This document shows positions 1 through 64,000 of a stretch of DNA of 64,000 nucleotides, piece by piece. The position numbers and the translations under genes are program-made. Where the stretch lies: the NCBI RefSeq assembly GCF_038871235.1, contig NZ_JAVZIN010000006.1, positions 1 through 64,000 of the forward strand, in the 5' to 3' direction. Under the pieces are notes generated by a model. It was not told the DNA's origin. It was given only the letters and a program-made list of their open reading frames with translations, and made no database searches. Position 1 is the first letter of the stretch, and each line of letters begins with the position of its first letter. Origin of the DNA: Candidatus Hadarchaeum sp. (GTDB lineage: Archaea > Hadarchaeota > Hadarchaeia > Hadarchaeales > Hadarchaeaceae).

Positions 1-1011
1 TCTGAGCCTCACGAGCTCGTAAACGCACCTCTCCCCCCTCAGCGCCTTTTTGAAGTTTTCTTCAAAGATCTTTCTATTTTCATCGTCGAGAAAGTCGGTC
101 ACGCGCCGGCCAATTACCTCCTCCCTTGAAACACCCATCATCTCACAGTACTTCTGGTTGACATACTGGATGACGCCGTTTTCGTCCACGTAAGCCAACC
201 CATCGTTCATCGTCTCGACCAGCGTCCGGTAGCGCTCTTCGCTTCTTTTTAGTTCCAGTTCTGCCAATTCGCGCTTTCTTCTCTGCTCTGCCATCCTGAT
301 TATGTTCATCTTGACGTTTTCGACAAGTTCCCTAGTGATGTTGCCGCTCCTCATCGGCAGAAAATCAGCTGGAGGTATATAAATGTGATTTTCATAAATG
401 GAGCCCTGCATGATAATCTTGGGATGTGTGTAAATAATCTCGAGCAATGTTTTTTGGTCGAATTTTTTCTCATTATATAGACAGATCGCCGAGACCTTGC
501 TTTTTGGAAAGTAGTAGTTCAGCTTCGCCTCATACTCAACGAGCCTTTCGGCACCGGTAGGCTTTTTCAGGGCCCAAGTCATTTCCCCGGAAATCCTCAG
601 CCCATGATAGCCTTCTTTGATGGCTTTGTTTTCGTTCTGTTTTAGCAGCTCTACCATTCGGTCAGGATCAAAATAACCCCCATGAAGATAGGTTTCCTCG
701 CTCGAGAGCAATTCGAATTGTTTTGACCTGAGGTGCTTCTTGAGGTCGACGCCCGCTTTGTTGAATGCTTGAATGACTTCCTCCTTGCTGCTTTCATCTA
801 GGATATAGATACATTTCTCGTGGTTTTGAAGGCCGGCGCGGAAGAATTGGGTGAGGATGGAGAATTTTTCGTCAGCGTCTTGATAAAATCCGCATAAGTG
901 TTCACCGGGCTCGATTCTATCAAACCCACTCCCGGCAACCCGTTCAGGAATAACCTTGGGTTCTGTCTTTATTTTTCTCCTTTTTTGTTCCTTGTTTTTC
1001 AGCTTCGGCAC
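1..1011 (-). CDS. MEDS-domain + PAS-domain sensor protein (3' end runs off the window)
   Basis: Not in the ORF track; translated by hand from GTG at 1011. MPKLKNK...GEHLCGFY...GYFDPDRM...GLRISGEMTW...EYEAKLN...AICLY...THP is typical of MEDS. It is followed by a coiled coil and SEERYRTLVETMNDGLAYVDENGVIQYVN (PAS). Confidence 0.88.
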   Translation of the reverse strand, partial: MPKLKNKEQKRRKIKTEPKVIPERVAGSGFDRIEPGEHLCGFYQDADEKFSILTQFFRAGLQNHEKCIYILDESSKEEVIQAFNKAGVDLKKHLRSKQFELLSSEETYLHGGYFDPDRMVELLKQNENKAIKEGYHGLRISGEMTWALKKPTGAERLVEYEAKLNYYFPKSKVSAICLYNEKKFDQKTLLEIIYTHPKIIMQGSIYENHIYIPPADFLPMRSGNITRELVENVKMNIIRMAEQRRKRELAELELKRSEERYRTLVETMNDGLAYVDENGVIQYVNQKYCEMMGVSREEVIGRRVTDFLDDENRKIFEENFKKALRGERCVYELVRLR

Positions 1012-1469
1012 AAAAGTACTCTTTCTTCAGCAATTTAAAATTTTCTTTTTTTGAACCCAAGGGGACTCGTTTTTTGCTCTTGAAACGTGTGGCTTGAGCA
1101 GTATCATTATCAGAATAGTTACTGCTCCCATTTCCAAAATTGCGATCATCATTCCGGCAGTCTCCTCACCCAAGGCCTCAACCGGTGGAAAAGTTTTCGA
1201 TACGTGGTCTCCGAGCAAAATTCTCTTTTCTGTAGTTGTGCCCACCACTACAAAATCTCCCCAAGTTGTTGATACAGTGGAGGACGTAAACCTCTTCGAT
1301 ATTGTGTATCCTTAGCCACTTCGCTAACCAAAATGAAAATTAAGCGCAGGATTAAATTCTGGGAATACTGAGGGATAGAGGATGTGATTTACTTTACGCG
1401 TGTTGAAAACCTGAGGTTTGAAAGATTTTCGGCCGTTAACTAGTTTGTCGGATTATCTTTCTCATTTGG

Positions 1470-1559
1470 TGGAGCCGGGGGCCGGATTTGAACCGACGAA
1501 TAGCGGGTTTCAGCGGATTTCACTGCAGCCCACCGCCTTAACCGCTTGGCTACCCCGGC
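1470..1559 (-). tRNA. tRNA-Cys(GCA) with 14-nt intron at 37/38 (1509-1522), CCA encoded
   Basis: Reverse complement GCCGGGG TA GCC..GGC G GTGGG CT GCA G [tgaaatccgctgaa] A CCCGC TATTC GTCGG TTCAAAT CCGGC CCCCGGC T CCA; U73 discriminator as expected for tRNA-Cys. Confidence 0.93.
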
Positions 1560-1604
1560 ACGCAAGATAATATAACGATGTTTATTTAATAAGTTTCGAG
1601 GTCC

Positions 1605-2270
1605 ATGCCTAGGGAAAAAGTGGTCTGTCTGGTCTCCGGTGGCATCGACTCGCCGGTGGCGATGGCGCTGGCCGCGAGGAGGTATGAAGTCCTGCCGCTT
1701 CATTTCTGCCTTTATCCCTATACCTGCGAGGACACATTCATGGTCGCGATGAGGGTGCTTGAGGATCTGAAGAGAAAGGTCGATTTTGAGAAGCTCATCG
1801 TCTATCCTTGGGCGAAGATCCTGCGAAGGATAATGGGCGGTCAGGAGAGGAGCTACGCTTGCCTAGAGTGTCGGCGCGGCATGTTTCGGGTGGCCGAGAT
1901 GGTTTGCCAGAAGGAGGGTGCCTCGGGAATTGTCACGGGGGAGGTGCTGGGTCAGAAGGCCTCGCAGACGCTGTCCAACCTCTGGGCCACCACGGCTGGG
2001 CTGAAGTTCCCGGTGCTACGCCCGCTGCTCGGCATGGACAAGGTCGAGATTGAACAGATCTCGAAGAGGCTCGGTATCTGGCACGAGGTCCACGCCGGCT
2101 GCTGCTATGCGACTCCAAAGCACCCGCGTACCCAAGCACAGCCCGCGAAGGTGGACTCCCTGTGGAAAATCCTGAAATTGGAGGAACTCATCAGGGAGCA
2201 GATGAACAACGTGTTAGAGGTGAGAACCTTCCAAGAGGACTTTAGGGCGTATTTGGAAAAGCTGGTTTAG
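1605..2270 (+). CDS. ThiI-like PP-loop sulfurtransferase, catalytic domain only (no NFLD/THUMP domain)
   Basis: SGGIDS PP-loop at residue ~11, CLECRR, TGEVLGQKASQT, LRPL.G.DK.EI, GCC..TPKHPRT; only 221 aa. Confidence 0.8.
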   Translation: MPREKVVCLVSGGIDSPVAMALAARRYEVLPLHFCLYPYTCEDTFMVAMRVLEDLKRKVDFEKLIVYPWAKILRRIMGGQERSYACLECRRGMFRVAEMVCQKEGASGIVTGEVLGQKASQTLSNLWATTAGLKFPVLRPLLGMDKVEIEQISKRLGIWHEVHAGCCYATPKHPRTQAQPAKVDSLWKILKLEELIREQMNNVLEVRTFQEDFRAYLEKLV

Positions 2271-2369
2271 TCGACGAGACTGTCAACTCCCCGATTGACA
2301 GCGGATCCTTTGGAAGCTTGAAAAAGACAATTCCCCACTCGACATTATTTGTGTATCCGATAGAAAAAA

Positions 2370-3203
2370 TCAAACCGATCTCAATTCCCTCAGCATTTTA
2401 GAGTGGGTTTCGCAGAACTCGCTTTCCTTTGGCCCCAGCTGCGCCAAGATGACCTCCTCCTGCCAATGGGCGTTGTAGAGGCGGCAGGTCTTGATCTCGC
2501 AGAAGGGGTTGGAGGTCAGGTGGTAGAACAGCGCCTGCATAACGTAGCCCTTCATCACCTCGGTGAGCCTCTCATCATCGTAGTCGATGAAGCGGCCGCG
2601 GAACCTCTCCTTCAGCTCCTCGTAGGCGATGGCTCCCAGAGCTAGGTAATGTTGCCTCAGCGCGTAGAATTCCCTAGGCTTGGCCGGCGCCTCCACGATT
2701 CCGGTCGTCGATATCAGGCAGGGAAAGCTGTAGAGGCTCACCCGGGCGTGGTATCTCGCGTCGGCATCTTCCCAAGTTCCGAAGAGCCGGTTGGTGAAGA
2801 TGAGGTGCAGGTGGTTTTGGGTCCTCTCCTCCTCGGGGATCAGCCTCAGAGCTAGGCTCTTGAGGGCAACACCGTCGTAGAGGAGCCCGAGGAGTCGCTG
2901 CTCCGGGTTCTGCAACAGCTTCAGCTCCAGGTTGATTTCTCCGGGAAGTGGTTCAAGGAAAGATTCTTTTTTCATCGGGTCGCGAATTCTTGCCCGCGCC
3001 ATGGCTCGAGCTAGCTCTCTGAGGGCAACACCATCGCGTTGGAAAAAGAGCGGTTCCCTTATATCCACCGAGACATGACCCAACTTCTCGGCCAAGTACT
3101 CAGAGATCTCCCCAAGATTGAGGGTTTTCGAAGACCTGTCCTCATAGAGATGGATTCTGGGCAGAATTTTAGCCGCTTTCTCTGAGCTTCTCATAGGCGA
3201 CAT
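2370..3203 (-). CDS. DUF6775-like archaeal protein (putative metallopeptidase fold); true start probably near the thi4 stop
   Basis: LYDG...[10 protein letters not shown]...YHAR...[17 protein letters not shown]...FC..x[11 protein letters not shown]...FCETH. Confidence 0.65.
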
Positions 3204-3957
3204 CGGCGGCCCGCTTTCCGCTCATCAGCATCGCACCGAAAGTTGGTCCCATTCTGGGCAGCCCGTAGGCGGTCGATACTGCCATCCCAGTGACAATCAG
3301 CCCCGGATAAACCTCGCCCGTGTGCTCGACAACAAGGTCCTCGGAGCGTTCGACCCACATGGCCCCGTAGCCCGGGACCTTGAGCAGCCCGCGCTTCTCC
3401 AGCATCCTCACCACAGCCGCGTCGTGACCAGTGGCGTCGATGACCAGCTTGCTCTCCAGCCCCACGGGATCGACGCAGGTTATCTCCCGGGGCAGCGCCG
3501 AGACTGGGGTCCAGTTGACGACCACACCACCGACGCGTCCCTTCTCCTTCAGGATGACGTCATCGATCAGCGTCATGTTCAGAATTTTGACCCCGGCGTC
3601 ACAGGCGGCAGCGATGAGTCTGGAGCAGGCGTGGGGGCCGTCAGCCACATAGAGTCCCTTGGAAGATTCAGTGAAGGGCACTCCCAGCTCCTCGAGGATT
3701 TTCTGGGCCGGTGCCCGCACGGTGACCTTGTTCATCAAATAACCGCCAATCCAGAAACCGCCGCCGAGGTAGTTGTTGCGCTCAATCACCAACGTGGCCA
3801 CACCGCGCCGCGCCAGTTCTCTGGCCGCCATGAGCCCGCTCGGTCCTCCGCCTACCACAATAATATCGCTCTCGGCATAGCGATGGAAGTCCCTCATGAA
3901 GCCCTCAACTATGGCTCGGGTGACTTCCTTTTCCCCAGATGGTTCAAAGGTCGGCAT
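3169..3957 (-). CDS. thi4: Thiazole synthase Thi4 (Cys-type active site)
   Basis: [10 protein letters not shown] Rossmann motif, [35 protein letters not shown]. Confidence 0.95.
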
Positions 3958-3987
3958 TTTCTCCCACCAAATAACGTCGTTCCTTAC

Positions 3988-4779
3988 TTAAAGGTTTGCT
4001 CCACCCATTCTATAGCCGCCTCTGTCGATGGCAACGGTTGGATAGCCCATTGCCTTCAGAGCGGAGATTATCCTCTCCTCAAGCTCTTTGGCACGGTCCA
4101 GCTCCTCCTTACCCACCTCCACCCTCGCCCAGTTTCCGTGATCCCTGACCCTGACCACGCGGAAGCCCAGCGAGCGGAGGAACTCCTCGCCACGGGCTAT
4201 TCGTTTAAGTTTTTCCGCGGTGATTTCTTGGCCGAAAGGTATTCTGGAGGCTAAGCAGGGGCTGGCTGGCTTTTCCGCGTTGGGCAGCCCATATCTCAAG
4301 GCCAGCTTTCGGACCTCATTTTTCGTTAGCCCGGCTTCCGCGAGCGGGCTGATCACTCCGAATTCCCTTAACGCACGTAATCCCGGTCGATAATCTCGGT
4401 GGTCATCGCGGTTGGTGCCGTCGAAGATATGTTTGAAACCGAGCTTCTTCCTGATTTTCTCCAGCCTTTCGAGGAGCTCCCGCTTGCAGTGGTAACAACG
4501 CTCGGGGGGGTTCCTGCAGAATTCAGGATTTTTCAGTTCATTTGTCTTGATCACCAGCAGCCTGATACCGATCCACTTCGCCACGGATCTGGCGCTCTCC
4601 AGCTCCCCAGGAGGATAGGTGGGTGAAATGGCCGTGATAGCCACTGCTCGGTCCCCCAAGACCTCGTGTGAAACCGCGCACACCAGAGAAGAGTCAACTC
4701 CTCCGGAGAAGGCGATGACCGCGCTCTCGCAGGCTTTGATGCATGACTTTAGCCGTTGTTCTTTATTTTCTATTGACAT
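3988..4779 (-). CDS. larE: LarE-family ATP-dependent sulfur transferase
   Basis: FSGGVDS, NPPERCYHCK, DGTN.DD..DYRPG, SPCLASRIP.G, RVRDHG; start taken as MSIENK at 4779. Confidence 0.92.
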   Translation of the reverse strand: MSIENKEQRLKSCIKACESAVIAFSGGVDSSLVCAVSHEVLGDRAVAITAISPTYPPGELESARSVAKWIGIRLLVIKTNELKNPEFCRNPPERCYHCKRELLERLEKIRKKLGFKHIFDGTNRDDHRDYRPGLRALREFGVISPLAEAGLTKNEVRKLALRYGLPNAEKPASPCLASRIPFGQEITAEKLKRIARGEEFLRSLGFRVVRVRDHGNWARVEVGKEELDRAKELEERIISALKAMGYPTVAIDRGGYRMGGANL

Positions 4780-4843
4780 CGGTGCCGCCCCATTAACCAT
4801 TGTTCGCATGCAGGTTAAACTGGTTTGTGCGGGCACCTGCTGC

Positions 4844-4870
4844 GAAAGACATATAAATGACTTTTATAAC
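4844..4870. promoter_or_regulatory. Probable divergent archaeal promoters for mtaB (+) and larE (-)
   Basis: gaaagacaTATAAA (BRE/TATA-like) ~20 nt upstream of the mtaB ATG; gttATAAAag on the opposite strand. Confidence 0.4.
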
Positions 4871-4876
4871 ACTGTT

Positions 4877-6262
4877 ATGGGTGTTCACATAAAAACCTTT
4901 ACCCGAATGGAGCTGGGGTCTCCGCAGGAGCTCGTCTTCGGCCGGGCTAAGTATCCTTTGAGATATGGCTTGGGGTTGGAGGTGGGCAGTGGTTCAGTGA
5001 TCCCAGAGCTGAAGTATTCTCCGCGACCAGGCAAAGAACAGAGCCTAACTTCGCTGAAAAAAGAGTACGAAACGATAACTAAGGATATCCTCGACCGGGC
5101 CATTGACGTCGGGCTACCTGCCGTGCAACTTGAGACGGAGCATGTGGTTCAGATGACGAGCAATCCGAAATGGGGCGCTGAGATAACCGCACTGCAGAAG
5201 GAACTGTTGGAGAAATATCATGAGGAGCACGGCATAAGGTGCGCACTGAGGCAGACCATTGCCGACATTAGGAAGACGGAGCTCGATATGAGGGAAGGAG
5301 CGGAGTTCAATAAGGTTATTGAGTCCTTCGAGCTTTGTGCCGAGTCAGGAGCAGATGTTCTGGCAATTGAATCGCTGGGCGGGAAGGAGGTTTTCGATTA
5401 TGCGATAGCGAGACAAGATGTGAGGGGCATCCTTTTCTCGCTGGGGGTTCTCGCTTGCCAGGATATGCAGTTCCTCTGGGAAAATATTGTCGGCATAGCC
5501 AGAAAGAACAACGTCATACCCGGCGGCGACACCGACTGCGCGCGCTCCAACACGGCCATGTTCTTAGCCGGGGGCTACAGGAGCAATGAGTTACCCCACA
5601 CCATCGCCGCGATCGTTAGGGCTGCCGGGGCATCTAGGTCGTTAGTGGCCTTCGAGTCGGGCGCAACCGGACCGGATAAGGATTGCGGTTATGAGGGAGT
5701 GATAATAAAAGCTGTTACCGGCCGGCCGATTTCCCAAGAAGGAAAGAGCTCGGCCTGCGCGCATTCGAGCCTCTTGGGCAACATCGCCGCTGTGGCTTGC
5801 GACCTTTGGTCCAACGAGGCCGTCCAATATGGTGATATGTTCGGCGGAAGCACACCCCAAGTCTTCACGGAGATACTGGGTTATGATGTTGCCCTCTTTA
5901 ACGCCGCGTTGGCCACCGGCAACGAGTTGAAGCTCAGAGATCTGCTTGCCCTTTCGGACAGGTACCGTGATCCGCAGGCGCTCATTTTGGCCCCGGAAAA
6001 TGCCTACCGCATAGGCAAAACCATCGTGGAAAATTCTAAGGACAGTTATCTGAGGACAAAGTCAGCCATGTTGGAGGCGACGAGAATAATCGAGGAAAAT
6101 AAGGAGAAGCTCCAGCTTTCTGATCTGGAGCGCAGGTCTCTGGAAAAAGCAATTGTGGCGCTTTCCGAGTTTCCCGATGATGGGGATAAGTTTACCTCCG
6201 CTTGTCTTGATATTTACCGTAAACTGGTTCCGGGCTTCAATCCGAAGAATTATGGTCTTTGA
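4877..6262 (+). CDS. mtaB: Methanol:corrinoid methyltransferase MtaB
   Basis: ELVFG.AKYP...GLGLEVG.G..IPELKY.PRP, LETEHVVQMT, IES.GGKE, GDTDCA, GPDKDCGYE, EGKSSACAHS..LGN, CDLWSNE, DRYRDPQA. The Zn-ligand Glu/Cys/Cys motifs are present. Start at ATG 4877, not 4619. Confidence 0.93.
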   Translation: MGVHIKTFTRMELGSPQELVFGRAKYPLRYGLGLEVGSGSVIPELKYSPRPGKEQSLTSLKKEYETITKDILDRAIDVGLPAVQLETEHVVQMTSNPKWGAEITALQKELLEKYHEEHGIRCALRQTIADIRKTELDMREGAEFNKVIESFELCAESGADVLAIESLGGKEVFDYAIARQDVRGILFSLGVLACQDMQFLWENIVGIARKNNVIPGGDTDCARSNTAMFLAGGYRSNELPHTIAAIVRAAGASRSLVAFESGATGPDKDCGYEGVIIKAVTGRPISQEGKSSACAHSSLLGNIAAVACDLWSNEAVQYGDMFGGSTPQVFTEILGYDVALFNAALATGNELKLRDLLALSDRYRDPQALILAPENAYRIGKTIVENSKDSYLRTKSAMLEATRIIEENKEKLQLSDLERRSLEKAIVALSEFPDDGDKFTSACLDIYRKLVPGFNPKNYGL

Positions 6263-6271
6263 GGTGATGTT

Positions 6272-8029
6272 ATGAGCTTTACACCAAAGAAGCGGGTAAT
6301 TTCGGCACTTCTGGGCGGAAGGGTTGACAGAATTCCGGCCACGGCGGTCTGTCAGACGGCCACGCACGACCAGATGCAGGCGATAGGTGTGGGCTGGCCG
6401 GAGGCCCACCTAGACGCGGATAAAATGGCGAAGCTCGCCAGCGCGGCATACACACTGACGGGTCTGGAGACGGCAAGGGTCCCGTTTGATCAAGCTGTTG
6501 AAGCCGAGGCCCTTGGCGGGAGGATGGAGATCAAGGCGGAGATCCCAGCCATCGTGGGGCACTTGAATGATTTCTCGGAGTTGAAGATACCTGAAAATTT
6601 CCTAGAACTGGGACGAGTGCCGGTGGTACTCGGAGCTGTCGAAAAGCTCTCTGAAAAATTTGGCGATGTCCTGCCGGTGATGGCAGGGATAATCGGTCCG
6701 TTTTCAATTGCGACACAGATCTTCGACCCCAGCGACATGTTGAAGTGGACCATCACCCGGCAGAGAGAGAGTTCGGAAGTCCTGTCGGCGCTGGTTGATC
6801 CGCTGGTCGAGTACGCGAACGAATTGACAAAGAGAGGGGCTGATATCATAATCATCGAGGACATGTTTTCCTCCCAGCTTGGCAGCAAGGCGTTCCGCGC
6901 CGTAGCCATGGAGCCGCTTAAAAAACTGGTGGAGAGGATCAAAAACATCGTGGTCATTCACATGTGCGGGAATATAACCAAAATGGTTTCCGATGTGGTC
7001 GAGGTCGGTGCCGATGGTCTGAGCATAGCTAAGGAGACGGATCTCGCTACTGCCATCCGCAGCGCCCGCGGTAAAACAGCAATCATTGGCAACATTGACC
7101 CTGTCAGCGATCTGATGTTAAAAGGAAGTTCGGCGGTGGAGGCGGCGGTGAGGGCAGCGATCGATGGCGGCGTGGATTTGGTTGCTCCCGGATGCAGTTT
7201 GGCGCCGGCAACGCCGATGGAAAATATAAAGCAGATGGTTCTTCAGGTGCAGCGCTACGGTGGAAGGGTGGAAGCAGTGGCGCCAAGGGAAGTTGATTTG
7301 GGAAAGATCTTCACTAAGTACGGGGTAGTGAGAGCAGGCCCACCGATATATGAGTCCTTGTTGCCAGTAGTTGCTGAGCTGGCCGATGTTGCCAAAGCGG
7401 TAGTTAGGGGCGATTCCGCAGCGGTTGAAGCCGCGGTCCGTGCTGCCTTGGAAAAGCTGGAGCCGCTGAGGGTCATTTCCGATGGATTGACCGCGGGGAT
7501 GACCATCGTGAGCAAGATGTGGGAGGATGGTGTTTACTTCCTTCCTGAGGTGGTAAATGCCGCTGATGCCATGCAGGCAGGTATCTCGCTGTGCGAGAAA
7601 AAGATGGGACGGGCCGCGACTAGGAAGGCCAAGATCATCACCCACGTGGCGGAGGGTGATATCCATGACATCGGTAAGAATATTGTTTCGGCTCTTCTGA
7701 ACGCGAACGGGTTTGAGGTCATTGACTTGGGGAGGGATGTCCCGGTGGAAAGGGTTGTCGAGGAGACCAAGAAAAATAAACCGCTTTTGGTGATGGGAAC
7801 GGCTTTGATGACCACTACGATGACGGCCTTCCCGAAGCTGGTGGAAAGATTGAAGCAGGAAGGATTGAGCACAACGCTCGCCTGCGGCGGTGGAGCAGTT
7901 AACCAAGAATATGTGGAGACCTTTGAAAACAGCGTCTTCGGCGACAAAGCAGTAGACGCGGTGAAAATAGCCGAGCTGGCGCTAAAAGGGCTTTCTTGGC
8001 GCGAGATAAGGGGGAGAGTGCATAAGTAG
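6272..8029 (+). CDS. Fusion of an MtaA/URO-D-family methylcobamide:thiol methyltransferase (aa ~1-330) with an MtaC-type corrinoid protein (aa ~340-585)
   Basis: N-half: WPEAH.DA.KMA, RVPFD..VEAEALG, GPFS, IHMCG (HxC), IIGNIDP, APGC. C-half: EDGVYFLP, HVAEGDIHDIGKNIV (DxHxxG), DLGRDVP, GTALMTTTM, ACGGGAV. One uninterrupted ORF with GAGGTGA RBS. Confidence 0.92.
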   Translation: MSFTPKKRVISALLGGRVDRIPATAVCQTATHDQMQAIGVGWPEAHLDADKMAKLASAAYTLTGLETARVPFDQAVEAEALGGRMEIKAEIPAIVGHLNDFSELKIPENFLELGRVPVVLGAVEKLSEKFGDVLPVMAGIIGPFSIATQIFDPSDMLKWTITRQRESSEVLSALVDPLVEYANELTKRGADIIIIEDMFSSQLGSKAFRAVAMEPLKKLVERIKNIVVIHMCGNITKMVSDVVEVGADGLSIAKETDLATAIRSARGKTAIIGNIDPVSDLMLKGSSAVEAAVRAAIDGGVDLVAPGCSLAPATPMENIKQMVLQVQRYGGRVEAVAPREVDLGKIFTKYGVVRAGPPIYESLLPVVAELADVAKAVVRGDSAAVEAAVRAALEKLEPLRVISDGLTAGMTIVSKMWEDGVYFLPEVVNAADAMQAGISLCEKKMGRAATRKAKIITHVAEGDIHDIGKNIVSALLNANGFEVIDLGRDVPVERVVEETKKNKPLLVMGTALMTTTMTAFPKLVERLKQEGLSTTLACGGGAVNQEYVETFENSVFGDKAVDAVKIAELALKGLSWREIRGRVHK

Positions 8030-8254
8030 GAATTGCTCCTCAGTTTTTGTGGCTTAAAATTCTTTTGATTTTAAAAACATAAGGTTCGAATTTCGGACTA
8101 TCAAGTTATAAGCCGAATGCGCTTACTATTTTTACCCTATGGTAGTTAATTTTTGAAAAAGCCCGGATATTTTCTATCGAATTCCTAATTTTTTGGTTCG
8201 TTAACTAAAATATTTAAAAGAAAGTGGACGAGAATTTAAGCGAGGGTCGTTAGC

Positions 8255-8692
8255 TTGGCTAAGAAAAAGAAAACCAAGATTTTTGGTAAAAAGACCCCAG
8301 CAAGAAGACAGACACGTTCGGAGAGAAAGAATGAGATTGTCGTAGAGATGAAGGACATCGTGAAGAAATTTCCTGGCGTGGTTGCTAACGATCATGTGAA
8401 TTTTGAGGTCAGGGCTGGAGAAATTCACGCCTTGCTAGGGGAAAATGGCGCTGGGAAAACGACATTGATGAATGTTTTATATGGTCTATATCAGCCAGAT
8501 GAAGGGGAAATATACGTTCGTGGGAAAAAAGTGAACGTAACGTCTCCGAAGGACGCGATCGATTTAGGAATAGGGATGGTTCACCAGCACTTTATGCTCG
8601 TGCCTCCCATGAGCGTTGCTGAAAACATAATTTTGTGTTTGAAATCCTCGAAGGAACCATTTTTGGACCTAGAAACTGCGGAGAAAAAATAA
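8255..8692 (+). pseudogene. Truncated sugar/nucleoside ABC transporter ATPase (N-terminal fragment)
   Basis: KKFPGVVAND.V...HALLGENGAGKTTL, IGMVHQHF, but the ORF stops at 145 aa in an A-run (GAG AAA AAA TAA) before the signature and Walker B motifs; no continuation seen. Confidence 0.8.
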
Positions 8693-8720
8693 CCGAGCTG
8701 TACCGGTTCTGGCGGCAGGA

Positions 8721-8909
8721 TCAAGAATTATATTCAATTAGGATTTTGTAACTTTTTGTCTCCCAATAGGCTTTAGCTATTTCCATAGCCTTATGGTTTA
8801 TCTCACCACACGCCTTGTTTTCATCAAGACATTCAATAGCAAAAGCAACTTTAAGATCATACTCCTCCTTTGGAGTTGCGCAAATTCTTATTCCTTTTTT
8901 TGGCGTCAA
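8721..8909 (-). CDS. Small hypothetical protein (62 aa), last gene of the liv operon
   Basis: TTG start overlaps the livF TGA stop (TTGA); no recognised motif. Confidence 0.4.
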   Translation of the reverse strand: MTPKKGIRICATPKEEYDLKVAFAIECLDENKACGEINHKAMEIAKAYWETKSYKILIEYNS

Positions 8910-9607
8910 CCAAAGAATAAGGAGGCCAACTTGTCTGGTCTGTTTAAAATACTGTTATCGCCTCGATATTTTATCTCGCCTGCTGAAAGCACATAAACTC
9001 GATCACTTAACTTTGCTATGTCTCCTAAAACTTGCTCAACTGCAAGAAAACTATAGCCCTTTTTTTTCAACTGCTTTAATTCCTCTGCTATTAGACTTCG
9101 TTTACCTATATCCAGACCTAAGGAAGGTTCATCTAGTAAAATCAATTTAGCACCGGAAACAACAGCTCTGGCTATGTTCAGCATTTGTCTTTCTCCTCCG
9201 CTTAGAAAACCAGCTTTTTGTTTTTCTCTATCTTTTAATATTGGGAAAATTTCGTGAACTTTTTGAATATTCTGTTTAAATTCGGCTTTATTTTTCAAAT
9301 AACGCCCAGCAATTTCCAAATTTTCCCTTACAGTCATGTCAGGAAATACCATAGCGCCTTGGGGGACGTAGAAAATTCCTGATTTTATTATATTACTCGG
9401 ACTTAGCTTTTTTAAACTTTTTCCTTCAAAAATTATTTCACCTTCGTAAGGTTTTAATATGTTCATGATAGTTCTGAGAAGGGTAGTCTTACCCGCGCCG
9501 TTAGGGCCAATTACAAGCGTAAATTTGCCTCTTTCTGCTTTTAGGTTTATTCCATGAAGAACCTCGGAGCCTCCGTATCCGCTTCTGATGTTAGTAACTT
9601 CGAGCAC
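8906..9607 (-). CDS. livF: Branched-chain amino acid-type ABC transporter ATPase (LivF-like)
   Basis: GPNGAGKTT, YVPQG, LSGGERQM, LLDEPSLGL. Confidence 0.9.
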   Translation of the reverse strand: MLEVTNIRSGYGGSEVLHGINLKAERGKFTLVIGPNGAGKTTLLRTIMNILKPYEGEIIFEGKSLKKLSPSNIIKSGIFYVPQGAMVFPDMTVRENLEIAGRYLKNKAEFKQNIQKVHEIFPILKDREKQKAGFLSGGERQMLNIARAVVSGAKLILLDEPSLGLDIGKRSLIAEELKQLKKKGYSFLAVEQVLGDIAKLSDRVYVLSAGEIKYRGDNSILNRPDKLASLFFG

Positions 9608-10309
9608 CTAAAACCCCCTAAAGTAAACATCATGCAAAATTTTACTTGATTTTATCTCTCTTGGAGTTCCTTCTTCTACTTTCTTCCCTCCGTGAAGCAC
9701 ATACACATAGTCCGCTATAGAGAAGAGCTGATCTAGGTTATGTTCCACTACCAAAATAACTTTTCCGTACTGTTCATTAATATCCTTTATACAATTTAGC
9801 ATCTTTTCTATACTTTTTGAATCCAAACCGCCCAAAGGCTCATCTAACAAAAGTATCCAAGCATCCGTTGCCATGGCTCTCGCTAATTCCAACATTTTCT
9901 TTTGCCCATAACCTAAATCTGAAGCTAATCTGTTCTTCACTGCCATTAGGTCGAACATTTGCAACAATTCGTTAAGTTTCTTAGTGTTTTCTAGCGAAGG
10001 ATTGCTAACTAAGATATTGCTTTCTACAGATAATTTAGAAAACACTCTTGGAAACTGGAAAGTCCTGCCAACTCCCATCCGCGCGATCTCATGCGGTTTT
10101 AGCCCAATCGTGTTTTTACCTTTTATTTTGACTTGGCCTTCCTCTGGTTTAAGGAAACCGTTTATAACATTTAATAAGGTAGTTTTGCCAGACCCGTTCG
10201 GCCCTATTAAGCCAAATATTTTATTTTCTTTTATATCAATAGAAACTTTCGAAAGCGCGGTCACCCCAATGAATTTCTTTGTCACTGACTCTACATTTAT
10301 AATACTCAT
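9608..10309 (-). CDS. livG: Branched-chain amino acid-type ABC transporter ATPase (LivG-like)
   Basis: GLIGPNGSGKTT, GVGRTFQ, LGYGQKKMLELARA, LLDEP, VEHN. Confidence 0.9.
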   Translation of the reverse strand: MSIINVESVTKKFIGVTALSKVSIDIKENKIFGLIGPNGSGKTTLLNVINGFLKPEEGQVKIKGKNTIGLKPHEIARMGVGRTFQFPRVFSKLSVESNILVSNPSLENTKKLNELLQMFDLMAVKNRLASDLGYGQKKMLELARAMATDAWILLLDEPLGGLDSKSIEKMLNCIKDINEQYGKVILVVEHNLDQLFSIADYVYVLHGGKKVEEGTPREIKSSKILHDVYFRGF

Positions 10310-11268
10310 CCCCCCATTCGTTGTTTACCTAATGCTTTCTTAATGGCCCCGAGCATGCCAGCAGGATAAATTTTTAAAACCAATATTACTAGAACCCCGT
10401 AAATAATGTATGTCCAAGGCAAACCAATCTTTATTGGCAAATACCTCATCAAAATACTTATTATGACCGAGCCAAGGATGCACCCAGCCAATTCATTGCT
10501 CCCCCCAACGACAACCATTGCTATCGGCAGGAATGAATTAGGAATTGAAAATATTGTGTAGTCTGCATGAGAGGTATAGAGCGCAAAACAAGTTCCTCCC
10601 AATCCTGCAAAAAATGAACTCACAAAGAAAATTAACACTTTAAAGTAAGTAACGTTTATCCCAAGCGATTCTGAAGCTAACCCGTCTTCTTTAATTGCCT
10701 TCAGTTTTATACCAATTCTGGAATTCTCCACGAAGAATATTGTCAACGTGCAAATCAAAAATATTACAAACACGATTGCATAAACCTGACCTACAGCTAA
10801 AATCTGTGTGCCGATGGAGATGCCTTCTTCACCGACTTGTAACAACGATATCCAAAAAGCAACTTGAGAGGCAATCAAAATAGCAATCCCTTGATATGCC
10901 GGCCTCAATCTGATAGTTGTTAAGCCAACTGTTCCGCCTATCACGGCCGCTAATATGGGAGCTAAAATTAATGCAACTATAGGAGGAAAATTGAACTTGG
11001 ATAAAAAGATCATAAGACTAAAGGCACCTATTCCGAAAGGCAGGGCATGGCCCAAACTCAATTGCCCCGAATAGGTGTATAGGATGTACCAGCTTACACT
11101 AAGCACCAAGTAGGAAATTAAATACATAAAGGTATAACACAAATAGCTAAAACCTGTGAAAAAAGAGAATACAAAGATTATAGCCAACCCAAGAATTACG
11201 GATAAACTTAATTTCCCCTTATTTACATATGGTTTTAGCTTTTCAAACACGTTCAACCAGACCACCAA
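10306..11268 (-). CDS. livM: Branched-chain amino acid-type ABC permease (LivM-like)
   Basis: GQLSLGH, RLR..Y, AIKED..A.ESLGIN, MVVVGG; multiple TM helices. Confidence 0.88.
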   Translation of the reverse strand: MVVWLNVFEKLKPYVNKGKLSLSVILGLAIIFVFSFFTGFSYLCYTFMYLISYLVLSVSWYILYTYSGQLSLGHALPFGIGAFSLMIFLSKFNFPPIVALILAPILAAVIGGTVGLTTIRLRPAYQGIAILIASQVAFWISLLQVGEEGISIGTQILAVGQVYAIVFVIFLICTLTIFFVENSRIGIKLKAIKEDGLASESLGINVTYFKVLIFFVSSFFAGLGGTCFALYTSHADYTIFSIPNSFLPIAMVVVGGSNELAGCILGSVIISILMRYLPIKIGLPWTYIIYGVLVILVLKIYPAGMLGAIKKALGKQRMGG

Positions 11269-12133
11269 GTAATCCAGTAGGTTTGATTAGCAAAATACAA
11301 TACATCACTAATAACACTATCACAATTGCATATGCTTGAATAAAAAACAATCCAACAGAGTAAACGAGTCCAAATATTAGCCCTCCGATTAGACTCCCAA
11401 ATATATTTCCTATACCTCCCAAGGTAACTATCACAAAAGCTAACGGAAGCACGCTCCAACCGGCAGCCGAATTTACGCTGAAAACAGAAGCTAACAGTGC
11501 TCCACTAGCTGATGCAAGTGTGCAACCTATACCGAAAGTTATGCAAGCCAATAATCCGCCGCTAAGACCCAACGCCTCAGCTAGCTCCTGATTCTGAGCG
11601 AATGCATAAATTCCCTTTCCAAGCTTTGTGTATTTAAGAAATAGATAAAGTAAAAGGTAAATGAACAACGATACGATGGACACGAGAAGTAATTGATTAA
11701 TTATAAATACGCCTGGGATCACTTCTAGCGAACCTAGTACTATGCTTGGAACTGCTACGGAGCTACCCCCAAATACAAAGAGCAGTAAATATTCTGTTAT
11801 CGTCGCAAGAGCTAAAAAAGTTATCATTACCGTGTTTTGTCCATCTGGGTCTGTGGTCACCCTCAAATTAGTGGGGAGAACGTAATAAACTACCCCCGCC
11901 GCTATTGCAAAGGTCACTATGACCGTAAGCAATATAGAAATGAATAAGGGAAGATTAAAAAAATAAATAAAAGAAAAACAAAAAAAGCCACCTAGAATGT
12001 AGAATGCGCCGTGAGAAGTGTTTACTATTTTCATCACACCATAGATCAGAGAAAGCCCTGCCGCGATTAGACTTAATGTTAATCCGTAAGCTATGCCTGC
12101 AAGCAGAGACGAAATTAGTTCTGCAGAAATCAT
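11243..12133 (-). CDS. livH: Branched-chain amino acid-type ABC permease (LivH-like)
   Basis: LIAAGLSLIYGVMKIVN.SHG, TKLG, AFVIVTLGG.GN. Confidence 0.9.
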   Translation of the reverse strand: MISAELISSLLAGIAYGLTLSLIAAGLSLIYGVMKIVNTSHGAFYILGGFFCFSFIYFFNLPLFISILLTVIVTFAIAAGVVYYVLPTNLRVTTDPDGQNTVMITFLALATITEYLLLFVFGGSSVAVPSIVLGSLEVIPGVFIINQLLLVSIVSLFIYLLLYLFLKYTKLGKGIYAFAQNQELAEALGLSGGLLACITFGIGCTLASASGALLASVFSVNSAAGWSVLPLAFVIVTLGGIGNIFGSLIGGLIFGLVYSVGLFFIQAYAIVIVLLVMYCILLIKPTGLLGGLVERV

Positions 12134-13365
12134 TTTGCAAACACCGTCTCAGTGGCTGGATTAATTGGGCTAGTTTCAGCAATTGCTGGTGGCCAAACCA
12201 CTTTATATTTAATAGCTCCTCCCTCAACAAACACTTGGTAAATCGTGCCGCAGATATACTCTAATCCAACTTTTGGATTGTGATTGGATTCAAAAGCTCT
12301 TCTTCCTCCTACTCCAGACCAATCAGTTTTCATTAACGCAGCAGCTACAGCGTCTGGGTCCAGCGATCCAGCACTTTTTATGGCCTGAGCTAGCACCATC
12401 ACTCCATCATATGCATCAGCAGAATAGTGGTTGTAGTCTATCCCATACTTGCTCTTTAATTTATCCCCAAATGATCTCACAGCCGCCCTGTTAGTCATTG
12501 TTGACGTCACGCCCACGAAAACATAATTCATGCCTCCAGGCATTGCGGCCTCAACTGAGGATGCTTGCCTCGAATCAATCAGCAACGTTTCAAAGTGAAG
12601 AACAGGAATTTTTGAAGCTTCCTTATTCATCGAATACTGTTTCTGAAAGTCTATTCCATTGACACCCTCCATTATGACAACAGTTGCATCAGGTTTAACG
12701 GCCACTACTTGATTGATAGGGACTGTATAATCTGTAGCGGTGCCAGGATAGTAACCCTCGAACACGCATTGAATGCCTGTTTGGGATGCAAATTCTTTAG
12801 CGAAATTCCCCACCTCATGAGCATATTTATAATCTTCTGCTAAGTACGAGTATGTTTTGGCACCTATTAGTTTTAACCATTCCACTATAGCTCTCGCGTA
12901 ACCGCTGTCAGGTAGAGTTACTCTGAATAGATACGCGTTCTGCGGTGATACCATCAGCGCATCCATACTGGAAACTGTCAATATTTGGATAATCTTATTA
13001 GCACTTGTCAAAGGAAGTACAGCTGCAACGTCACCGCTCCAATAAGGCCCTATCAAAAATTTAACTTCTTCCTGTTGTACAAGCATTTGGGTAGCAGAAA
13101 TAGCCGTATCTGTACTTTGTCCTTCATCTTGGACTATTAGGCGTAATTGTTTTCCTAACACCCCGCCGCTCGCATTTAACTCTTCCACAGCTAATTGGGC
13201 ACCATTGACAGCCCATTTGCCAGCTTCGGCAAATGTCCCACTAATAGGGGCAACCATCCCAATAGGAATCTCACCTCTACTGGTAGTAATGAAGTAAAAT
13301 CCGATTGAAATCAGTGCAACGACAATGATAACTACTGTAATAACAACTTTGGTTTTCCCTTTCGT
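12130..13365 (-). CDS. Membrane-anchored LivK-type substrate-binding protein (apparent ACG start at 13365)
   Basis: IGMVAPISG..A..G....GA.LAVEE.N..GGVLG, IGP..S, AYDGV. The frame stays open upstream of the ORF-track ATG (13257) through KGKTKVVITVVIIVVALISIGFYF, a TM anchor. Confidence 0.85.
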   Translation of the reverse strand, partial: TKGKTKVVITVVIIVVALISIGFYFITTSRGEIPIGMVAPISGTFAEAGKWAVNGAQLAVEELNASGGVLGKQLRLIVQDEGQSTDTAISATQMLVQQEEVKFLIGPYWSGDVAAVLPLTSANKIIQILTVSSMDALMVSPQNAYLFRVTLPDSGYARAIVEWLKLIGAKTYSYLAEDYKYAHEVGNFAKEFASQTGIQCVFEGYYPGTATDYTVPINQVVAVKPDATVVIMEGVNGIDFQKQYSMNKEASKIPVLHFETLLIDSRQASSVEAAMPGGMNYVFVGVTSTMTNRAAVRSFGDKLKSKYGIDYNHYSADAYDGVMVLAQAIKSAGSLDPDAVAAALMKTDWSGVGGRRAFESNHNPKVGLEYICGTIYQVFVEGGAIKYKVVWPPAIAETSPINPATETVFAK

Positions 13366-13544
13366 TTTTAACCACCTCCAGATTTGTTTTATTAAGAATA
13401 ACTTAAAATAGTAGAGGTAAACATATTAAGGTCTTGCAACAACCCCTTAATAGTTAATATCTGTGGCACTTTTGGTCTACGAAACGATAAAAAAGAAAGA
13501 AATAGGAAATTTAAATATAAACTGCCAGCTCATGGTATTTTTGC

Positions 13545-14816
13545 TTAACAACACCAATCCGCCATTGTTAAAGCAATAGTTTTAACCGCGGTGATGACGT
13601 CTTCTATGCTAACCCATTCGTCGGTCGCGTGCATTTGCGCGGTTTTGCCCGGGCCGAAGATCACGGTCGGCGTCATCCCGTATTTGATGAGAAAGCGCGT
13701 GTCTGCAGCCCCCTCTCTCCCGCTCACCATCGCCTCTTTGCCGGTTACGTCTTTAAACGCGGTAGCCAAGGTTCTGCAGATGGGATGATCGGCCGGAATT
13801 TCAGCCGGCTCAGCAAAATATCCCTTAAACCTCACCTCAGGGGGATTATTTCTTAGCCAGGGGTCTGTTTTAGCCATATTTTGAACCTGTTCGACAAGCT
13901 GCTTTTTCGCCTCCTCAGAGTCTTCACCAGGCAGGGTTGCCATGCTTCCCCTGAGCACGCACCTATCGGCCAAAGAGCTGGGAAATTCACCCGCGTCAAA
14001 GACCCCAACCGAGCATGGTAGCGCCCCGCGATTGTCGGGATATAAAGGATGTTTCAGCTCGTTTATTCTTATTTTTTCAAGGTCAAGTATCGCCTGAGTA
14101 ACTTTGTAGCCTTTTTCAATGGCATCTACTCCCTCCCATCTCCTAGCTATTCCTGCCGGCTTACCCTTAACTATGATTTCAAACCAAATCCTGCCAATAC
14201 ATGCCGGCTGAATATTTAAATCACTACTCTCGCAGCAGATGCCGGCGTCGGCCCTATAGCCCTTCAGTACACATGCCAAAGTGCCGTGCCCGCTCCTCTC
14301 CTCGTCAACCACGTACTCCAGAATGATGTCGCCTTTAGGTCTTATCCCCGCTTTAAGCAGGCAATCTAAGGCCATTGTCATCGCAGCCAGACCGCTTTTC
14401 ATGTCGGAGGCCCCCCTGCCGTAAAGCCTGTCTCCCACTATCTCGCCACGCCACGGGTCGTGCTTCCATGCGCTTGGATTAGCAGGGATGACGTCGACAT
14501 GTCCGTTCAAAAGGAGAGATCTGCCACCGCGCCCTTTCAATACACCAACAACGTTAGGTCTGCCTTCATAACCTTGATCGACCTGCACGTAACCGGGATG
14601 TTTTTTCAGCTGCTCCCAATCAGGTTCCCAGACATCTATCTCTAGTCCCATTTCGCTGAGTCTACTCGCGATGAACTCCTGTATCCACTTTTCTTCACCA
14701 GTGACGCTTGGGAAAGAGATTAATTCCTGCAGAAAGGCAACTATTTCTTCCCTTCCCTGATCTATGGTGTCAAGGATTGCTTTTTTCATTTCTTCCTTAA
14801 CCAAACAATACACCAA
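13545..14816 (-). CDS. M20 family ArgE/DapE-like deacylase/amidohydrolase
   Basis: LNGHVDV, YGRGASDMK, VVDEE, CCES, H..DE.V; start may be MKKAIL at 14789. Confidence 0.9.
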   Translation of the reverse strand: MVYCLVKEEMKKAILDTIDQGREEIVAFLQELISFPSVTGEEKWIQEFIASRLSEMGLEIDVWEPDWEQLKKHPGYVQVDQGYEGRPNVVGVLKGRGGRSLLLNGHVDVIPANPSAWKHDPWRGEIVGDRLYGRGASDMKSGLAAMTMALDCLLKAGIRPKGDIILEYVVDEERSGHGTLACVLKGYRADAGICCESSDLNIQPACIGRIWFEIIVKGKPAGIARRWEGVDAIEKGYKVTQAILDLEKIRINELKHPLYPDNRGALPCSVGVFDAGEFPSSLADRCVLRGSMATLPGEDSEEAKKQLVEQVQNMAKTDPWLRNNPPEVRFKGYFAEPAEIPADHPICRTLATAFKDVTGKEAMVSGREGAADTRFLIKYGMTPTVIFGPGKTAQMHATDEWVSIEDVITAVKTIALTMADWCC

Positions 14817-14819
14817 GAT

Positions 14820-15980
14820 CTAAATAAGATCGATTGCCTCCACCGGACACCAAGCTTTGCAGAGGCCGCAGCCATCGCATAGCTCTTGGTTCGCTTTGGC
14901 GTTTCCTTCTACTACCTTAATTGCGTCATAGGAACAGACCCTCTCGCAGACACCACACCCAGTACACAGATCCTCATTCACGCTTGCATGCACGGGTTTT
15001 CTTTGCGCCAACTCTTCTACTGTAGTTAAATCTTTAAGCGCTATCCCTCTGAAGTCTTCAATTCTTTCGTAGCCCTTCCTCTCCATGAAAGATTTAAGAC
15101 CGTCAGCGAGTTCCTTAAAAACTCCCAGCCCTCTCCACATAACAGCGGTACAAACTTGCACAGTCGTGGCCCCAACCATGATGTATTCTACAACATCCCT
15201 CCAGCTTGAGATGCCACCTATACCGCAAACCGGTATCTTGGTAGCCCTAGCCGCTTGGGCAACACATCTAAGCGTTATGGGTCGAATAGCTGGTCCCGAG
15301 TATCCACCGAACGCGGGTAAAACAAGTTTTCCTGTTTCAACGTCAACGCCGTAGAGTCCTTGAACGGAGTTCGTGGCAGTTATTGCGTCAGCACCCGCTT
15401 GTTCCGCCGCTTTGGCTAGTTCAGGTATGTAAGCGAAGTTTGGCGAAAGTTTGATGCTCACTGGCAAACTTATAGCTTCTTTGACTGCTTTTATCTGCTC
15501 GGCTACAAGTTTTGGATCTCTGCCAATGTGCATCCCGACCTTTTCAACCGGCATCGGGCATGAAACGTTCACCTCTATCATCGATGCATAGCCGGTGTCG
15601 ACAACTTGTTTAGCAACCTTTGCTGTATTTGCGGGCTCAGGATCCGCCACTACACTCGCAATTATCGGAGCCCCGCCCTCAGCAGCTATCCTCAGCTCTT
15701 TTTCGATCCATTGCTCCAATGGTAGGGTTGAAAACAGCTCAAGGTTTATCATGCCTATCACTGTTTTGCCTACTTTTACAAGGGCCATCCTTCCCGTGCG
15801 GGGATGTTGCAGCCACCTCGCTGGCGGACCTATGGACTTTGGCACTAATCCACCTGCACCTGCCTTTGCGCACCTTTTAAGGTGCTCTCCATCCCATCCT
15901 GGCCCGCCCGAAGCCAGAATTATCGGGTTCGCAAGTTTCACCCCGGCAAAATCCACGCTTATGTCTGCCATGCAGTTCAC
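14820..15980 (-). CDS. preA: Dihydropyrimidine dehydrogenase PreA-like FMN enzyme with C-terminal 2x[4Fe-4S]
   Basis: NPIILASG, NLELFS, EVNVSCP, KLSPN, TNS, GGYSGPAIRPI, GIGGI, QVCTAVM; CTGCGVCERVC and CDGCGLCKAWC. Confidence 0.82.
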   Translation of the reverse strand: MNCMADISVDFAGVKLANPIILASGGPGWDGEHLKRCAKAGAGGLVPKSIGPPARWLQHPRTGRMALVKVGKTVIGMINLELFSTLPLEQWIEKELRIAAEGGAPIIASVVADPEPANTAKVAKQVVDTGYASMIEVNVSCPMPVEKVGMHIGRDPKLVAEQIKAVKEAISLPVSIKLSPNFAYIPELAKAAEQAGADAITATNSVQGLYGVDVETGKLVLPAFGGYSGPAIRPITLRCVAQAARATKIPVCGIGGISSWRDVVEYIMVGATTVQVCTAVMWRGLGVFKELADGLKSFMERKGYERIEDFRGIALKDLTTVEELAQRKPVHASVNEDLCTGCGVCERVCSYDAIKVVEGNAKANQELCDGCGLCKAWCPVEAIDLI

Positions 15981-16270
15981 TTACCTTTTCCTCCTGATGG
16001 TGGAAAGAGTATATAAACCACGTCATTTTCCTCAAGTTTTGCTTTGGGACCGGCTTCTTTTTCGTTTACAAGTATCTTTAGGTACGGGCTCAGTTGTTCT
16101 TTTTCATCGAGAATTGAGCGTTCAAATTTTTTTCCGTATTTTTTAATTAAGAGCTTTAAAAGCTCGTCTACGGTTCCCTCGCCATCTAGAACTATTTCCT
16201 CTTCCATCTTGCCTGTGATGTCTTTGAATGTTAGAAAATATTTTACCCTGACCTTCGGCATGTTCACCAT
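15977..16270 (-). CDS. MoaD/SAMP ubiquitin-like protein with C-terminal extension (PPSGG-KGK)
   Basis: V.VKYF..FKDITG...TV.ELL...ILVN...LEENDVV.I.PPSGG beta-grasp pattern. Confidence 0.85.
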   Translation of the reverse strand: MVNMPKVRVKYFLTFKDITGKMEEEIVLDGEGTVDELLKLLIKKYGKKFERSILDEKEQLSPYLKILVNEKEAGPKAKLEENDVVYILFPPSGGKGK

Positions 16271-16576
16271 CTACCCGAATAATTGGACGATGTCTCCGTC
16301 CTTTAGCTCCGTGTCCAAGCCCTTGAGCCACCAGCTCATCCTTCCGTTGACCAGAATTCTGACCGCCTTTTTACCCTCTGCCAGATCAGGTTCGTACCTT
16401 ACATCGCCTGTCTTTGGATCTATGAGGGCGTCTATTATCTTTTGCCCGTATCGCTTTCTCAGTTCCTCGATGAAGTCCCTAACGGTTGGCCTTTCTTTTT
16501 CTATCTCAATTATCTCCTTCCACTTGTTGGTGTACCTGTAGAACATAAGCAGATATCTCGCTTCTATTTTCACCAT
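16271..16576 (-). CDS. MoaD/ThiS-like beta-grasp protein lacking the terminal GG
   Basis: PTVRDFIEEL...ILVNGR....LKGLDTELKDGDIVQLFG*. Confidence 0.8.
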   Translation of the reverse strand: MVKIEARYLLMFYRYTNKWKEIIEIEKERPTVRDFIEELRKRYGQKIIDALIDPKTGDVRYEPDLAEGKKAVRILVNGRMSWWLKGLDTELKDGDIVQLFG

Positions 16577-16586
16577 ATTTATCCCC

Positions 16587-18482
16587 TCACTCCGCAAGTT
16601 TACCCATTTTTTTCAGTTCTCCAGCGACATCGGACAATCCCAGTTCCTCAAGTTTTCCTCTCGTGGGGAAGCCCGTTTCTAAATCCCAGCCCCTCAATCT
16701 GTAGTAGTCGTCAAGCATTGGCTTCAAATTCACCACATGGCCGGCCGAGGGCCCGCTTTTGAATGGCTCTTTGAGGAACCTTTCTGGCTGCGTGTCATCT
16801 TTCCTCGTGAGCCCTTCTCTGACGTTAAATGCCCTTTCCAAGTTGACTATCCTCTCACCGATCTTCAAGACACCAGCTCTGTCAATTCCCCAGCCCGTGA
16901 GCACGTTTATGAGCTTGGCCATAATCTCCGGAAGAAGCAGCGCAGTTCTGGTGATGTACTTACAAATGTCCAAGGAATCAACAATTGCTCTCATCTCCTC
17001 GTGGAACTTTACCACTGGGGCCGCATACTTAATGGAAAACCTGTCCGCAGCTTCCTCACTGCCGAACAGCTCCTTCGCCTTGCCCGGTAAAGAGTAACCA
17101 AGTGCTGCAAGTGCCCTTAAGTGGTCTCCTCCTCTGCTCGCAACGGCATATCCCAGACCACCGTAGGTCATCATGCCTCTTGGATCCACTGCAGGGGTAT
17201 CAAGACCTTTTATATGAATGGCGAACTTCTCTGATCCAGGGATTTTCTCCGACATTCTTTTTGTGCCTTCGGCGAGCAAATTTCCGAATTTCCCCTTTCT
17301 ATAAGCCATTCGCCACAATGCTTCGATTATTGCATCTGCGTTCCCCCACTCGAGGATTAGCCCCTCGGTGCTTTTTTCATCCAGAAGTCCCTTCTCCCAG
17401 CACTCCATAGCAAAACCAATCGTCGCACCAGATGAAATGGTGTCCATCCCTAGCTTATCGGCAAGTGTGGAAGCATAAACAACTGACTCCAAGTTGTAAT
17501 TGCCGCACCTTGAGCCATAGGCTGTAAGATTTTCATACTCGCAGCTTTCGCCCACGCATTTGTACGGACCGGAACCCACAGAATAAATCGCGCTGCAATG
17601 CAATGGACATGAAAAGCATGCGGAAACGTGTTTGACAACCTTTTCTAGGTAGACCTCTCCGTAAAGGGTGTTTTCAGTTTTTTGCACGTAGCCTTCTTTG
17701 CTGTTGTAGTGTGTCTGCGCCCCGAACTCATTGTAAATGGTCATTAGCCCAGGTGTTCCGTATTTTGCGTAGAGTTCGTAGAAAAGATCAGTTGAAATCA
17801 GGGCGTTCGCTTCTTTCCTAAATTCGAAGAGCCCCTCGGGATCCGCCACCTTGACGCCTTTGGTGCCTCTCACGGCTATCGCTTTTAGGTTTTTCGAGCC
17901 CATCACCGCACCCATACCAGTCCTGCCCGCCGCTCTAGTTTTTTCATTCATCACGCAGGCGCATCTGACTAGGTTCTCACCAGCTGGACCGATGCAGGCG
18001 ACTTTTATTTCAGGATCACCAAGATCCTCAATTATCATGTCCTCGGTTTCCCAGGTGTCTTTCCCCCACAGCCGAGTCGCATCCCTAAATTCGACATCGT
18101 CATCGTCTATCCAGAGATAAACTGGCTTTTCCGCCCTGCCGTAGAAAACGAGGTTGCCGTAACCAGCGTACCTCAGATCAGCGGCCCAGTGACCGCCTGA
18201 GTTCGCGTCCCCGAAAAATCCGGTCAGTGGAGATTTCGCCGAGACATTGTACCTACCGGAGGCAGGCGCCAAGGTACCGTTTGCTGGGCCAATGCCAAAG
18301 ACGAGTATATTTTCCGGGCTGAGCGGATCCACCCCGGCTTTTAGTTCGTCCCATAAGATTTTGGCATTTGCCCCTCTTCCTCCCAAGTAATTTCTGGCGA
18401 GTTCATCAGGCAAGTGTTGCTTAACAACCTTCTTTCTTGTTAGGTCGACTCTTAGAATGTTTTCCGGGACAGCATACCTCAA
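16587..18482 (-). CDS. Aldehyde:ferredoxin oxidoreductase family (AOR/WOR, tungstopterin) large subunit
   Basis: ILRVDL, YLGGRG, KSPLTG...ANSGG, IGPAGENLV, AGRTGMGAVMGSKNLKA, CFSCPLHC, EYE, GMDTIS, DSLDIC, YY.LRGWD...G.PT. TTG start overlaps the upstream TGA. Confidence 0.93.
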   Translation of the reverse strand: MRYAVPENILRVDLTRKKVVKQHLPDELARNYLGGRGANAKILWDELKAGVDPLSPENILVFGIGPANGTLAPASGRYNVSAKSPLTGFFGDANSGGHWAADLRYAGYGNLVFYGRAEKPVYLWIDDDDVEFRDATRLWGKDTWETEDMIIEDLGDPEIKVACIGPAGENLVRCACVMNEKTRAAGRTGMGAVMGSKNLKAIAVRGTKGVKVADPEGLFEFRKEANALISTDLFYELYAKYGTPGLMTIYNEFGAQTHYNSKEGYVQKTENTLYGEVYLEKVVKHVSACFSCPLHCSAIYSVGSGPYKCVGESCEYENLTAYGSRCGNYNLESVVYASTLADKLGMDTISSGATIGFAMECWEKGLLDEKSTEGLILEWGNADAIIEALWRMAYRKGKFGNLLAEGTKRMSEKIPGSEKFAIHIKGLDTPAVDPRGMMTYGGLGYAVASRGGDHLRALAALGYSLPGKAKELFGSEEAADRFSIKYAAPVVKFHEEMRAIVDSLDICKYITRTALLLPEIMAKLINVLTGWGIDRAGVLKIGERIVNLERAFNVREGLTRKDDTQPERFLKEPFKSGPSAGHVVNLKPMLDDYYRLRGWDLETGFPTRGKLEELGLSDVAGELKKMGKLAE

Positions 18483-18976
18483 ATAATCCCCTCCACCTCT
18501 TTTTCCTTCAGATAAGAGCATGCTACCTTTTCCGCGTGGGCAAGTCTCTTATGTCCCTCAACCTTTTCAAATGGCAATAACTGAATCGCCTTGTCTATGC
18601 AGTACTCAACGCACTTTGGATTGCCTCCGCACAGATCGCATTTTATAACCTGCTTTGTATCAGGGTCGCGCGTTATGGCCCCAAACGGGCACGCTCGGGC
18701 ACATTCGCCGCATCCGATGCATTTTTCGTAATCTATGAGCACCGCCCAGGTCTTCTCGTCCCTGTAAATAGCATCAACAGGACATACCTTTGCGCAGGGC
18801 ATGTTGGTACACTGCAAGCAGTGGACCGGAACAAAAACCCCCTCCATCTTCCTCCTTACTACCTTTATTCTGGATTTGAGGGGGTTGAACTCACCCGCGT
18901 GAGCAAGGGAGCACGCCATCTCACAAGTTCTGCATCCGCTACATTTGTCAAGGTCGACTCGTAGTAGTCCTTTCAT
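18479..18976 (-). CDS. 4Fe-4S multicluster (polyferredoxin) subunit of the AOR
   Basis: CSGCRTCEMAC, CLQC...PCAKVCP, CIGCGECARACP, KCDLC....CVEYC. Confidence 0.92.
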   Translation of the reverse strand: MKGLLRVDLDKCSGCRTCEMACSLAHAGEFNPLKSRIKVVRRKMEGVFVPVHCLQCTNMPCAKVCPVDAIYRDEKTWAVLIDYEKCIGCGECARACPFGAITRDPDTKQVIKCDLCGGNPKCVEYCIDKAIQLLPFEKVEGHKRLAHAEKVACSYLKEKEVEGII

Positions 18977-19019
18977 TTTATCAATATGTAGTGCTTCAGA
19001 TAATACAAAAAACTTTAAA

Positions 19020-19034
19020 TTAACATGTTAACAT
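19020..19034. promoter_or_regulatory. Candidate operator between the ferredoxin/AOR operon and its divergent regulator
   Basis: Perfect palindrome TTAACATGTTAA (19020-19031) overlapping a second palindrome ATGTTAACAT (19025-19034) in a 74-bp divergent intergenic region. Confidence 0.55.
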
Positions 19035-19050
19035 AATAAAAGCGAAAAAA

Positions 19051-19737
19051 ATGATAAAAGTGGCCATCCTTAGAATAAGGCACCGCGGCTGTCCCTTTTC
19101 AGATGTAACTGAGAAGTTTCCAAAAATAGAAGCATACACATTTTCCCAGTTAAGATTTCCCGATGAAAAAAACAAGTTTCTTTGTAAGATCGTTGGGGAT
19201 GAAAAAGAAAGAAATAAGTATTTTCATGCTTTTAAAAGCCATCCCTTAACTCGCAAGTTAGAGATGATATCTAAAACCAAGGACACTACGGTCATGTCTG
19301 CGGTCGTCAACTATTCGAGAAAACTTAAGAGCGTGAAATCGATTATTGAGAATTTAGGTTGTCATCACGCAGATATAGTGCTCTTTAAAGAGGGATATGA
19401 GGAGTGGGTGGTATACAATAAGGAGGAAGCGGTGATCAAAGCTGTTATCGATAGACTGAACAATGAGGGATATGAAGTTAAGCTATTGAAGACCTATCCA
19501 GTTGAATCGTGGGAAGATAGTATCATGCAAATCAGTCTTAAAGAGGCAATAAACTCGCTGAGCGCGAAACAAAAGTATATTTTCAAGATCGCGTATTCGA
19601 TGGGTTACTATGATGCAAAAAGGAAAGTTTCACTTGACCACATTGCGGATCAGTTAAATATAAGCAAACCTGCAGTCTGGAGACATCTCCACAGATTAGA
19701 AGAAAAAATAATGAAAGCTGTTTCAGAATTAATTTGA
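19051..19737 (+). CDS. HTH_10 (bacterio-opsin activator-type) transcriptional regulator
   Basis: N-terminal IRH.GCPFS; C-terminal LSAKQ..I..AY.MGYYD..RKVSL..IA..L.ISK.AV..HL.R.E.KI. Confidence 0.85.
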   Translation: MIKVAILRIRHRGCPFSDVTEKFPKIEAYTFSQLRFPDEKNKFLCKIVGDEKERNKYFHAFKSHPLTRKLEMISKTKDTTVMSAVVNYSRKLKSVKSIIENLGCHHADIVLFKEGYEEWVVYNKEEAVIKAVIDRLNNEGYEVKLLKTYPVESWEDSIMQISLKEAINSLSAKQKYIFKIAYSMGYYDAKRKVSLDHIADQLNISKPAVWRHLHRLEEKIMKAVSELI

Positions 19738-19959
19738 TGGTGATTGGGCAAACCGTGTGGTAAATTACGCCTTCTTTTAACAGTATGTTAACCTTCCAAT
19801 TTAAAAAAGTCCCGATTTCTAGTTACATACCCGGCACATTTCCGAATCTCGACGGAAATTGGGCTGACATCAAAAGATGATTTTTATCCGCTCAGGCAAA
19901 ATATCGGCAGGCCTTTTACATCTTAATGGACATTTGTCTGTGAATCAGCAAATCAAATA

Positions 19960-20037
19960 TGGTGGGCCCGGAGGGATTCGAACCCTCGACCTTCCGGTTA
20001 TCAGCCGAACGCGCTAGCCATGCTGCGCCACGGGCCC
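19960..20037 (-). tRNA. tRNA-Ile(GAT), CCA encoded
   Basis: Reverse complement GGGCCCG TG GCGC AGCATGGCTA GCGC G TTCGG CT GAT AA CCGGA AGGTC GAGGG TTCGAAT CCCTC CGGGCCC A CCA. Confidence 0.95.
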
Positions 20038-20233
20038 CTTTTCACCTCTCGGAAATCCACTATTTTAGTCTGCCGTATAACGCTTGCTGTCTGGCCTCTG
20101 TTGTTCGATTTTTCCATTATATAAGCAACCGCGCCACAAAATCTCAGCGGGAAACACACGTTTTCGCTATCTCAAACTTTGAAACTTCGAGTTCTTAAAT
20201 CGTGGCGAGCAGATAAAAAAGGAGGCTGATCGC

Positions 20234-21802
20234 CTGAGGGATCCGAGCGGGCTTCGGATCTTTTTAGCTACCATGATTTGTTTAGCTTTCACGCTGACGC
20301 TGATAGCTCCGGCAGCCGCTGAAGGCCTGAATCGCCGGGAGATTCAGTTCACCATCGAGAGAAATTTGACGGTCATTTGGGGCGAGGTTGTCGATGCCGA
20401 CACAGGACGGCCGGTGGTGGGAGCTATTGTCGCCGCTGAGATGGACACTGGCTCAAAGTACCAAGCTAGAACCGATGCCAACGGTCAATTTATGATCATG
20501 GTGGCTGAGGACGGCGATCATAATTATACGTTAAATATAGCCGCTACCGGTTATGATCCGAAGGCCGTCAGCGGTTCTGTAAAATTTGGGGAGAACAAGC
20601 ACCTGACCATTGAGCTAAAATACAACCCCTTTGACCTACAGCTTTCGGAAAGTTACGGAAGCCTGACCCGAGGCTACATGGCTTACAGTTACGCCGGCAG
20701 GCGATCGGTACCTTTTCTCGCCCAGCGCACCGTTCCGGTCTTGGACGAGAAGGGAAATCCAGTTTATGACGTAATCGAGGAAAGGACCGTCACCGGTTAC
20801 ACGTGGGAGGAGAGAATTACAGTTTACCGGACGGAGACCTATACGGTGCGGGTTTCGTATCCCGTCCCGATGTATAGAACTGAGACGTACGTTTCCGGAT
20901 GGACGTGGGCTAAGTTTGGCTGGCTGTATCTGCCTGTTCCAGTGTATTCGACGCGACAGGTTTTCGTTGGTTACTCGGTGAGGTACACCACCCAGACTTT
21001 AACCAGACGTGTGCCCTATGAGACATGGGTGGTCAGATCTTCTTCAACCAAGCCTGATTTTCTTAATGATCCAGCCAAACTCCGGGAGGGAAATATAAGA
21101 AACGTGAAGGAGATCTACACAGTTACCCTGAGGCAGGTTCCCAGAACACGCGTCGAGACATATACTGCTTATAGAATATACAATTATGGGGGCACCTATT
21201 ACACGTTTCTTCCTTGGGGAAGCAAACAGACCACGGTGATCGTCACTCCTAGGAACGGTTACACCGGAAGCGTCTTGCTTATCACCGAATCCAGCGGGCT
21301 GGAGGCTTTGTTGGGTACTACTGAGTTGGGTTTCTCTTCTGTGGCGACAACGACATTGACCTTGACCCCAAGATATGCCGCTACCCATGTGCTTAATTTA
21401 ATGGCCCTTGATTCCGGCGGGCGCTTGGTCAGAACTTGCAGCTACAGGCTTGATGCTATGGAGACGCTGCCAAGCCCGGAGAGCTGGGAGCGATATGTCT
21501 GGACAGCTAGGGAGCCTGATTATATGCCTGCGACAATAGTTAACACTAGAATATACACCGAGGAAATAAACACGCAAATAAAAAGTGAGTCTGTAGAATT
21601 TGAAATATTGTTATCAAAGGGAGAGAAGTTTTTCAGCAAACTTGGTCCGATATATGATGGTGGCTCGGTTGGTGGACCTATGACCCAATTCTGGACGGTG
21701 AATATTCAACAACCAGTCAGACCCGACGGGACGCTAAATTATATCAATCAAAAAGCCTGGGAAATGGTGTACGGTATATTGCAGTTTGCGAATGATCAAT
21801 AA
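20234..21802 (+). CDS. Secreted/surface protein: signal peptide, carboxypeptidase-regulatory-like beta domain and long T/Y/V/R-rich beta insert
   Basis: Hydrophobic N-terminus ending APAAA; GEVVDADTGRPVVGA.V...TDANGQF...A.GY pattern. GGAGG lies 8 nt before an in-frame CTG at 20234 (ATG alternative at 20273). Confidence 0.65.
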   Translation: MRDPSGLRIFLATMICLAFTLTLIAPAAAEGLNRREIQFTIERNLTVIWGEVVDADTGRPVVGAIVAAEMDTGSKYQARTDANGQFMIMVAEDGDHNYTLNIAATGYDPKAVSGSVKFGENKHLTIELKYNPFDLQLSESYGSLTRGYMAYSYAGRRSVPFLAQRTVPVLDEKGNPVYDVIEERTVTGYTWEERITVYRTETYTVRVSYPVPMYRTETYVSGWTWAKFGWLYLPVPVYSTRQVFVGYSVRYTTQTLTRRVPYETWVVRSSSTKPDFLNDPAKLREGNIRNVKEIYTVTLRQVPRTRVETYTAYRIYNYGGTYYTFLPWGSKQTTVIVTPRNGYTGSVLLITESSGLEALLGTTELGFSSVATTTLTLTPRYAATHVLNLMALDSGGRLVRTCSYRLDAMETLPSPESWERYVWTAREPDYMPATIVNTRIYTEEINTQIKSESVEFEILLSKGEKFFSKLGPIYDGGSVGGPMTQFWTVNIQQPVRPDGTLNYINQKAWEMVYGILQFANDQ

Positions 21803-21820
21803 TTCAAGATTGTACCACGT

Positions 21821-22675
21821 TTAATAAGGGAACAGTCTCACGAATGAATCCCACACATTATCCAAGTGGCGACTGAATGTTTCAATTGGTTCGTAATTGT
21901 TACCATTGATTCTTCTTGATAATTGTGCCCAGAATGAAAGGTCAATTGCTGCTTTTCCATATTCACCTGATGGAAAGGTGCCTTTGTACCCTGCAATACT
22001 TCTCTTTTGGTTGTCACCGTAAACAATGAGTGATACTTTGCTGGCGTCCTTTATGGGTACATATACAAAAGCAGAAATCCAAAAAACTTCGCGTGGATAT
22101 AGTCGGTCGATGTTTAAAAAATACATTGGACTAATATATGTAAGATCAATTCCATGGTTAATAACTCCTACAATTGTTTTTCTCATTCCCTTGAAATTAT
22201 AGACTTGGGATTCGTCTGCTTGAAGGGTGAGAGAGTTATCATCCTCTAGATAATAAAGTATCCAAGAACCATAGGTTGTTAATGCCGCATTCTCCAAGTT
22301 TGGGCACGGAAATCCTATCAATACATTTTCAATGGGGAGATTATTTTCGCTCCCCCAATAGGTGAAACTAGCCTCCATCTTGAAGGTCACCATCTCTTCA
22401 GAGCGTAGATCCCATGGAACACCTGCGCTAACAGTAGTCGCGATTAATCCGATAGCCAACAACGTCGGAACCGCAACGCTCCATTTGTTTCCGGAGATTT
22501 TTCCCGCCAACCCCGCCGCAAAGAACCAAGCCACCCCAACCGTTATTACAAGAGTAAGTGGTGAGATCGGCCACCCTGTCACAAGATTAAAGGCGATAAT
22601 GATTAGCGTGAAAACGATAATTGAGGCGGCAACGCTGACGAGAAACCTCGCCGGAAATTTTCTCATACTATCCAC
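21821..22675 (-). CDS. Hypothetical membrane protein (3 N-terminal TM helices + soluble domain)
   Basis: 284-aa ORF with hydrophobic N-terminal third; no family recognised. Confidence 0.6.
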   Translation of the reverse strand: MDSMRKFPARFLVSVAASIIVFTLIIIAFNLVTGWPISPLTLVITVGVAWFFAAGLAGKISGNKWSVAVPTLLAIGLIATTVSAGVPWDLRSEEMVTFKMEASFTYWGSENNLPIENVLIGFPCPNLENAALTTYGSWILYYLEDDNSLTLQADESQVYNFKGMRKTIVGVINHGIDLTYISPMYFLNIDRLYPREVFWISAFVYVPIKDASKVSLIVYGDNQKRSIAGYKGTFPSGEYGKAAIDLSFWAQLSRRINGNNYEPIETFSRHLDNVWDSFVRLFPY

Positions 22676-22773
22676 GTTTGTTTAATGTTTTGCCCTTAAC
22701 ACTTTTTCCTTTCAGAGCGAGAACTATAAAACTGATGAATGTGGTAAGATAGATACACCGAGCGCCGCCCGGG

Positions 22774-23352
22774 GTGGTTCTCTTGGATCAGGAGTTCACG
22801 TTTCTGGATGAGAAACAGCGCGAAAGGCTGAGCCGGCTCATGGCCTTTCACCTGCGCCACGACGCCACCATTGAAAGGACTCCGGAGGGATTTGTGAGCG
22901 TCCAGAAGCTCGCCGAGATCATTCGCAGGAAGATAAACTGGGTCAAGCCGCAGCACATCCGAGAGGTGGCCATCTTTGACACCAAAGGCAGATACGAACT
23001 TGACGGGCAACTGATCCGGGCCCGCTACGGGCACTCGGTGGATGTGAAGCTGGACTACCCTGAGGCGGACGTTGACTTTCTTTATTATGCCGTGGCTCCG
23101 GATGCGGTGCCCCAAGCCACCACCGAAGGTCTGAAGCCGCTGGCCAGAAAGATGGTTCACCTCTCCCCCACCGTGGACAAGGCTCTGGAAGCGGGAAAGA
23201 TTCGCGCCGATAACCCCGTGGTGTTGGTCGTGGACGTGAGGCGGGCCAAGGAGATGGGCATCAAGATTTTAAAGGCTTCGGACAGGGTTTATCTGGCTCC
23301 GGAGGTCCCGCCACAGTGCATCAAACCGTTGGAAGGTAAGAGCCATTATTGA
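22774..23352 (+). CDS. kptA: RNA 2'-phosphotransferase Tpt1/KptA
   Basis: RLS......LRH, KGRY, IRARYGHS, GLKPL.RKMVHLS. Confidence 0.9.
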   Translation: MVLLDQEFTFLDEKQRERLSRLMAFHLRHDATIERTPEGFVSVQKLAEIIRRKINWVKPQHIREVAIFDTKGRYELDGQLIRARYGHSVDVKLDYPEADVDFLYYAVAPDAVPQATTEGLKPLARKMVHLSPTVDKALEAGKIRADNPVVLVVDVRRAKEMGIKILKASDRVYLAPEVPPQCIKPLEGKSHY

Positions 23353-23411
23353 TGGTTCATACCGCGGGTGTGTGAGATCCACCAGCTTTGAAAAACAAGT
23401 CTTTTTAGAAA

Positions 23412-24527
23412 TTACTTGGTCCAGATGAGCAGCCCTTCCTTGGTAATGCCGAGCTTTTTCCTCGACGGCGTGGTGCAGTACCTTTTGTTCACGATGACGA
23501 GGCTCTTGGCCCTAAGCCCGGCCTTCTCCGCCAGCCCGCTTAAGGTCTGGCAAACGTCGACGGGTCCGCCGGGGAGGCATCCATCAGAAACCACTAGGCA
23601 GATGTTGGCTCCCTTCTTACAGACCCTTTGGATCTCCTTGATCACTTCGAACAGGTCCTTGAAGTAACCCCAGGTTTCCCTCGGCTTATTTCCAACCAAG
23701 TCCACCAATTGGGAGAAATCGCCACCCTCGCTGCCCCCGATCAAATCGCTTGGGTTCGGTCCCTCGATCCCCGCGACCCACTGTTCAATTCTGTAGGCGG
23801 AGAGGTACTCTTTTTTTCCGAGATATGGGGGGGAGGTGATCACGGCATCAACACTACCATCGGTGAGATTCATCTTTCTCGCGTCACAGAACTCGACCTT
23901 GACCTTGGACCCTTTCATCCTGAGTTTCTTGATGTCACTGCACATCCTCCGCAGCTGTCTGCCCAGCTCTTGAAGAAGCGGCGGTATCGGCCTCTTCACC
24001 ACCTTGATCGCTGCCCCATCCTTGTGTGCCCAGCTGCATCTCATGGCCGCAATCGCCAGCCCTAGCAACATGAACTCACGAATCGCCTCATCTTCTAACT
24101 CTAGGATTTTTCGCCGGATTGAGGCGATCTCCTCTATGACCGCGCTGGGGAAGACCCTGGCGATAAATCCCGGGGCCTCAACCTTCTGTCCTTCAAATCT
24201 GTTTTTCAAAAAGGCCTCTATATTCTCCTTTAATTTGCCGGCGTCATAGTCGCGCAATTTGACCCTCGCCGCAAGTAGAAGAATTGGGTGAACGTCATAG
24301 CCGATGCAATCAAGCTCAAGCTCCCGGCAGGCGAGAGGTGTGGTGCCTGTTCCGCAAAAGGGATCAAGAACCAAATCACCTTCATCGAGCCCCCAAGTTT
24401 CCGCGAGCAGCAGCACCAGTTCCCGGGAAAAGGACTCCTTCATCGTAAACCAGTTGTAAACAGGGCGATGACGATCGGGCAGAGGCGTGGTGAGCTTTCC
24501 CAGCCACAGCTTTTCGGTTATTTTCAA
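23412..24527 (-). CDS. Amino (N4-C/N6-A) DNA methyltransferase, orphan
   Basis: YNWF..KESFS, VLDPFCGTGTT (motif I) before ITSPPY (motif IV). TTG start after GGAGGG overlaps the helicase TGA. Confidence 0.82.
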   Translation of the reverse strand: MKITEKLWLGKLTTPLPDRHRPVYNWFTMKESFSRELVLLLAETWGLDEGDLVLDPFCGTGTTPLACRELELDCIGYDVHPILLLAARVKLRDYDAGKLKENIEAFLKNRFEGQKVEAPGFIARVFPSAVIEEIASIRRKILELEDEAIREFMLLGLAIAAMRCSWAHKDGAAIKVVKRPIPPLLQELGRQLRRMCSDIKKLRMKGSKVKVEFCDARKMNLTDGSVDAVITSPPYLGKKEYLSAYRIEQWVAGIEGPNPSDLIGGSEGGDFSQLVDLVGNKPRETWGYFKDLFEVIKEIQRVCKKGANICLVVSDGCLPGGPVDVCQTLSGLAEKAGLRAKSLVIVNKRYCTTPSRKKLGITKEGLLIWTK

Positions 24528-26290
24528 GAATACCCCTCCACGATTTTTCCCTTCCAGAGCTGGCGGAGCTGTGAATGGCACATCCCATCCGGACTCCAGA
24601 ACTCGGCCTCGTCCTCATCCGATCGCAGAACCCTTCCGATCTGCTGGACGAATTCCCTCGCCGAAATGTCGTGATAATAGTTGCGGAAGGCCTCAGGACC
24701 AAGCCGGCGCTCCATGCCTTTGAGCAGCGGGTCGGAGCGGTCGGGAAAGGGGAACTTAAGCAGGATAATGCTTTTGATCCCCTTGAGGTCCGCCCCTCGG
24801 TCCATTTTAGTCGTGAACATGATATCATCGAAGGTGTAGGAATCACCGCCCTGGCTTACCTTCTCCCTGAGCCCGGGCGGCAGATAGGTGTGGGCGTGGA
24901 CGGGCACGAAGCTCGGCCGTTTCGCCCGCTTCATTATCCTCTCGAGCATTCCCCAATATTTTCTCCTGAACTTCTCATCGGCCCACTTCCGGTAGTTGAT
25001 GACCTCCTCAGTGCCGAGCCTCCTCCTGATCAACCTTCCCGGGAATCTGGTTTCGCCTTCAATAAAGGTGGGCTCGATGCCGAAGACGTCCTTTAAAACT
25101 GTTTTATCTTGAACAGTGGCGGACATCAGCAGCCACTTGCCGCCGACCTTGTAGCGAATGCTCTCGAGAACTATCTTGGGATCGGGGACGAAATAGGTGA
25201 TTCCCTTCTCCCAAATCTCCCACTCTGCGTGGCTCCGGTGCTCCAGCACCGATTCAAGCTTCCAAAGCAGATCCCCGGAGGTCTCGTCGGTCTCGTTTAA
25301 TAGGTCGACCAGAGCCCGCACGAGCCTGAGCGGATTGCCCCCGCCCGCCAGGCACCGGGACCACTCGTCGCGCAGCTCCTCCATCATCTCCTTAAGCCCG
25401 GTTTCATCCTCCTCGGCAAACTCGAGGCTCCTCTTAACGACTTCCTGTAGCCAGCTGATGATGCGTTCGGTAACTGAAACCTTCACCGCCAGTGAGTCGA
25501 GCCAGTAGTCCGCCTCGTCAACAACGGTGAGTGGTACCTCAGGCAGCCTGCCAGCGTTGACCTCGGCCGCCCACTTGGCTGAATTCATGACGATGGCATC
25601 GGCGTCGACGTAAGCCTGAAATTGCTTCCAGTAGGGGCAGTCTCCCTTCATGCACCAGATCCAGCTGCCCCTTATCCCCGCGTAAGAGACCTTTTTTACC
25701 TCCTTTAATGATCTGGCCAGTTCAGGGCGGAAGATGAACCCCCAATGAGGACACTCTTGGATGGCATCGATCCGGCGTTCACCGCTCCTCCAGTCAACGG
25801 GCCTCTTGCAGGGAAGTGAGCTGCTGTCGCAGGAGACGCTGCGACCCTTGTCAGCCTGGAACTTGCAGCGGAAGTTCCTGCGCCCCTTGAGGATTCCTAT
25901 CTTCAGCCGGGTGCCGTCTTCCTTGAGGAAGTACTTCTCCCCCTCGTAGGCGGCAGCGTACTGATCTGAGAGAACCTTGGTCGGGACCGAGACGATGCCG
26001 CGGCCGAACTCCATTATCGTCCTGAGCCCCACGGCCGACTTGCCGCTGCCCACGGTGGCCCGGAGGAAGACGATATCGTTGTCCTCGAAGGCCAAGATTA
26101 TTTCCTTGATCAGGTCGGCCTGCGTCTTTCCTGAGGAGTAGCGGCGGGGCTCCAGCTGGCCCTCCCTCCCGTAGAGGCTGAACTTGATTTTCTCCGCAGG
26201 CATCGGTTTTCGCCCCGGAGATAACTTACGGGCACCGCGTCTATTTATCTCACGCAACCATCGCCAAAAATCTAAAAAGACTCCCGCCAT
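24524..26290 (-). CDS. SF2 DinG/XPD-like helicase with Cys-rich (Fe-S-like) insert; start uncertain (26203-26344)
   Basis: Q motif KTQ, ATVGSGKS, VPTK.L.DQY, KGRRNFRC...C....PC...CP...CPY, VVDEAD, MSAT, RGAD, PFPD, QQIGRVLR. Confidence 0.8.
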   Translation of the reverse strand: MAGVFLDFWRWLREINRRGARKLSPGRKPMPAEKIKFSLYGREGQLEPRRYSSGKTQADLIKEIILAFEDNDIVFLRATVGSGKSAVGLRTIMEFGRGIVSVPTKVLSDQYAAAYEGEKYFLKEDGTRLKIGILKGRRNFRCKFQADKGRSVSCDSSSLPCKRPVDWRSGERRIDAIQECPHWGFIFRPELARSLKEVKKVSYAGIRGSWIWCMKGDCPYWKQFQAYVDADAIVMNSAKWAAEVNAGRLPEVPLTVVDEADYWLDSLAVKVSVTERIISWLQEVVKRSLEFAEEDETGLKEMMEELRDEWSRCLAGGGNPLRLVRALVDLLNETDETSGDLLWKLESVLEHRSHAEWEIWEKGITYFVPDPKIVLESIRYKVGGKWLLMSATVQDKTVLKDVFGIEPTFIEGETRFPGRLIRRRLGTEEVINYRKWADEKFRRKYWGMLERIMKRAKRPSFVPVHAHTYLPPGLREKVSQGGDSYTFDDIMFTTKMDRGADLKGIKSIILLKFPFPDRSDPLLKGMERRLGPEAFRNYYHDISAREFVQQIGRVLRSDEDEAEFWSPDGMCHSQLRQLWKGKIVEGYS

Positions 26291-26400
26291 CGCTTTGCGT
26301 ATCGGTTCTATAAATGTGATTAGCGAATTCTCAGGATTTGGCAAGCAGCGTCTTAAGCACCTTTATATAGTTTCCCTGTGATATCACTCGGAGCCATCAG

Positions 26401-28359
26401 TTGTCCTATTGTCATGAGTGCGGTGCCGAAATCGGCGGCGGGGCGAAGTTCTGTCAAAACTGTGGCGCGCAGGTTTTTTCCAGATCGTCCTTGAGAGAGC
26501 TGAACCCTTCGGAAAAGTCCCAGGAAAATCTAAGGGAAACAGGAGCCGTCAGCAGGACAGAGAATTTACAAGTTTCATCGAAGCGGGCCATATCTGAGGG
26601 ACGGCCTAAGCCTAGGAAAGGCAACGTGAGAGCCCGCAGAGTTTTAGTAGGCGTGATAGCGCTGGTCTTCGTCGCATTTTTAATTTATATGATTCCGACA
26701 ATGGATGGAACCGAGCTAACAACAACCCAGGCAACGACCCAGTTCAGTTCCACCTCAACCTCATCCACGATTCAATCTACCACCCAGCCAGTGGTGCTGG
26801 GAGTGCTGGAAAGGGCCACAAATTACGTGGGCACCTATCCTGCGGCGGCGAATGTCAATTACATCGACTCCAGCGGCCGAGAGATGAGCGTGTTAGCATA
26901 TCCCGGACAAATTCAGGTTTTCTTCGATCCGGCGACAACCTATGAAGATGCTGGGAAGATCATCAAATCAAATGGCGGCGTCATTATTGGGGCGATTCCT
27001 CAGGTCGGTTATTCTCTGGTTCAGATCAGCGTCGGCTTGGAATCCTCTTTCATTTCATCAATTCTGACCCACTCGCAGGTCATCGATGCCATGCCCAACT
27101 TGGCGCTGGAGCAGGAGGAGGATGGGATCTTTATCAGCGAGGAGTACCTCACCACCTCTAAGCCGGTGCCGCTGAACGTCCATGGTCCGGTTGCCGTCGA
27201 CAGCGGACAGCACGGAAGGGATGTTGTCGGTACGGCGGCAGCCAATGGAGGCGAGATCACCGACATCGTTAACATAACCGGACTTGATGGTAGGACTCCA
27301 GGTGATAAGTGGATCTTGGCGCTGAACGCCATCGCCCAGGGGAACGCCATTTTTAACCCCGGGACAACTACCTACATTAACATCTCCCAAGGCGCCGGCT
27401 ATCGTGACGATGCCCGGAGCGGCGACACCAATGGTAACGGCGAGCTGGGCGACTGGTCGGACTGGTCCAACCTTCCTCCGGAACTACAGCAGGAGGCCAT
27501 TAACAATCGCATTGCCTTCATGAGCAACGTGCTCCGCGGGATTGAGTCGCTGCCCTATGATCTTTACAACGATACCTTCATCACCATGTCGGGAGGAAAC
27601 AATGGCATGCCCCTAGAACCAGTGTTGGCCGCCCTGAGGTCGAATGCTGGGTGGGAGGCACTGCTCCGTGACACCATTGCCATCACTACCTGTTCGACTA
27701 GCCTCTACGGTCAGGCAAACCAGGGCCAGCCCGGTGACCCCAGCGTGGTGGTGATGTCCAATCCTCAAGCGGCCCACGGCACTTCGTTTGCCGCTCCGGC
27801 CGCTAATGCCATTATCCAGCATCTCACCAGAGGTGAGATCGTTAAGATCATGAATGACACTGGAGCTTCCTTTGCCCAGGTCGTGCAAGCAGCCGGGATG
27901 GCGAGAGACGCCAACGCCAGTGGCAGGGTGGTGGCGAGCGAGGTCCAAGCGATGGTCGGCATGGTGATGAATTCGGTGGGAAATCTGGAGGGAAGTTGGT
28001 CTGGGTCCTACAGCGCCAGTCACACCGAGTCGACAGATAGCTGGGTTCGACAGTCCGGGGGTGCAATGAGTTGGGAGATCTCCGGGAGCAACGGCACTTT
28101 TCAGGGCAGTCTATTTCTTGACGGGATCCAAGTTCTTGATGTGGACACAGGTGCGGTAATGTGGTACGCTTCCTGCACGGGAACTGTTTCCGGCACCTTT
28201 TCTTCCAGCGGGCTTCAGGGGTCCATAGACTTTACGGTTCCTAATACTCTTTCCCCGCCGAGAAGCTGGCCCTTCACGGCGACGTTGAGCGGTGACACCA
28301 TTGAAGGCGGGGCGAACACCGGAAGGGTCTCTTGGTCCTTCACTCTGGCGCGCCAGTAA
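26401..28359 (+). CDS. Membrane-anchored subtilisin-like (S8) protease with N-terminal zinc ribbon
   Basis: YCHECG..I...AKFCQNCG, single TM, Thr/Ser linker, PGQIQV.F propeptide-like segment, VAVDSGQHG, INISQG, SGGNNG, HGTSFAAP. Confidence 0.7.
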   Translation: MSYCHECGAEIGGGAKFCQNCGAQVFSRSSLRELNPSEKSQENLRETGAVSRTENLQVSSKRAISEGRPKPRKGNVRARRVLVGVIALVFVAFLIYMIPTMDGTELTTTQATTQFSSTSTSSTIQSTTQPVVLGVLERATNYVGTYPAAANVNYIDSSGREMSVLAYPGQIQVFFDPATTYEDAGKIIKSNGGVIIGAIPQVGYSLVQISVGLESSFISSILTHSQVIDAMPNLALEQEEDGIFISEEYLTTSKPVPLNVHGPVAVDSGQHGRDVVGTAAANGGEITDIVNITGLDGRTPGDKWILALNAIAQGNAIFNPGTTTYINISQGAGYRDDARSGDTNGNGELGDWSDWSNLPPELQQEAINNRIAFMSNVLRGIESLPYDLYNDTFITMSGGNNGMPLEPVLAALRSNAGWEALLRDTIAITTCSTSLYGQANQGQPGDPSVVVMSNPQAAHGTSFAAPAANAIIQHLTRGEIVKIMNDTGASFAQVVQAAGMARDANASGRVVASEVQAMVGMVMNSVGNLEGSWSGSYSASHTESTDSWVRQSGGAMSWEISGSNGTFQGSLFLDGIQVLDVDTGAVMWYASCTGTVSGTFSSSGLQGSIDFTVPNTLSPPRSWPFTATLSGDTIEGGANTGRVSWSFTLARQ

Positions 28360-28426
28360 AGTCGTTGCGAGTTTCTCATGAAGCACAATGGTTAATTTGG
28401 CGGCGGCAGCTGTTAGATGGGTTGAA

Positions 28427-29251
28427 ATGCCCGAGCTTCCCGAAGTTGAGACGATAAGAAGAGAGCTCTCTGCCAAGTTGCTGGGCAGGAGATTTTGTGA
28501 TGTTGAGATACACGACGAAAAGCCACTCCGGGGTATTTCGCCGCGGGATTTCCGTCGGCGGTTGATTGGCCAGAGAATTGGGTCTATCAGCCGTTCCGGA
28601 AAGTATCTCCTCTTTCACCTCTCCAGCGGTGAAACGCTGATCATTCATCTTCGCATGACCGGAGTACTCTTGCTGAACCCAGCGGACCAAGAAAGGTTCA
28701 TCCGAATCGTCTTCAAGTTTGATGATGACACACAACTCGTCTTCACGGATGTGCGGCGCTTTGGGGCCGTTTATCTAGTCAAGAACAAATCGGATGTGGT
28801 TGGAGCGCTCGGCGTGGAGCCACTTTCTGAGGAGTTCACTCCGGAAACGCTGGCTAGGCTGCTGGCGAAACGCAGGGCCCCGATAAAGGCGGTGCTCCTT
28901 GACCAGACCGTCATCGCCGGCATCGGCAACATGTATGCTGATGAGTCGCTGTTTTCTGCCAGAATTCATCCGCTGACTCCCGCTGGGAAGCTGAACCCAG
29001 ACCAAATAAAGGCGCTACACAGGGCAATACAGAGGATTTTGCTTCGGGCGATTGGTAAAGGTGGGGCCAGCGTCAGCACTTACAGAAGACCCGGCGGTGA
29101 AATCGGCACGGCCCACTTTGATTTCAAAGTCGCCCATTGCGGTGGAAAAAAATGCCCTAGGTGCAGGGCCGAAATTCAAAGGGTCAAGGTTAGAAACCGC
29201 AGCAGCTACTACTGTCCCCGATGCCAACTAGTTGCATCCGTAGCTACCTGA
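28427..29251 (+). CDS. mutM: Formamidopyrimidine-DNA glycosylase/AP lyase
   Basis: MPELPEVE, R.GKY, HLRMTG, D.RRFG, LLDQ..IAGIGN.YADE (H2TH), CPRC...YCPRCQ zinc finger. Confidence 0.95.
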   Translation: MPELPEVETIRRELSAKLLGRRFCDVEIHDEKPLRGISPRDFRRRLIGQRIGSISRSGKYLLFHLSSGETLIIHLRMTGVLLLNPADQERFIRIVFKFDDDTQLVFTDVRRFGAVYLVKNKSDVVGALGVEPLSEEFTPETLARLLAKRRAPIKAVLLDQTVIAGIGNMYADESLFSARIHPLTPAGKLNPDQIKALHRAIQRILLRAIGKGGASVSTYRRPGGEIGTAHFDFKVAHCGGKKCPRCRAEIQRVKVRNRSSYYCPRCQLVASVAT

Positions 29252-30458
29252 GAAAACTCAGCTCGGGCTCGGTCAGCTCCAGTGCGGCGGCTATCGCCTC
29301 AGCGGTTTTTCTGTCGTTCTTGAACACGATCCTTAGGTAGGGGATGATTTCCCGTCTGGCAATTTTCGACGAGGTGTGGCAGTGCACCGCAATCTTCTTC
29401 GCCAGCGAGTCCCTCACGGCTCTGTCGGCACGCGTTCGGGAATAGCGCCTGATGTGGCTGGGGAGCTTTGGCTTGGCCGGCTTGAGAGCCCCACTCCGGC
29501 TCAGGCTGACCCCGGCGCTCATGAGGTCGCCGGCGTAGCTCCACATTCCATAGGCTTGCCCCCTCTTCGCCCGCCCGAGGTAGATGTCGGCCTTGGATAT
29601 CGCGTCGTAGATCTTGGCCCTCGCCCCAGCCTCGCTGACCACCAGGGGGACGTTTTCGCTTATCCACGCCAGCACATCGTCCGGAGGCATGTCAAGCGAC
29701 CAGAGCAGCTTTCTCGCCTCATCGGCGCTAGTCGCCTCCAGCAGCTTGGCCAAAAACTCCTCGATTTTGATTTCTTGGTCCCGGTGGTAGAGAACCACAT
29801 CCTTGATGGTCAGCCGTTTTTTCCCGGTTGCCAGCGTCTGGAGGTCGGTTATGGCCGAGCGAAGGTCGCCCCGGGCGGTTTCCGCAATCACCTTGAGAAC
29901 AATTTCATCGAACTCTATTTTTTCCAGACGAAGTATCCTCCCAAGTTCCCTGATGATGACTTCCTCGCTGATTTTCTCGAAGCCAACCATCAGACAGGCC
30001 GCCTTGATCTCCCAAGGGATGGCATCCTTGTCATTGGCGATGAGGACGATCGGGTTGCGCGTCTCGGCGATAATCTCCTTTATCGCGCTGTAGCCGCCCC
30101 GATCAGCGGTGCCATAGATGTTGTCGGCCTCATCGAGCACAATTAGCCTTTTTGCCGCCGTTCCGCCGAATAGGGTCCCCGTTGAAGCCGCCGTACCCGC
30201 GACGCGCTTCACCTCAGCCAAGGTGCGCTGGTCGCTGGCATTCATCTCGATCAGGTCCCAGCCGAAATCGCCGGCCAGTGCCGCGGCAGCAGCGCTCTTA
30301 CCCGTTCCGGCCGGGCCGTAGAACAGGGCGGTGGTCTTTGCCGGCCTACCCCGTTCCCATGATTGAGCCCAGCGGGCGATGTCCGAAATCGCCTTGGGCT
30401 GCCCCACGATGTCCTTGAGCCTCTTCGGCCGGTACTTCTCGACCCAGGGGAGATTCAT
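29244..30458 (-). CDS. rfcL: Replication factor C large subunit
   Basis: PWVEKYRP, YGPAGTGKS, EMNASD, LDEAD, GDLRSAI.DLQ, WISEN. Confidence 0.93.
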   Translation of the reverse strand: MNLPWVEKYRPKRLKDIVGQPKAISDIARWAQSWERGRPAKTTALFYGPAGTGKSAAAAALAGDFGWDLIEMNASDQRTLAEVKRVAGTAASTGTLFGGTAAKRLIVLDEADNIYGTADRGGYSAIKEIIAETRNPIVLIANDKDAIPWEIKAACLMVGFEKISEEVIIRELGRILRLEKIEFDEIVLKVIAETARGDLRSAITDLQTLATGKKRLTIKDVVLYHRDQEIKIEEFLAKLLEATSADEARKLLWSLDMPPDDVLAWISENVPLVVSEAGARAKIYDAISKADIYLGRAKRGQAYGMWSYAGDLMSAGVSLSRSGALKPAKPKLPSHIRRYSRTRADRAVRDSLAKKIAVHCHTSSKIARREIIPYLRIVFKNDRKTAEAIAAALELTEPELSFLR

Positions 30459-30834
30459 GATACCGATGAACTTTTCAGCAGATTTCGATTTAAGCCTGAC
30501 CGATTTTTAGAACCGCTAAACCCAAGATGATTCGAGTTTCATGAAGTGACCACGAATAGCCCACATTGTAACTCCCCGGTTGACAGCTATCAATAGCGAC
30601 CTTTGAATTCGATTCGGAAAGAGACGATTTTGGTGACCAGCGCTGGTGTCAACCCTCAGTTTACATTCCGCGCAGTTTTTATCCGAGCCAAGGTGAACTC
30701 CCCAGTTAACATTTTTCAGCCAGTTCATCTTGGTGGGAGAATTCAATTGATATGAAAAATTTGATGCCTCTTTTCTCCGTGGTTGGGTCTTCGTCTGAAA
30801 ATCCACTTAAACAAGAAATGTGAAGAGAGATTGA

Positions 30835-32151
30835 GTGATCGGTTTGAAGCTGGCGGTGATCTCCGACCCCCACCTCGGCACCAAGTGGGGAAGTCCGCGG
30901 GAGCAGGATTCTTTCGATCAATTCCGCGAGGCGATTGAAAGGGCGATGGGGTACGGCGCCCAGCTGATTCTCATCTTAGGCGACATCTTTGACACCAGAA
31001 TCCCAAGGCAGGAGATCTGGGCCCAGGCGCTGAGGATACTCTCGCTACCACTGGCCCACGGCAGGAACAGCGTCAGGTTGGTCAGGACTATCGATAAGGA
31101 CACGAAGGAGATCTCCCCCGTGGCCCTGCGCGGGATTCCAGTGGTGGCCCTTCATGGCAACCACGAGCGGAGGACCAAAGGATTGACCAACCCCGTCGAG
31201 GCGCTTGAGGCCGCGGGGCTGGTGATCCACCTACACCACAACTCGCTCGTCTTTGAGGGGGGCGGCCGGTTAATAGCCATCCACGGCATGAGCAACGTCC
31301 CGGAACAGTATGCCTCCAAAGTGCTCAAGATGTGGAACCCGAAGCCCGTAGAGGGTGCCTTCAACGTCCTCGCCCTGCACCAATCCATCGGCCAATACGT
31401 GTATTCAGGAGAGGAAACGCCGACGCTCGACGTTTCCGACCTACCACCAGGCTTCGACCTTTATCTCTGCGGCCACATCCACTACCGCAACGAGGCCTCG
31501 GCCCACGGCAGGCCGCTCATCTTCCCCGGTAGCACCGAACGAACGCAGCTGATCAAGGTGGAGGCGGAGGTCCCCAAGGGCTTTTACATGCTGGAAATCG
31601 GCGAGGGATTGAGGCTTGAGTTCATCGAGCTGAAGAAGCAGCGCGACTTCTATTACGAGGAGATGAGGTTCGACGGCGCCACGATTTTCGAAATCGACAA
31701 CGCGGTCAGAGTCAAGCTGAACGAGATTCTGCAGCGGCCCCGGAAGAATCCCAACAAGCTGCCGATGATCAGGCTGAGGTTGATGGGGACGCTGGCCAAG
31801 GAGGCTTCCCGGAGCGAGTTCGACGACAGGCTGATTTCGGAGGACTTCGCCGATCGAGCCATCGTCGTCATCGGTAAGGCCGACCTGCAGGCACCTGAGA
31901 TCGGAGAAAAGGTGCAGATGCTGCGCGAACTCAGGGAACAGAGGCTGTCGATGGATGAAACCGCCATGCGCCTTCTCGAGGATAGCCTGCGTGATGCCGC
32001 TCAAGTGAGCATGTTCGATGTGAGATCTCTTTACAACCTGCTAGTCGCGGATAGGGTTGATGAGGCTCTTCAGAACGTGTACCGTGTTGTGGAGAGCCTA
32101 GTGAAAGCAGATGTGAAGGAGAAAAAGGATGATAACGTTTGTCAAACTTAA
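30835..32151 (+). CDS. mre11: DNA double-strand break repair nuclease Mre11
   Basis: SDPHLG, GDIFD, GNHE, LHQ, GHIH, PGS phosphoesterase motifs; overlaps rad50. Confidence 0.9.
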   Translation: MIGLKLAVISDPHLGTKWGSPREQDSFDQFREAIERAMGYGAQLILILGDIFDTRIPRQEIWAQALRILSLPLAHGRNSVRLVRTIDKDTKEISPVALRGIPVVALHGNHERRTKGLTNPVEALEAAGLVIHLHHNSLVFEGGGRLIAIHGMSNVPEQYASKVLKMWNPKPVEGAFNVLALHQSIGQYVYSGEETPTLDVSDLPPGFDLYLCGHIHYRNEASAHGRPLIFPGSTERTQLIKVEAEVPKGFYMLEIGEGLRLEFIELKKQRDFYYEEMRFDGATIFEIDNAVRVKLNEILQRPRKNPNKLPMIRLRLMGTLAKEASRSEFDDRLISEDFADRAIVVIGKADLQAPEIGEKVQMLRELREQRLSMDETAMRLLEDSLRDAAQVSMFDVRSLYNLLVADRVDEALQNVYRVVESLVKADVKEKKDDNVCQT

Positions 32152-34528
32152 GAACTGGAAATCGCACCGCGAAACTGAACTTGTCTTCGGTGATGGTACC
32201 AATGTCTTAGTCGGCATCATGGGTTCAGGGAAGTCCTCGGTGATGGAAGGGATCACCTACGCTCTCTTTGGAACCCTGCCTGCGGTTCAGTCCCGCCGCA
32301 TCAAGCTTGAGGATCTGATCACCAGCCGGCCCAAGCCACTTGACCGGGCCGAGGTTGAAGTTCACTTCTTGAGTCCTGAGGGTGAGGAGTACTCGGTCAG
32401 ACGGGTTGTAGAGAGGGGCTCTGGGACGACGCTGGCTGAGCTAAGGAAGGTCAGCGGGGAGCTGATCGAGGGCCCGAACTCCTCCCGCGTTACCGAGGCC
32501 ATCGGGTCAATTCTTGATTTGGATTACGACCTTTTTGAACGCGCGATCTATTCCGAGCAGAATCGCCTTGACTACTTTCTGACCCTGCCTCGCGGCAAAA
32601 GAATGGAGAGCATCGACGAGCTGCTGGGCATAAACAAGCTGGAGAAGGCGAGGAAGAGTCTGGGTTCGATGATTACACGAATCACCGAGCGAGCGGAGGA
32701 GCGGGAGATAGCGGCGCGGAACCTAGGACAGGACCCGGCGATACCGGCTCTGCCGGTTTACCTCCAGGAAATTGCCCAGCTTGAGTCTTCGCGGCAGGAG
32801 ATCCAAGTCCAGCTAGGGCAACTGCGGACAGAGCTGGAATCGATCCGGGCCCAAGATCAGCGTTTCCGCGCCCTAGAGCAGCAGCTCAGGAGCCTGGAGC
32901 AATCGAAGCGGGCGCTGGAGAGCGCTGCGGAGATGTTGGGCAGGAGTATTGATGAGTTGCGGCAGAGGCTCGGAGCCCACGCAAGTTTACCGGTGGAAAG
33001 AATCAAGGCTGAGTCAGACGAGGTTGAGTCCTCACTCGCCGCTAAAACATCAAGGCTTAACTCGCTACTTTCCAGCCTCACCGAGGTCAGCTCGCAGCTG
33101 CAGGGGCTGGAGGCGAGGAAGGCCATGACCCGAGATGCCGCTGAGAAACTAAGGATCGAGATCGAGCATAAGCGTGCGGCGCGGGCCAAGCTTGAGGCGC
33201 TAAAACCTCTGCAGGCCGCCAATCCCGTCGATAAGATCCAGGAGGAGCTCAGGCGGGCAGACGATGCTCTGGCGGGCTATCGCGCCAGAATAAAAGATTT
33301 GGTCACTGCCTTGGACGAGCTGGAGGAAGCCGAGGCGATTTGTCCGGTCTGCGAGACTCCGCTCACCAAAATGAGAAAGGAGGAACTACTGGAGCAGCGT
33401 CGGAGGGAGCTGAGGGAGCTGGAAGGAAAAAGCCGTGAGGCTGAGTCCCTCTCCTCGGAACTGAAGGAAAAGCTACGCCGTGCTCGTGAGCTGCAACAGA
33501 GCATCCTGCTGCTGGAGAAGGAGGTGGAGCCGCTCCCCAGTTTAGAGAGGGAGCATTCGGAGACGCTGAGGCGGCTTTCCGAGCTTGAGGCCGCCGCTCC
33601 TGAGCTGCTGAAAAAAAGAGAAGCGCTGGTCGAAGAAGTCGAGCGAACCAGAAACGAAGTGGACGAGCTGAACAAGAAGCTCTCCACCTTGAGGCAGGTC
33701 CTTCAGAACAGAGCAGATTTAGACTCCCGGGTTCGTGAACATCAATTTAGACTGGTTGAGATTTCCCAAGTGGAGAAGAAGCTGGAGCAGCTCAGGATGG
33801 TCTATGATGAGGCTAAGGCTGAGAGCGTCCGCCGGCAGGCCGAACAGCTTGTGGGGTCCTTGGAGAGGCTTCGAGCAGAGCTGCAGGGCAAGGAGCAGCT
33901 CATGGCGGAGAAGAGACGGCTGGTAGAAACAGTGAAGGAGAAGCTGAGGTTGGTAAAGTGGTATGAGGCTGAGGCTAGGCGACTCCGGGAAGCGGCCATG
34001 GCCATGAGCACAATTCAGACAGCCCTAGCGAGAACCCAGACTACAATGAGGAAGATGTTCATCGAAGGGGTCAACATGGTCATGAACGACCTCTGGGAGA
34101 GTATCTACCCCTATGGCGACTTCGTGGGCATCAGGCTCGGCGTGGAGAACGGAGACCGGGGCGACTACGTCCTCCAGCTGCGGGACCGGTCGGGAAACTG
34201 GATTCCGGTTGATGGGATTGCCAGCGGTGGCGAGAGGACGGATGCCGCCTTGGCGCTCAGGATTTCCTTCTCCATGGTGCTGGCGCCGAAGCTGAACTGG
34301 ATAGTCTTCGACGAGCCCACCCACAACCTAGACGCCGAGGGAATCCAAGAGCTGGCGAAGGTCCTGAGAGATCGCCTTCCCGATTTCGTCCGCCAGATCC
34401 TGCTGATAACCCATGAGGAAAGGCTGGAGAACGCGGTGAGCGGTTATCTCTACCGATTCACTAGAGACAAGCGGGAGGACGAGCCCACGAGAGTGGAGCA
34501 GGTGACGGCCCCGGAGCTTTACGATTGA
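32129..34528 (+). CDS. rad50: DNA double-strand break repair ATPase Rad50
   Basis: LKNWKSH, GIMGSGKSS, long coiled coil with central CPVC zinc hook, ASGGE, FDEPT.NLD, ITH. Confidence 0.92.
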   Translation: MITFVKLKNWKSHRETELVFGDGTNVLVGIMGSGKSSVMEGITYALFGTLPAVQSRRIKLEDLITSRPKPLDRAEVEVHFLSPEGEEYSVRRVVERGSGTTLAELRKVSGELIEGPNSSRVTEAIGSILDLDYDLFERAIYSEQNRLDYFLTLPRGKRMESIDELLGINKLEKARKSLGSMITRITERAEEREIAARNLGQDPAIPALPVYLQEIAQLESSRQEIQVQLGQLRTELESIRAQDQRFRALEQQLRSLEQSKRALESAAEMLGRSIDELRQRLGAHASLPVERIKAESDEVESSLAAKTSRLNSLLSSLTEVSSQLQGLEARKAMTRDAAEKLRIEIEHKRAARAKLEALKPLQAANPVDKIQEELRRADDALAGYRARIKDLVTALDELEEAEAICPVCETPLTKMRKEELLEQRRRELRELEGKSREAESLSSELKEKLRRARELQQSILLLEKEVEPLPSLEREHSETLRRLSELEAAAPELLKKREALVEEVERTRNEVDELNKKLSTLRQVLQNRADLDSRVREHQFRLVEISQVEKKLEQLRMVYDEAKAESVRRQAEQLVGSLERLRAELQGKEQLMAEKRRLVETVKEKLRLVKWYEAEARRLREAAMAMSTIQTALARTQTTMRKMFIEGVNMVMNDLWESIYPYGDFVGIRLGVENGDRGDYVLQLRDRSGNWIPVDGIASGGERTDAALALRISFSMVLAPKLNWIVFDEPTHNLDAEGIQELAKVLRDRLPDFVRQILLITHEERLENAVSGYLYRFTRDKREDEPTRVEQVTAPELYD

Positions 34529-35874
34529 GCCTTGGTATAGGGTTCGAGTTCCTTAACCACTTTATCCACTATCGCCGTGGCCCTGCCGAGATATCTACGG
34601 TAGTCGAGCAGTTCTCCGAGTTCTTCCTTCGGGATAAATTTAGTAATTGCCGGCTCGCGGGAGAGTATCTCAATCAGCGGCTGGTCGTTAGCAATGGCTC
34701 GAGCGCTGCATCGTCTCAGCAGGGAATGGGCCTCCTGCCGGTTCATCCCTCTCTGGGTCAGCTCGATCATCACCGCCTCGGCCATGTTCAGGCCCTTGGT
34801 CAGCTCTAGGTTCTTCTTCATCTGCTCGGGAAAAACGTTCAGCTTGCTGAGGACGAAAATCGCCGTATTGAGCATCTCATCCATCAGGAGAAAAGACTCC
34901 GGCAGCAAAACGCGTTCGCACGAGGAGTTGGTCAGGTCCCTTTCATGCTCCAGCACGATGTTTTCCATCGCGGCTTGGACATGGCCGCGGAGAATCCTCG
35001 CCAAGCCACAGATCTTCTCGCACCGGATCGGGTTGCGCTTGTGCGGCATGGTGCTGCTGCCTACCTGCTGCACGGCAAATGGCTCCGCGACCTCTCCTAT
35101 CTCAGTGCGCTGGAGGTTCCTGATTTCCCGGGCCATCTTGTCCAGCGTTGAGGCCAGCAGGCCGAAGAACAAGATAAGCTCTGCTAAACGGTCACGCTGC
35201 AGGATCTGGTTGGTCGCCGTGGCTGGCGTTAACCTTAGTTCCTGCATGACCAAGCGCTGGACCTTCTCCGCGTGTTCTCCCCAAGCGGCTCCGGTTCCAA
35301 CCGCCCCGCTCATCTTTCCGACGAAGACCCGCGGCTTGAGCTGCCCCAGCCTCTCCAGATGTCGACTGATTTCTGAGGCCCAGATGGCGAGCTTAAGACC
35401 CAGCGTCGTGGGCAGGGCGTGCTGGCCATGAGTTCGTCCCACCATGATGGTGTTTCTGTGCTCTAGGGCCCGGTGAAGCAATATCACCAGAAGATTGCGG
35501 AGTTGCCGTTCGATAATGTTCAGGCCGTCGCGGATCTGAAGCGCCATCGCCGTGTCTAGGATATCGTTGCTCGTCGCCCCGAGATGGACATAGCGTCCAG
35601 ATTTGCCCGAGACCTCGGCGAGGGCCATGGCCACCGCCATCGTTTCGTGCTGGAACTCTTGCTCGAGTTTCCTTATTCTCTCGATCCTCACCTTCTTGAT
35701 CGAGGCACAGCTGGCTATTTTTTTCGCGTCTTTCTTTGGCACCAGCCCGACGTTCGCCAAGGCTTTAGCTAGGGCGGCCTCGACGTCCAGCATCCTCTGC
35801 AGGCTCGATTCAACGTCAAAAATCGATCGCATCTCGTGGCTTCCGTATCTCCATTCGATAGGATGAACGGGCAC
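34519..35874 (-). CDS. purB: Adenylosuccinate lyase
   Basis: HLGATSNDI, GRTHGQHA, GSSTMPHKRNP, HERDLTNS. Confidence 0.95.
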   Translation of the reverse strand: MPVHPIEWRYGSHEMRSIFDVESSLQRMLDVEAALAKALANVGLVPKKDAKKIASCASIKKVRIERIRKLEQEFQHETMAVAMALAEVSGKSGRYVHLGATSNDILDTAMALQIRDGLNIIERQLRNLLVILLHRALEHRNTIMVGRTHGQHALPTTLGLKLAIWASEISRHLERLGQLKPRVFVGKMSGAVGTGAAWGEHAEKVQRLVMQELRLTPATATNQILQRDRLAELILFFGLLASTLDKMAREIRNLQRTEIGEVAEPFAVQQVGSSTMPHKRNPIRCEKICGLARILRGHVQAAMENIVLEHERDLTNSSCERVLLPESFLLMDEMLNTAIFVLSKLNVFPEQMKKNLELTKGLNMAEAVMIELTQRGMNRQEAHSLLRRCSARAIANDQPLIEILSREPAITKFIPKEELGELLDYRRYLGRATAIVDKVVKELEPYTKAQS

Positions 35875-35933
35875 CTTGACTCCCTAATCGAGGAGGGTCG
35901 GCAAAGGATAAAACGCTGTTGTTTTAGTGATTT

Positions 35934-36641
35934 TCAAAGCAGCCGGCGTAGCTCAGCCAGATTTCTAACGGTGAAATCTGCCCTCTCCACCACTTGCCAG
36001 TCCCTTCGCTTTACCAAGATCGTTTTCATGCCCGCGACTTTACCGCCCTCAATGTCAGTGAACGGCTTGTCGCCGACGAAGACGCACTCATCCGGCCTGA
36101 CGCCAAGCCTCTCGGCGGCGATTAAAAAGGGTCCTGGGTCGGGTTTGGTTTTCGGCGTGTCCTCACCACTGATAATGATCACGTCAAACTTATCCATGAA
36201 ATTAAACTGTTTGAGCCTCATCTCCTTGATGCCCTTGGTCCCGTCAGTGTCAGTGACCATTCCCAGCCGGTAACCCCTGCTTCTGAGGTACTCCAGCGTT
36301 GGCCCTGCGTCGGGATAAGGTCGGCTGTTCTCGGCAAAGGTCTTCCAGTAAGTCTGGGTCAGCTCCTCAAGGAGTTCCCGGGGCAGCTCGACTTTCAGCC
36401 CCATCTTTTCCAGCAGCATCGGCCACCAGTCGTTGCGGATGTACTTCCTCTCAAAATTCATCTTGTCATCCAGCTTGGTGATCTGCTGGAAGAGTTCCTC
36501 TTCGTCTGCCTCAACACCACGTTTCAGCAGAAAGTCTCTGAGCTTTTTTGCCACGGCGCGGTGGCACTTCTTCAGACCGGGAAGGTCATCGATGAGCGTT
36601 TCGTCCAAGTCGAAGAGCACCGCCTTGATTCCCACTATCAT
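35934..36641 (-). CDS. HAD-superfamily hydrolase
   Basis: FDLDETL, KPDP, VGDK..TDI.G. Confidence 0.9.
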   Translation of the reverse strand: MIVGIKAVLFDLDETLIDDLPGLKKCHRAVAKKLRDFLLKRGVEADEEELFQQITKLDDKMNFERKYIRNDWWPMLLEKMGLKVELPRELLEELTQTYWKTFAENSRPYPDAGPTLEYLRSRGYRLGMVTDTDGTKGIKEMRLKQFNFMDKFDVIIISGEDTPKTKPDPGPFLIAAERLGVRPDECVFVGDKPFTDIEGGKVAGMKTILVKRRDWQVVERADFTVRNLAELRRLL

Positions 36642-37304
36642 TCATCTCACCTCAGTACCACCGCAGAACCTGGTTATATACTCCACCGCGGTTTCCGCAG
36701 CCTCCACCAGCTTTTGCTCTTCCATTCCCGGAGCGCCGCAGATGAGGAGGCAGAGGTCCCTAGTTTCAAGCGTGACTTTTGTTTCTTCTGAGTCGCGGTG
36801 AGGATAAATTGCGATCAGCTTTTCCTCATCCGAGACCACCAGTTCCACGCCGTTCAGCACGATGGGTAGATCCATACCTATGCCCAGAAATTTCTCCCCC
36901 TTGTTAGCGAGTCTCAGTGTGAGGTCACCTCTGAGCTTTCCAGCGTCGAAGGCGCCAAGAGCCACCCCGGTCTGCATCGACGCCAGATTGTAGGAGTCAA
37001 CCAAGGTGTTGATGGTGGGCAGTGGCTTTCCGGCGAGAATTCTCCTGATCAGGGCCTCTGCGGCCGGTCTGGTCTTAGTTGGGTCTATTCCGGCGCGCCA
37101 GAAGAAGTCGCGATAGGCCCTGAAGACTGGCTCGTCCTTCACCGTTTCCAGCCGGTATTTTCTTTTTATCTCCTCAGCGATTTTTTCCTTGAACAGCTGC
37201 AGCTGGTCGCTCTCTCTCTCCACCCTCAGGCCGGTGAGGCGGCGGAGCAGAACCTGCAGACCCGGAAAGCGCTGGAGAAGCAGCGGCTGGATGGTTATCT
37301 TCAT
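36642..37304 (-). CDS. Stand-alone B3/B4 (PheRS-beta editing-like) domain protein
   Basis: AYRDFFW..GIDPTKTRPAAEAL.RR, INTLVD.YN..S...G..D. Confidence 0.85.
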   Translation of the reverse strand: MKITIQPLLLQRFPGLQVLLRRLTGLRVERESDQLQLFKEKIAEEIKRKYRLETVKDEPVFRAYRDFFWRAGIDPTKTRPAAEALIRRILAGKPLPTINTLVDSYNLASMQTGVALGAFDAGKLRGDLTLRLANKGEKFLGIGMDLPIVLNGVELVVSDEEKLIAIYPHRDSEETKVTLETRDLCLLICGAPGMEEQKLVEAAETAVEYITRFCGGTEVR

Positions 37305-37312
37305 GTTATTCC

Positions 37313-38068
37313 CTAGGCAGAAGTTTTCCTGAAGAGATAGCCACCGATGAGCACCATCGCTGTTGAGAAGCCCAACAGTACCCCGAAGTCCAACCAGAGC
37401 GACAGGTCGGAGATGCCGATTATTGCTCCTCTCAGCCCATCGACGCCATATCTCAGCGGGTTCACGTAGGCGATTGCCTTCATCCAGTCAGGAGCTGTGG
37501 CCAGCGGGAACAGCGCTCCCGAGAGGAAGAAGAGTGGCATGACGAGGAAGTTAGCCACCAGCGGGAAGGCGACCGGGTCGGACATCTTGGAGGCGAAGGC
37601 GAGACCGAGAGAGACGAAGGCAAGCGAGACGAAGAACATGAACACCAGCACCTGGGCGAAGGCGACCAGCGTGGGTGGCCAGACACCAACCAGCGACGCC
37701 GCCAGCAGGAGCAGCAGCCCCTGTAGCATCGAGGTGGTCACTCCTCCTAGGGCCTTCCCCAGCATGATGTGGGTTCGGGCAACCGGGGCCACCAGTATCT
37801 CCTTGAGAAAGCCGAACTGCTTGTCCCAGAGGACGGAAACGCCTGACATTATTGAGGAGAAGATCAGCGTCATCCCGATGATGCCAGGTGCCATGAACTC
37901 CAGGTAGCTCTGGCCACCGGGCAGCTTGAAGGCGGAGCTCATCCCGATCCCGATGATGGCCAGCCAGAGGAAGGGCTGCACCACCGACTGGACGATCCTT
38001 GTCTTGCCCCTGAGGAACCACTTCATCTCCCTCAACCAGAGGGTGTAAATGACCTGCGCGGCGCCCAT
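37313..38068 (-). CDS. ABC-2 type exporter permease
   Basis: Y..F.APGI, DKQFGFLKEILVAP, FLSGALFP, NPL.YGVD. Confidence 0.9.
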   Translation of the reverse strand: MGAAQVIYTLWLREMKWFLRGKTRIVQSVVQPFLWLAIIGIGMSSAFKLPGGQSYLEFMAPGIIGMTLIFSSIMSGVSVLWDKQFGFLKEILVAPVARTHIMLGKALGGVTTSMLQGLLLLLAASLVGVWPPTLVAFAQVLVFMFFVSLAFVSLGLAFASKMSDPVAFPLVANFLVMPLFFLSGALFPLATAPDWMKAIAYVNPLRYGVDGLRGAIIGISDLSLWLDFGVLLGFSTAMVLIGGYLFRKTSA

Positions 38069-38069
38069 C

Positions 38070-39062
38070 TCATCTCCTCCAGTGACCGGGCATCCTAAAT
38101 CGGCTGGCTGCGTCGGGGCCCTCTTCCCTGATCGCCTTTCCAGTGAAGTTTATGAAGACATCCTCGAGTGACGGTCTCTTCAGGCTGACTTCGTGAACTT
38201 GGCCACCTTTCCTCCTCACCGTTTCGATTATCTTGGGGATGGTCTTGCTCCCGTTACTCACTTGGAGTTGCAGAGAGTCACTAGTGACTTTGACACCTTT
38301 CACCAGCCCGCTTCTTTGGAAGATTTGCAGGAACTTTTTCAAGTTATCGACCTTGAGGTAAACCACATCTCCCTCGAGCTTGTCCTTCAGCGCCTGCGGG
38401 GTATCAAGCGCCACAATTCTACCCATGTCGATGATGCCCACCCGATCGCAGAGGTAGTCGGCCTCCTCGATGTAGTGGGTGGTTAGAACGATGGTGATTT
38501 TCTCCGTTTGGTTCAGCTTTTCGATCTGTTCCCAGACCACGCGCCTGGTCTGTGCATCCAGCCCCAGCGTGGGCTCGTCCAAGAAGAGAATTTTGGGACG
38601 GTGCATCAGCCCTCGGGCTATTTCCAGCCGGCGTTTCATGCCGCCGGAGTAGGTCTTCACCAGAGAATTAGCACGGTTGGTTAGACCGACCAAGCTGAGC
38701 ACCTCCTCGATTCTCGCTTTCCTCTCTTCACTGCTCATGCCGTACATTCTACCGTGGAAGTCTAGGTTTTCCCACCCGGTCAGGTTGCTGTCAAGCGATG
38801 GTTCTTGAAAGACAATTCCAATTGACGATCTGACTTCATCCGGCTCCTTGCAGACGTCATGGCCGACCACCTTGGCCGTCCCCGAGGTGGGGGGCAGGAT
38901 GGTGCAGAGGATGTGCGTCAAAGTTGTCTTGCCCGCGCCATTGGGCCCGAGCAACCCGAAGATTTCACCGTACTTTATCCTCAGGCTGACGCTGTTTACT
39001 GCCACGATTTCTCCGAACTTTCTCGTCAGGCGTTCGGTTTCAATGGCGTAACCGTCGTGCAT
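38070..39062 (-). CDS. DrrA-like ABC exporter ATPase
   Basis: GPNGAGKTT, YSGGMKRRLEIA, LDEPTLGLD, TTHY.EEA, PSLEDVF. Confidence 0.92.
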   Translation of the reverse strand: MHDGYAIETERLTRKFGEIVAVNSVSLRIKYGEIFGLLGPNGAGKTTLTHILCTILPPTSGTAKVVGHDVCKEPDEVRSSIGIVFQEPSLDSNLTGWENLDFHGRMYGMSSEERKARIEEVLSLVGLTNRANSLVKTYSGGMKRRLEIARGLMHRPKILFLDEPTLGLDAQTRRVVWEQIEKLNQTEKITIVLTTHYIEEADYLCDRVGIIDMGRIVALDTPQALKDKLEGDVVYLKVDNLKKFLQIFQRSGLVKGVKVTSDSLQLQVSNGSKTIPKIIETVRRKGGQVHEVSLKRPSLEDVFINFTGKAIREEGPDAASRFRMPGHWRR

Positions 39063-39452
39063 CTAATCGCCCTCCAGCAGCTCACGGACAAATTCCCTGA
39101 AACCGCTGATGTGTCGTTTCCACTCTAAAAGTATTTTCTCCTCGGCCTCCTTTCCCGCCGCCGTGATCCGGTAGTAGCGGCGGCTGGGCCCGGCGGTTCT
39201 GGAGCTCCACTCGCTTTTCACAAAACCCCTGCTCTCTAGCCGCCTCAGTACGGGATAGATGGTGCCCGCTTTGGGAATCCATTGCCCCTTGGTGGTCTTG
39301 GCGATGGTCTGGATGATCTCATACCCGTACATGGGCTCACCGTTCTTCCTGAGGATCCAAAGCAGCAGGACGCTTAACAATCCCCGTTTCATCTCCCTCC
39401 CGATGTTTTCCCGCCACCTTTGATCTTCGTTAAGCATCTGAATCTCATCCAC
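39063..39452 (-). CDS. PadR family transcriptional regulator
   Basis: MYGYEI, GTIYP.L.RLE, RRYYRIT..G. Confidence 0.9.
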   Translation of the reverse strand: MDEIQMLNEDQRWRENIGREMKRGLLSVLLLWILRKNGEPMYGYEIIQTIAKTTKGQWIPKAGTIYPVLRRLESRGFVKSEWSSRTAGPSRRYYRITAAGKEAEEKILLEWKRHISGFREFVRELLEGD

Positions 39453-39473
39453 CTATGCCATCCCCCCATATAA

Positions 39474-39494
39474 ATATGTAGTGTGGCTACATAT
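39474..39494. promoter_or_regulatory. Probable PadR operator
   Basis: Perfect inverted repeat ATATGTAG-tgtgg-CTACATAT directly upstream of a minus-strand TTTATAT box preceding padR. Confidence 0.6.
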
Positions 39495-39517
39495 CTCTGG
39501 AACTCATTTTTCTCGTT

Positions 39518-40516
39518 TCAGGGGGAGATGATACCTTGCCCCGGCGGAATTTTGACGATGGGTGCCCCGTCAGCGTAGGAGCACCTGATGCCGTACTTCC
39601 TCACGCATTCGACGCAGAGGGCGGGATCGCAGAGCCTCGTGGAAAAATATTTTTCGCCGCCGTCGGGTGCCATAGCCACCATGACCCCCTTTTCGATCTC
39701 CACTGTTTTTTTTCTAGCGATGTGGAAGATGGCCCCCGAGCTGGGCCCGACAAAGAGCCCCTCCTGCAGGAAGAGCAGTCTGGTAGCCTCCTCCGCCTCT
39801 TGCGGGCTCACTGTGTATATCTCATCCACGTATTCTCTCCTCCAGATGGCCGGGACATACTGCGTCTGCAGGTTCTTCAGCCCGGGTATCATGGTGTTTG
39901 GCTCCGGCTGAACCGCGATTATTTTGATCTTTGGATTGTACTCCCGCAGTCTTTTGGATACCCCCATCAGGGTCCCGCTGGTCCCGATGCCGGCGATGAA
40001 GTGGGTGATCCTGCCGGCGGTGTCTCTCCAGATCTCCTCCGCGGTGGTCTCGTAGTGGGCCAGTACGTTGGCTGGGTTGGCGAACTGGTTGGGCATATAA
40101 TATTTCTCCGGGTTTTTGCTGACGATTTCGCGCGCTAGGTCCTCAGCTCCATCCATTCCCTTTGCCTCGTCGCTCAACACGATCTTGGCCCCGAGGGAGA
40201 CCAGCATCTGCCGCCTCTCCAAGGTCATGGTTTCAGGCATCACCAAGACTAAGTTGTAGCCCTTGGCCCGGCAGACCAGCGCCAGCCCAATGCCGGTGTT
40301 GCCGCTGGTGGCTTCGATGACCGTCTTGTCCTTGGTGAGCTGCCCGTTTTTCTCCGCCTGCTCGATCATGTATTTGGCGATTCGGTCCTTCACCGAGCCG
40401 CCAGGGTTGAACTTTTCCAGCTTGAGGTAGAGTTCAACGTTGGGGTTGGGGTTAAGCCGCTTCACCAGCACCAGCGGTGTGTTACCGATCAGATCGAGGA
40501 CATCCTTTGCCAGCAT
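39518..40516 (-). CDS. PLP-dependent cysteine synthase family protein with Cys-rich C-terminal tail
   Basis: IGNTPLV, KLE.FNPGGSVKDR, EATSGNTG, NQF.N, GIGTSGT, GPSSG, PDGGEKY. Confidence 0.9.
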   Translation of the reverse strand: MLAKDVLDLIGNTPLVLVKRLNPNPNVELYLKLEKFNPGGSVKDRIAKYMIEQAEKNGQLTKDKTVIEATSGNTGIGLALVCRAKGYNLVLVMPETMTLERRQMLVSLGAKIVLSDEAKGMDGAEDLAREIVSKNPEKYYMPNQFANPANVLAHYETTAEEIWRDTAGRITHFIAGIGTSGTLMGVSKRLREYNPKIKIIAVQPEPNTMIPGLKNLQTQYVPAIWRREYVDEIYTVSPQEAEEATRLLFLQEGLFVGPSSGAIFHIARKKTVEIEKGVMVAMAPDGGEKYFSTRLCDPALCVECVRKYGIRCSYADGAPIVKIPPGQGIISP

Positions 40517-40607
40517 CTCCTTCCCTCAATGCTATCATAACGCCCTTATATATTTCATGATGTCTGTCTTATCTATTAATTTTAATTGAGCCTAGGTCGA
40601 TGATTGG

Positions 40608-41393
40608 TTGGATAACTTGTCACGGACATTGTCACTGGGCTGCGTGGAGTTCGCCGTGCCGGGCAGAACTCTTGAGGAGAAACTGGAAGTGCTAGAGTCC
40701 AGAGCGATGTGGCTGGAGCTAGTTAATGATGAGGCGCGCAGCCTTGAGTCAATACAGGCCGCGGTATCCAGCTTCAGCGTCCCGATTTTCTCGGTTCAGG
40801 CGAATAAGTTACATTATCTGAGTCTTCTAAGCGACGATTTAGGCGAGCGCAGAGCGGCCAGAGAGCACGTGGAGGAGACGATGAGCTGGGCGGCGGCGCT
40901 CGGGGCCGAGAATGTGGTAACCACGCTCGCCTTCGGGGATCCCGCTGCCAGAGAACCCTATTCGCTGGCACTGGAGACCTTCAGGGGATTCGGGACGCAG
41001 GCTGAGGAGCTGGGCATCACCGTGTCCATCGAGCCGCTGGGTAAGAACAGGACCTCGTTTCTGCCGGGCATGTCGGAAGTTCACGGCCTCATTAGCGAGC
41101 TGGGAATGGAGCACCTGCGACTGATGGCGGACACGATGCACATCCACGACAACGGTGACGATGTTGTTGAAGTAGTTGCAAGGTATGTTGATGAGATTTC
41201 CGAGCTGCAGCTCCGTGACACCGGGTCGAGGCCGCCGGGTCAGGGCGCCATCGATTTTTCATCACTGATGGACGTAGTGGTTAAAAAGTTCAAAGGGCTC
41301 CTCTGTCTGGAGTATAAGCCGGGGACCAACCTGAGAAAGGATTTTGATCACGCTTGTAAATTTGTTTTTGGCTTCATCGCTGCGGTTCGATAA
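40608..41393 (+). CDS. Sugar phosphate isomerase/epimerase (AP endonuclease 2 TIM barrel)
   Basis: SIEPL, ADTMH, L.D..SRPPG.G.IDF, LEY. Confidence 0.82.
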   Translation: MDNLSRTLSLGCVEFAVPGRTLEEKLEVLESRAMWLELVNDEARSLESIQAAVSSFSVPIFSVQANKLHYLSLLSDDLGERRAAREHVEETMSWAAALGAENVVTTLAFGDPAAREPYSLALETFRGFGTQAEELGITVSIEPLGKNRTSFLPGMSEVHGLISELGMEHLRLMADTMHIHDNGDDVVEVVARYVDEISELQLRDTGSRPPGQGAIDFSSLMDVVVKKFKGLLCLEYKPGTNLRKDFDHACKFVFGFIAAVR

Positions 41394-42399
41394 TTACCTT
41401 CAGTGAATCCTTAGCTTCGGCGACGAGCTTGAAGCCCAGTCCTGTTTGCTCCAGCGGCAGCCGATGAGTTATCATGTCCACAACGTTCAGCCTCTTCTTG
41501 GAGAGCAGGCCGAGCGCTTCTTCAAGATCTCTCGGTGCGCCGCCGTAAGAGGTCATGATGGTTACCTCGTTGCGCCAGAATTCAGCCAGAGGCATCGTGA
41601 TCTCAACGCTCGGCTCGGGGACGGCGAAGAAGAGGATGGTTCCACCCCTATCCACGCACTTCAAAGCCTGCCTGCTGGCCGCGGTTGCCCCGGTGCACAC
41701 GATCACTTTATCGGCCAGCCTCCCACCGTTGAGCTGGCGTAGCCTTTCAATCACATCGGAGTTGGCATTTATCGTGGCATCAGCGCCGAATTTCTTAGCC
41801 GCCCTCAGCCGGTAATCGCTGATGTCGGTGGTGAATATCCTCGCTGCCCCCTTCAGACGGGCCAGCTGCAGATGAAGCAGACCGGAGAGACCGCTACCCA
41901 AGATGAGGACAGTATCTCCATCACCGATTCCAGCCAGCCTCTGTGCCCGCACCACGCAGGCCACGGGCTCTATAAAGGTGCCCTCTTCAAAAGACATTCC
42001 TTGTGGTAGGGGGTAGATCCCTTTCTCCACGTTCAGCTTAGGGACTCGGATGAATTCAGCGAAGCCTCCCGGATCATAGTTGGTGGTGTGCAGAGTTTCG
42101 CAAGCGGTCTCGTGACCGCGGCTGCAGTAGTGGCAGGTTCCACAGGGGACATGATGGGAGATGAAGACCCTCTCCCCCATCTTGTATCGGCTGACGCCCT
42201 CTCCCACTTCAACTATTTCTCCAGTGGCTTCATGACCAAGCACCCGTGGGGCGGTTCTGATGCGATACCATTCAAGGACATCGCTGCCGCAGATCCCTGA
42301 AGCCATTACCTTCACCAGGATTTCACCGGGGCCGATTTCGGGCTTCGGCATCTCCTCAATCCTTATGTCGTTATTGCTGTAGTATCTTGCCACGCGCAT
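41374..42399 (-). CDS. Zn-dependent (sorbitol/threonine-type) dehydrogenase
   Basis: GICGSD, GHE, CGTCHYC......C, EPVAC, GSGLSG; start MRVARYY at 42399. Confidence 0.9.
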   Translation of the reverse strand: MRVARYYSNNDIRIEEMPKPEIGPGEILVKVMASGICGSDVLEWYRIRTAPRVLGHEATGEIVEVGEGVSRYKMGERVFISHHVPCGTCHYCSRGHETACETLHTTNYDPGGFAEFIRVPKLNVEKGIYPLPQGMSFEEGTFIEPVACVVRAQRLAGIGDGDTVLILGSGLSGLLHLQLARLKGAARIFTTDISDYRLRAAKKFGADATINANSDVIERLRQLNGGRLADKVIVCTGATAASRQALKCVDRGGTILFFAVPEPSVEITMPLAEFWRNEVTIMTSYGGAPRDLEEALGLLSKKRLNVVDMITHRLPLEQTGLGFKLVAEAKDSLKVIIEPQR

Positions 42400-42448
42400 G
42401 TGCTTCCCAAACAAACTATTGGATGTTAAGAAATACCTTTGCCGCACC

Positions 42449-43345
42449 CTAAGGCTCAAAGATTGGACCCAAAAATCTCCTGAAAAGCAAAGACTGTTTT
42501 TCCCTTTCCTCTCTTTTCAGCTTATACCCGTAGAGCAGCCCGGCGACGAGACCGACCAGATGGGCCACGTTGGCGACGGAACCGCCGACCTCAAAAACGA
42601 CCAGAAGAATGGATAGGATTCCAAAGCCCAGCGTGGCCATCCAGAGCCTCAGCGGTATGATGAAAAAGAGCAGAACGGGCAAACGGGGGGCGAGCACGGT
42701 GAGCGCTCCCAGAACACCAAGGATGGCCCCACTGGCTCCCAGCAGGATGGCCTCGGGAGCCGTGAAGAGCAATTGTCCTGTGGCGGCCAGTATCCCTGAA
42801 CAGAAAAATAAACCGAGGAACCTTTTGCCGCCTATTCTGATCTCCAAAACCGGACCAAACGAGAGCAGAACCAGACAATTGAACAGAAGATGCAGGAAGC
42901 CACCGTGAATGAAGATGGAAGTGATCAGCGTCCAGGGCCTTGAAACCACCGTGGCACCGGATGCGGCCAGATAATAGAGAAAGGTGCCGTGATCTCCGGG
43001 ACGATAGTAGCCCGAGTTCAGAATAAACTGGGCCACGAGCTGAATTACGAAAACGGAGATGATTAATATCAGCAGGGTCAAGCTGGCGGCGGGATATGGA
43101 AGGCGTGGTCTCCTCCGCTTTTCAGGTGGCTTCAAAGTGTAGAAATCGTAGCGGAACTGAAATTGTGGCTGTTCCTGCCCTTTATCGGCTACAGGTTGTG
43201 TCGGGGTTTCAATCTTTTCTGTTTCCCTCTTTCCCTGGCAATCATGGTTTTCCGGGAGCCTGTGGTCGGTGCAGTAGTTTCCCCCGCAGTAGCTGCATCT
43301 GAAGGGCAGGGCCACTTCCCTTCCGCATTTGTCGCAGACGGCCAT
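42449..43345 (-). CDS. Rhomboid intramembrane serine protease with N-terminal AN1 zinc finger
   Basis: CDKC....LPFRCSYCG..YC..HRLPE.H.C; PW.L.TS.F.H, HL.FN, GASGA, AHL.G. Confidence 0.9.
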   Translation of the reverse strand: MAVCDKCGREVALPFRCSYCGGNYCTDHRLPENHDCQGKRETEKIETPTQPVADKGQEQPQFQFRYDFYTLKPPEKRRRPRLPYPAASLTLLILIISVFVIQLVAQFILNSGYYRPGDHGTFLYYLAASGATVVSRPWTLITSIFIHGGFLHLLFNCLVLLSFGPVLEIRIGGKRFLGLFFCSGILAATGQLLFTAPEAILLGASGAILGVLGALTVLAPRLPVLLFFIIPLRLWMATLGFGILSILLVVFEVGGSVANVAHLVGLVAGLLYGYKLKREEREKQSLLFRRFLGPIFEP

Positions 43346-43457
43346 TTTTCCACCTATCGCTCAAAGAGCCGAGTGTCCGAGGCAATTTATCCTTTTCTGC
43401 TCCGCGACTTGGGAAGAATTTATTTTCTGAAAGAACTTTAATTGCAGGGGTAGGGAG

Positions 43458-44339
43458 ATGGACGAGGCGGGCCTGATTTCCAAGGGCATAAGGGTCACCA
43501 AGATATCCATTCTTACTTTAGTTACCTTGGGATGTCTCATGATCATAGCCGGGTTTCTCTCCGGCAGCGTGGCCTTGAAGGGCAGCGGTGTGGACACCCT
43601 CGGTGATGCGTTAGGTTCCGTGATCGTGTTGATCGGGTTACGAATACTGAGCAGGCCACCCGACGAGAGGTTTCAATATGGATATTATAAGGTTGAGACT
43701 TTAGTTTCGATGATCGGAGCCATAATTTTATCCTTGATCGGGGTCTGGATTTTTTACGTTTCCGTCTTGGCCTTCTTCTCCCCGAAGGAGCTGGGATATC
43801 CCGCGGTGACGCTGGTTTTATCTGCCGTTTCCTCCGCGTCCTTCTTCCTGCTGGCGATTTACAAGGCAAGGACAGCTAGGGAGATCAACTCGCTGTCGCT
43901 GAAAACCGATGCGCTGGCCTCGGTGACCTCCGGGATGGCAGCCTCGATCGTCTTCGTCAGCTTGGCTCTTTCCTACCTAGGCATATATCACGCGGACGCG
44001 GTTGCGGGGATGATCATGGCTGCGTTGACCATGGTCCTGTCCTACACCGCGATCAAGGAATCTTCCCTGACGCTGTTGGACGTCTGTACCTGCACTGATG
44101 TTAGGGGTAGCATAAAGGAGATCGCCGCAAAAGTGTCCGGTGTTAAGGACGTTCGCGAGGTTTTGCTGCGGAAGTCAGGACCATTCATTATGGGTGAGAT
44201 GTATCTCCGGGTGGATGGAAGGCTTTCAGTCGAGAGGGCGCATGAGATAGTTGAAGAGGTTGAAAAATCGGTGAGGAGACACGTACCAGCCTTGAAAAGG
44301 CTGACGATAAGAGTTGAGCCCGCTAAGAGGAGACGTTGA
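43458..44339 (+). CDS. Cation diffusion facilitator family transporter
   Basis: S.AL....D...D, PPD.RFQYGY.K.E, C-terminal LRKSG...AH.I...VE. Confidence 0.88.
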   Translation: MDEAGLISKGIRVTKISILTLVTLGCLMIIAGFLSGSVALKGSGVDTLGDALGSVIVLIGLRILSRPPDERFQYGYYKVETLVSMIGAIILSLIGVWIFYVSVLAFFSPKELGYPAVTLVLSAVSSASFFLLAIYKARTAREINSLSLKTDALASVTSGMAASIVFVSLALSYLGIYHADAVAGMIMAALTMVLSYTAIKESSLTLLDVCTCTDVRGSIKEIAAKVSGVKDVREVLLRKSGPFIMGEMYLRVDGRLSVERAHEIVEEVEKSVRRHVPALKRLTIRVEPAKRRR

Positions 44340-44409
44340 CCAAGTTTTCGAGTTAATCGATTTTTTCCAGTTCAACATAGCGCAGCCAGAATCCTCCGCA
44401 CATATGGTA

Positions 44410-45213
44410 CTAAGTCTCGCTACTGCTCTTGACCGTGTTGAAAATTTCTTGGGCCTCTTTAGGTGTGGCGTTCTCATGGATGATTGCCCTTATCGCTCTG
44501 GCCATGGCAACGGGGTAATCGTGTTGCCAGATGTTCCTCCCTAGGTTGACACCCACGGCACCCTTCTGCAGCGCGTCGTAAACCCAGCTGAAGACCTCGA
44601 ACTCGGAATCTACCTTGGGTCCGCCGGCGATGACGATTGGTACCGGACAGCCCTTCACGACCTTTTCAAAGCCCTCCTCACAGTAGTAGGTTTTGACCAC
44701 GCGTGCGCCAAGCTCGGCGGCGATCCTGCAGGCCAGAGCAAGGTATCTGGCGTCGCGCTTGCCCAGCTCGGTGCCCACGGCGGTGACTGCCATCGTCGGT
44801 ATCCCGTAATCCTCGCACTCGTTAACGAGATTAGCCAGGTTAAGCAAGGACTGGTGCTCGTGCTCGCTGCCCACGAAGATCGACATGGAGACGGCGCAGG
44901 CGTTGAGCCGTATCGCCTCTCTTACCGAGGTCGTGATGCCTTCTTGATCCAGTTCTTCCTTCCGGGCCATACTGGTGCCACCTGAGACCCTCAAAATGAT
45001 CGGTTTCTGGATGGCGGGGTCGACGCAAGACCTCAGTATCCCACGGGTGAGCATGATGGCATCCACATAGGGCAGAAGCGGTGAAATGGTTTTGCCCGGT
45101 TCCTCGAGCCGGGTGGTCGGGCCTTGGAAGTAGCCGTGGTCGATGGGCAGAAACATGGCCCTGCCGTCGCGCTGGATGAGCTGGGAGAGCCTGTTTTTCA
45201 TTCCCCAATCCAC
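44410..45213 (-). CDS. lsrF: LsrF-like class I aldolase/thiolase (DhnA family)
   Basis: MDWGMKNRLS, PIDHGYFQGP, RIAAELGA..VKTYY, IAGG.K, GRNIWQ. Confidence 0.8.
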   Translation of the reverse strand: MDWGMKNRLSQLIQRDGRAMFLPIDHGYFQGPTTRLEEPGKTISPLLPYVDAIMLTRGILRSCVDPAIQKPIILRVSGGTSMARKEELDQEGITTSVREAIRLNACAVSMSIFVGSEHEHQSLLNLANLVNECEDYGIPTMAVTAVGTELGKRDARYLALACRIAAELGARVVKTYYCEEGFEKVVKGCPVPIVIAGGPKVDSEFEVFSWVYDALQKGAVGVNLGRNIWQHDYPVAMARAIRAIIHENATPKEAQEIFNTVKSSSET

Positions 45214-45330
45214 AAAATCACCGCCTTTATTTTCCGCCCGTTATTAAATAACCTTTTCCAAATGTCCCATTATTCGGATGGCGGAATGGGTTTATATAAA
45301 CGGATTGATTTTATCTAATGAGGTTTGTGC

Positions 45331-45429
45331 ATGAGCGACAGGATTAAAAGAATTCTTTCCCTGATAATCATCCTGCTCTTCCTGCTCTCGTCGGCGATAG
45401 CGGTGATCATCAGCCTGCTCAGCAAGTAG
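45331..45429 (+). CDS. 32-aa single-TM small protein (below the ORF-track cutoff)
   Basis: GAGGT RBS 6 nt before ATG; MSDRIKRILSLIIILLFLLSSAIAVIISLLSK*. Confidence 0.6.
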   Translation: MSDRIKRILSLIIILLFLLSSAIAVIISLLSK

Positions 45430-45464
45430 AAACTTAATTAAGCCGCAGTTAAATTTCATATGAT

Positions 45465-45561
45465 GCGGCCGTGGTCCAGCCTGGTCTAAGCTTTTTAGCT
45501 GCCAAGAGGACTCAGGCCCTCCAAGCCTGTAGCCCGGGTTCAAATCCCGGCGGCCGCACCA
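45465..45561 (+). tRNA. tRNA-Gly(TCC) with 19-nt intron in the D-loop (45488-45506), CCA encoded
   Basis: GCGGCCG TG GTCC AGCCTGGTCT [aagctttttagctgccaag] A GGAC T CAGGC CC TCC AA GCCTG TAGC CCGGG TTCAAAT CCCGG CGGCCGC A CCA. Confidence 0.93.
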
Positions 45562-45721
45562 ACCCTTTTTCAGAAAAAGCGTTGGCGGAAAGAACTATTG
45601 TCGATTTGATTTCCCTTCAAGCTGGAGGATGGAAAATATAATCCGATTTGTGAATTTGATTAAAAATAAGGGATTAACTAAACGAAGCATAACTTAAAAT
45701 TTTCTGCCATGCTTGTAAGGT

Positions 45722-45946
45722 TTATGAAATAATTTCGAAACCTTTCTCCTTTAGCTTGCTAATGACTTCGTTTAGATCTTTTCCCTGCCTTTTACAGCCT
45801 TGAGGTATCGTGGTTGCGCGACCAAGCGTTTTTCTAACGATTGGGTTTTTCACACCCAGAAATCCCAATTCATTTAAGATATCTATGAGTTCGGGGTATT
45901 CCTCTGTAAGCTCGTAAACGCTCTTGTTCAAATCAATTTTTTTCAT
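45722..45946 (-). CDS. DUF1858 domain protein
   Basis: IDLNKSVYEL...YPEL..IL..LGF....NP..R.T.GR..T. Confidence 0.8.
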   Translation of the reverse strand: MKKIDLNKSVYELTEEYPELIDILNELGFLGVKNPIVRKTLGRATTIPQGCKRQGKDLNEVISKLKEKGFEIIS

Positions 45947-47156
45947 CCATTAACCTTCTTTCCCCTTCTAATTTTTTGATTTCGGTTATATCCTGAACAA
46001 CTTCCATTGTGCCCAAATAATTCCGGCTTTCATCCCTAACCGCAAAATATCTTATGTGGACAAATCTGCCTTTATAATTTATCCAGAATTCTGCGACGTT
46101 ACGGCTTCCCTCCTTAAATGAGTTTAGGATGGCCTCAACTTTGTCTACACTTTGCGGCGGGTGGCACTGTTGCACTTTTCTCCCTAACACTGATTTCGTT
46201 CTGATGAAAATTTTAGACCCAGTGTTATTGAAGTATCTAACTTTATCATCCTTGTCTACAAAAGTCACGTCCACAGGCAAGGTATTCAACAGGCACATCA
46301 ATTCTTTTAAAGTTAAATCACCGGTAGGAAAAGAAATAGTCCCCTTGTCCTTAACGAAGGGCTCCTCAACCAAGGCACTTTTCAATTCCTCTATTAAGGC
46401 AGAGGTCTCTTTGGGCTTTTCGATGTAAACATATCCCACCCCTTCGCTTTCCTTCAGTATCTCCACCCACTCCTCAGGCCTGAGCATTTCCACCGAAGAG
46501 GGGAAGAGTATGTTTTCCTCCTTAAAGATCATTCCCTCAACTTCACTGATCAAAGGGTTTAGAAATTTATCCACGTAATCCTCGCGCAGGCGCTCTTCCG
46601 TCGTTTCTATGCTAACGATCGCGTTTTTGAGCATATCTCTGATCTCGTTGTCCTTGCCCCACATCACCTTTGAGGGCCCGTAGAACCCATGGCGTTCAAG
46701 GTAAGGGAAAAGAACCTGTTCTTTTCTCTGGTAGTGCACATCCAAACCTTTAAGATCAGAAAGTTTTTCCCTGATTTTTTCCTTCCAATCCGAAAAGTTG
46801 TATTTTTGTCTATTTTTTATATACTCCTTTATCTCGGCGATGATCTTCTCCACCTCCCTGTTTTCCAATTTAAAGAGGTAAACCGGATGCGCTGGAGATT
46901 CCTCTTTAATCACCGCTTTCTTCAATGCCGACTCAAACAGCAAGGCATGGACGTTGCAGAATTTCTTTATTTCCTCCGGGGTTAATCCGTCATTTATCAG
47001 CGATTGCTCGATCTCTGCAATTTCCATAGAAGTTATACTTCCTATTTCTTTCTCAAACTTTTCCTTCGCTTCCTCCACAGATAGACCTCTGTGAAGATCT
47101 AGAATTATTTTTTTGATTATTTCCTTTTTCGCACTTTTTGACAAATTTTCGGTCAT
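45933..47156 (-). CDS. DUF438 / hemerythrin / PAS domain protein
   Basis: EIAEIEQ.L, CNVHA, HPV..FK.EN, HY.RKE..LFP.LE, VMW..D.EIR, MIFKEE.IL, PVD.TFVD, CHPP.S. Confidence 0.85.
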   Translation of the reverse strand: MTENLSKSAKKEIIKKIILDLHRGLSVEEAKEKFEKEIGSITSMEIAEIEQSLINDGLTPEEIKKFCNVHALLFESALKKAVIKEESPAHPVYLFKLENREVEKIIAEIKEYIKNRQKYNFSDWKEKIREKLSDLKGLDVHYQRKEQVLFPYLERHGFYGPSKVMWGKDNEIRDMLKNAIVSIETTEERLREDYVDKFLNPLISEVEGMIFKEENILFPSSVEMLRPEEWVEILKESEGVGYVYIEKPKETSALIEELKSALVEEPFVKDKGTISFPTGDLTLKELMCLLNTLPVDVTFVDKDDKVRYFNNTGSKIFIRTKSVLGRKVQQCHPPQSVDKVEAILNSFKEGSRNVAEFWINYKGRFVHIRYFAVRDESRNYLGTMEVVQDITEIKKLEGERRLMDEKN

Positions 47157-47549
47157 GTTTTTACCTAATTTATCTTTTTGCAGAGCTTATTAAGACCACT
47201 CTCACCTTTTTGTCGGATCTCTTAGATTGCGCACACGTGTGCATTATTGGGTGAGCCAAATCGTCGTGCTCGTACCATTTCAGCTCTGGGTTTTTGAAGT
47301 GTCAACAATTTTCTGATCGTGCAAGAACTCTTTTTGTCGAGGTAAACCAAACTACCAACTGGCACCAATTCTCCGAAGCTCCGCACGGATGTTTTTGAGC
47401 TACGTGTAGCTGGCATGCAAGAATAACTTCAATACCTCGCACAAGCCAAAAATATTCGGAAGTGGCAAAAGCATGCCCTAATGGCCGTTGGTCTGGAAAA
47501 TGATAAAGGGGATATTTTTTAACTCTGGTAGCCAAGTTAACTTGATTTT

Positions 47550-49112
47550 ATGAAAAGCTACGTCCCGGATACCAGCGCTCTCATGGACGCCCATCTCACC
47601 CGCTTGGTGAAGAGTGGCGAGCTTCAGGGTTGTCGAATCTTGGTGCCGAAAGTGGTAGTCGCACAGCTCGAACATGAGGCTAAGTTGGGGAAGGATTCTG
47701 GATTCAGTGGGCTCGCGGAACTAAGAAGGCTCAAGCAGTTTTCTGAGGAGGGCAAGATTGAACTGGAGCTGGTCGGTGACCGGCCAACAGCTGAGGTAAT
47801 CGCCGCAACCGTTGGTGCCGGCGTTCGGGAGGTGGCCCGCGCTCAAGGAGCCGTGTTGATAACCAGCGACGAGGTTATGGCAGAGGTTGGACAGATTGAG
47901 GGCCTCGAAGTCTGGCTTATGCGCCCTGTGCTTGCTGAAAGGATGCCAAGGTTGCTAGGATATTTTCGGCCAGGCGTGATGTCAGTTCACCTCAAGGAAA
48001 AGGTGCGTCCAATGGCCAAGGTAGGTCGTCCGGATAATCTGAGGCTGGAGGTGCTGGATGAGAAACCACTGACTGAAACCCAACTCCGGGAGATGATCCA
48101 TGAGATCATCGAGCGAGCCCGACAGGATCCAGAGGGCAGGGTTGAGATCGAGCGCTCTGGTGCCACGGTGGTGCAGTTCCACGAGTATCGCATAGCCATT
48201 GCCAGACCTCCGTTCAGTGATGGTCTGGAGATCACCGCCGTCAGGCCCATCGTCAAGGTAACTCTGGATGACTATCACCTTTCCGAGAAACTTAAGGAGC
48301 GATTGCGGAAGCGAGCTGAGGGGGTGTTGATCGCTGGACCGCCAGGGGCCGGTAAGACCACCTTTGCTCAGGCGCTCGCCGAGTTCTACCGCTCACAGGG
48401 AAAGATAGTCAAGACGATGGAATCGCCGCGGGATCTGCAGGTTAGCGACGAGATTACTCAGTACACAGCGCTGGAGGATGATATGGCGAAGACCGCGGAC
48501 ATCCTACTTATGGTGAGACCAGATTACACCATCTACGATGAGTTGCGCAAGACCTCTGATTTCCAGATATTCGCCGACATGCGGCTAGCTGGGGTTGGGA
48601 TGGTGGGTGTGGTACATTCAACCAGAGCCATCGACGCGGTGCAAAGGTTGATCGGCCGGGTTGAGCTGGGAATGATCCCTATGATTGCCGACACGGTAAT
48701 TTTCATAAAGGAGGGTCAGATAAAGGAGGTCTATTCCCTGAGCACGAGGGTTGGTGTCCCCCACGGCATGGTTGAGGCTGACCTTGCCCGCCCCATGGTT
48801 GAGGTCACCGACTTTGAAACCGGCGAGCCGGTTTACCAGATCTACTCCTTCGGCGAGGAAGTGGTGGTGATGCCCGTGAGGGGTGAACTATCTCGAAATG
48901 AAAAAAGGAAAGCTGAGATGATAAGGTCCGAGATCAGGCGCTTGGTCGGCGGCGATGTGGAGGTGAAGATGATTTCGGCGGACAGTGCGTTGGTGGTTGC
49001 CGACGAGGATGACATCTCCAGGATTATCGGACGTGGCGGTCGTACCGTTGAGAGGCTGGAGCGCAAGCTCGGCGTTCGCATCGAGGTCCGGAGCCGGGAG
49101 TCGGAGGAATGA
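47550..49112 (+). CDS. PINc/VapC-family ATPase with KH domain (PINA-like)
   Basis: YVPDTS (PIN), IAGPPGAGKTT, ESPRDLQ, RPDYTIYDE.RK, MVGVVH, IIGRGG (KH). Confidence 0.9.
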   Translation: MKSYVPDTSALMDAHLTRLVKSGELQGCRILVPKVVVAQLEHEAKLGKDSGFSGLAELRRLKQFSEEGKIELELVGDRPTAEVIAATVGAGVREVARAQGAVLITSDEVMAEVGQIEGLEVWLMRPVLAERMPRLLGYFRPGVMSVHLKEKVRPMAKVGRPDNLRLEVLDEKPLTETQLREMIHEIIERARQDPEGRVEIERSGATVVQFHEYRIAIARPPFSDGLEITAVRPIVKVTLDDYHLSEKLKERLRKRAEGVLIAGPPGAGKTTFAQALAEFYRSQGKIVKTMESPRDLQVSDEITQYTALEDDMAKTADILLMVRPDYTIYDELRKTSDFQIFADMRLAGVGMVGVVHSTRAIDAVQRLIGRVELGMIPMIADTVIFIKEGQIKEVYSLSTRVGVPHGMVEADLARPMVEVTDFETGEPVYQIYSFGEEVVVMPVRGELSRNEKRKAEMIRSEIRRLVGGDVEVKMISADSALVVADEDDISRIIGRGGRTVERLERKLGVRIEVRSRESEE

Positions 49113-49205
49113 GAGCTGTAAAATTTACTCGGTTAAGCTGATTCTAGGGTTCAAATCCTCAATTTAACGCAAATCTTTTTAACAACGGTTGTTCAGTTAG
49201 AGACA

Positions 49206-50594
49206 ATGGCGAGCCTTCTCATCAAAGATGCCAAATATGTGGTGACGGTTGATTCCAAGCGCCGGGTTATTCGCGATGGAGCAGTAGTCATTGATGGAAT
49301 GAAAATAGTCGATGTTGGCAAGTCCTCGGAGCTCAAGCGCAAATACCCGCGAGCCGAGACAATTGATGCCAGAAACAAGATCATTATGCCAGGACTGTTT
49401 GACTGTCATGCCCATTCCTATCAGAACATGATTCGCGGCATGGCCTTTGTGCTGCCGAGGCGACAGCGTGGAGCTTTTCTTCTGGGACCAACGCTGCGTT
49501 TGCAGGGCGTTTACACTCCGGAGGATGCCAAAGCCTCGATGGCACTGAACTGTCTGGAGTACATCAAGTCCGGGGTCATCGGTTTCTGTGATTGGGGAAT
49601 AAACCTGAGGTACAAGATCGACGGTCTCGCCGAGGTAGTTCGTGATTCCGGGATAAGAGGTGTGCTGGGTAAATCAGTCATGGAATTTCCCGATTATGGT
49701 TCATGCAAAAACGTGATTGATAAGGGATTGATCGAGGATAAGGATGAGTGCATTAGGGACACGATAAGGGCGATAAAAAAGTGGCATGGTAAAGCCGATG
49801 GAAGAATTCAGATCTGGTTTGGACCTAGAAGCGTCGGTGCCCTATCAGTGGAAACATACAAGGAGATTGCCCTTTTGGTCAAAAAGTACAAGGTCGGCAT
49901 CACCTACCATCTCGCTGAACTGGGTGAGCTCGACACGGGTTTTATCTGGAACACCTATGGCATGTCGCCGGTGGAATTTATGAAATCGGTTGGCTGGGTC
50001 GGTCCAAACGTGAGCTTCAACCACTGCCTTTACCTAACCGGGATTGACTACAAGATCCTGATGGAAACGGGTACCAACGTCGTTCATTGTCCGGGAACCG
50101 GATTTGACACCCGGGTGCAGGACATGCTCCAGATGGGTATCAATGTGGCCCTCGGCTGCGATGGCGGACATGAGACCAACGACATCTTTTTGGCCATGAA
50201 GCTGGAAAAGGTGCTTCAGAACAGAACCCCGCGTCGGGATCTGACCATCCTATATCCGGAGAAGCTGATTGAGATGGCCACGATCAACGGTGCCAGAGCT
50301 CTGATGTGGGATAAGGAAACGGGATCTATCGAGAAGGGCAAAAAGGCCGACTTGATCTTGGTGGATCTCAACAGGCCGTCGCTGACGCCGATACTGAATC
50401 CCGTTAATGACATCCCCTCCCGCGTCCTCGGTAGCGACGTTGATACCGTCATCGTCAACGGTGAGATTCTGATGGAGAACCGAATCGTGAAGAGCATGGA
50501 TGAGGCCAAGGTTATCGAAGAGGCAAAGAAACGGGCTGAGGAAGTTAGAGAAAGAGCAGGATATGAAATCGAGTGGCACTGGCCCGAGATTTGA
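49206..50594 (+). CDS. Amidohydrolase (SsnA/MtaD/AtzA-like deaminase family)
   Basis: PGL.DCHAH, YHLAE, NHC, ALGCDG, MATINGA, GSIEKGKKAD. Confidence 0.9.
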   Translation: MASLLIKDAKYVVTVDSKRRVIRDGAVVIDGMKIVDVGKSSELKRKYPRAETIDARNKIIMPGLFDCHAHSYQNMIRGMAFVLPRRQRGAFLLGPTLRLQGVYTPEDAKASMALNCLEYIKSGVIGFCDWGINLRYKIDGLAEVVRDSGIRGVLGKSVMEFPDYGSCKNVIDKGLIEDKDECIRDTIRAIKKWHGKADGRIQIWFGPRSVGALSVETYKEIALLVKKYKVGITYHLAELGELDTGFIWNTYGMSPVEFMKSVGWVGPNVSFNHCLYLTGIDYKILMETGTNVVHCPGTGFDTRVQDMLQMGINVALGCDGGHETNDIFLAMKLEKVLQNRTPRRDLTILYPEKLIEMATINGARALMWDKETGSIEKGKKADLILVDLNRPSLTPILNPVNDIPSRVLGSDVDTVIVNGEILMENRIVKSMDEAKVIEEAKKRAEEVRERAGYEIEWHWPEI

Positions 50595-50691
50595 GTAAGA
50601 GCGATTGATATTTTTGGCAGACCAGCAGATTGGCTAAGTTGGTTGGTCCATAAATTATGGAATGTTTTAAAAGAGTTGGGCTCAAAGGGGT

Positions 50692-51867
50692 ATGGAGCTG
50701 AAAAGTATGAGGGACGTAGCCATTATTGGAGCCGGCATGACTAAATTCGGCCGATCTCCCGGCGATCTGATGGAGATTATGGCCGAGGCCTCGTTGCGTG
50801 CAATAAAACATGCCAACGTGGAAAAAGAGGAATTTGACGCCCTGTATGTTTCGAACATGATGGCAGGAGAAACCTCACACCAGACGGCAGTAGCTAGCTC
50901 CTTGGCAGACAGGATTGCCTTAGTACCAGCCGCAGCCGACAGAGTCGAGAATGGGCCTGCGTCGGGAGGTTCCGCGATTAAAAACGCCTTTCTGGCAGTT
51001 GCTTCAGGTTACCACGATTTAGTTCTGGTCACCGGGGGAGAAAAGATGACCACGGCCGACACCGATGTCGTAACCGATCTGGTGGCGACAATGACACACC
51101 CCACGGCTGAATACATCCATGGGGTTACCCTTCCCGCGATGGGAGGAATGCTTACTCGGCTTTACATGGAAAGATACGGTTTAACAGAGAAGCACTTGGC
51201 GATGGTTGCCGTGAAAAATCACGCCAACGCTCTCAAGAATCCTTATGCCCACATCCAGCGGGCCTGCACTATTGAGGGGGCCATGAGCTCAGGAGTTATA
51301 GCCGATCCGCTGCGTCTTTACTATGTTTGCCCAATCAGCGACGGGGCAGCGTCATTGGTGCTATGTCCGCTGGAGAAGGCCAAGAAATATACCGACAAGC
51401 CGGTGAGGATTGCGGGATTTGGTCAGGCAACCGATGTTCAAGCCCTGCAGGAAAGAGACGATCCAACGGTGCTGAAATCCGTTAGGATAGCTGCCCAGAG
51501 AGCTTTCAAGATGGCCGGGGTTACACCTGATGACATCGACGTTGTTGAGTTGCACGATGCCTTTGAGATACTGGAGATAGCCGAGAGCGAGGACATCGGC
51601 TTTTTTGAGAAGGGCAAAGGTCATTTGGCCGTAGAGAAAGGCACCACCGCCCTGGATGGTGATTTGCCCATCAATCCTTCAGGAGGACTAAAGGCGCGGG
51701 GGCATGCGGTTGGTGCTACCGGGGTTGCCCAAGTGGTTGAGCTGGTCTGGCAGCTGCGCGGAGAGGCCGGTGAGCGGCAGGTCAAGGAGCCGAAGAGGGC
51801 CCTGTCTTGCAACTTCGGTGGCTTCGGAAACAACACCGTGATACACATCTTTGAGAGGGGGTGGTGA
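50692..51867 (+). CDS. Archaeal/SCP2-type thiolase-fold protein lacking the canonical nucleophile Cys
   Basis: IGAGMTKFG, VENGPASGG (usually VE.ACASG), AVKNH.NA..NP.A, ELHDAF, NPSGGL...GH.VGATG. Confidence 0.88.
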   Translation: MELKSMRDVAIIGAGMTKFGRSPGDLMEIMAEASLRAIKHANVEKEEFDALYVSNMMAGETSHQTAVASSLADRIALVPAAADRVENGPASGGSAIKNAFLAVASGYHDLVLVTGGEKMTTADTDVVTDLVATMTHPTAEYIHGVTLPAMGGMLTRLYMERYGLTEKHLAMVAVKNHANALKNPYAHIQRACTIEGAMSSGVIADPLRLYYVCPISDGAASLVLCPLEKAKKYTDKPVRIAGFGQATDVQALQERDDPTVLKSVRIAAQRAFKMAGVTPDDIDVVELHDAFEILEIAESEDIGFFEKGKGHLAVEKGTTALDGDLPINPSGGLKARGHAVGATGVAQVVELVWQLRGEAGERQVKEPKRALSCNFGGFGNNTVIHIFERGW

Positions 51868-52211
51868 TGGTGGAGCAAAAGTTTGTAGCTTACAAGTGCC
51901 GGTCGTGTGGCCGAGTGATGAACCCCAAGCATGATCGATGTCTCACCTGCAAAGGTATGGAGTTTGACGAGATTGAGCTGCCCAAGGTTGGGAAGCTCGT
52001 CACTTACACCAAGCTTTATGCATTGCCGCAGGGAATTGAGGCGCTGCCGCCTTTGACACTCGGCATAGTTGATTTCGATGGTGTCAGGGTGCTCGGACAG
52101 CTTACCACCGACGAGCCAGCTATAGGGATGTCGCTGAGGCCCGTCTGGGGAAAGATCAGGAAACTAAATGACAAAGATATTTATGGGTTTAAGTTTGAAC
52201 CTGTAAGCTGA
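51867..52211 (+). CDS. DUF35 zinc-ribbon/OB-fold protein
   Basis: C..CG....P....C..C then G.L.TYT; TGATG overlap with the thiolase. Confidence 0.88.
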   Translation: MVEQKFVAYKCRSCGRVMNPKHDRCLTCKGMEFDEIELPKVGKLVTYTKLYALPQGIEALPPLTLGIVDFDGVRVLGQLTTDEPAIGMSLRPVWGKIRKLNDKDIYGFKFEPVS

Positions 52212-52233
52212 GAATAAAAAAGGAGGTAAGATA

Positions 52234-52821
52234 ATGGATTACGACTGGAGCAAAGTGATGAAGCCTTATCCGCCGCGGAGAATAATCCTGCCCAACGGGG
52301 ACGAGATGATAGTGAAGAGCATGGAGAAGAGCGAGATCGAGGAAGTCTGCGATGCATTGATTCCAAATCTGAAGATACACAAGGAATGGTTTGACCTAGT
52401 TACAGCAGAGATGATAACTGAGTTCTATCTCTGGCGTGAGAATAGACCCATGTGGGGTTTGCCAGCTGAGAGTCATTTCAACCTTGTTGGTAGAGTCGAT
52501 GGTGAGGTGGTCGGCGTCACCAACGGTGCCCTGAGAGACCCCAAGACAGGTTGCAGCCTGCACACAACCACGCTGAAACGAGGTCTGCAGATCGGTGCTT
52601 ATCTCTGGCCTTGCAAACTTGAGATGTATTTTGATGTCTTAGGCGTTGATGTGGTGGAGGCAAGTGCGGAGAGCTTGATCGGTGGTCGAAAGCTGTTTCA
52701 GGCCTATGGTTTCACCCCACACCCAGACAAAAAGAGCCACTTTGGTACAATGTTACAAACAATGACAAAACAACAGTGGGACAGGATAAAGGCCGGTAAA
52801 CTTGTAGGCGAGAGGATCTAG
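52234..52821 (+). CDS. Hypothetical protein, GNAT-like fold
   Basis: AGGAGGT RBS; VGRVDGEVVG, KRGLQIG (motif A-like), ES..G.R.LF..YGF. Confidence 0.6.
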   Translation: MDYDWSKVMKPYPPRRIILPNGDEMIVKSMEKSEIEEVCDALIPNLKIHKEWFDLVTAEMITEFYLWRENRPMWGLPAESHFNLVGRVDGEVVGVTNGALRDPKTGCSLHTTTLKRGLQIGAYLWPCKLEMYFDVLGVDVVEASAESLIGGRKLFQAYGFTPHPDKKSHFGTMLQTMTKQQWDRIKAGKLVGERI

Positions 52822-52843
52822 GTCTCAGCACATCTTGAAACTG

Positions 52844-52879
52844 GGCGGGCTTCTCTCGGGCCCGCCGTTGTCCCTTTTC
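52844..52879 (+). terminator. Hairpin terminator after the thiolase operon
   Basis: GGCGGGC-ttctctcgg-GCCCGCC followed by a pyrimidine tract. Confidence 0.5.
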
Positions 52880-52929
52880 ACCTCAACAGTTTTTATTCAG
52901 AAAAATTGTCCAGTTGTATTGGCCGGGTT

Positions 52930-53529
52930 TTATAGATCATTAGGGGAGTTAATGTTGTTGAACGATTTTAGACTAGGGTCAATTTTTTCCAGATCCTCAG
53001 GTGCGATATAGATGACGTCGTCTAGAAGATTGATAGCATCAATCATCCGGAATTTATTCTTTTTTCTTGCCTCAATTATTGCGCCGGTCAGTTTCTTTGT
53101 TCGGTAGACAGCCTGAAGGGGCTCTATGTAGCCATTGGGCCATCTAAGAATAGCTCCATCGTGTCCCCTAGCGCGGAAATACAAAAATTCAACTACCTCT
53201 GGCTTGATCCAAGGACAATCACAGGCGAGGACGGCAACATACTCTGAGCTAACAACGGGGAGCGATGAAAACAAGCCGATCATTGGACCCTCTTCAGAAC
53301 TTTTATCTACCACAACTTTGGCTTCGGGAAATGTCCTCGCGAGATCTTCCTGATATAGTTTGCAGGAGATGATTATTTCACCTGAAAGTTTCTTTATTTT
53401 CTCGAAGACGTGTTTGATCAAGGGTTGTCCATTAACTTCGTAGAAAGCTTTAGGGCAGCCCATTCTTTTGCTGTCGCCACCAGCCAGGATTAAGACGGCA
53501 AATTTTTCCCTGAAACCATAATTGTTCAT
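52930..53529 (-). CDS. mobA: Molybdenum cofactor guanylyltransferase
   Basis: LAGG.S.RMG..K, GP..G, LACD.P, EPL.AVY, F.NIN.P.DL. Confidence 0.92.
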   Translation of the reverse strand: MNNYGFREKFAVLILAGGDSKRMGCPKAFYEVNGQPLIKHVFEKIKKLSGEIIISCKLYQEDLARTFPEAKVVVDKSSEEGPMIGLFSSLPVVSSEYVAVLACDCPWIKPEVVEFLYFRARGHDGAILRWPNGYIEPLQAVYRTKKLTGAIIEARKKNKFRMIDAINLLDDVIYIAPEDLEKIDPSLKSFNNINSPNDL

Positions 53530-53690
53530 GCTAACCGATTGGATATTTGTAATGTCTGTTTATGAGTTTAACCGTAAGTTTTCTGATTTATGGCCGCTAT
53601 GGGTCAAATGATACAGATCATGGAATTTCATCAAAACTCTTTTAAAGAATCCATCTTAGGATAATAGGAACAAAATCAGAGGGCGAAAAT

Positions 53691-54959
53691 TTGGAGACCA
53701 TTGAGAAAAAAATCGATGAGGCTAACAGACTGTGTGTGGAAAGAATTATGGAATCACATCCTGTTCTGGTAGACATTGATCACGCGATAAATGTGATCCC
53801 AGGGATGGAAGAACGAATGGTTCTGCACAGCGGCCCCCCGCTTTCCAGAGGCTGGGATGAAATGGTTGGCCCCATGAGGGGTGCCGTTATTGGAGCCATG
53901 ATTTATGAGGGTTGGGCAAAATCGGAGGCTGAAGCAATCGAACTCATCAGAAAAGGTGAAATAAAGTTTGATTCTACCTCCAACCATAGTGCTGCGGCCC
54001 CGATGGCGGGAATAGTGACACCTTCCATGCCCGCTTTCGTGGTCAAGAACAAAACCTATGGCAACTTTGCCTATTGCAATGTCAACGAGGGACTTGGTAA
54101 GGCCCTGAGGTTCGGCGCCAACGACGAGCAGGTGATAGCACGGCTTCACTGGATAGAGAAGACACTGATGCCGGCCCTGAAAGTGGTGTTGAGGGAGGGC
54201 GAAATTGACCTCAAGGAGCTGATCGAAGCCTCACTGCACCGAGGTGATGAATGTCACAACAGAAACAAGACGGTTTCCCTGTTGTTTTTGAGCGAAATTT
54301 TGCCCCGACTCCTTCGTTCCGATTTGGATAGGAATCAGGTTGCTGAGGTGGTCGATTTCATCCGGGGCAACCCTCACTTTTTCCTAAACCTCTCCATCCC
54401 GTCGAGCAAGTCTTCTCTGGACGCGGCCAACAACATTGAGTACAGCACTGTGGTTACCGGATTCTGCACTAACGGCGTCAACTTCGGCATGAGGGTCAGC
54501 GGCATCGGCGACAGGTGGATTACGGCACCATCCATTCACGCCAAGGGAAAGTACTTCAAGGGCTTTAAGGAGGGCGATGACGCTCCGGTGCTGGGTGACT
54601 CATATTACTCCGAACCTGCGGGCATTGGCGGCTTTGCCATGGCGGCAGCTCCGGCGATAGTCAGTTTTATCGGCGGGGAGCCAGACTTGGGAATTAAGAC
54701 CACACTGGAGATGTACCAGATAACGGTGACCGAACACAAGTACTTTAAGATCGCCAATTTAGGATATCGGGGTACTCCGCTAGGCATCGACATCAGAAAG
54801 GTGCTGAGAACTGGAATCTTGCCTGTGATCAACACTGGCATGGCGCATAAGGATCCGGGAATCGGCCAGGTGGGAGCAGGAATAATCAGGGTCCCGATGG
54901 AGCTCTTCAGAAAGGCGCAGATTGAATTCGAAAGAAGATATGGAATAAAAATTGTTTGA
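53691..54959 (+). CDS. DUF1116 (YlbE/AllG-like) protein
   Basis: LHSGPP...W..M.GPM.GA..GA..YEG, PMAG..TPSM, NEGLGK.LRFGA, GDECHNRN, HFFLNL, GDS, PVINTG.AH..PG.GQVGAG. Confidence 0.88.
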   Translation: METIEKKIDEANRLCVERIMESHPVLVDIDHAINVIPGMEERMVLHSGPPLSRGWDEMVGPMRGAVIGAMIYEGWAKSEAEAIELIRKGEIKFDSTSNHSAAAPMAGIVTPSMPAFVVKNKTYGNFAYCNVNEGLGKALRFGANDEQVIARLHWIEKTLMPALKVVLREGEIDLKELIEASLHRGDECHNRNKTVSLLFLSEILPRLLRSDLDRNQVAEVVDFIRGNPHFFLNLSIPSSKSSLDAANNIEYSTVVTGFCTNGVNFGMRVSGIGDRWITAPSIHAKGKYFKGFKEGDDAPVLGDSYYSEPAGIGGFAMAAAPAIVSFIGGEPDLGIKTTLEMYQITVTEHKYFKIANLGYRGTPLGIDIRKVLRTGILPVINTGMAHKDPGIGQVGAGIIRVPMELFRKAQIEFERRYGIKIV

Positions 54960-55036
54960 AACTTCATTTGGAAAATCTAGGAATTTTGAAAATGTATATA
55001 AGCACCTCAGGTAAGTTGTATTCAAAAAGTGATTCT

Positions 55037-55801
55037 ATGAAAAAAATGAAAGTGATTGACCTTACTCAACCTTGGGGAATGAACACGCCGCCGTGGCCGG
55101 GAGGAAAAGCGCCAACGATAAGATATGTGAACATGATCTCCACTGATGGCTACAGTCAGCAAGAGATCACCTTTACCACCCACATTGGAACCCACCTCGA
55201 TGGCCCGCTGCACTTTGACCCAAAGGGCAGGGACCTAGCCAGTTTACCTATGGACAAGCTGGTCGGTGAGGGAGTCGTGGTGGATGTCAGCGAGGTTGGC
55301 CCCTTCGGGATTTACACGCCGAAGCACGTGACGAGCAAGGTTGACGTTAAGAAGGGGGACATACTGATTATCCACACCGGTTTCCACAAATACTACGCCA
55401 ACGCTGAGGAGCCAGATGAGGTCGCCTATTTCTACAAGCATCCCGGGCCGCACAGGGAGTTCAGGGACTGGGTGGCGGAGATGAAGTTCAAGTGGATCGG
55501 AGTTGACTGCGGTTCAGCCGATCATCCAATGAACACTGGCCTTCAGAAGCTCAACCCGCTCGTCGCCAAGGAAGCGGAGAAAAAGCTGGGGAAGCCATTG
55601 AGCGAGATCTTCCCTCCAGAGATGGATCACATGATGCACAACACCCTATTCAAGCAACCCCATGAAATAATTCACGTGGAGAACATTGGCGGGGACATCG
55701 ATAAGGTGCTGAACAAAAGGATGATAATTGGGTGCTTCCCGCTCAAGACAATCGGCGGTGAATCCACACCCTGCCGGGTTGTGGCATTCCTTTTTGAGTA
55801 A
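55037..55801 (+). CDS. Cyclase / kynurenine formamidase-like metal hydrolase
   Basis: IDLTQP, HIGTHLDGP.H, GVD..SADHP, HVEN, P.R.VA; start MKKMKV at 55037. Confidence 0.88.
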   Translation: MKKMKVIDLTQPWGMNTPPWPGGKAPTIRYVNMISTDGYSQQEITFTTHIGTHLDGPLHFDPKGRDLASLPMDKLVGEGVVVDVSEVGPFGIYTPKHVTSKVDVKKGDILIIHTGFHKYYANAEEPDEVAYFYKHPGPHREFRDWVAEMKFKWIGVDCGSADHPMNTGLQKLNPLVAKEAEKKLGKPLSEIFPPEMDHMMHNTLFKQPHEIIHVENIGGDIDKVLNKRMIIGCFPLKTIGGESTPCRVVAFLFE

Positions 55802-55811
55802 AAGAAAAGAG

Positions 55812-55845
55812 GTGGCAGCCCGAAGCTGCCACTGTTTTTTATTTT
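55812..55845. terminator. Bidirectional terminator between convergent cyclase and Rid genes
   Basis: A-rich flank, GTGGCAGC-ccgaa-GCTGCCAC hairpin, then TGTTTTTTATTTT. Confidence 0.7.
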
Positions 55846-56226
55846 TCAACGCAGAGCGGCGATGCCATCGATCTCGATCAGCAGATCCTCCATAATGAGG
55901 TTCTTGACCGCGATCAGGGTGCTGGCTGGGGGATCCTTCTTAAAGTACTCCGACCTTATCTGCCTGAATTTAGCCAAGTTTTTGATGTCGGTTAGGTAGA
56001 TCCTTATCTGAACGAGGTCGTCGAGGGTTCCACCCTCAGCGGCTAGGATGGTCCGCAGATTCTCGAAAACCTGTCTCACCTGCTTTTCAAAGTCACCCTT
56101 GCCGACAATTTCCCCCTTGGCGTTTTCAGCGATTTGTCCTGAAATAAAGAGAAGGTTGCCCACCCTGATTGCTGGAGAATATCCCGTAGGTTTGGGCAGA
56201 CCTTCCGGAACGACTATTTTTTTCAC
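55846..56226 (-). CDS. Rid/YjgF/UK114 family protein (non-Arg, PAST type)
   Basis: YSPA, LFISGQ, Q..QVFENL, PPASTL, IEIDGIA. Confidence 0.9.
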   Translation of the reverse strand: MKKIVVPEGLPKPTGYSPAIRVGNLLFISGQIAENAKGEIVGKGDFEKQVRQVFENLRTILAAEGGTLDDLVQIRIYLTDIKNLAKFRQIRSEYFKKDPPASTLIAVKNLIMEDLLIEIDGIAALR

Positions 56227-56262
56227 TTGCTCACCTCCTAAGTGGAACTGTTTTTGTCGGTC

Positions 56263-57741
56263 TTACTCGCGGACCCATTTCAGCTCCCAGACTTCTGGGT
56301 TCTTCAGCCATGGCGCCGTGGGGATAATTTTCTCGCCTATCTTCTGTACCTTGTCGATTACCTTCTCCTCGTTGACGGTCTTAACCACTCCCTTCTCCAT
56401 GATTATCTTCCCGTTGACCATCACGGTGTCGCAGGAGTCGCCCTTGCCGTTGTAGACGAAACTGTTTATCACGTTCTCCTTGGTCACCGGAACCCAGTAG
56501 ATCTTTCTGAGATTCCACATGACGATGTCCGCCGCCTTTCCGACCTCAAGTGAGCCAATTTCCTTGTCCCACTTCAGCGCCTTGGCACCGTTCACCGTCG
56601 CCATCTCCAGCGCCTTGGGGCTGGGATCGGCGGTTCTCAACATGAAAAGGTCTGGGTCTGGGAATATCATCGGATGCCAGGCTTCGGCGTGCCCGACCGA
56701 TACCGTCCAGATATCCCGCACCAAGTCATGCGCCGTGCCGGTGCTGGATTCATCGTTGCCCAGCGCCACGTTGATTCCCATCTTAACCATTATTGGGAAC
56801 TTGCCTCGCATGGAAACTGCAGAATAAACGCCGTGCATGCTTGAGCCAGGAACGTGTACGACGTTGGAGTTGGTTTCCTTCAGCATCAGCAGTTCACCAC
56901 CGTCAACCCAGGCCATGTGGGCCGCCATGAAGTCGGGGCCCAGGACTCCCTGATCGTAGAGGTATTCAATGTCCCTTCGGCCAAATCGCTTGCGGGTCAT
57001 CTCAACCATGTCGTGTGAGACTCCGGCATGCGTTAATATGCCCACGTCGTATTTGTTCGCCAGTTCTCTGGTGGCCTTGCACAGCTCAGGGGACACATTG
57101 CAGACCTGCTGCAGGTCCATCCAGGCTTTGAGCCGGCCGTTGGCAGCACCGTTGTACTTCTTGATAAATTCCTCGCTGCGCTTGATACACTGGTCCGTGG
57201 TTTCTCTCAACCTGCTGCAGAGTTCAGTGAAGGCATCGTAAGAGGCATAGGATGATTTGGTCGCCTCGTGGATGTCCATCAAATCTCTGCCCAGAACCGC
57301 ACGCACCCCAACATCAGTTACCGCCTTTGCCGCCGAGTCCTCCATTGTCTGAATGGTGCCGCAGTCGCAGAAAGTGGTTGTTCCAGTCTTGAGCCCCTCG
57401 ATCAGGTTCTTAACTGCGGCGTAGTAGTAGTTCTCCTTGGTCAGGTTCATGTAGGTCCAGGAGAAATATCGCTCACACCAAGGTACAACCGGAACATCGT
57501 CCAACATGCTCTTGTCGTAGGCAGATTCCAAGTGGATGTGGCCGTTGATCAGTCCCGGGGTCACAAGATAGTTCTTGGCGTCGATTACGCGGTCCGCCCT
57601 ATATTTCTTTTTCAGCGCCGCCGTGTTGCCGATGTCGATGATTTTTCCGTCGTCAACGGCAATGGCGGCATTCTCAAGAAGTCTTCTCTTCGGGTCCATG
57701 GTAAGGACAAATCTCGCATTCACGATAAGGGTATCCACCAT
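56263..57741 (-). CDS. Amidohydrolase (SsnA/MtaD-like) with altered HxxE motif
   Basis: PGLINGHIH, THAGV, AAH, ALGND, MATVNGA, GSLEVGKAAD; start MVDTLI at 57741. Confidence 0.88.
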   Translation of the reverse strand: MVDTLIVNARFVLTMDPKRRLLENAAIAVDDGKIIDIGNTAALKKKYRADRVIDAKNYLVTPGLINGHIHLESAYDKSMLDDVPVVPWCERYFSWTYMNLTKENYYYAAVKNLIEGLKTGTTTFCDCGTIQTMEDSAAKAVTDVGVRAVLGRDLMDIHEATKSSYASYDAFTELCSRLRETTDQCIKRSEEFIKKYNGAANGRLKAWMDLQQVCNVSPELCKATRELANKYDVGILTHAGVSHDMVEMTRKRFGRRDIEYLYDQGVLGPDFMAAHMAWVDGGELLMLKETNSNVVHVPGSSMHGVYSAVSMRGKFPIMVKMGINVALGNDESSTGTAHDLVRDIWTVSVGHAEAWHPMIFPDPDLFMLRTADPSPKALEMATVNGAKALKWDKEIGSLEVGKAADIVMWNLRKIYWVPVTKENVINSFVYNGKGDSCDTVMVNGKIIMEKGVVKTVNEEKVIDKVQKIGEKIIPTAPWLKNPEVWELKWVRE

Positions 57742-57933
57742 GTGTCTCAGTATGCTTAAGAGCCGACCGTTAAAAAGATTTTTGGTCAAAATTCAATTTT
57801 ACCTTTCCGATAATCGGCGTTGAGATTATTGATATATACGAAAAACGAACTTTTCAAAAATAGCTTACTAAATACATTAAAGTTGGGCTGGGTTCGGACT
57901 GTCTGGCTTATATTGAACTAACCCGATAATTTC

Positions 57934-58653
57934 ATGATGCTTAAAGATAGAGTCAGGAGGTTAGCCCTAAAACTGGGGGCTGATTTGGTTGGATTTGGGC
58001 CCGCTGAGGCCATTGAGGAGGCGCCCGCCGGACATAGGGCGCAGGATTTTCTCCCTAGCGCCAAAACCGTCTTTTCAACGGCGGCACGCATAAATTATTC
58101 CGCTGTTGACGGCCTCCCCCTGACAAGACGGGAATATATCAATGCCAATGATAGCTCCCGTGCTCTACTCAACGGTGTCATCTGCGGAATCTCGAGATAT
58201 CTTGAGGAAGAAGGCTATTCTGCGATACCCTTCCTCCAAGGGACAGATCGTAAGGTGTTGATGGGAGACCTTTCCCTGAAACACGCGGCAGTAGTGGCCG
58301 GTCTGGGTGAGTTCGGATTGAACAATCTACTTCTGACACCTCGTTTTGGACCTAGAGTGCTATTGGGTGCCGTGGTCACAGATGCTTTGATTGTTCCAGA
58401 TCCACCACTAAGAGAGCAGCTCTGCGATCTATGTGGGGCTTGCTTGAAAGCCTGCCCTGTTGGTGCGATAAAGGAATTAAAGGATTTTGATAGAAAAAAA
58501 GGTGGAGCCATGGATAAGTACAAATGTTCTCATTATATAAACGAAATTTTGGAGCCAGAGTACGGCCACCACAGCTGCGGCCTTTGTATCAAAGCTTGCC
58601 ACGTTGGAAAAGTGGAAAAGGTGCAAAAAAGTATACAGGCGAAGTTAAAATGA
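57934..58653 (+). CDS. QueG/reductive dehalogenase-like 2x[4Fe-4S] (probably cobalamin-binding) protein
   Basis: GADLVG, SLKHAA..AGLG.FG.N.LL.TP.FGPR, CDLCGACLKACP, C...CGLCIKACH. Confidence 0.8.
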   Translation: MMLKDRVRRLALKLGADLVGFGPAEAIEEAPAGHRAQDFLPSAKTVFSTAARINYSAVDGLPLTRREYINANDSSRALLNGVICGISRYLEEEGYSAIPFLQGTDRKVLMGDLSLKHAAVVAGLGEFGLNNLLLTPRFGPRVLLGAVVTDALIVPDPPLREQLCDLCGACLKACPVGAIKELKDFDRKKGGAMDKYKCSHYINEILEPEYGHHSCGLCIKACHVGKVEKVQKSIQAKLK

Positions 58654-58717
58654 GGACATGAAGAATATTATGAGCGAGAACGCAAGGAAACTCTACCGAA
58701 TTTAGCCGTTTAGTAAA

Positions 58718-60061
58718 TTATTTTTTCTTTGGCTGGTACTGTTTTCTCCTCTCAAGAACCTCCGGAGTGATCTTCGTCGCTAGGTCGATGATTTTCTGCT
58801 CGTCAACATTTTTCAGGACACGATTTTCCATCACAATCTTTCCATCCACGAAAACAGTATCAACATCATCGCCGTGGCAGGCATAGACGAGGTGGGAAAT
58901 CACATTGAAGAACTCCCCGAACAGGACGGGCGTGGTGCGCAGCTTATTCAGGTCGACTAGAATCAGGTCTGCTTTTTTGCCTACCTCTAAGGAACCGATT
59001 TCCTTGTCCCATCCCAAGGACTTGGCGCCCTTAATCGTGGCCATCTCGAGAACTTGGTAGGCTGGCAGCACGGTGGCGTCTAGCCTAGTGACTTTCTGTA
59101 GTAGCGAGGCGAACTTCATCACTTCAAACATATCAGCAGTGTTGTTTTCCTTCAGGCCATCTGTGCCCAAGCTTACGTTTGCTCCGTATTCTATCAGCTC
59201 CGGTACCGGACAGACACCGTCGGCAAGCTTCTGGTTGCTTACAGAGCAGTGGGCGATGTTGGTCTTGGTTTGACCCAGCAGCCGCCTTTCCCTTTCGGTG
59301 AGCCAGCAGGCATGGGCAATTAACGTGTTCTTGCCCAGCAGACCAAAGTCGGCAAAGGCCTCTATGGAGTGTTTACCGAACCTTTTCATTGCCAGTTCCC
59401 ACTCGTCCTTCACCTCGCTGGAGTGAATGTGTATCCCTGTCTTGTATTTCCTGGCGCCCTCGACCACCTTGTGGATGTGATCATCAGAACTGTAGAATGC
59501 CCACTCCATCCCAAACCACACTCTCACCCTGCCTTGAGCATACCCGTTTCTGGACTTGACCAGTTTTTCATTATCCCCGTACGACTCATATTTGTGAACC
59601 GGTGAATCGGCAGCCATGGGGGCAAGGACAGCCCGGAGCCCGATTTCCCTTGCGGCGTCGGCGCACCGGTGCATGTATCGGAACATGTCCGCAACACAGG
59701 TTGTCCCCGACTTCAGGGCCTCGGAGTAGGTCAACATGGCAGCAGCATGAGCTATATCTGGAGTGACTACCCAATGCCATGGTGAGATGTAGTAGTCCAG
59801 CCACTCGATTAGGGGCATATCGTCTGCGGTGCCCCTGATCAGATCTGAGTGAATGTGGGTATTTACCAAACCAGGGATGACAGCTTTCTTTCTGGCGTCG
59901 ATAACCCGATCAACTTTATACTTCTTTTTCATAATCTCGTAAGTCTTTCCCAAATCAACTATTCTGTCGTCCTTGATGAGTACGGTGCCATCTTCAAAAA
60001 TTCTTCCGCGTTTGTCCATGGTGACGACGATACCGTTTTTTATTAGGGTAGTTTCTGACAC
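58718..60061 (-). CDS. Amidohydrolase (MTA/SAH-deaminase family)
   Basis: PGLVNTHIH, IHSSE, AHAC, HC..SN.KL..G, LGTDG; GTG start at 60061 after GAGG. Confidence 0.9.
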   Translation of the reverse strand: MSETTLIKNGIVVTMDKRGRIFEDGTVLIKDDRIVDLGKTYEIMKKKYKVDRVIDARKKAVIPGLVNTHIHSDLIRGTADDMPLIEWLDYYISPWHWVVTPDIAHAAAMLTYSEALKSGTTCVADMFRYMHRCADAAREIGLRAVLAPMAADSPVHKYESYGDNEKLVKSRNGYAQGRVRVWFGMEWAFYSSDDHIHKVVEGARKYKTGIHIHSSEVKDEWELAMKRFGKHSIEAFADFGLLGKNTLIAHACWLTERERRLLGQTKTNIAHCSVSNQKLADGVCPVPELIEYGANVSLGTDGLKENNTADMFEVMKFASLLQKVTRLDATVLPAYQVLEMATIKGAKSLGWDKEIGSLEVGKKADLILVDLNKLRTTPVLFGEFFNVISHLVYACHGDDVDTVFVDGKIVMENRVLKNVDEQKIIDLATKITPEVLERRKQYQPKKK

Positions 60062-60197
60062 AGTATCAACCTCAGGTTTCAACAAACATTACTGTTCACA
60101 AACTTTTATCGTTGACTCTGTCATAAATCAAACCACTCCCGTGTTGCACAGTTGTTTCATAAAAGTTTAATAGCTTCGCCACCCATCCTCAACAGAG

Positions 60198-61448
60198 GTG
60201 GATAGTATTAGCGAAATCGTGGCAATTGAGAATATAGGTAAGCTAGTTTCTGGAGACATAAATCAACCCATCTTGGATGCCGACACGATATTGATCAAAG
60301 ATGGGAAAATAGCTGAGGTTGGATGGAAGGGAGAAGTTGACGTAGAAGCTGCCAAGACGCGCATCGACGCCATGGGACTGGTGGTGACGCCGGGTTTCAT
60401 CGACCCACACACCCACATGGTCATCGGCGATTGGACCCCGATTCAGAAGGCGATCGGCTGGATGGAGGGTGCTCTTCTGGCCGGAGTTACGACGATGATC
60501 TCCCAGGGTGAAAACAATATCGGCGGTCTACCTATGGACCCAGCGGGCAACAAAGCGCTGGCAATTCTCGCTGCCAAGACCTACAAAAAGTACCGCCCCG
60601 GCGGTGCCCTGAAGGTCCACGGTGGGGCTTTGATGCTGGTCGAGGGGCTGACGGAGCAGGACTTCAAGGAGATGGCCGAGGCCGGCGTCTGGTTGATTGC
60701 CGAAATAGGCGGCTGTGGCCTCTATAAACCGAAAGATGTGGTGCCGATGGTGAAGTGGGCCAGGAAATATGGTTTCAAGGTATCGGCCCATCTGGGACCG
60801 GTTTCAATACCGCTGTCCGCGCCGCTGATGGCTGACGAGATAATTGAGATAAACCCGGATCTGGCCGTACACGTGAATGGCGGCTCAACCTCAGTTCCCT
60901 TCGCCGAGGTGAAAAAACTCGTTGACAACGCTGATTTTCATCTTGAGGCAGTCTTCAACGGAAACCCAAGAGCGGCCGTGGAAATGGTTGATTACATGAG
61001 AAAAAAGGATGCACTGGATAGGCTGGTTATAGGTTCTGACACACCCACTGGAAACGGCATGATCCCGGTGGCGATCCTTCGAATGGTGGTCCAGATAGCA
61101 TCTCTGAATCGGCTGCCAGCCGCGGAGGTCATTGCTGCAGCCACGGGAAACACCGCCGATACTTTTGGTTTGAATGTGGGCAAAATTGAGGTCGGCCGGG
61201 AGGCGGACATAATAATACTGGATCGTCCGGCGGGGTCTCAAGGAAGAGACGCACTGGAGGCCATAGAGATAGGCGACATTCCAGGGACGACCTTGATAAT
61301 GGTTGATGGTCAGATAGTTGCCCTCAGGGGGAGGGATACTAGGCAGACGGCGGGCTGCGTCAAGATCAACGGCGTCGAGAGAAAGATAACCACGATGGAG
61401 GATTACCTCTGGGGTCCATGGAAGTTTGCCATCGACAGGCTGATCTGA
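60198..61448 (+). CDS. Enamidase-family amidohydrolase
   Basis: NIGK.VSGDI..P.L.ADT, PG.IDPHTH..GDW.P.Q, GVTTMIS.G, KALA, KVHGGA, EIG, H.G..SIP, HVNGG.T, GSD.P.G.G, GDIPG. Colinear with my recollection of Eubacterium barkeri enamidase. Confidence 0.85.
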   Translation: MDSISEIVAIENIGKLVSGDINQPILDADTILIKDGKIAEVGWKGEVDVEAAKTRIDAMGLVVTPGFIDPHTHMVIGDWTPIQKAIGWMEGALLAGVTTMISQGENNIGGLPMDPAGNKALAILAAKTYKKYRPGGALKVHGGALMLVEGLTEQDFKEMAEAGVWLIAEIGGCGLYKPKDVVPMVKWARKYGFKVSAHLGPVSIPLSAPLMADEIIEINPDLAVHVNGGSTSVPFAEVKKLVDNADFHLEAVFNGNPRAAVEMVDYMRKKDALDRLVIGSDTPTGNGMIPVAILRMVVQIASLNRLPAAEVIAAATGNTADTFGLNVGKIEVGREADIIILDRPAGSQGRDALEAIEIGDIPGTTLIMVDGQIVALRGRDTRQTAGCVKINGVERKITTMEDYLWGPWKFAIDRLI

Positions 61449-61503
61449 ACGCAGTGAGTGCGCAAGCTATAAATCAAATGGGACTTAGAAAGGTTGTGGT
61501 GGA

Positions 61504-63648
61504 ATGGCTGAGGTGAAGAGAACCATCTGTATGGGTTGCCACTGTGAGTGCGGCGTCTTGGTAACAGTTGAGAATGGAAAGGTAACTAAAATAATTGGTG
61601 ATCCGGATCATCCCCAGAATGAAGGGGCCATTTGTGTAAGAGGAATGTCTTATCAGCAGCTTCTTTATCACCCCGACCGGCTGCGCCACCCGATGGAGCG
61701 TCAGCCCAACGGAGAATGGAAGAGGATCTCTTGGGACGAGGCGATGGATAAGATCGCCAGCAAGTTCAAGGAGCTGATTGACAAATACGGTCCGGAGTCG
61801 CTGGCCTTCGTTTTCTGCGACGGCGACCGGGATAACATAGTCTTCAACGTCGATTGGTTGACAGCGATCCAGAGCCCCCATCTGTTGGGAACCGACGCCC
61901 AGTACTGCATTCGGCCCAACTGGATTGCCGATGGCGTGACGTTTGGCCAGGCGCTGACTTGGGAAAAAGGGCCGGACTACAAGAACAGCAAATGCATCCT
62001 GATCTGGGGCGGAAACCCGCTTGAGACTCACCTCGGTTCCAAAGGACAGGAGATACTCCAAGCAAAATACAACAGAGGTGCCAAGCTCATAGTTGTCGAC
62101 CCGCGATTCACCAATCTGGCTTCCAAAGCTGACATCTGGCTACAGGTGAGGCCGGCGACTGATGCGGCTCTTGCCTTGGGAATGCTCAACGTTATCATCA
62201 ACGAGGAACTTTACGACAAGGACTTTGTCGCCGAGTGGACGGTGGGATTTGATAAACTTCGGGAGAGAGTTCAGGAATATCCTCCTGATAAGGTTGCTGA
62301 GATCACTTGGGTGCCGGAGGAGAAGATCAAGGAAGCGGCCCGGATGTATGCCACGAACAAGCCCGCTTCAGTACATCACAGAATGGGCGTCACCATGAAC
62401 ACCAACGGGCTCCAGACCTGCCGAGCCGTGGACATGTTGATAGCGATCACCGGCAACTTGGATATTCCTGGAGGCAACCTCCTGCCTTTTCCGTCACCCA
62501 CCAGCAGGGTTAGGTCGGCCTATGTGGAGTTTCCCAAACTTTACGCGGAAAGATTGCCTAAGGAAGTGAAGCAGAGGAGATACGGGGTGAAGGAGTTTCC
62601 CTTCGGTTATGATAAGGCCAATCCCTGGAACGATTCCCATCCTGTGCTAGCTTTTGACTCAATTCCTCAGGGAGGAATAAGGGGTATGTTTATCGTCAAC
62701 GATCCAGTAATGGGCATGCAGGGGAGCAAGCAGACGGCCAAGGACTTAGAACATCTGGAGTTTCTGGTGGTGATGGACTTCTGGATGACACCCACCGCCA
62801 GCTTTGCCAACATTGTCCTTCCGGCCGCGACTTGGCTGGAGAGGGACTTGGTTCATGAGCTGCACTACCCAAGCTACGTCGGCGTGGCACCCAAGGTAAT
62901 TGACCCAATCCCCGAGTGCCGAGACGAAAGGGAGGTTTCGATCGAACTGAGAAAGAGGCTAGGTCTGAAGAGCGCCTATCCGGTGGAAAGTGTGAAGGAA
63001 TGGAACGATTACCGCTTGGAAAGGCTGGGCGTGACCTTCGAGGAATTTTATCAGAAATATGGCACAGTTTTGAAGTTCCAGTTTGAGACTGAGAAATATA
63101 AGAAGTTCAAAAAGTTCCCGGGGACTCCCAGCGGAAAGGTCGAGCTGTATTCAAAGACGCTTGAGGAAAATGGAATAGATCCACTTCCCCACCACGAGGA
63201 GCCGCCAGTTGGTCCAGTAACCACGCCGGAGCTGATGGAAGAGTATCCTTTCATCTTCATCTCTGGAAGCAGAAAGGTGCTTTACTTCCACGGCTATGGG
63301 AGGCAACTGCCCTGGCTTCGCGAGATACAGCCGGATCCCGAAGTTGAGATAAACCCTGAGGCCGCCGAGAAGCTAGGAATCAAGGATGGCGATTGGGTCT
63401 GGATCGAGACCCCACAGGCCAAGGGAGAGCGGGTGAAGTTCAAGGCCAGGTTGACGTGGGGGATTCATCCCAAGGTAGTCAACGCCGATTCCCACTGGTG
63501 GTTCCCCGAGCGGAAGGACGATCCACATCGGGCCTGTTTTGAGTCCAACGTTAACGTGGTAGTGCCCAGATATCCACCCTATGACCCCGTCTTCGGCTGC
63601 CCGATCATTCGCGGGGCCATCTGCAAGATCACAAAGGTGGAGGCGTAA
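61504..63648 (+). CDS. Cytoplasmic bis-MGD (DMSO reductase family) Mo/W enzyme, acetylene-hydratase-like clade
   Basis: CMGCHCEC...C [4Fe-4S], HPDRL..P, ISWDEA, QYC (candidate metal ligand), WG.NP, VVDPR, RP.TD.AL, VLPAA..LE, TPSGKVE, WWFPE; no Tat signal. Confidence 0.88.
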   Translation: MAEVKRTICMGCHCECGVLVTVENGKVTKIIGDPDHPQNEGAICVRGMSYQQLLYHPDRLRHPMERQPNGEWKRISWDEAMDKIASKFKELIDKYGPESLAFVFCDGDRDNIVFNVDWLTAIQSPHLLGTDAQYCIRPNWIADGVTFGQALTWEKGPDYKNSKCILIWGGNPLETHLGSKGQEILQAKYNRGAKLIVVDPRFTNLASKADIWLQVRPATDAALALGMLNVIINEELYDKDFVAEWTVGFDKLRERVQEYPPDKVAEITWVPEEKIKEAARMYATNKPASVHHRMGVTMNTNGLQTCRAVDMLIAITGNLDIPGGNLLPFPSPTSRVRSAYVEFPKLYAERLPKEVKQRRYGVKEFPFGYDKANPWNDSHPVLAFDSIPQGGIRGMFIVNDPVMGMQGSKQTAKDLEHLEFLVVMDFWMTPTASFANIVLPAATWLERDLVHELHYPSYVGVAPKVIDPIPECRDEREVSIELRKRLGLKSAYPVESVKEWNDYRLERLGVTFEEFYQKYGTVLKFQFETEKYKKFKKFPGTPSGKVELYSKTLEENGIDPLPHHEEPPVGPVTTPELMEEYPFIFISGSRKVLYFHGYGRQLPWLREIQPDPEVEINPEAAEKLGIKDGDWVWIETPQAKGERVKFKARLTWGIHPKVVNADSHWWFPERKDDPHRACFESNVNVVVPRYPPYDPVFGCPIIRGAICKITKVEA

Positions 63649-63650
63649 AG

Positions 63651-64000
63651 ATGGCAAAATACAAACTGCAGGCCGACGTAAAGAAGTGTATCGGCTGTCA
63701 TTCCTGTGAGATCGCCTGTAAGCAGGAGTTCAACCTGCCTGTGGGCCCAATGCCCATCCGCGTGGTTAAGATAGGGCCAAGGAAGATCGATGGCGGGCTC
63801 AGGACTGATTATGTGCCTGTTTTCTGCAAACATTGTGAGGACGCCCCGTGTATCAAAGCTTGTCCTGAGCACGCGCTGTACAAGAGACCTGATGGCATTG
63901 TTATGGTGGACAAGGAAAAATGCATCGGCTGTCAGCTTTGCATTGATGTCTGTCCGATAAACGCCCCCCAGTTTAATCCTGAGCTGGGGAAGATTGAGCT
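63651..64000 (+). CDS. 4Fe-4S multicluster (DmsB-like) beta subunit, runs off the window
   Basis: Not in the ORF track; hand translation MAKYKLQADVKKCIGCHSCEIACK...FCKHCEDAPCIKACP...KCIGCQLCIDVCP. Confidence 0.9.
   Translation, partial: MAKYKLQADVKKCIGCHSCEIACKQEFNLPVGPMPIRVVKIGPRKIDGGLRTDYVPVFCKHCEDAPCIKACPEHALYKRPDGIVMVDKEKCIGCQLCIDVCPINAPQFNPELGKIE

What the first reader, a model, noticed from the sequence alone, without database searches (positions are those of the whole stretch)
4877..8029. Two-gene methanol methyl-transfer module: mtaB plus a single-chain MtaA-MtaC fusion
Seen: a full-length MtaB with intact Zn-ligand motifs, followed 9 nt later by one 585-aa ORF joining an MtaA/URO-D domain (HMC and APGC thiol-activating Zn motifs) to a corrinoid domain. 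The corrinoid half keeps MtaC-specific features: the N-terminal LGKIFTKYGV extension, HVAEGDIHDIGK, GTALMTTTM and ACGGGAVNQ. Known: in Methanosarcina-type methylotrophs MtaA, MtaB and MtaC are separate proteins, usually encoded as mtaCB with mtaA elsewhere. Inference: the corrinoid is tethered to the second methyltransferase, giving a compact methanol-to-thiol machine. No mcr, mtr or corrinoid reactivase gene lies in the window. If the host lacks Mcr, this would be non-methanogenic archaeal methylotrophy with an unknown methyl acceptor (CoM, sulfide/methanethiol or another thiol).
Basis: partly seen in the sequence, partly recalled or inferred. Interest (0 to 1): 0.8.

Follow-up and report, generated by a model that had tools for sequence, protein, structure and literature searches.

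The report
Methanol methyltransferase with fused MtaA-MtaC
A hot-spring archaeon that cannot make methane carries a compact two-gene, vitamin-B12-dependent system for taking the methyl group off methanol. Its B12 carrier is fused to the enzyme that normally hands the methyl group to a sulfur compound, and the compound that receives it here is unknown.

Summary
mtaB (4877-6262, 461 aa) is followed after a 9-nt spacer holding a GGTGA ribosome-binding site by one 585-aa ORF (6272-8029). That ORF joins a full MtaA-type zinc methyltransferase end to end with a full MtaC corrinoid protein.

The junction is real. The same open frame stands in three other Hadarchaeota species genomes and in further metagenome contigs. 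Contigs from other studies cross it without indels.

The host is a Candidatus Hadarchaeum (1.2 Mb, 94.75% complete). I found no mcrA, mtrA/H, cdhD, mch, MTHFR, folD, comA or comD. It does hold a RACo-type activase, 5 pyrrolysine-free MtmB-like and 3 MttB-like genes, 7 small corrinoid proteins, a solitary MtaA-like gene, two core-MetE genes and a probable Mer.

In the phylum, 4 of 66 genomes carry the fusion, each directly behind mtaB, and none of the four has mcrA.

The fusion is not unique. At least three fused clades exist, and one bacterial contig has the same mtaB-fusion pair. A 2026 Moorella paper mentions a fused mtaA-mtaC gene. This scan noted similar fusions earlier on other DNA.

Verdict: a real, conserved, uncharacterised variant of the methanol methyltransferase system in a non-methanogen. 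The methyl acceptor is still unknown.

The parts
4877..6262 (+). mtaB, methanol:corrinoid methyltransferase (MT1), 461 aa. The putative zinc ligands are E165, C221 and C270.
   Evidence: Pfam MtaB 667.9 bits. NCBIfam MtaB_Meth 676.8 bits, below the equivalog cut-off of 720. 541.6 bits to 2I2X_A over 6-460, with the residues at chain positions 164, 220 and 269 conserved. It is the only MtaB in the genome.
6263..6271 (+). 9-nt spacer GGTGATGTT with a Shine-Dalgarno-like GGTGA. It suggests one operon and translational coupling.
   Evidence: Sequence. The same 9-nt spacing is seen in L002 and L003. An RNA-library contig covers 6131-6380 across the spacer, which is only a weak hint.
6272..8029 (+). 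Single ORF of 585 aa: the MtaA (MT2) - MtaC (corrinoid protein) fusion.
   Evidence: AlphaFold2 model with alignment A1: mean pLDDT 88.2, pTM 0.83.
6281..7258 (+). MtaA-type URO-D-fold zinc methyltransferase domain (residues 4-329). Zinc motif: H230-x-C232 (6959-6967) and C308 (7193-7195).
   Evidence: Pfam URO-D 230.5 bits. NCBIfam PRK06252 315.4 bits (cut-off 244). Foldseek 4AY8_A: TM (target) 0.93, rmsd 1.4. H230, C232 and C308 are invariant in 35 of 35 fused proteins.
7268..7342 (+). Junction: a linker of about 8-12 residues plus the native N-terminal arm of MtaC (residues 333-357). It is predicted to be flexible.
   Evidence: It is the only segment with pLDDT below 50. Stand-alone MtaA relatives P0009 and P0010 end exactly where the fused proteins continue, and stand-alone MtaC P0132 begins at the 'VDLGKIF' position. 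Contigs X3 7037-7291 and 7282-7550 and X6 7221-7411 cross the junction without gaps.
7382..7594 (+). B12-binding_2 helical cap domain (residues 371-441).
   Evidence: Pfam PF02607 67.9 bits.
7631..7942 (+). B12-binding Rossmann domain (residues 454-557) with D463-x-H465-x-x-G468. H465 is encoded at 7664-7666.
   Evidence: Pfam PF02310 81.5 bits. D463, H465 and G468 are invariant in 35 of 35 fused proteins. Foldseek 2I2X_B: TM (target) 0.73.

Best explanation
This is a working two-gene methanol methyl-transfer system of a non-methanogenic archaeon (Candidatus Hadarchaeum).

Proposed cycle:
1. MtaB activates methanol at its zinc site and methylates Co(I) of the corrinoid held by the MtaC half of the second protein, as in the Methanosarcina MtaBC complex.
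2. The corrinoid domain hangs on a flexible stretch of about 25 residues. It then swings to the MtaA-type zinc barrel of its own chain, or of a partner chain.
3. That barrel passes the methyl group to a thiolate.
4. The RACo-type activase encoded elsewhere in the genome repairs oxidised Co(II).

What is shown: the domain identities, the intact catalytic motifs, the operon structure, the conservation of the fusion and the absence of Mcr.

What is inferred: the order of methyl transfers, the cis shuttle and the thiol nature of the acceptor.

My best guess for the acceptor is a small sulfur compound other than coenzyme M, such as sulfide, methanethiol or another low-molecular thiol. That would make this methyl-sulfur metabolism, not energy-yielding methylotrophy. 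This last step is the weakest.
For: Domains and motifs. The zinc ligands H230, C232 and C308 and the corrinoid motif D463/H465/G468 are invariant in 35 of 35 fused proteins.

Operon: a 9-nt spacer with GGTGA.

Conservation: fused orthologues of 72-82% identity stand in 3 further Hadarchaeota species genomes, each directly behind mtaB. So 4 of the 4 fusion-bearing genomes, out of 66 searched, show the pairing. The pair also stands in L069 and L070. In L070 a RACo gene lies immediately downstream.

Flexible tether: only residues 333-357 have pLDDT below 50, while both domains are confident.

Host lacks methanogenesis and known exits: mcrA 0, MtrH 0, MtrA 0, CdhD 0, Mch 0, MTHFR 0, FolD below cut-off, ComA 0, ComD below cut-off (19.6 against 148 bits). 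The only pterin-binding protein is a dihydropteroate synthase, so no pterin-type MT2 is present. The activase is present.

[quoted passage not shown] The abstract of PMC10418091 proposes methyl-sulfur or methyl-selenide roles for MtaA homologues in non-methanogens.
Against: No acceptor is identified, and no pathway that would use the product was found, so the physiological sense is open.

The NCBIfam equivalog cut-offs are not reached: MtaB 676.8 of 720, MtaA 294.4 of 400, MtaC 248 of 420 and 254.9 of 450. Specificity for methanol and for a given acceptor may therefore differ from Methanosarcina.

The module is patchy, in 4 of 66 Hadarchaeota genomes, so it may be an accessory trait.

Expression is not shown. 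RNA-library contigs cover parts of both genes, but DNA carry-over was not excluded.

A probable Mer (355.1 bits, cut-off 348.7) leaves open that methyl groups reach H4MPT through an unrecognised enzyme.

The genome is 94.75% complete, so single absences are not proof.
Confidence: 0.7

Rival explanations
1. Methionine supply. The methylated corrinoid domain, or the MtaA domain acting on homocysteine, feeds methyl groups from methanol into methionine and SAM synthesis. The module would then be assimilatory.
For: Two adjacent core-MetE-type genes lie at C1:45978-46910 and 46973-47896. One reaches the NCBIfam methionine synthase equivalog PRK04326 (407.4 bits, cut-off 406). No MTHFR was found. Here ThiI, Thi4 and a PP-loop ATPase lie just upstream.
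Against: A probable Mer could make methyl-H4MPT from serine-derived C1 units, so methanol is not needed for methionine. Nine MT1-type genes (1 MtaB, 5 MtmB-like, 3 MttB-like) in 1.2 Mb seem too many for one biosynthetic methyl group. The MetE genes are not linked to the module. The upstream synteny was seen only within one genus.
Confidence: 0.15
2. Coenzyme M is the acceptor after all. The cell imports CoM or makes it by an unknown route, and methyl-CoM is used by a missing or unrecognised enzyme, or by a partner organism.
For: The MtaA half is closest to methylcobalamin:CoM methyltransferases: PRK06252 at 315.4 bits is over its cut-off, and 4AY7 scores 210 bits. Other Hadarchaeota use CoM with Acr (PMC10811742, abstract and passages; mcrA family in 5 of 66 genomes).
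Against: mcrA is absent from all 4 of the 4 module-bearing genomes, which are 90-95% complete. The own genome has no MtrA or MtrH, no ComA, and ComD only far below its cut-off. MtaA_Meth scores below its equivalog cut-off.
Confidence: 0.08
3. The fused protein is a self-contained MtsA/CmuA-like enzyme. Its zinc domain takes methyl groups off a methylated sulfur (or halogen) compound onto its own corrinoid. MtaB is then a second, parallel donor, and the true exit enzyme lies elsewhere, for example the solitary MtaA-like gene at C1:32234-33316.
For: CmuA has the same domain order and matches at 25.1% identity over residues 220-551. TIGR01463 (mtaA_cmuA) is over its cut-off (255.3 against 235.4). 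That the MtsA subunit catalyses both half-reactions is stated only in the title of a paper seen in a reference list. A solitary MT2-type gene exists (279.9 bits to PRK06252). Fused proteins without mtaB nearby exist (L077, L080).
Against: In all 4 Hadarchaeota genomes, and in L069, L070 and L071, the fused gene sits directly behind mtaB. The corrinoid half is MtaC-like along its whole length, including the N-terminal arm, as judged by the alignment to 2I2X_B from chain residue 6.
Confidence: 0.06
4. Assembly artefact or decaying gene: two genes joined by a sequencing or assembly error, or a pseudogene.
For: None found.
Against: The open frame is conserved at 57-86% identity in separate assemblies (P0003-P0008; G039, G036, G022). 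No indels were seen in 4 runs, and contigs of other studies cross the junction. All catalytic residues are conserved.
Confidence: 0.01

Closest known systems
MtaABC methanol:coenzyme M methyltransferase of Methanosarcina (MtaB-MtaC complex PDB 2I2X; MtaA PDB 4AY7/4AY8)
   Same: All three components are present and full length, with their catalytic motifs: MtaB 541.6 bits to 2I2X_A, the MtaC half 208.6 bits to 2I2X_B, the MtaA half 210.3 bits to 4AY7. The folds agree.
   Different: MtaA and MtaC form one polypeptide, with gene order mtaB then mtaA-mtaC. The host has no Mcr, no Mtr and no recognisable CoM synthesis. All three score below the NCBIfam equivalog cut-offs.
CmuA, the chloromethane methyltransferase/corrinoid protein of Methylorubrum extorquens CM4 (plasmid record NC_011758.1)
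   Same: It has the same single-chain order, a URO-D-type methyltransferase followed by a corrinoid domain. One tblastn piece spans residues 220-551. The shared NCBIfam subfamily TIGR01463 is over its cut-off.
   Different: Only 25.1% identity over 57% of the query. Here the partner is MtaB, whereas CmuA works with the pterin-type CmuB (recalled). No pterin-type methyltransferase is in this genome. His465 of DxHxxG is kept here. I recall that CmuA lacks this histidine, and I did not test it.
Fused corrinoid/methyl-transfer proteins MtsD, MtsF and MtsH of Methanosarcina acetivorans (Oelgeschlager and Rother 2009; seen only as an entry in a reference list)
   Same: A corrinoid domain and an MT2-type domain in one chain, linked to methyl-sulfur metabolism.
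   Different: As I recall, their corrinoid domain is N-terminal, the opposite order. They act without MtaB and occur in a methanogen. I did not test this here. One representative, P0203, does have its corrinoid domain at residues 6-205.
'mtaA and mtaC fused together' gene Mothe_c14370 of Moorella thermoacetica (PMC13391211, passages read)
   Same: It is a mention in print of an mtaA-mtaC fusion in a non-methanogen.
   Different: It is listed only as a gene. In the passages I read no function is given and no mtaB is said to lie beside it. I did not compare its sequence.
Cobalamin-dependent methionine synthase MetH
   Same: The logic is the same: a zinc-thiol barrel and a B12 domain on one chain, with the B12 domain moving between donor and acceptor barrels. 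MetH chains are the only multi-domain matches of the model.
   Different: The overall TM-scores are low (0.26-0.33). The donor barrel (MtaB) is a separate protein and the donor is methanol, not methyl-folate.

Membership tests
MtaB (Pfam PF12176; NCBIfam NF040651 MtaB_Meth) | Full-length match to the family profile | tested here: met
   Pfam 667.9 bits over profile 2-460 of 460. 541.6 bits to 2I2X_A.
MtaB (Pfam PF12176; NCBIfam NF040651 MtaB_Meth) | Score over the NCBIfam equivalog cut-off (same function as the methanogen enzyme) | tested here: not met
   676.8 bits against a cut-off of 720.
MtaB (Pfam PF12176; NCBIfam NF040651 MtaB_Meth) | Zinc ligands Glu/Cys/Cys (positions 164, 220 and 269 of the M. 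barkeri chain; their role is recalled) | tested here: met
   E165, C221 and C270 align with those positions.
MtaB (Pfam PF12176; NCBIfam NF040651 MtaB_Meth) | Methanol as the substrate | not testable with these tools
   Needs an enzyme assay.
MtaA / methylcobamide:CoM methyltransferase (MT2; URO-D fold; NF004889, NF040654) | URO-D fold and a subfamily profile match | tested here: met
   PF01208 230.5 bits. NF004889 315.4 bits (cut-off 244). TIGR01463 255.3 bits (cut-off 235.4). Foldseek 4AY8: TM 0.93.
MtaA / methylcobamide:CoM methyltransferase (MT2; URO-D fold; NF004889, NF040654) | Equivalog score for MtaA of methanogens | tested here: not met
   NF040654 scores 294.4 bits against a cut-off of 400. 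MtbA scores 232.9 against 600.
MtaA / methylcobamide:CoM methyltransferase (MT2; URO-D fold; NF004889, NF040654) | H-x-C ... C zinc motif that activates the thiol | tested here: met
   H230, C232 and C308 align with the HiCGN and APGC motifs of 4AY7. They are invariant in 35 of 35 fused proteins.
MtaA / methylcobamide:CoM methyltransferase (MT2; URO-D fold; NF004889, NF040654) | Coenzyme M as acceptor, in a host that makes and uses CoM | tested here: not met
   No mcrA, MtrH, MtrA or ComA, and ComD only at 19.6 against 148 bits, in a genome 94.75% complete. The acceptor itself cannot be tested with these tools.
MtaC methanol corrinoid protein (NF040655, NF040669; TIGR02370) | Cap plus Rossmann B12 domains with DxHxxG | tested here: met
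   PF02607 67.9 bits, PF02310 81.5 bits. D463, H465 and G468 are present. TIGR02370 scores 216.6 bits (cut-off 215.3).
MtaC methanol corrinoid protein (NF040655, NF040669; TIGR02370) | MtaC-specific N-terminal arm and full-length likeness to the MtaC of the MtaBC complex | tested here: met
   Residues 340-585 align with residues 6-257 of 2I2X_B.
MtaC methanol corrinoid protein (NF040655, NF040669; TIGR02370) | Equivalog score | tested here: not met
   248 bits against 420, and 254.9 against 450. Part of the shortfall may be due to the fusion.
CmuA (chloromethane methyltransferase/corrinoid fusion) | Single chain with an N-terminal URO-D-type methyltransferase and a C-terminal corrinoid domain | tested here: met
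CmuA (chloromethane methyltransferase/corrinoid fusion) | Close sequence kinship to CmuA and a pterin-type CmuB partner | tested here: not met
   25.1% identity over residues 220-551. The only pterin-binding protein in the genome is a DHPS. The neighbour is MtaB.

The most novel reading that the evidence does not exclude
Candidatus Hadarchaeum and its kin run an undescribed archaeal methyl-group metabolism. It would be independent of Mcr, Mtr, the Wood-Ljungdahl pathway and coenzyme M. Methyl groups from methanol (MtaB), and from amines through nine MT1-type enzymes in a 1.2-Mb genome, would be loaded onto a so far unknown thiol carrier or onto sulfide. The fused MtaA-MtaC would be the dedicated methanol entry point. 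The process would matter for energy or sulfur cycling in hot springs, for instance methanethiol or dimethylsulfide production from methanol.
Probability: 0.15. Interest if true: 0.85.

Novelty: new variant of a known kind. Interest (0 to 1): 0.55.

Why it matters
Published work on Hadarchaeota, as far as my full-text searches reach, describes heterotrophs, CO oxidisers and one alkane-oxidising family (PMC10811742, abstract). A search for Hadarchaeota together with mtaB found no paper.

This genome and three related species show a dense set of corrinoid methyltransferases without any known exit for the methyl group. The same open question stands for MtaA homologues in many non-methanogens (PMC10418091, abstract).

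This module needs only two proteins plus an activase. That makes it an unusually simple system to express and to use for screening acceptors. It also gives a natural example of a tethered corrinoid carrier working between a separate donor enzyme and a fused acceptor enzyme.

Tried and rejected
1. Unfused ancestor in L004. I guessed that L004 held an unfused mtaA-mtaC-mtaB set. Its downstream and upstream ORFs are unrelated to MtaC and MtaB, so only a solitary mtaA is there.

2. Pterin-binding protein. I took the gene at C1:67419-68351 for a possible methyl-corrinoid:pterin methyltransferase. It is a dihydropteroate synthase (198.9 bits, cut-off 162.6).

3. Metagenome census. My first script called L072-type loci possible fusions because the tblastn match ran through. 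Translation shows three stops between the mtaA-like and mtaC-like genes. Adjacency to mtaB outside Hadarchaeota therefore rests on one contig, L071.

4. Acetoanaerobium noterae hit H1. It has separate adjacent genes and no mtaB.

5. Fission or sister? The tree places the stand-alone MtaA of G037 and G038 inside the Hadarchaeal fused clade. The AU test does not reject a tree with the 7 fused rows held together (p 0.08), so this is undecided.

6. CoM-binding residues. I looked for the structure paper on MtaA to compare them. It is not in the library.

7. RNA evidence. Contigs of one RNA library cover parts of both genes, but no silent control stretch was laid, so transcription is not shown.

8. 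Supplements. Supplementary tables of PMC10811742, which list gene content per Hadarchaeota genome, could not be opened. They may already list these methyltransferase genes.

9. Complex prediction was not used. MtaB with an MtaC domain would pass merely by likeness to 2I2X.


Full report
WHAT IS THERE

The ORF list and translations show mtaB at 4877-6262 (461 aa, ATG start inside a longer open frame). Its TGA stop is followed by the nine bases GGTGATGTT, which hold a Shine-Dalgarno-like GGTGA, and then by the ATG of a 585-aa ORF at 6272-8029.

Pfam gives MtaB 667.9 bits for the first protein. For the second it gives URO-D (residues 4-329, 230.5 bits), B12-binding_2 (371-441, 67.9 bits) and B12-binding (454-557, 81.5 bits).

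NCBIfam places the N-terminal half in the methylcobalamin:CoM methyltransferase subfamily (PRK06252 315.4 bits, cut-off 244; TIGR01463 mtaA_cmuA 255.3, cut-off 235.4). It places the C-terminal half among methyltransferase corrinoid proteins (TIGR02370 216.6, cut-off 215.3). All three methanogen equivalog models fall short of their cut-offs: MtaB 676.8 of 720, MtaA 294.4 of 400, MtaC 248 of 420 and 254.9 of 450.

Against solved structures, residues 2-324 align with M. mazei MtaA (4AY7). Residues 340-585 align with residues 6-257 of the 258-residue M. barkeri MtaC chain of the MtaBC complex (2I2X_B). So the protein is two complete proteins joined end to end. The MtaB aligns over its whole length with 2I2X_A, with the residues at chain positions 164, 220 and 269 conserved. 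That these are the zinc ligands is recalled.

IS THE FUSION REAL?

Yes. In the alignment, stand-alone MtaA relatives (P0009, P0010) end exactly where the fused proteins run on through an 8-12-residue linker. That linker leads into the sequence with which stand-alone MtaC proteins begin.

Fused orthologues occur as separate protein clusters at 86, 84, 82, 71, 66 and 57% identity (P0003-P0008). They also occur in three other Hadarchaeota species genomes (G039 82%, G036 80%, G022 72%) and in metagenome contigs L069 and L070.

The named records L002 (Ca. Hadarchaeum yellowstonense YNP_45) and L003 (Ca. Hadarchaeum sp. KM4338-48) give the same identity figures as G039 and G036. L070 gives the same figure as G022. 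They are probably the same genomes and I do not count them twice.

Laying contigs of four public runs on 4700-8200 showed no insertion or deletion. A DNA run of another study has contigs at 7037-7291 and 7282-7550. A metatranscriptome library of a fourth study has a contig at 7221-7411, across the domain boundary, and another at 6131-6380, across the mtaB-fusion spacer. These are contigs. They show presence and continuity, not transcription.

WHO CARRIES IT?

The window is contig C6 of a 1,205,095-base, 16-contig genome, rated 94.75% complete with 0.88% contamination. It has an archaeal 16S rRNA gene. Its closest named relatives are Candidatus Hadarchaeum.

Genome-wide family searches gave:
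- Not found: mcrA, MtrH, MtrA, CdhD, Mch, MTHFR, ComA.
- Found only far below cut-off: FolD and ComD.
- One MtaB.
- Three URO-D-family genes and one weak match. One is a solitary MtaA-like gene at C1:32234-33316 (279.9 bits to PRK06252), only 34% identical to the fused domain.
- Ten B12-binding matches. Seven are small corrinoid proteins, two are radical-SAM-size proteins of about 460-485 aa (one confirmed as a B12-binding radical SAM enzyme), and one is below the cut-off.
- Three MttB-family genes.
- Five MtmB-family genes read without an internal stop.
- One RACo/AcsV-type corrinoid activase.
- Two adjacent core-MetE genes.
- A single pterin-binding protein, which is a dihydropteroate synthase.
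- A probable Mer (355.1 bits, cut-off 348.7) inside an F420 biosynthesis cluster (84, 91).

So the cell has many ways to put methyl groups on corrinoid proteins and zinc-thiol-type enzymes to take them off. It has none of the known onward routes. [quoted passage not shown]

HOW WIDESPREAD?

In the 66 Hadarchaeota species genomes held, own included, the fused orthologue is in 4. MtaB is in 5: the same 4, each directly upstream of the fusion, and G059 with a more distant MtaB. The mcrA family is in 5 others and in none of the module bearers. Two genomes of the same genus (G037, G038) have a stand-alone MtaA 71-72% identical to the fused domain and no MtaB.

Outside the phylum:
- The 90%-cluster search listed 31 fused proteins among its best 120.
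- The all-against-all HMMER search found 9616 hits at E up to 0.001. By my criteria, at least 13 fused proteins are among its best 150 representatives, and none of the 150 is longer than 817 residues, so no triple fusion with MtaB appears.
- Of the 268 proteins held, 41 are fused in the order MtaA then MtaC.

Trees of the two domains were built separately (109 rows, the best 60 of 129 stand-alone MtaA kept; 69 rows). They give the same three fused clades: the Hadarchaeal one, a second of 8, and a third of about 20 that includes L071.

On the MtaA tree at least 13 changes between fused and unfused are needed, so fusion or fission has recurred. Whether G037 and G038 are secondary fissions is undecided (AU p 0.08).

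L071 is a contig whose neighbours (DUF1559 and prepilin-type N-methylation proteins) look bacterial. It has mtaB (54% identical) ending 11 bases before a fused gene (41% and 52% identical in the two halves). So the same two-gene module exists outside the archaea.

Many other contigs have mtaA and mtaC as neighbouring separate genes in that order. In L072 they lie in the same frame with three stops between them. That is the obvious raw material for such fusions.

Earlier notes of this scan (e1-365577, e1-3705635, e1-5286079) reported related fusions on other DNA. I treat them as leads only.

CLOSEST KNOWN FUSIONS

CmuA of Methylorubrum extorquens CM4 shares the domain order but only 25.1% identity. 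[quoted passage not shown] Full-text searches for the fusion together with MtaB found no description of this module, and none for Hadarchaeota with mtaB.

HOW IT PROBABLY WORKS

The AlphaFold2 model built on the 35-sequence alignment is confident for both halves (mean pLDDT 88.2, pTM 0.83). It is disordered only at residues 333-357, the linker plus the N-terminal arm of MtaC. Foldseek matches the halves to MtaA (TM 0.93) and MtaC (TM 0.73). Apart from these, only methionine synthase appears as a multi-domain relative. The zinc ligands H230, C232 and C308 and the corrinoid motif D463, H465 and G468 are invariant in all 35 fused proteins.

I therefore propose this cycle:
1. MtaB methylates the Co(I) corrinoid on the MtaC half, as in the MtaBC complex.
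2. The corrinoid domain, held on a flexible tether of about 25 residues, moves to the MtaA barrel.
3. There a zinc-bound thiolate takes the methyl group.
4. The RACo-type protein, which in L070 lies next to the module, restores Co(I) after accidental oxidation.

The chemistry of both steps follows from the families. The cis shuttle and the thiol acceptor are inferences.

Coenzyme M is unlikely as the acceptor, because neither its synthesis nor any enzyme that uses methyl-CoM was found. The pterin route used by acetogens (MtaA1 of 29.7 kDa acting on THF; PMC13391211, passages) has no candidate enzyme here. What remains is sulfide, methanethiol or another small thiol, homocysteine (methionine supply), or an unknown carrier.

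VERDICT

The fusion is genuine and under selection, and the host is a non-methanogen. This is a new variant of a known system, not a new kind of system. Fused relatives are not rare, and one has been mentioned in print without study.

Its value is practical. It is a two-protein, thermophilic, self-tethered system in which the long-open question of what MtaA-type enzymes methylate outside methanogens can be tested directly.

Noticed in passing
window 1-1011 (- strand, runs off the contig start): A protein with a MEDS domain (165.1 bits; 'methanogen/methylotroph, DcmR sensory') followed by PAS domains lies 3.9 kb upstream of mtaB. It could be a sensor or regulator for the methyltransferase genes.
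   Followed up: no
window 1605-4836: Directly upstream of mtaB, and partly divergent from it, lie three sulfur- or thiamine-related genes: ThiI (1605-2270, +), Thi4 thiazole synthase (3169-3957, -) and a PP-loop ATPase (3988-4836, -). A DUF6775 metallopeptidase-like gene also lies there. The same ORF sizes and order stand in L002 and L003, but only within this genus.
   Followed up: partly
window 8255-8692 (+): A 145-aa ORF matches only the first 80 of 137 positions of the ABC-transporter ATPase profile. It is possibly a gene fragment. It lies beside a complete Liv-type ABC importer on the other strand (8906-12133), in a stretch of low G+C (0.385 against 0.51 for the window).
   Followed up: no
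G000 C1:129733-131103, C3:58512-59894, C3:104513-105892, C9:36636-38024, C10:58108-59493: Five MtmB-family genes of 456-462 aa have no in-frame stop, so they are pyrrolysine-free. Four lie beside a small corrinoid protein gene, and the fifth lies behind a corrinoid-MttB gene pair. Neighbours include a Na+/solute symporter, an EamA transporter and an aminotransferase. Earlier notes e1-1228922 and e1-1357951 describe two of them.
   Followed up: partly
G000 C3:85172-86137: A luciferase-like F420-dependent gene scores just over the Mer equivalog cut-off (355.1 against 348.7 bits). It sits among F420 biosynthesis genes (CofG/H-like, CofD, CofE). The genome has no Mch, MtrA or MtrH. Its role is unclear.
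   Followed up: partly
G000 C1:45978-46910 and C1:46973-47896: Two adjacent core-MetE-type methionine synthase genes. One is over the equivalog cut-off (407.4 against 406 bits) and the other is divergent (227.2 bits).
   Followed up: no
L080 1728-3527 and 3881-5737; L077 1405-3177: Metagenome contigs carry a different, distant fused clade (about 28% identity in the MtaA half). L080 has two fused genes in tandem. No mtaB lies within the flanks held.
   Followed up: no
L070 338-2588 and 5762-7720: In the relative from another Hadarchaeota genus, two further divergent URO-D-family genes lie upstream of mtaB. A RACo-type activase lies convergently just downstream of the fusion.
   Followed up: partly
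G038:C106:1882-3573 and G013:C50:301-1980: A second type of URO-D-corrinoid fusion, 33% identical to the query, occurs in two other Hadarchaeota genomes. The G038 copy is read through 3 TAA stops, so it may be broken.
   Followed up: no
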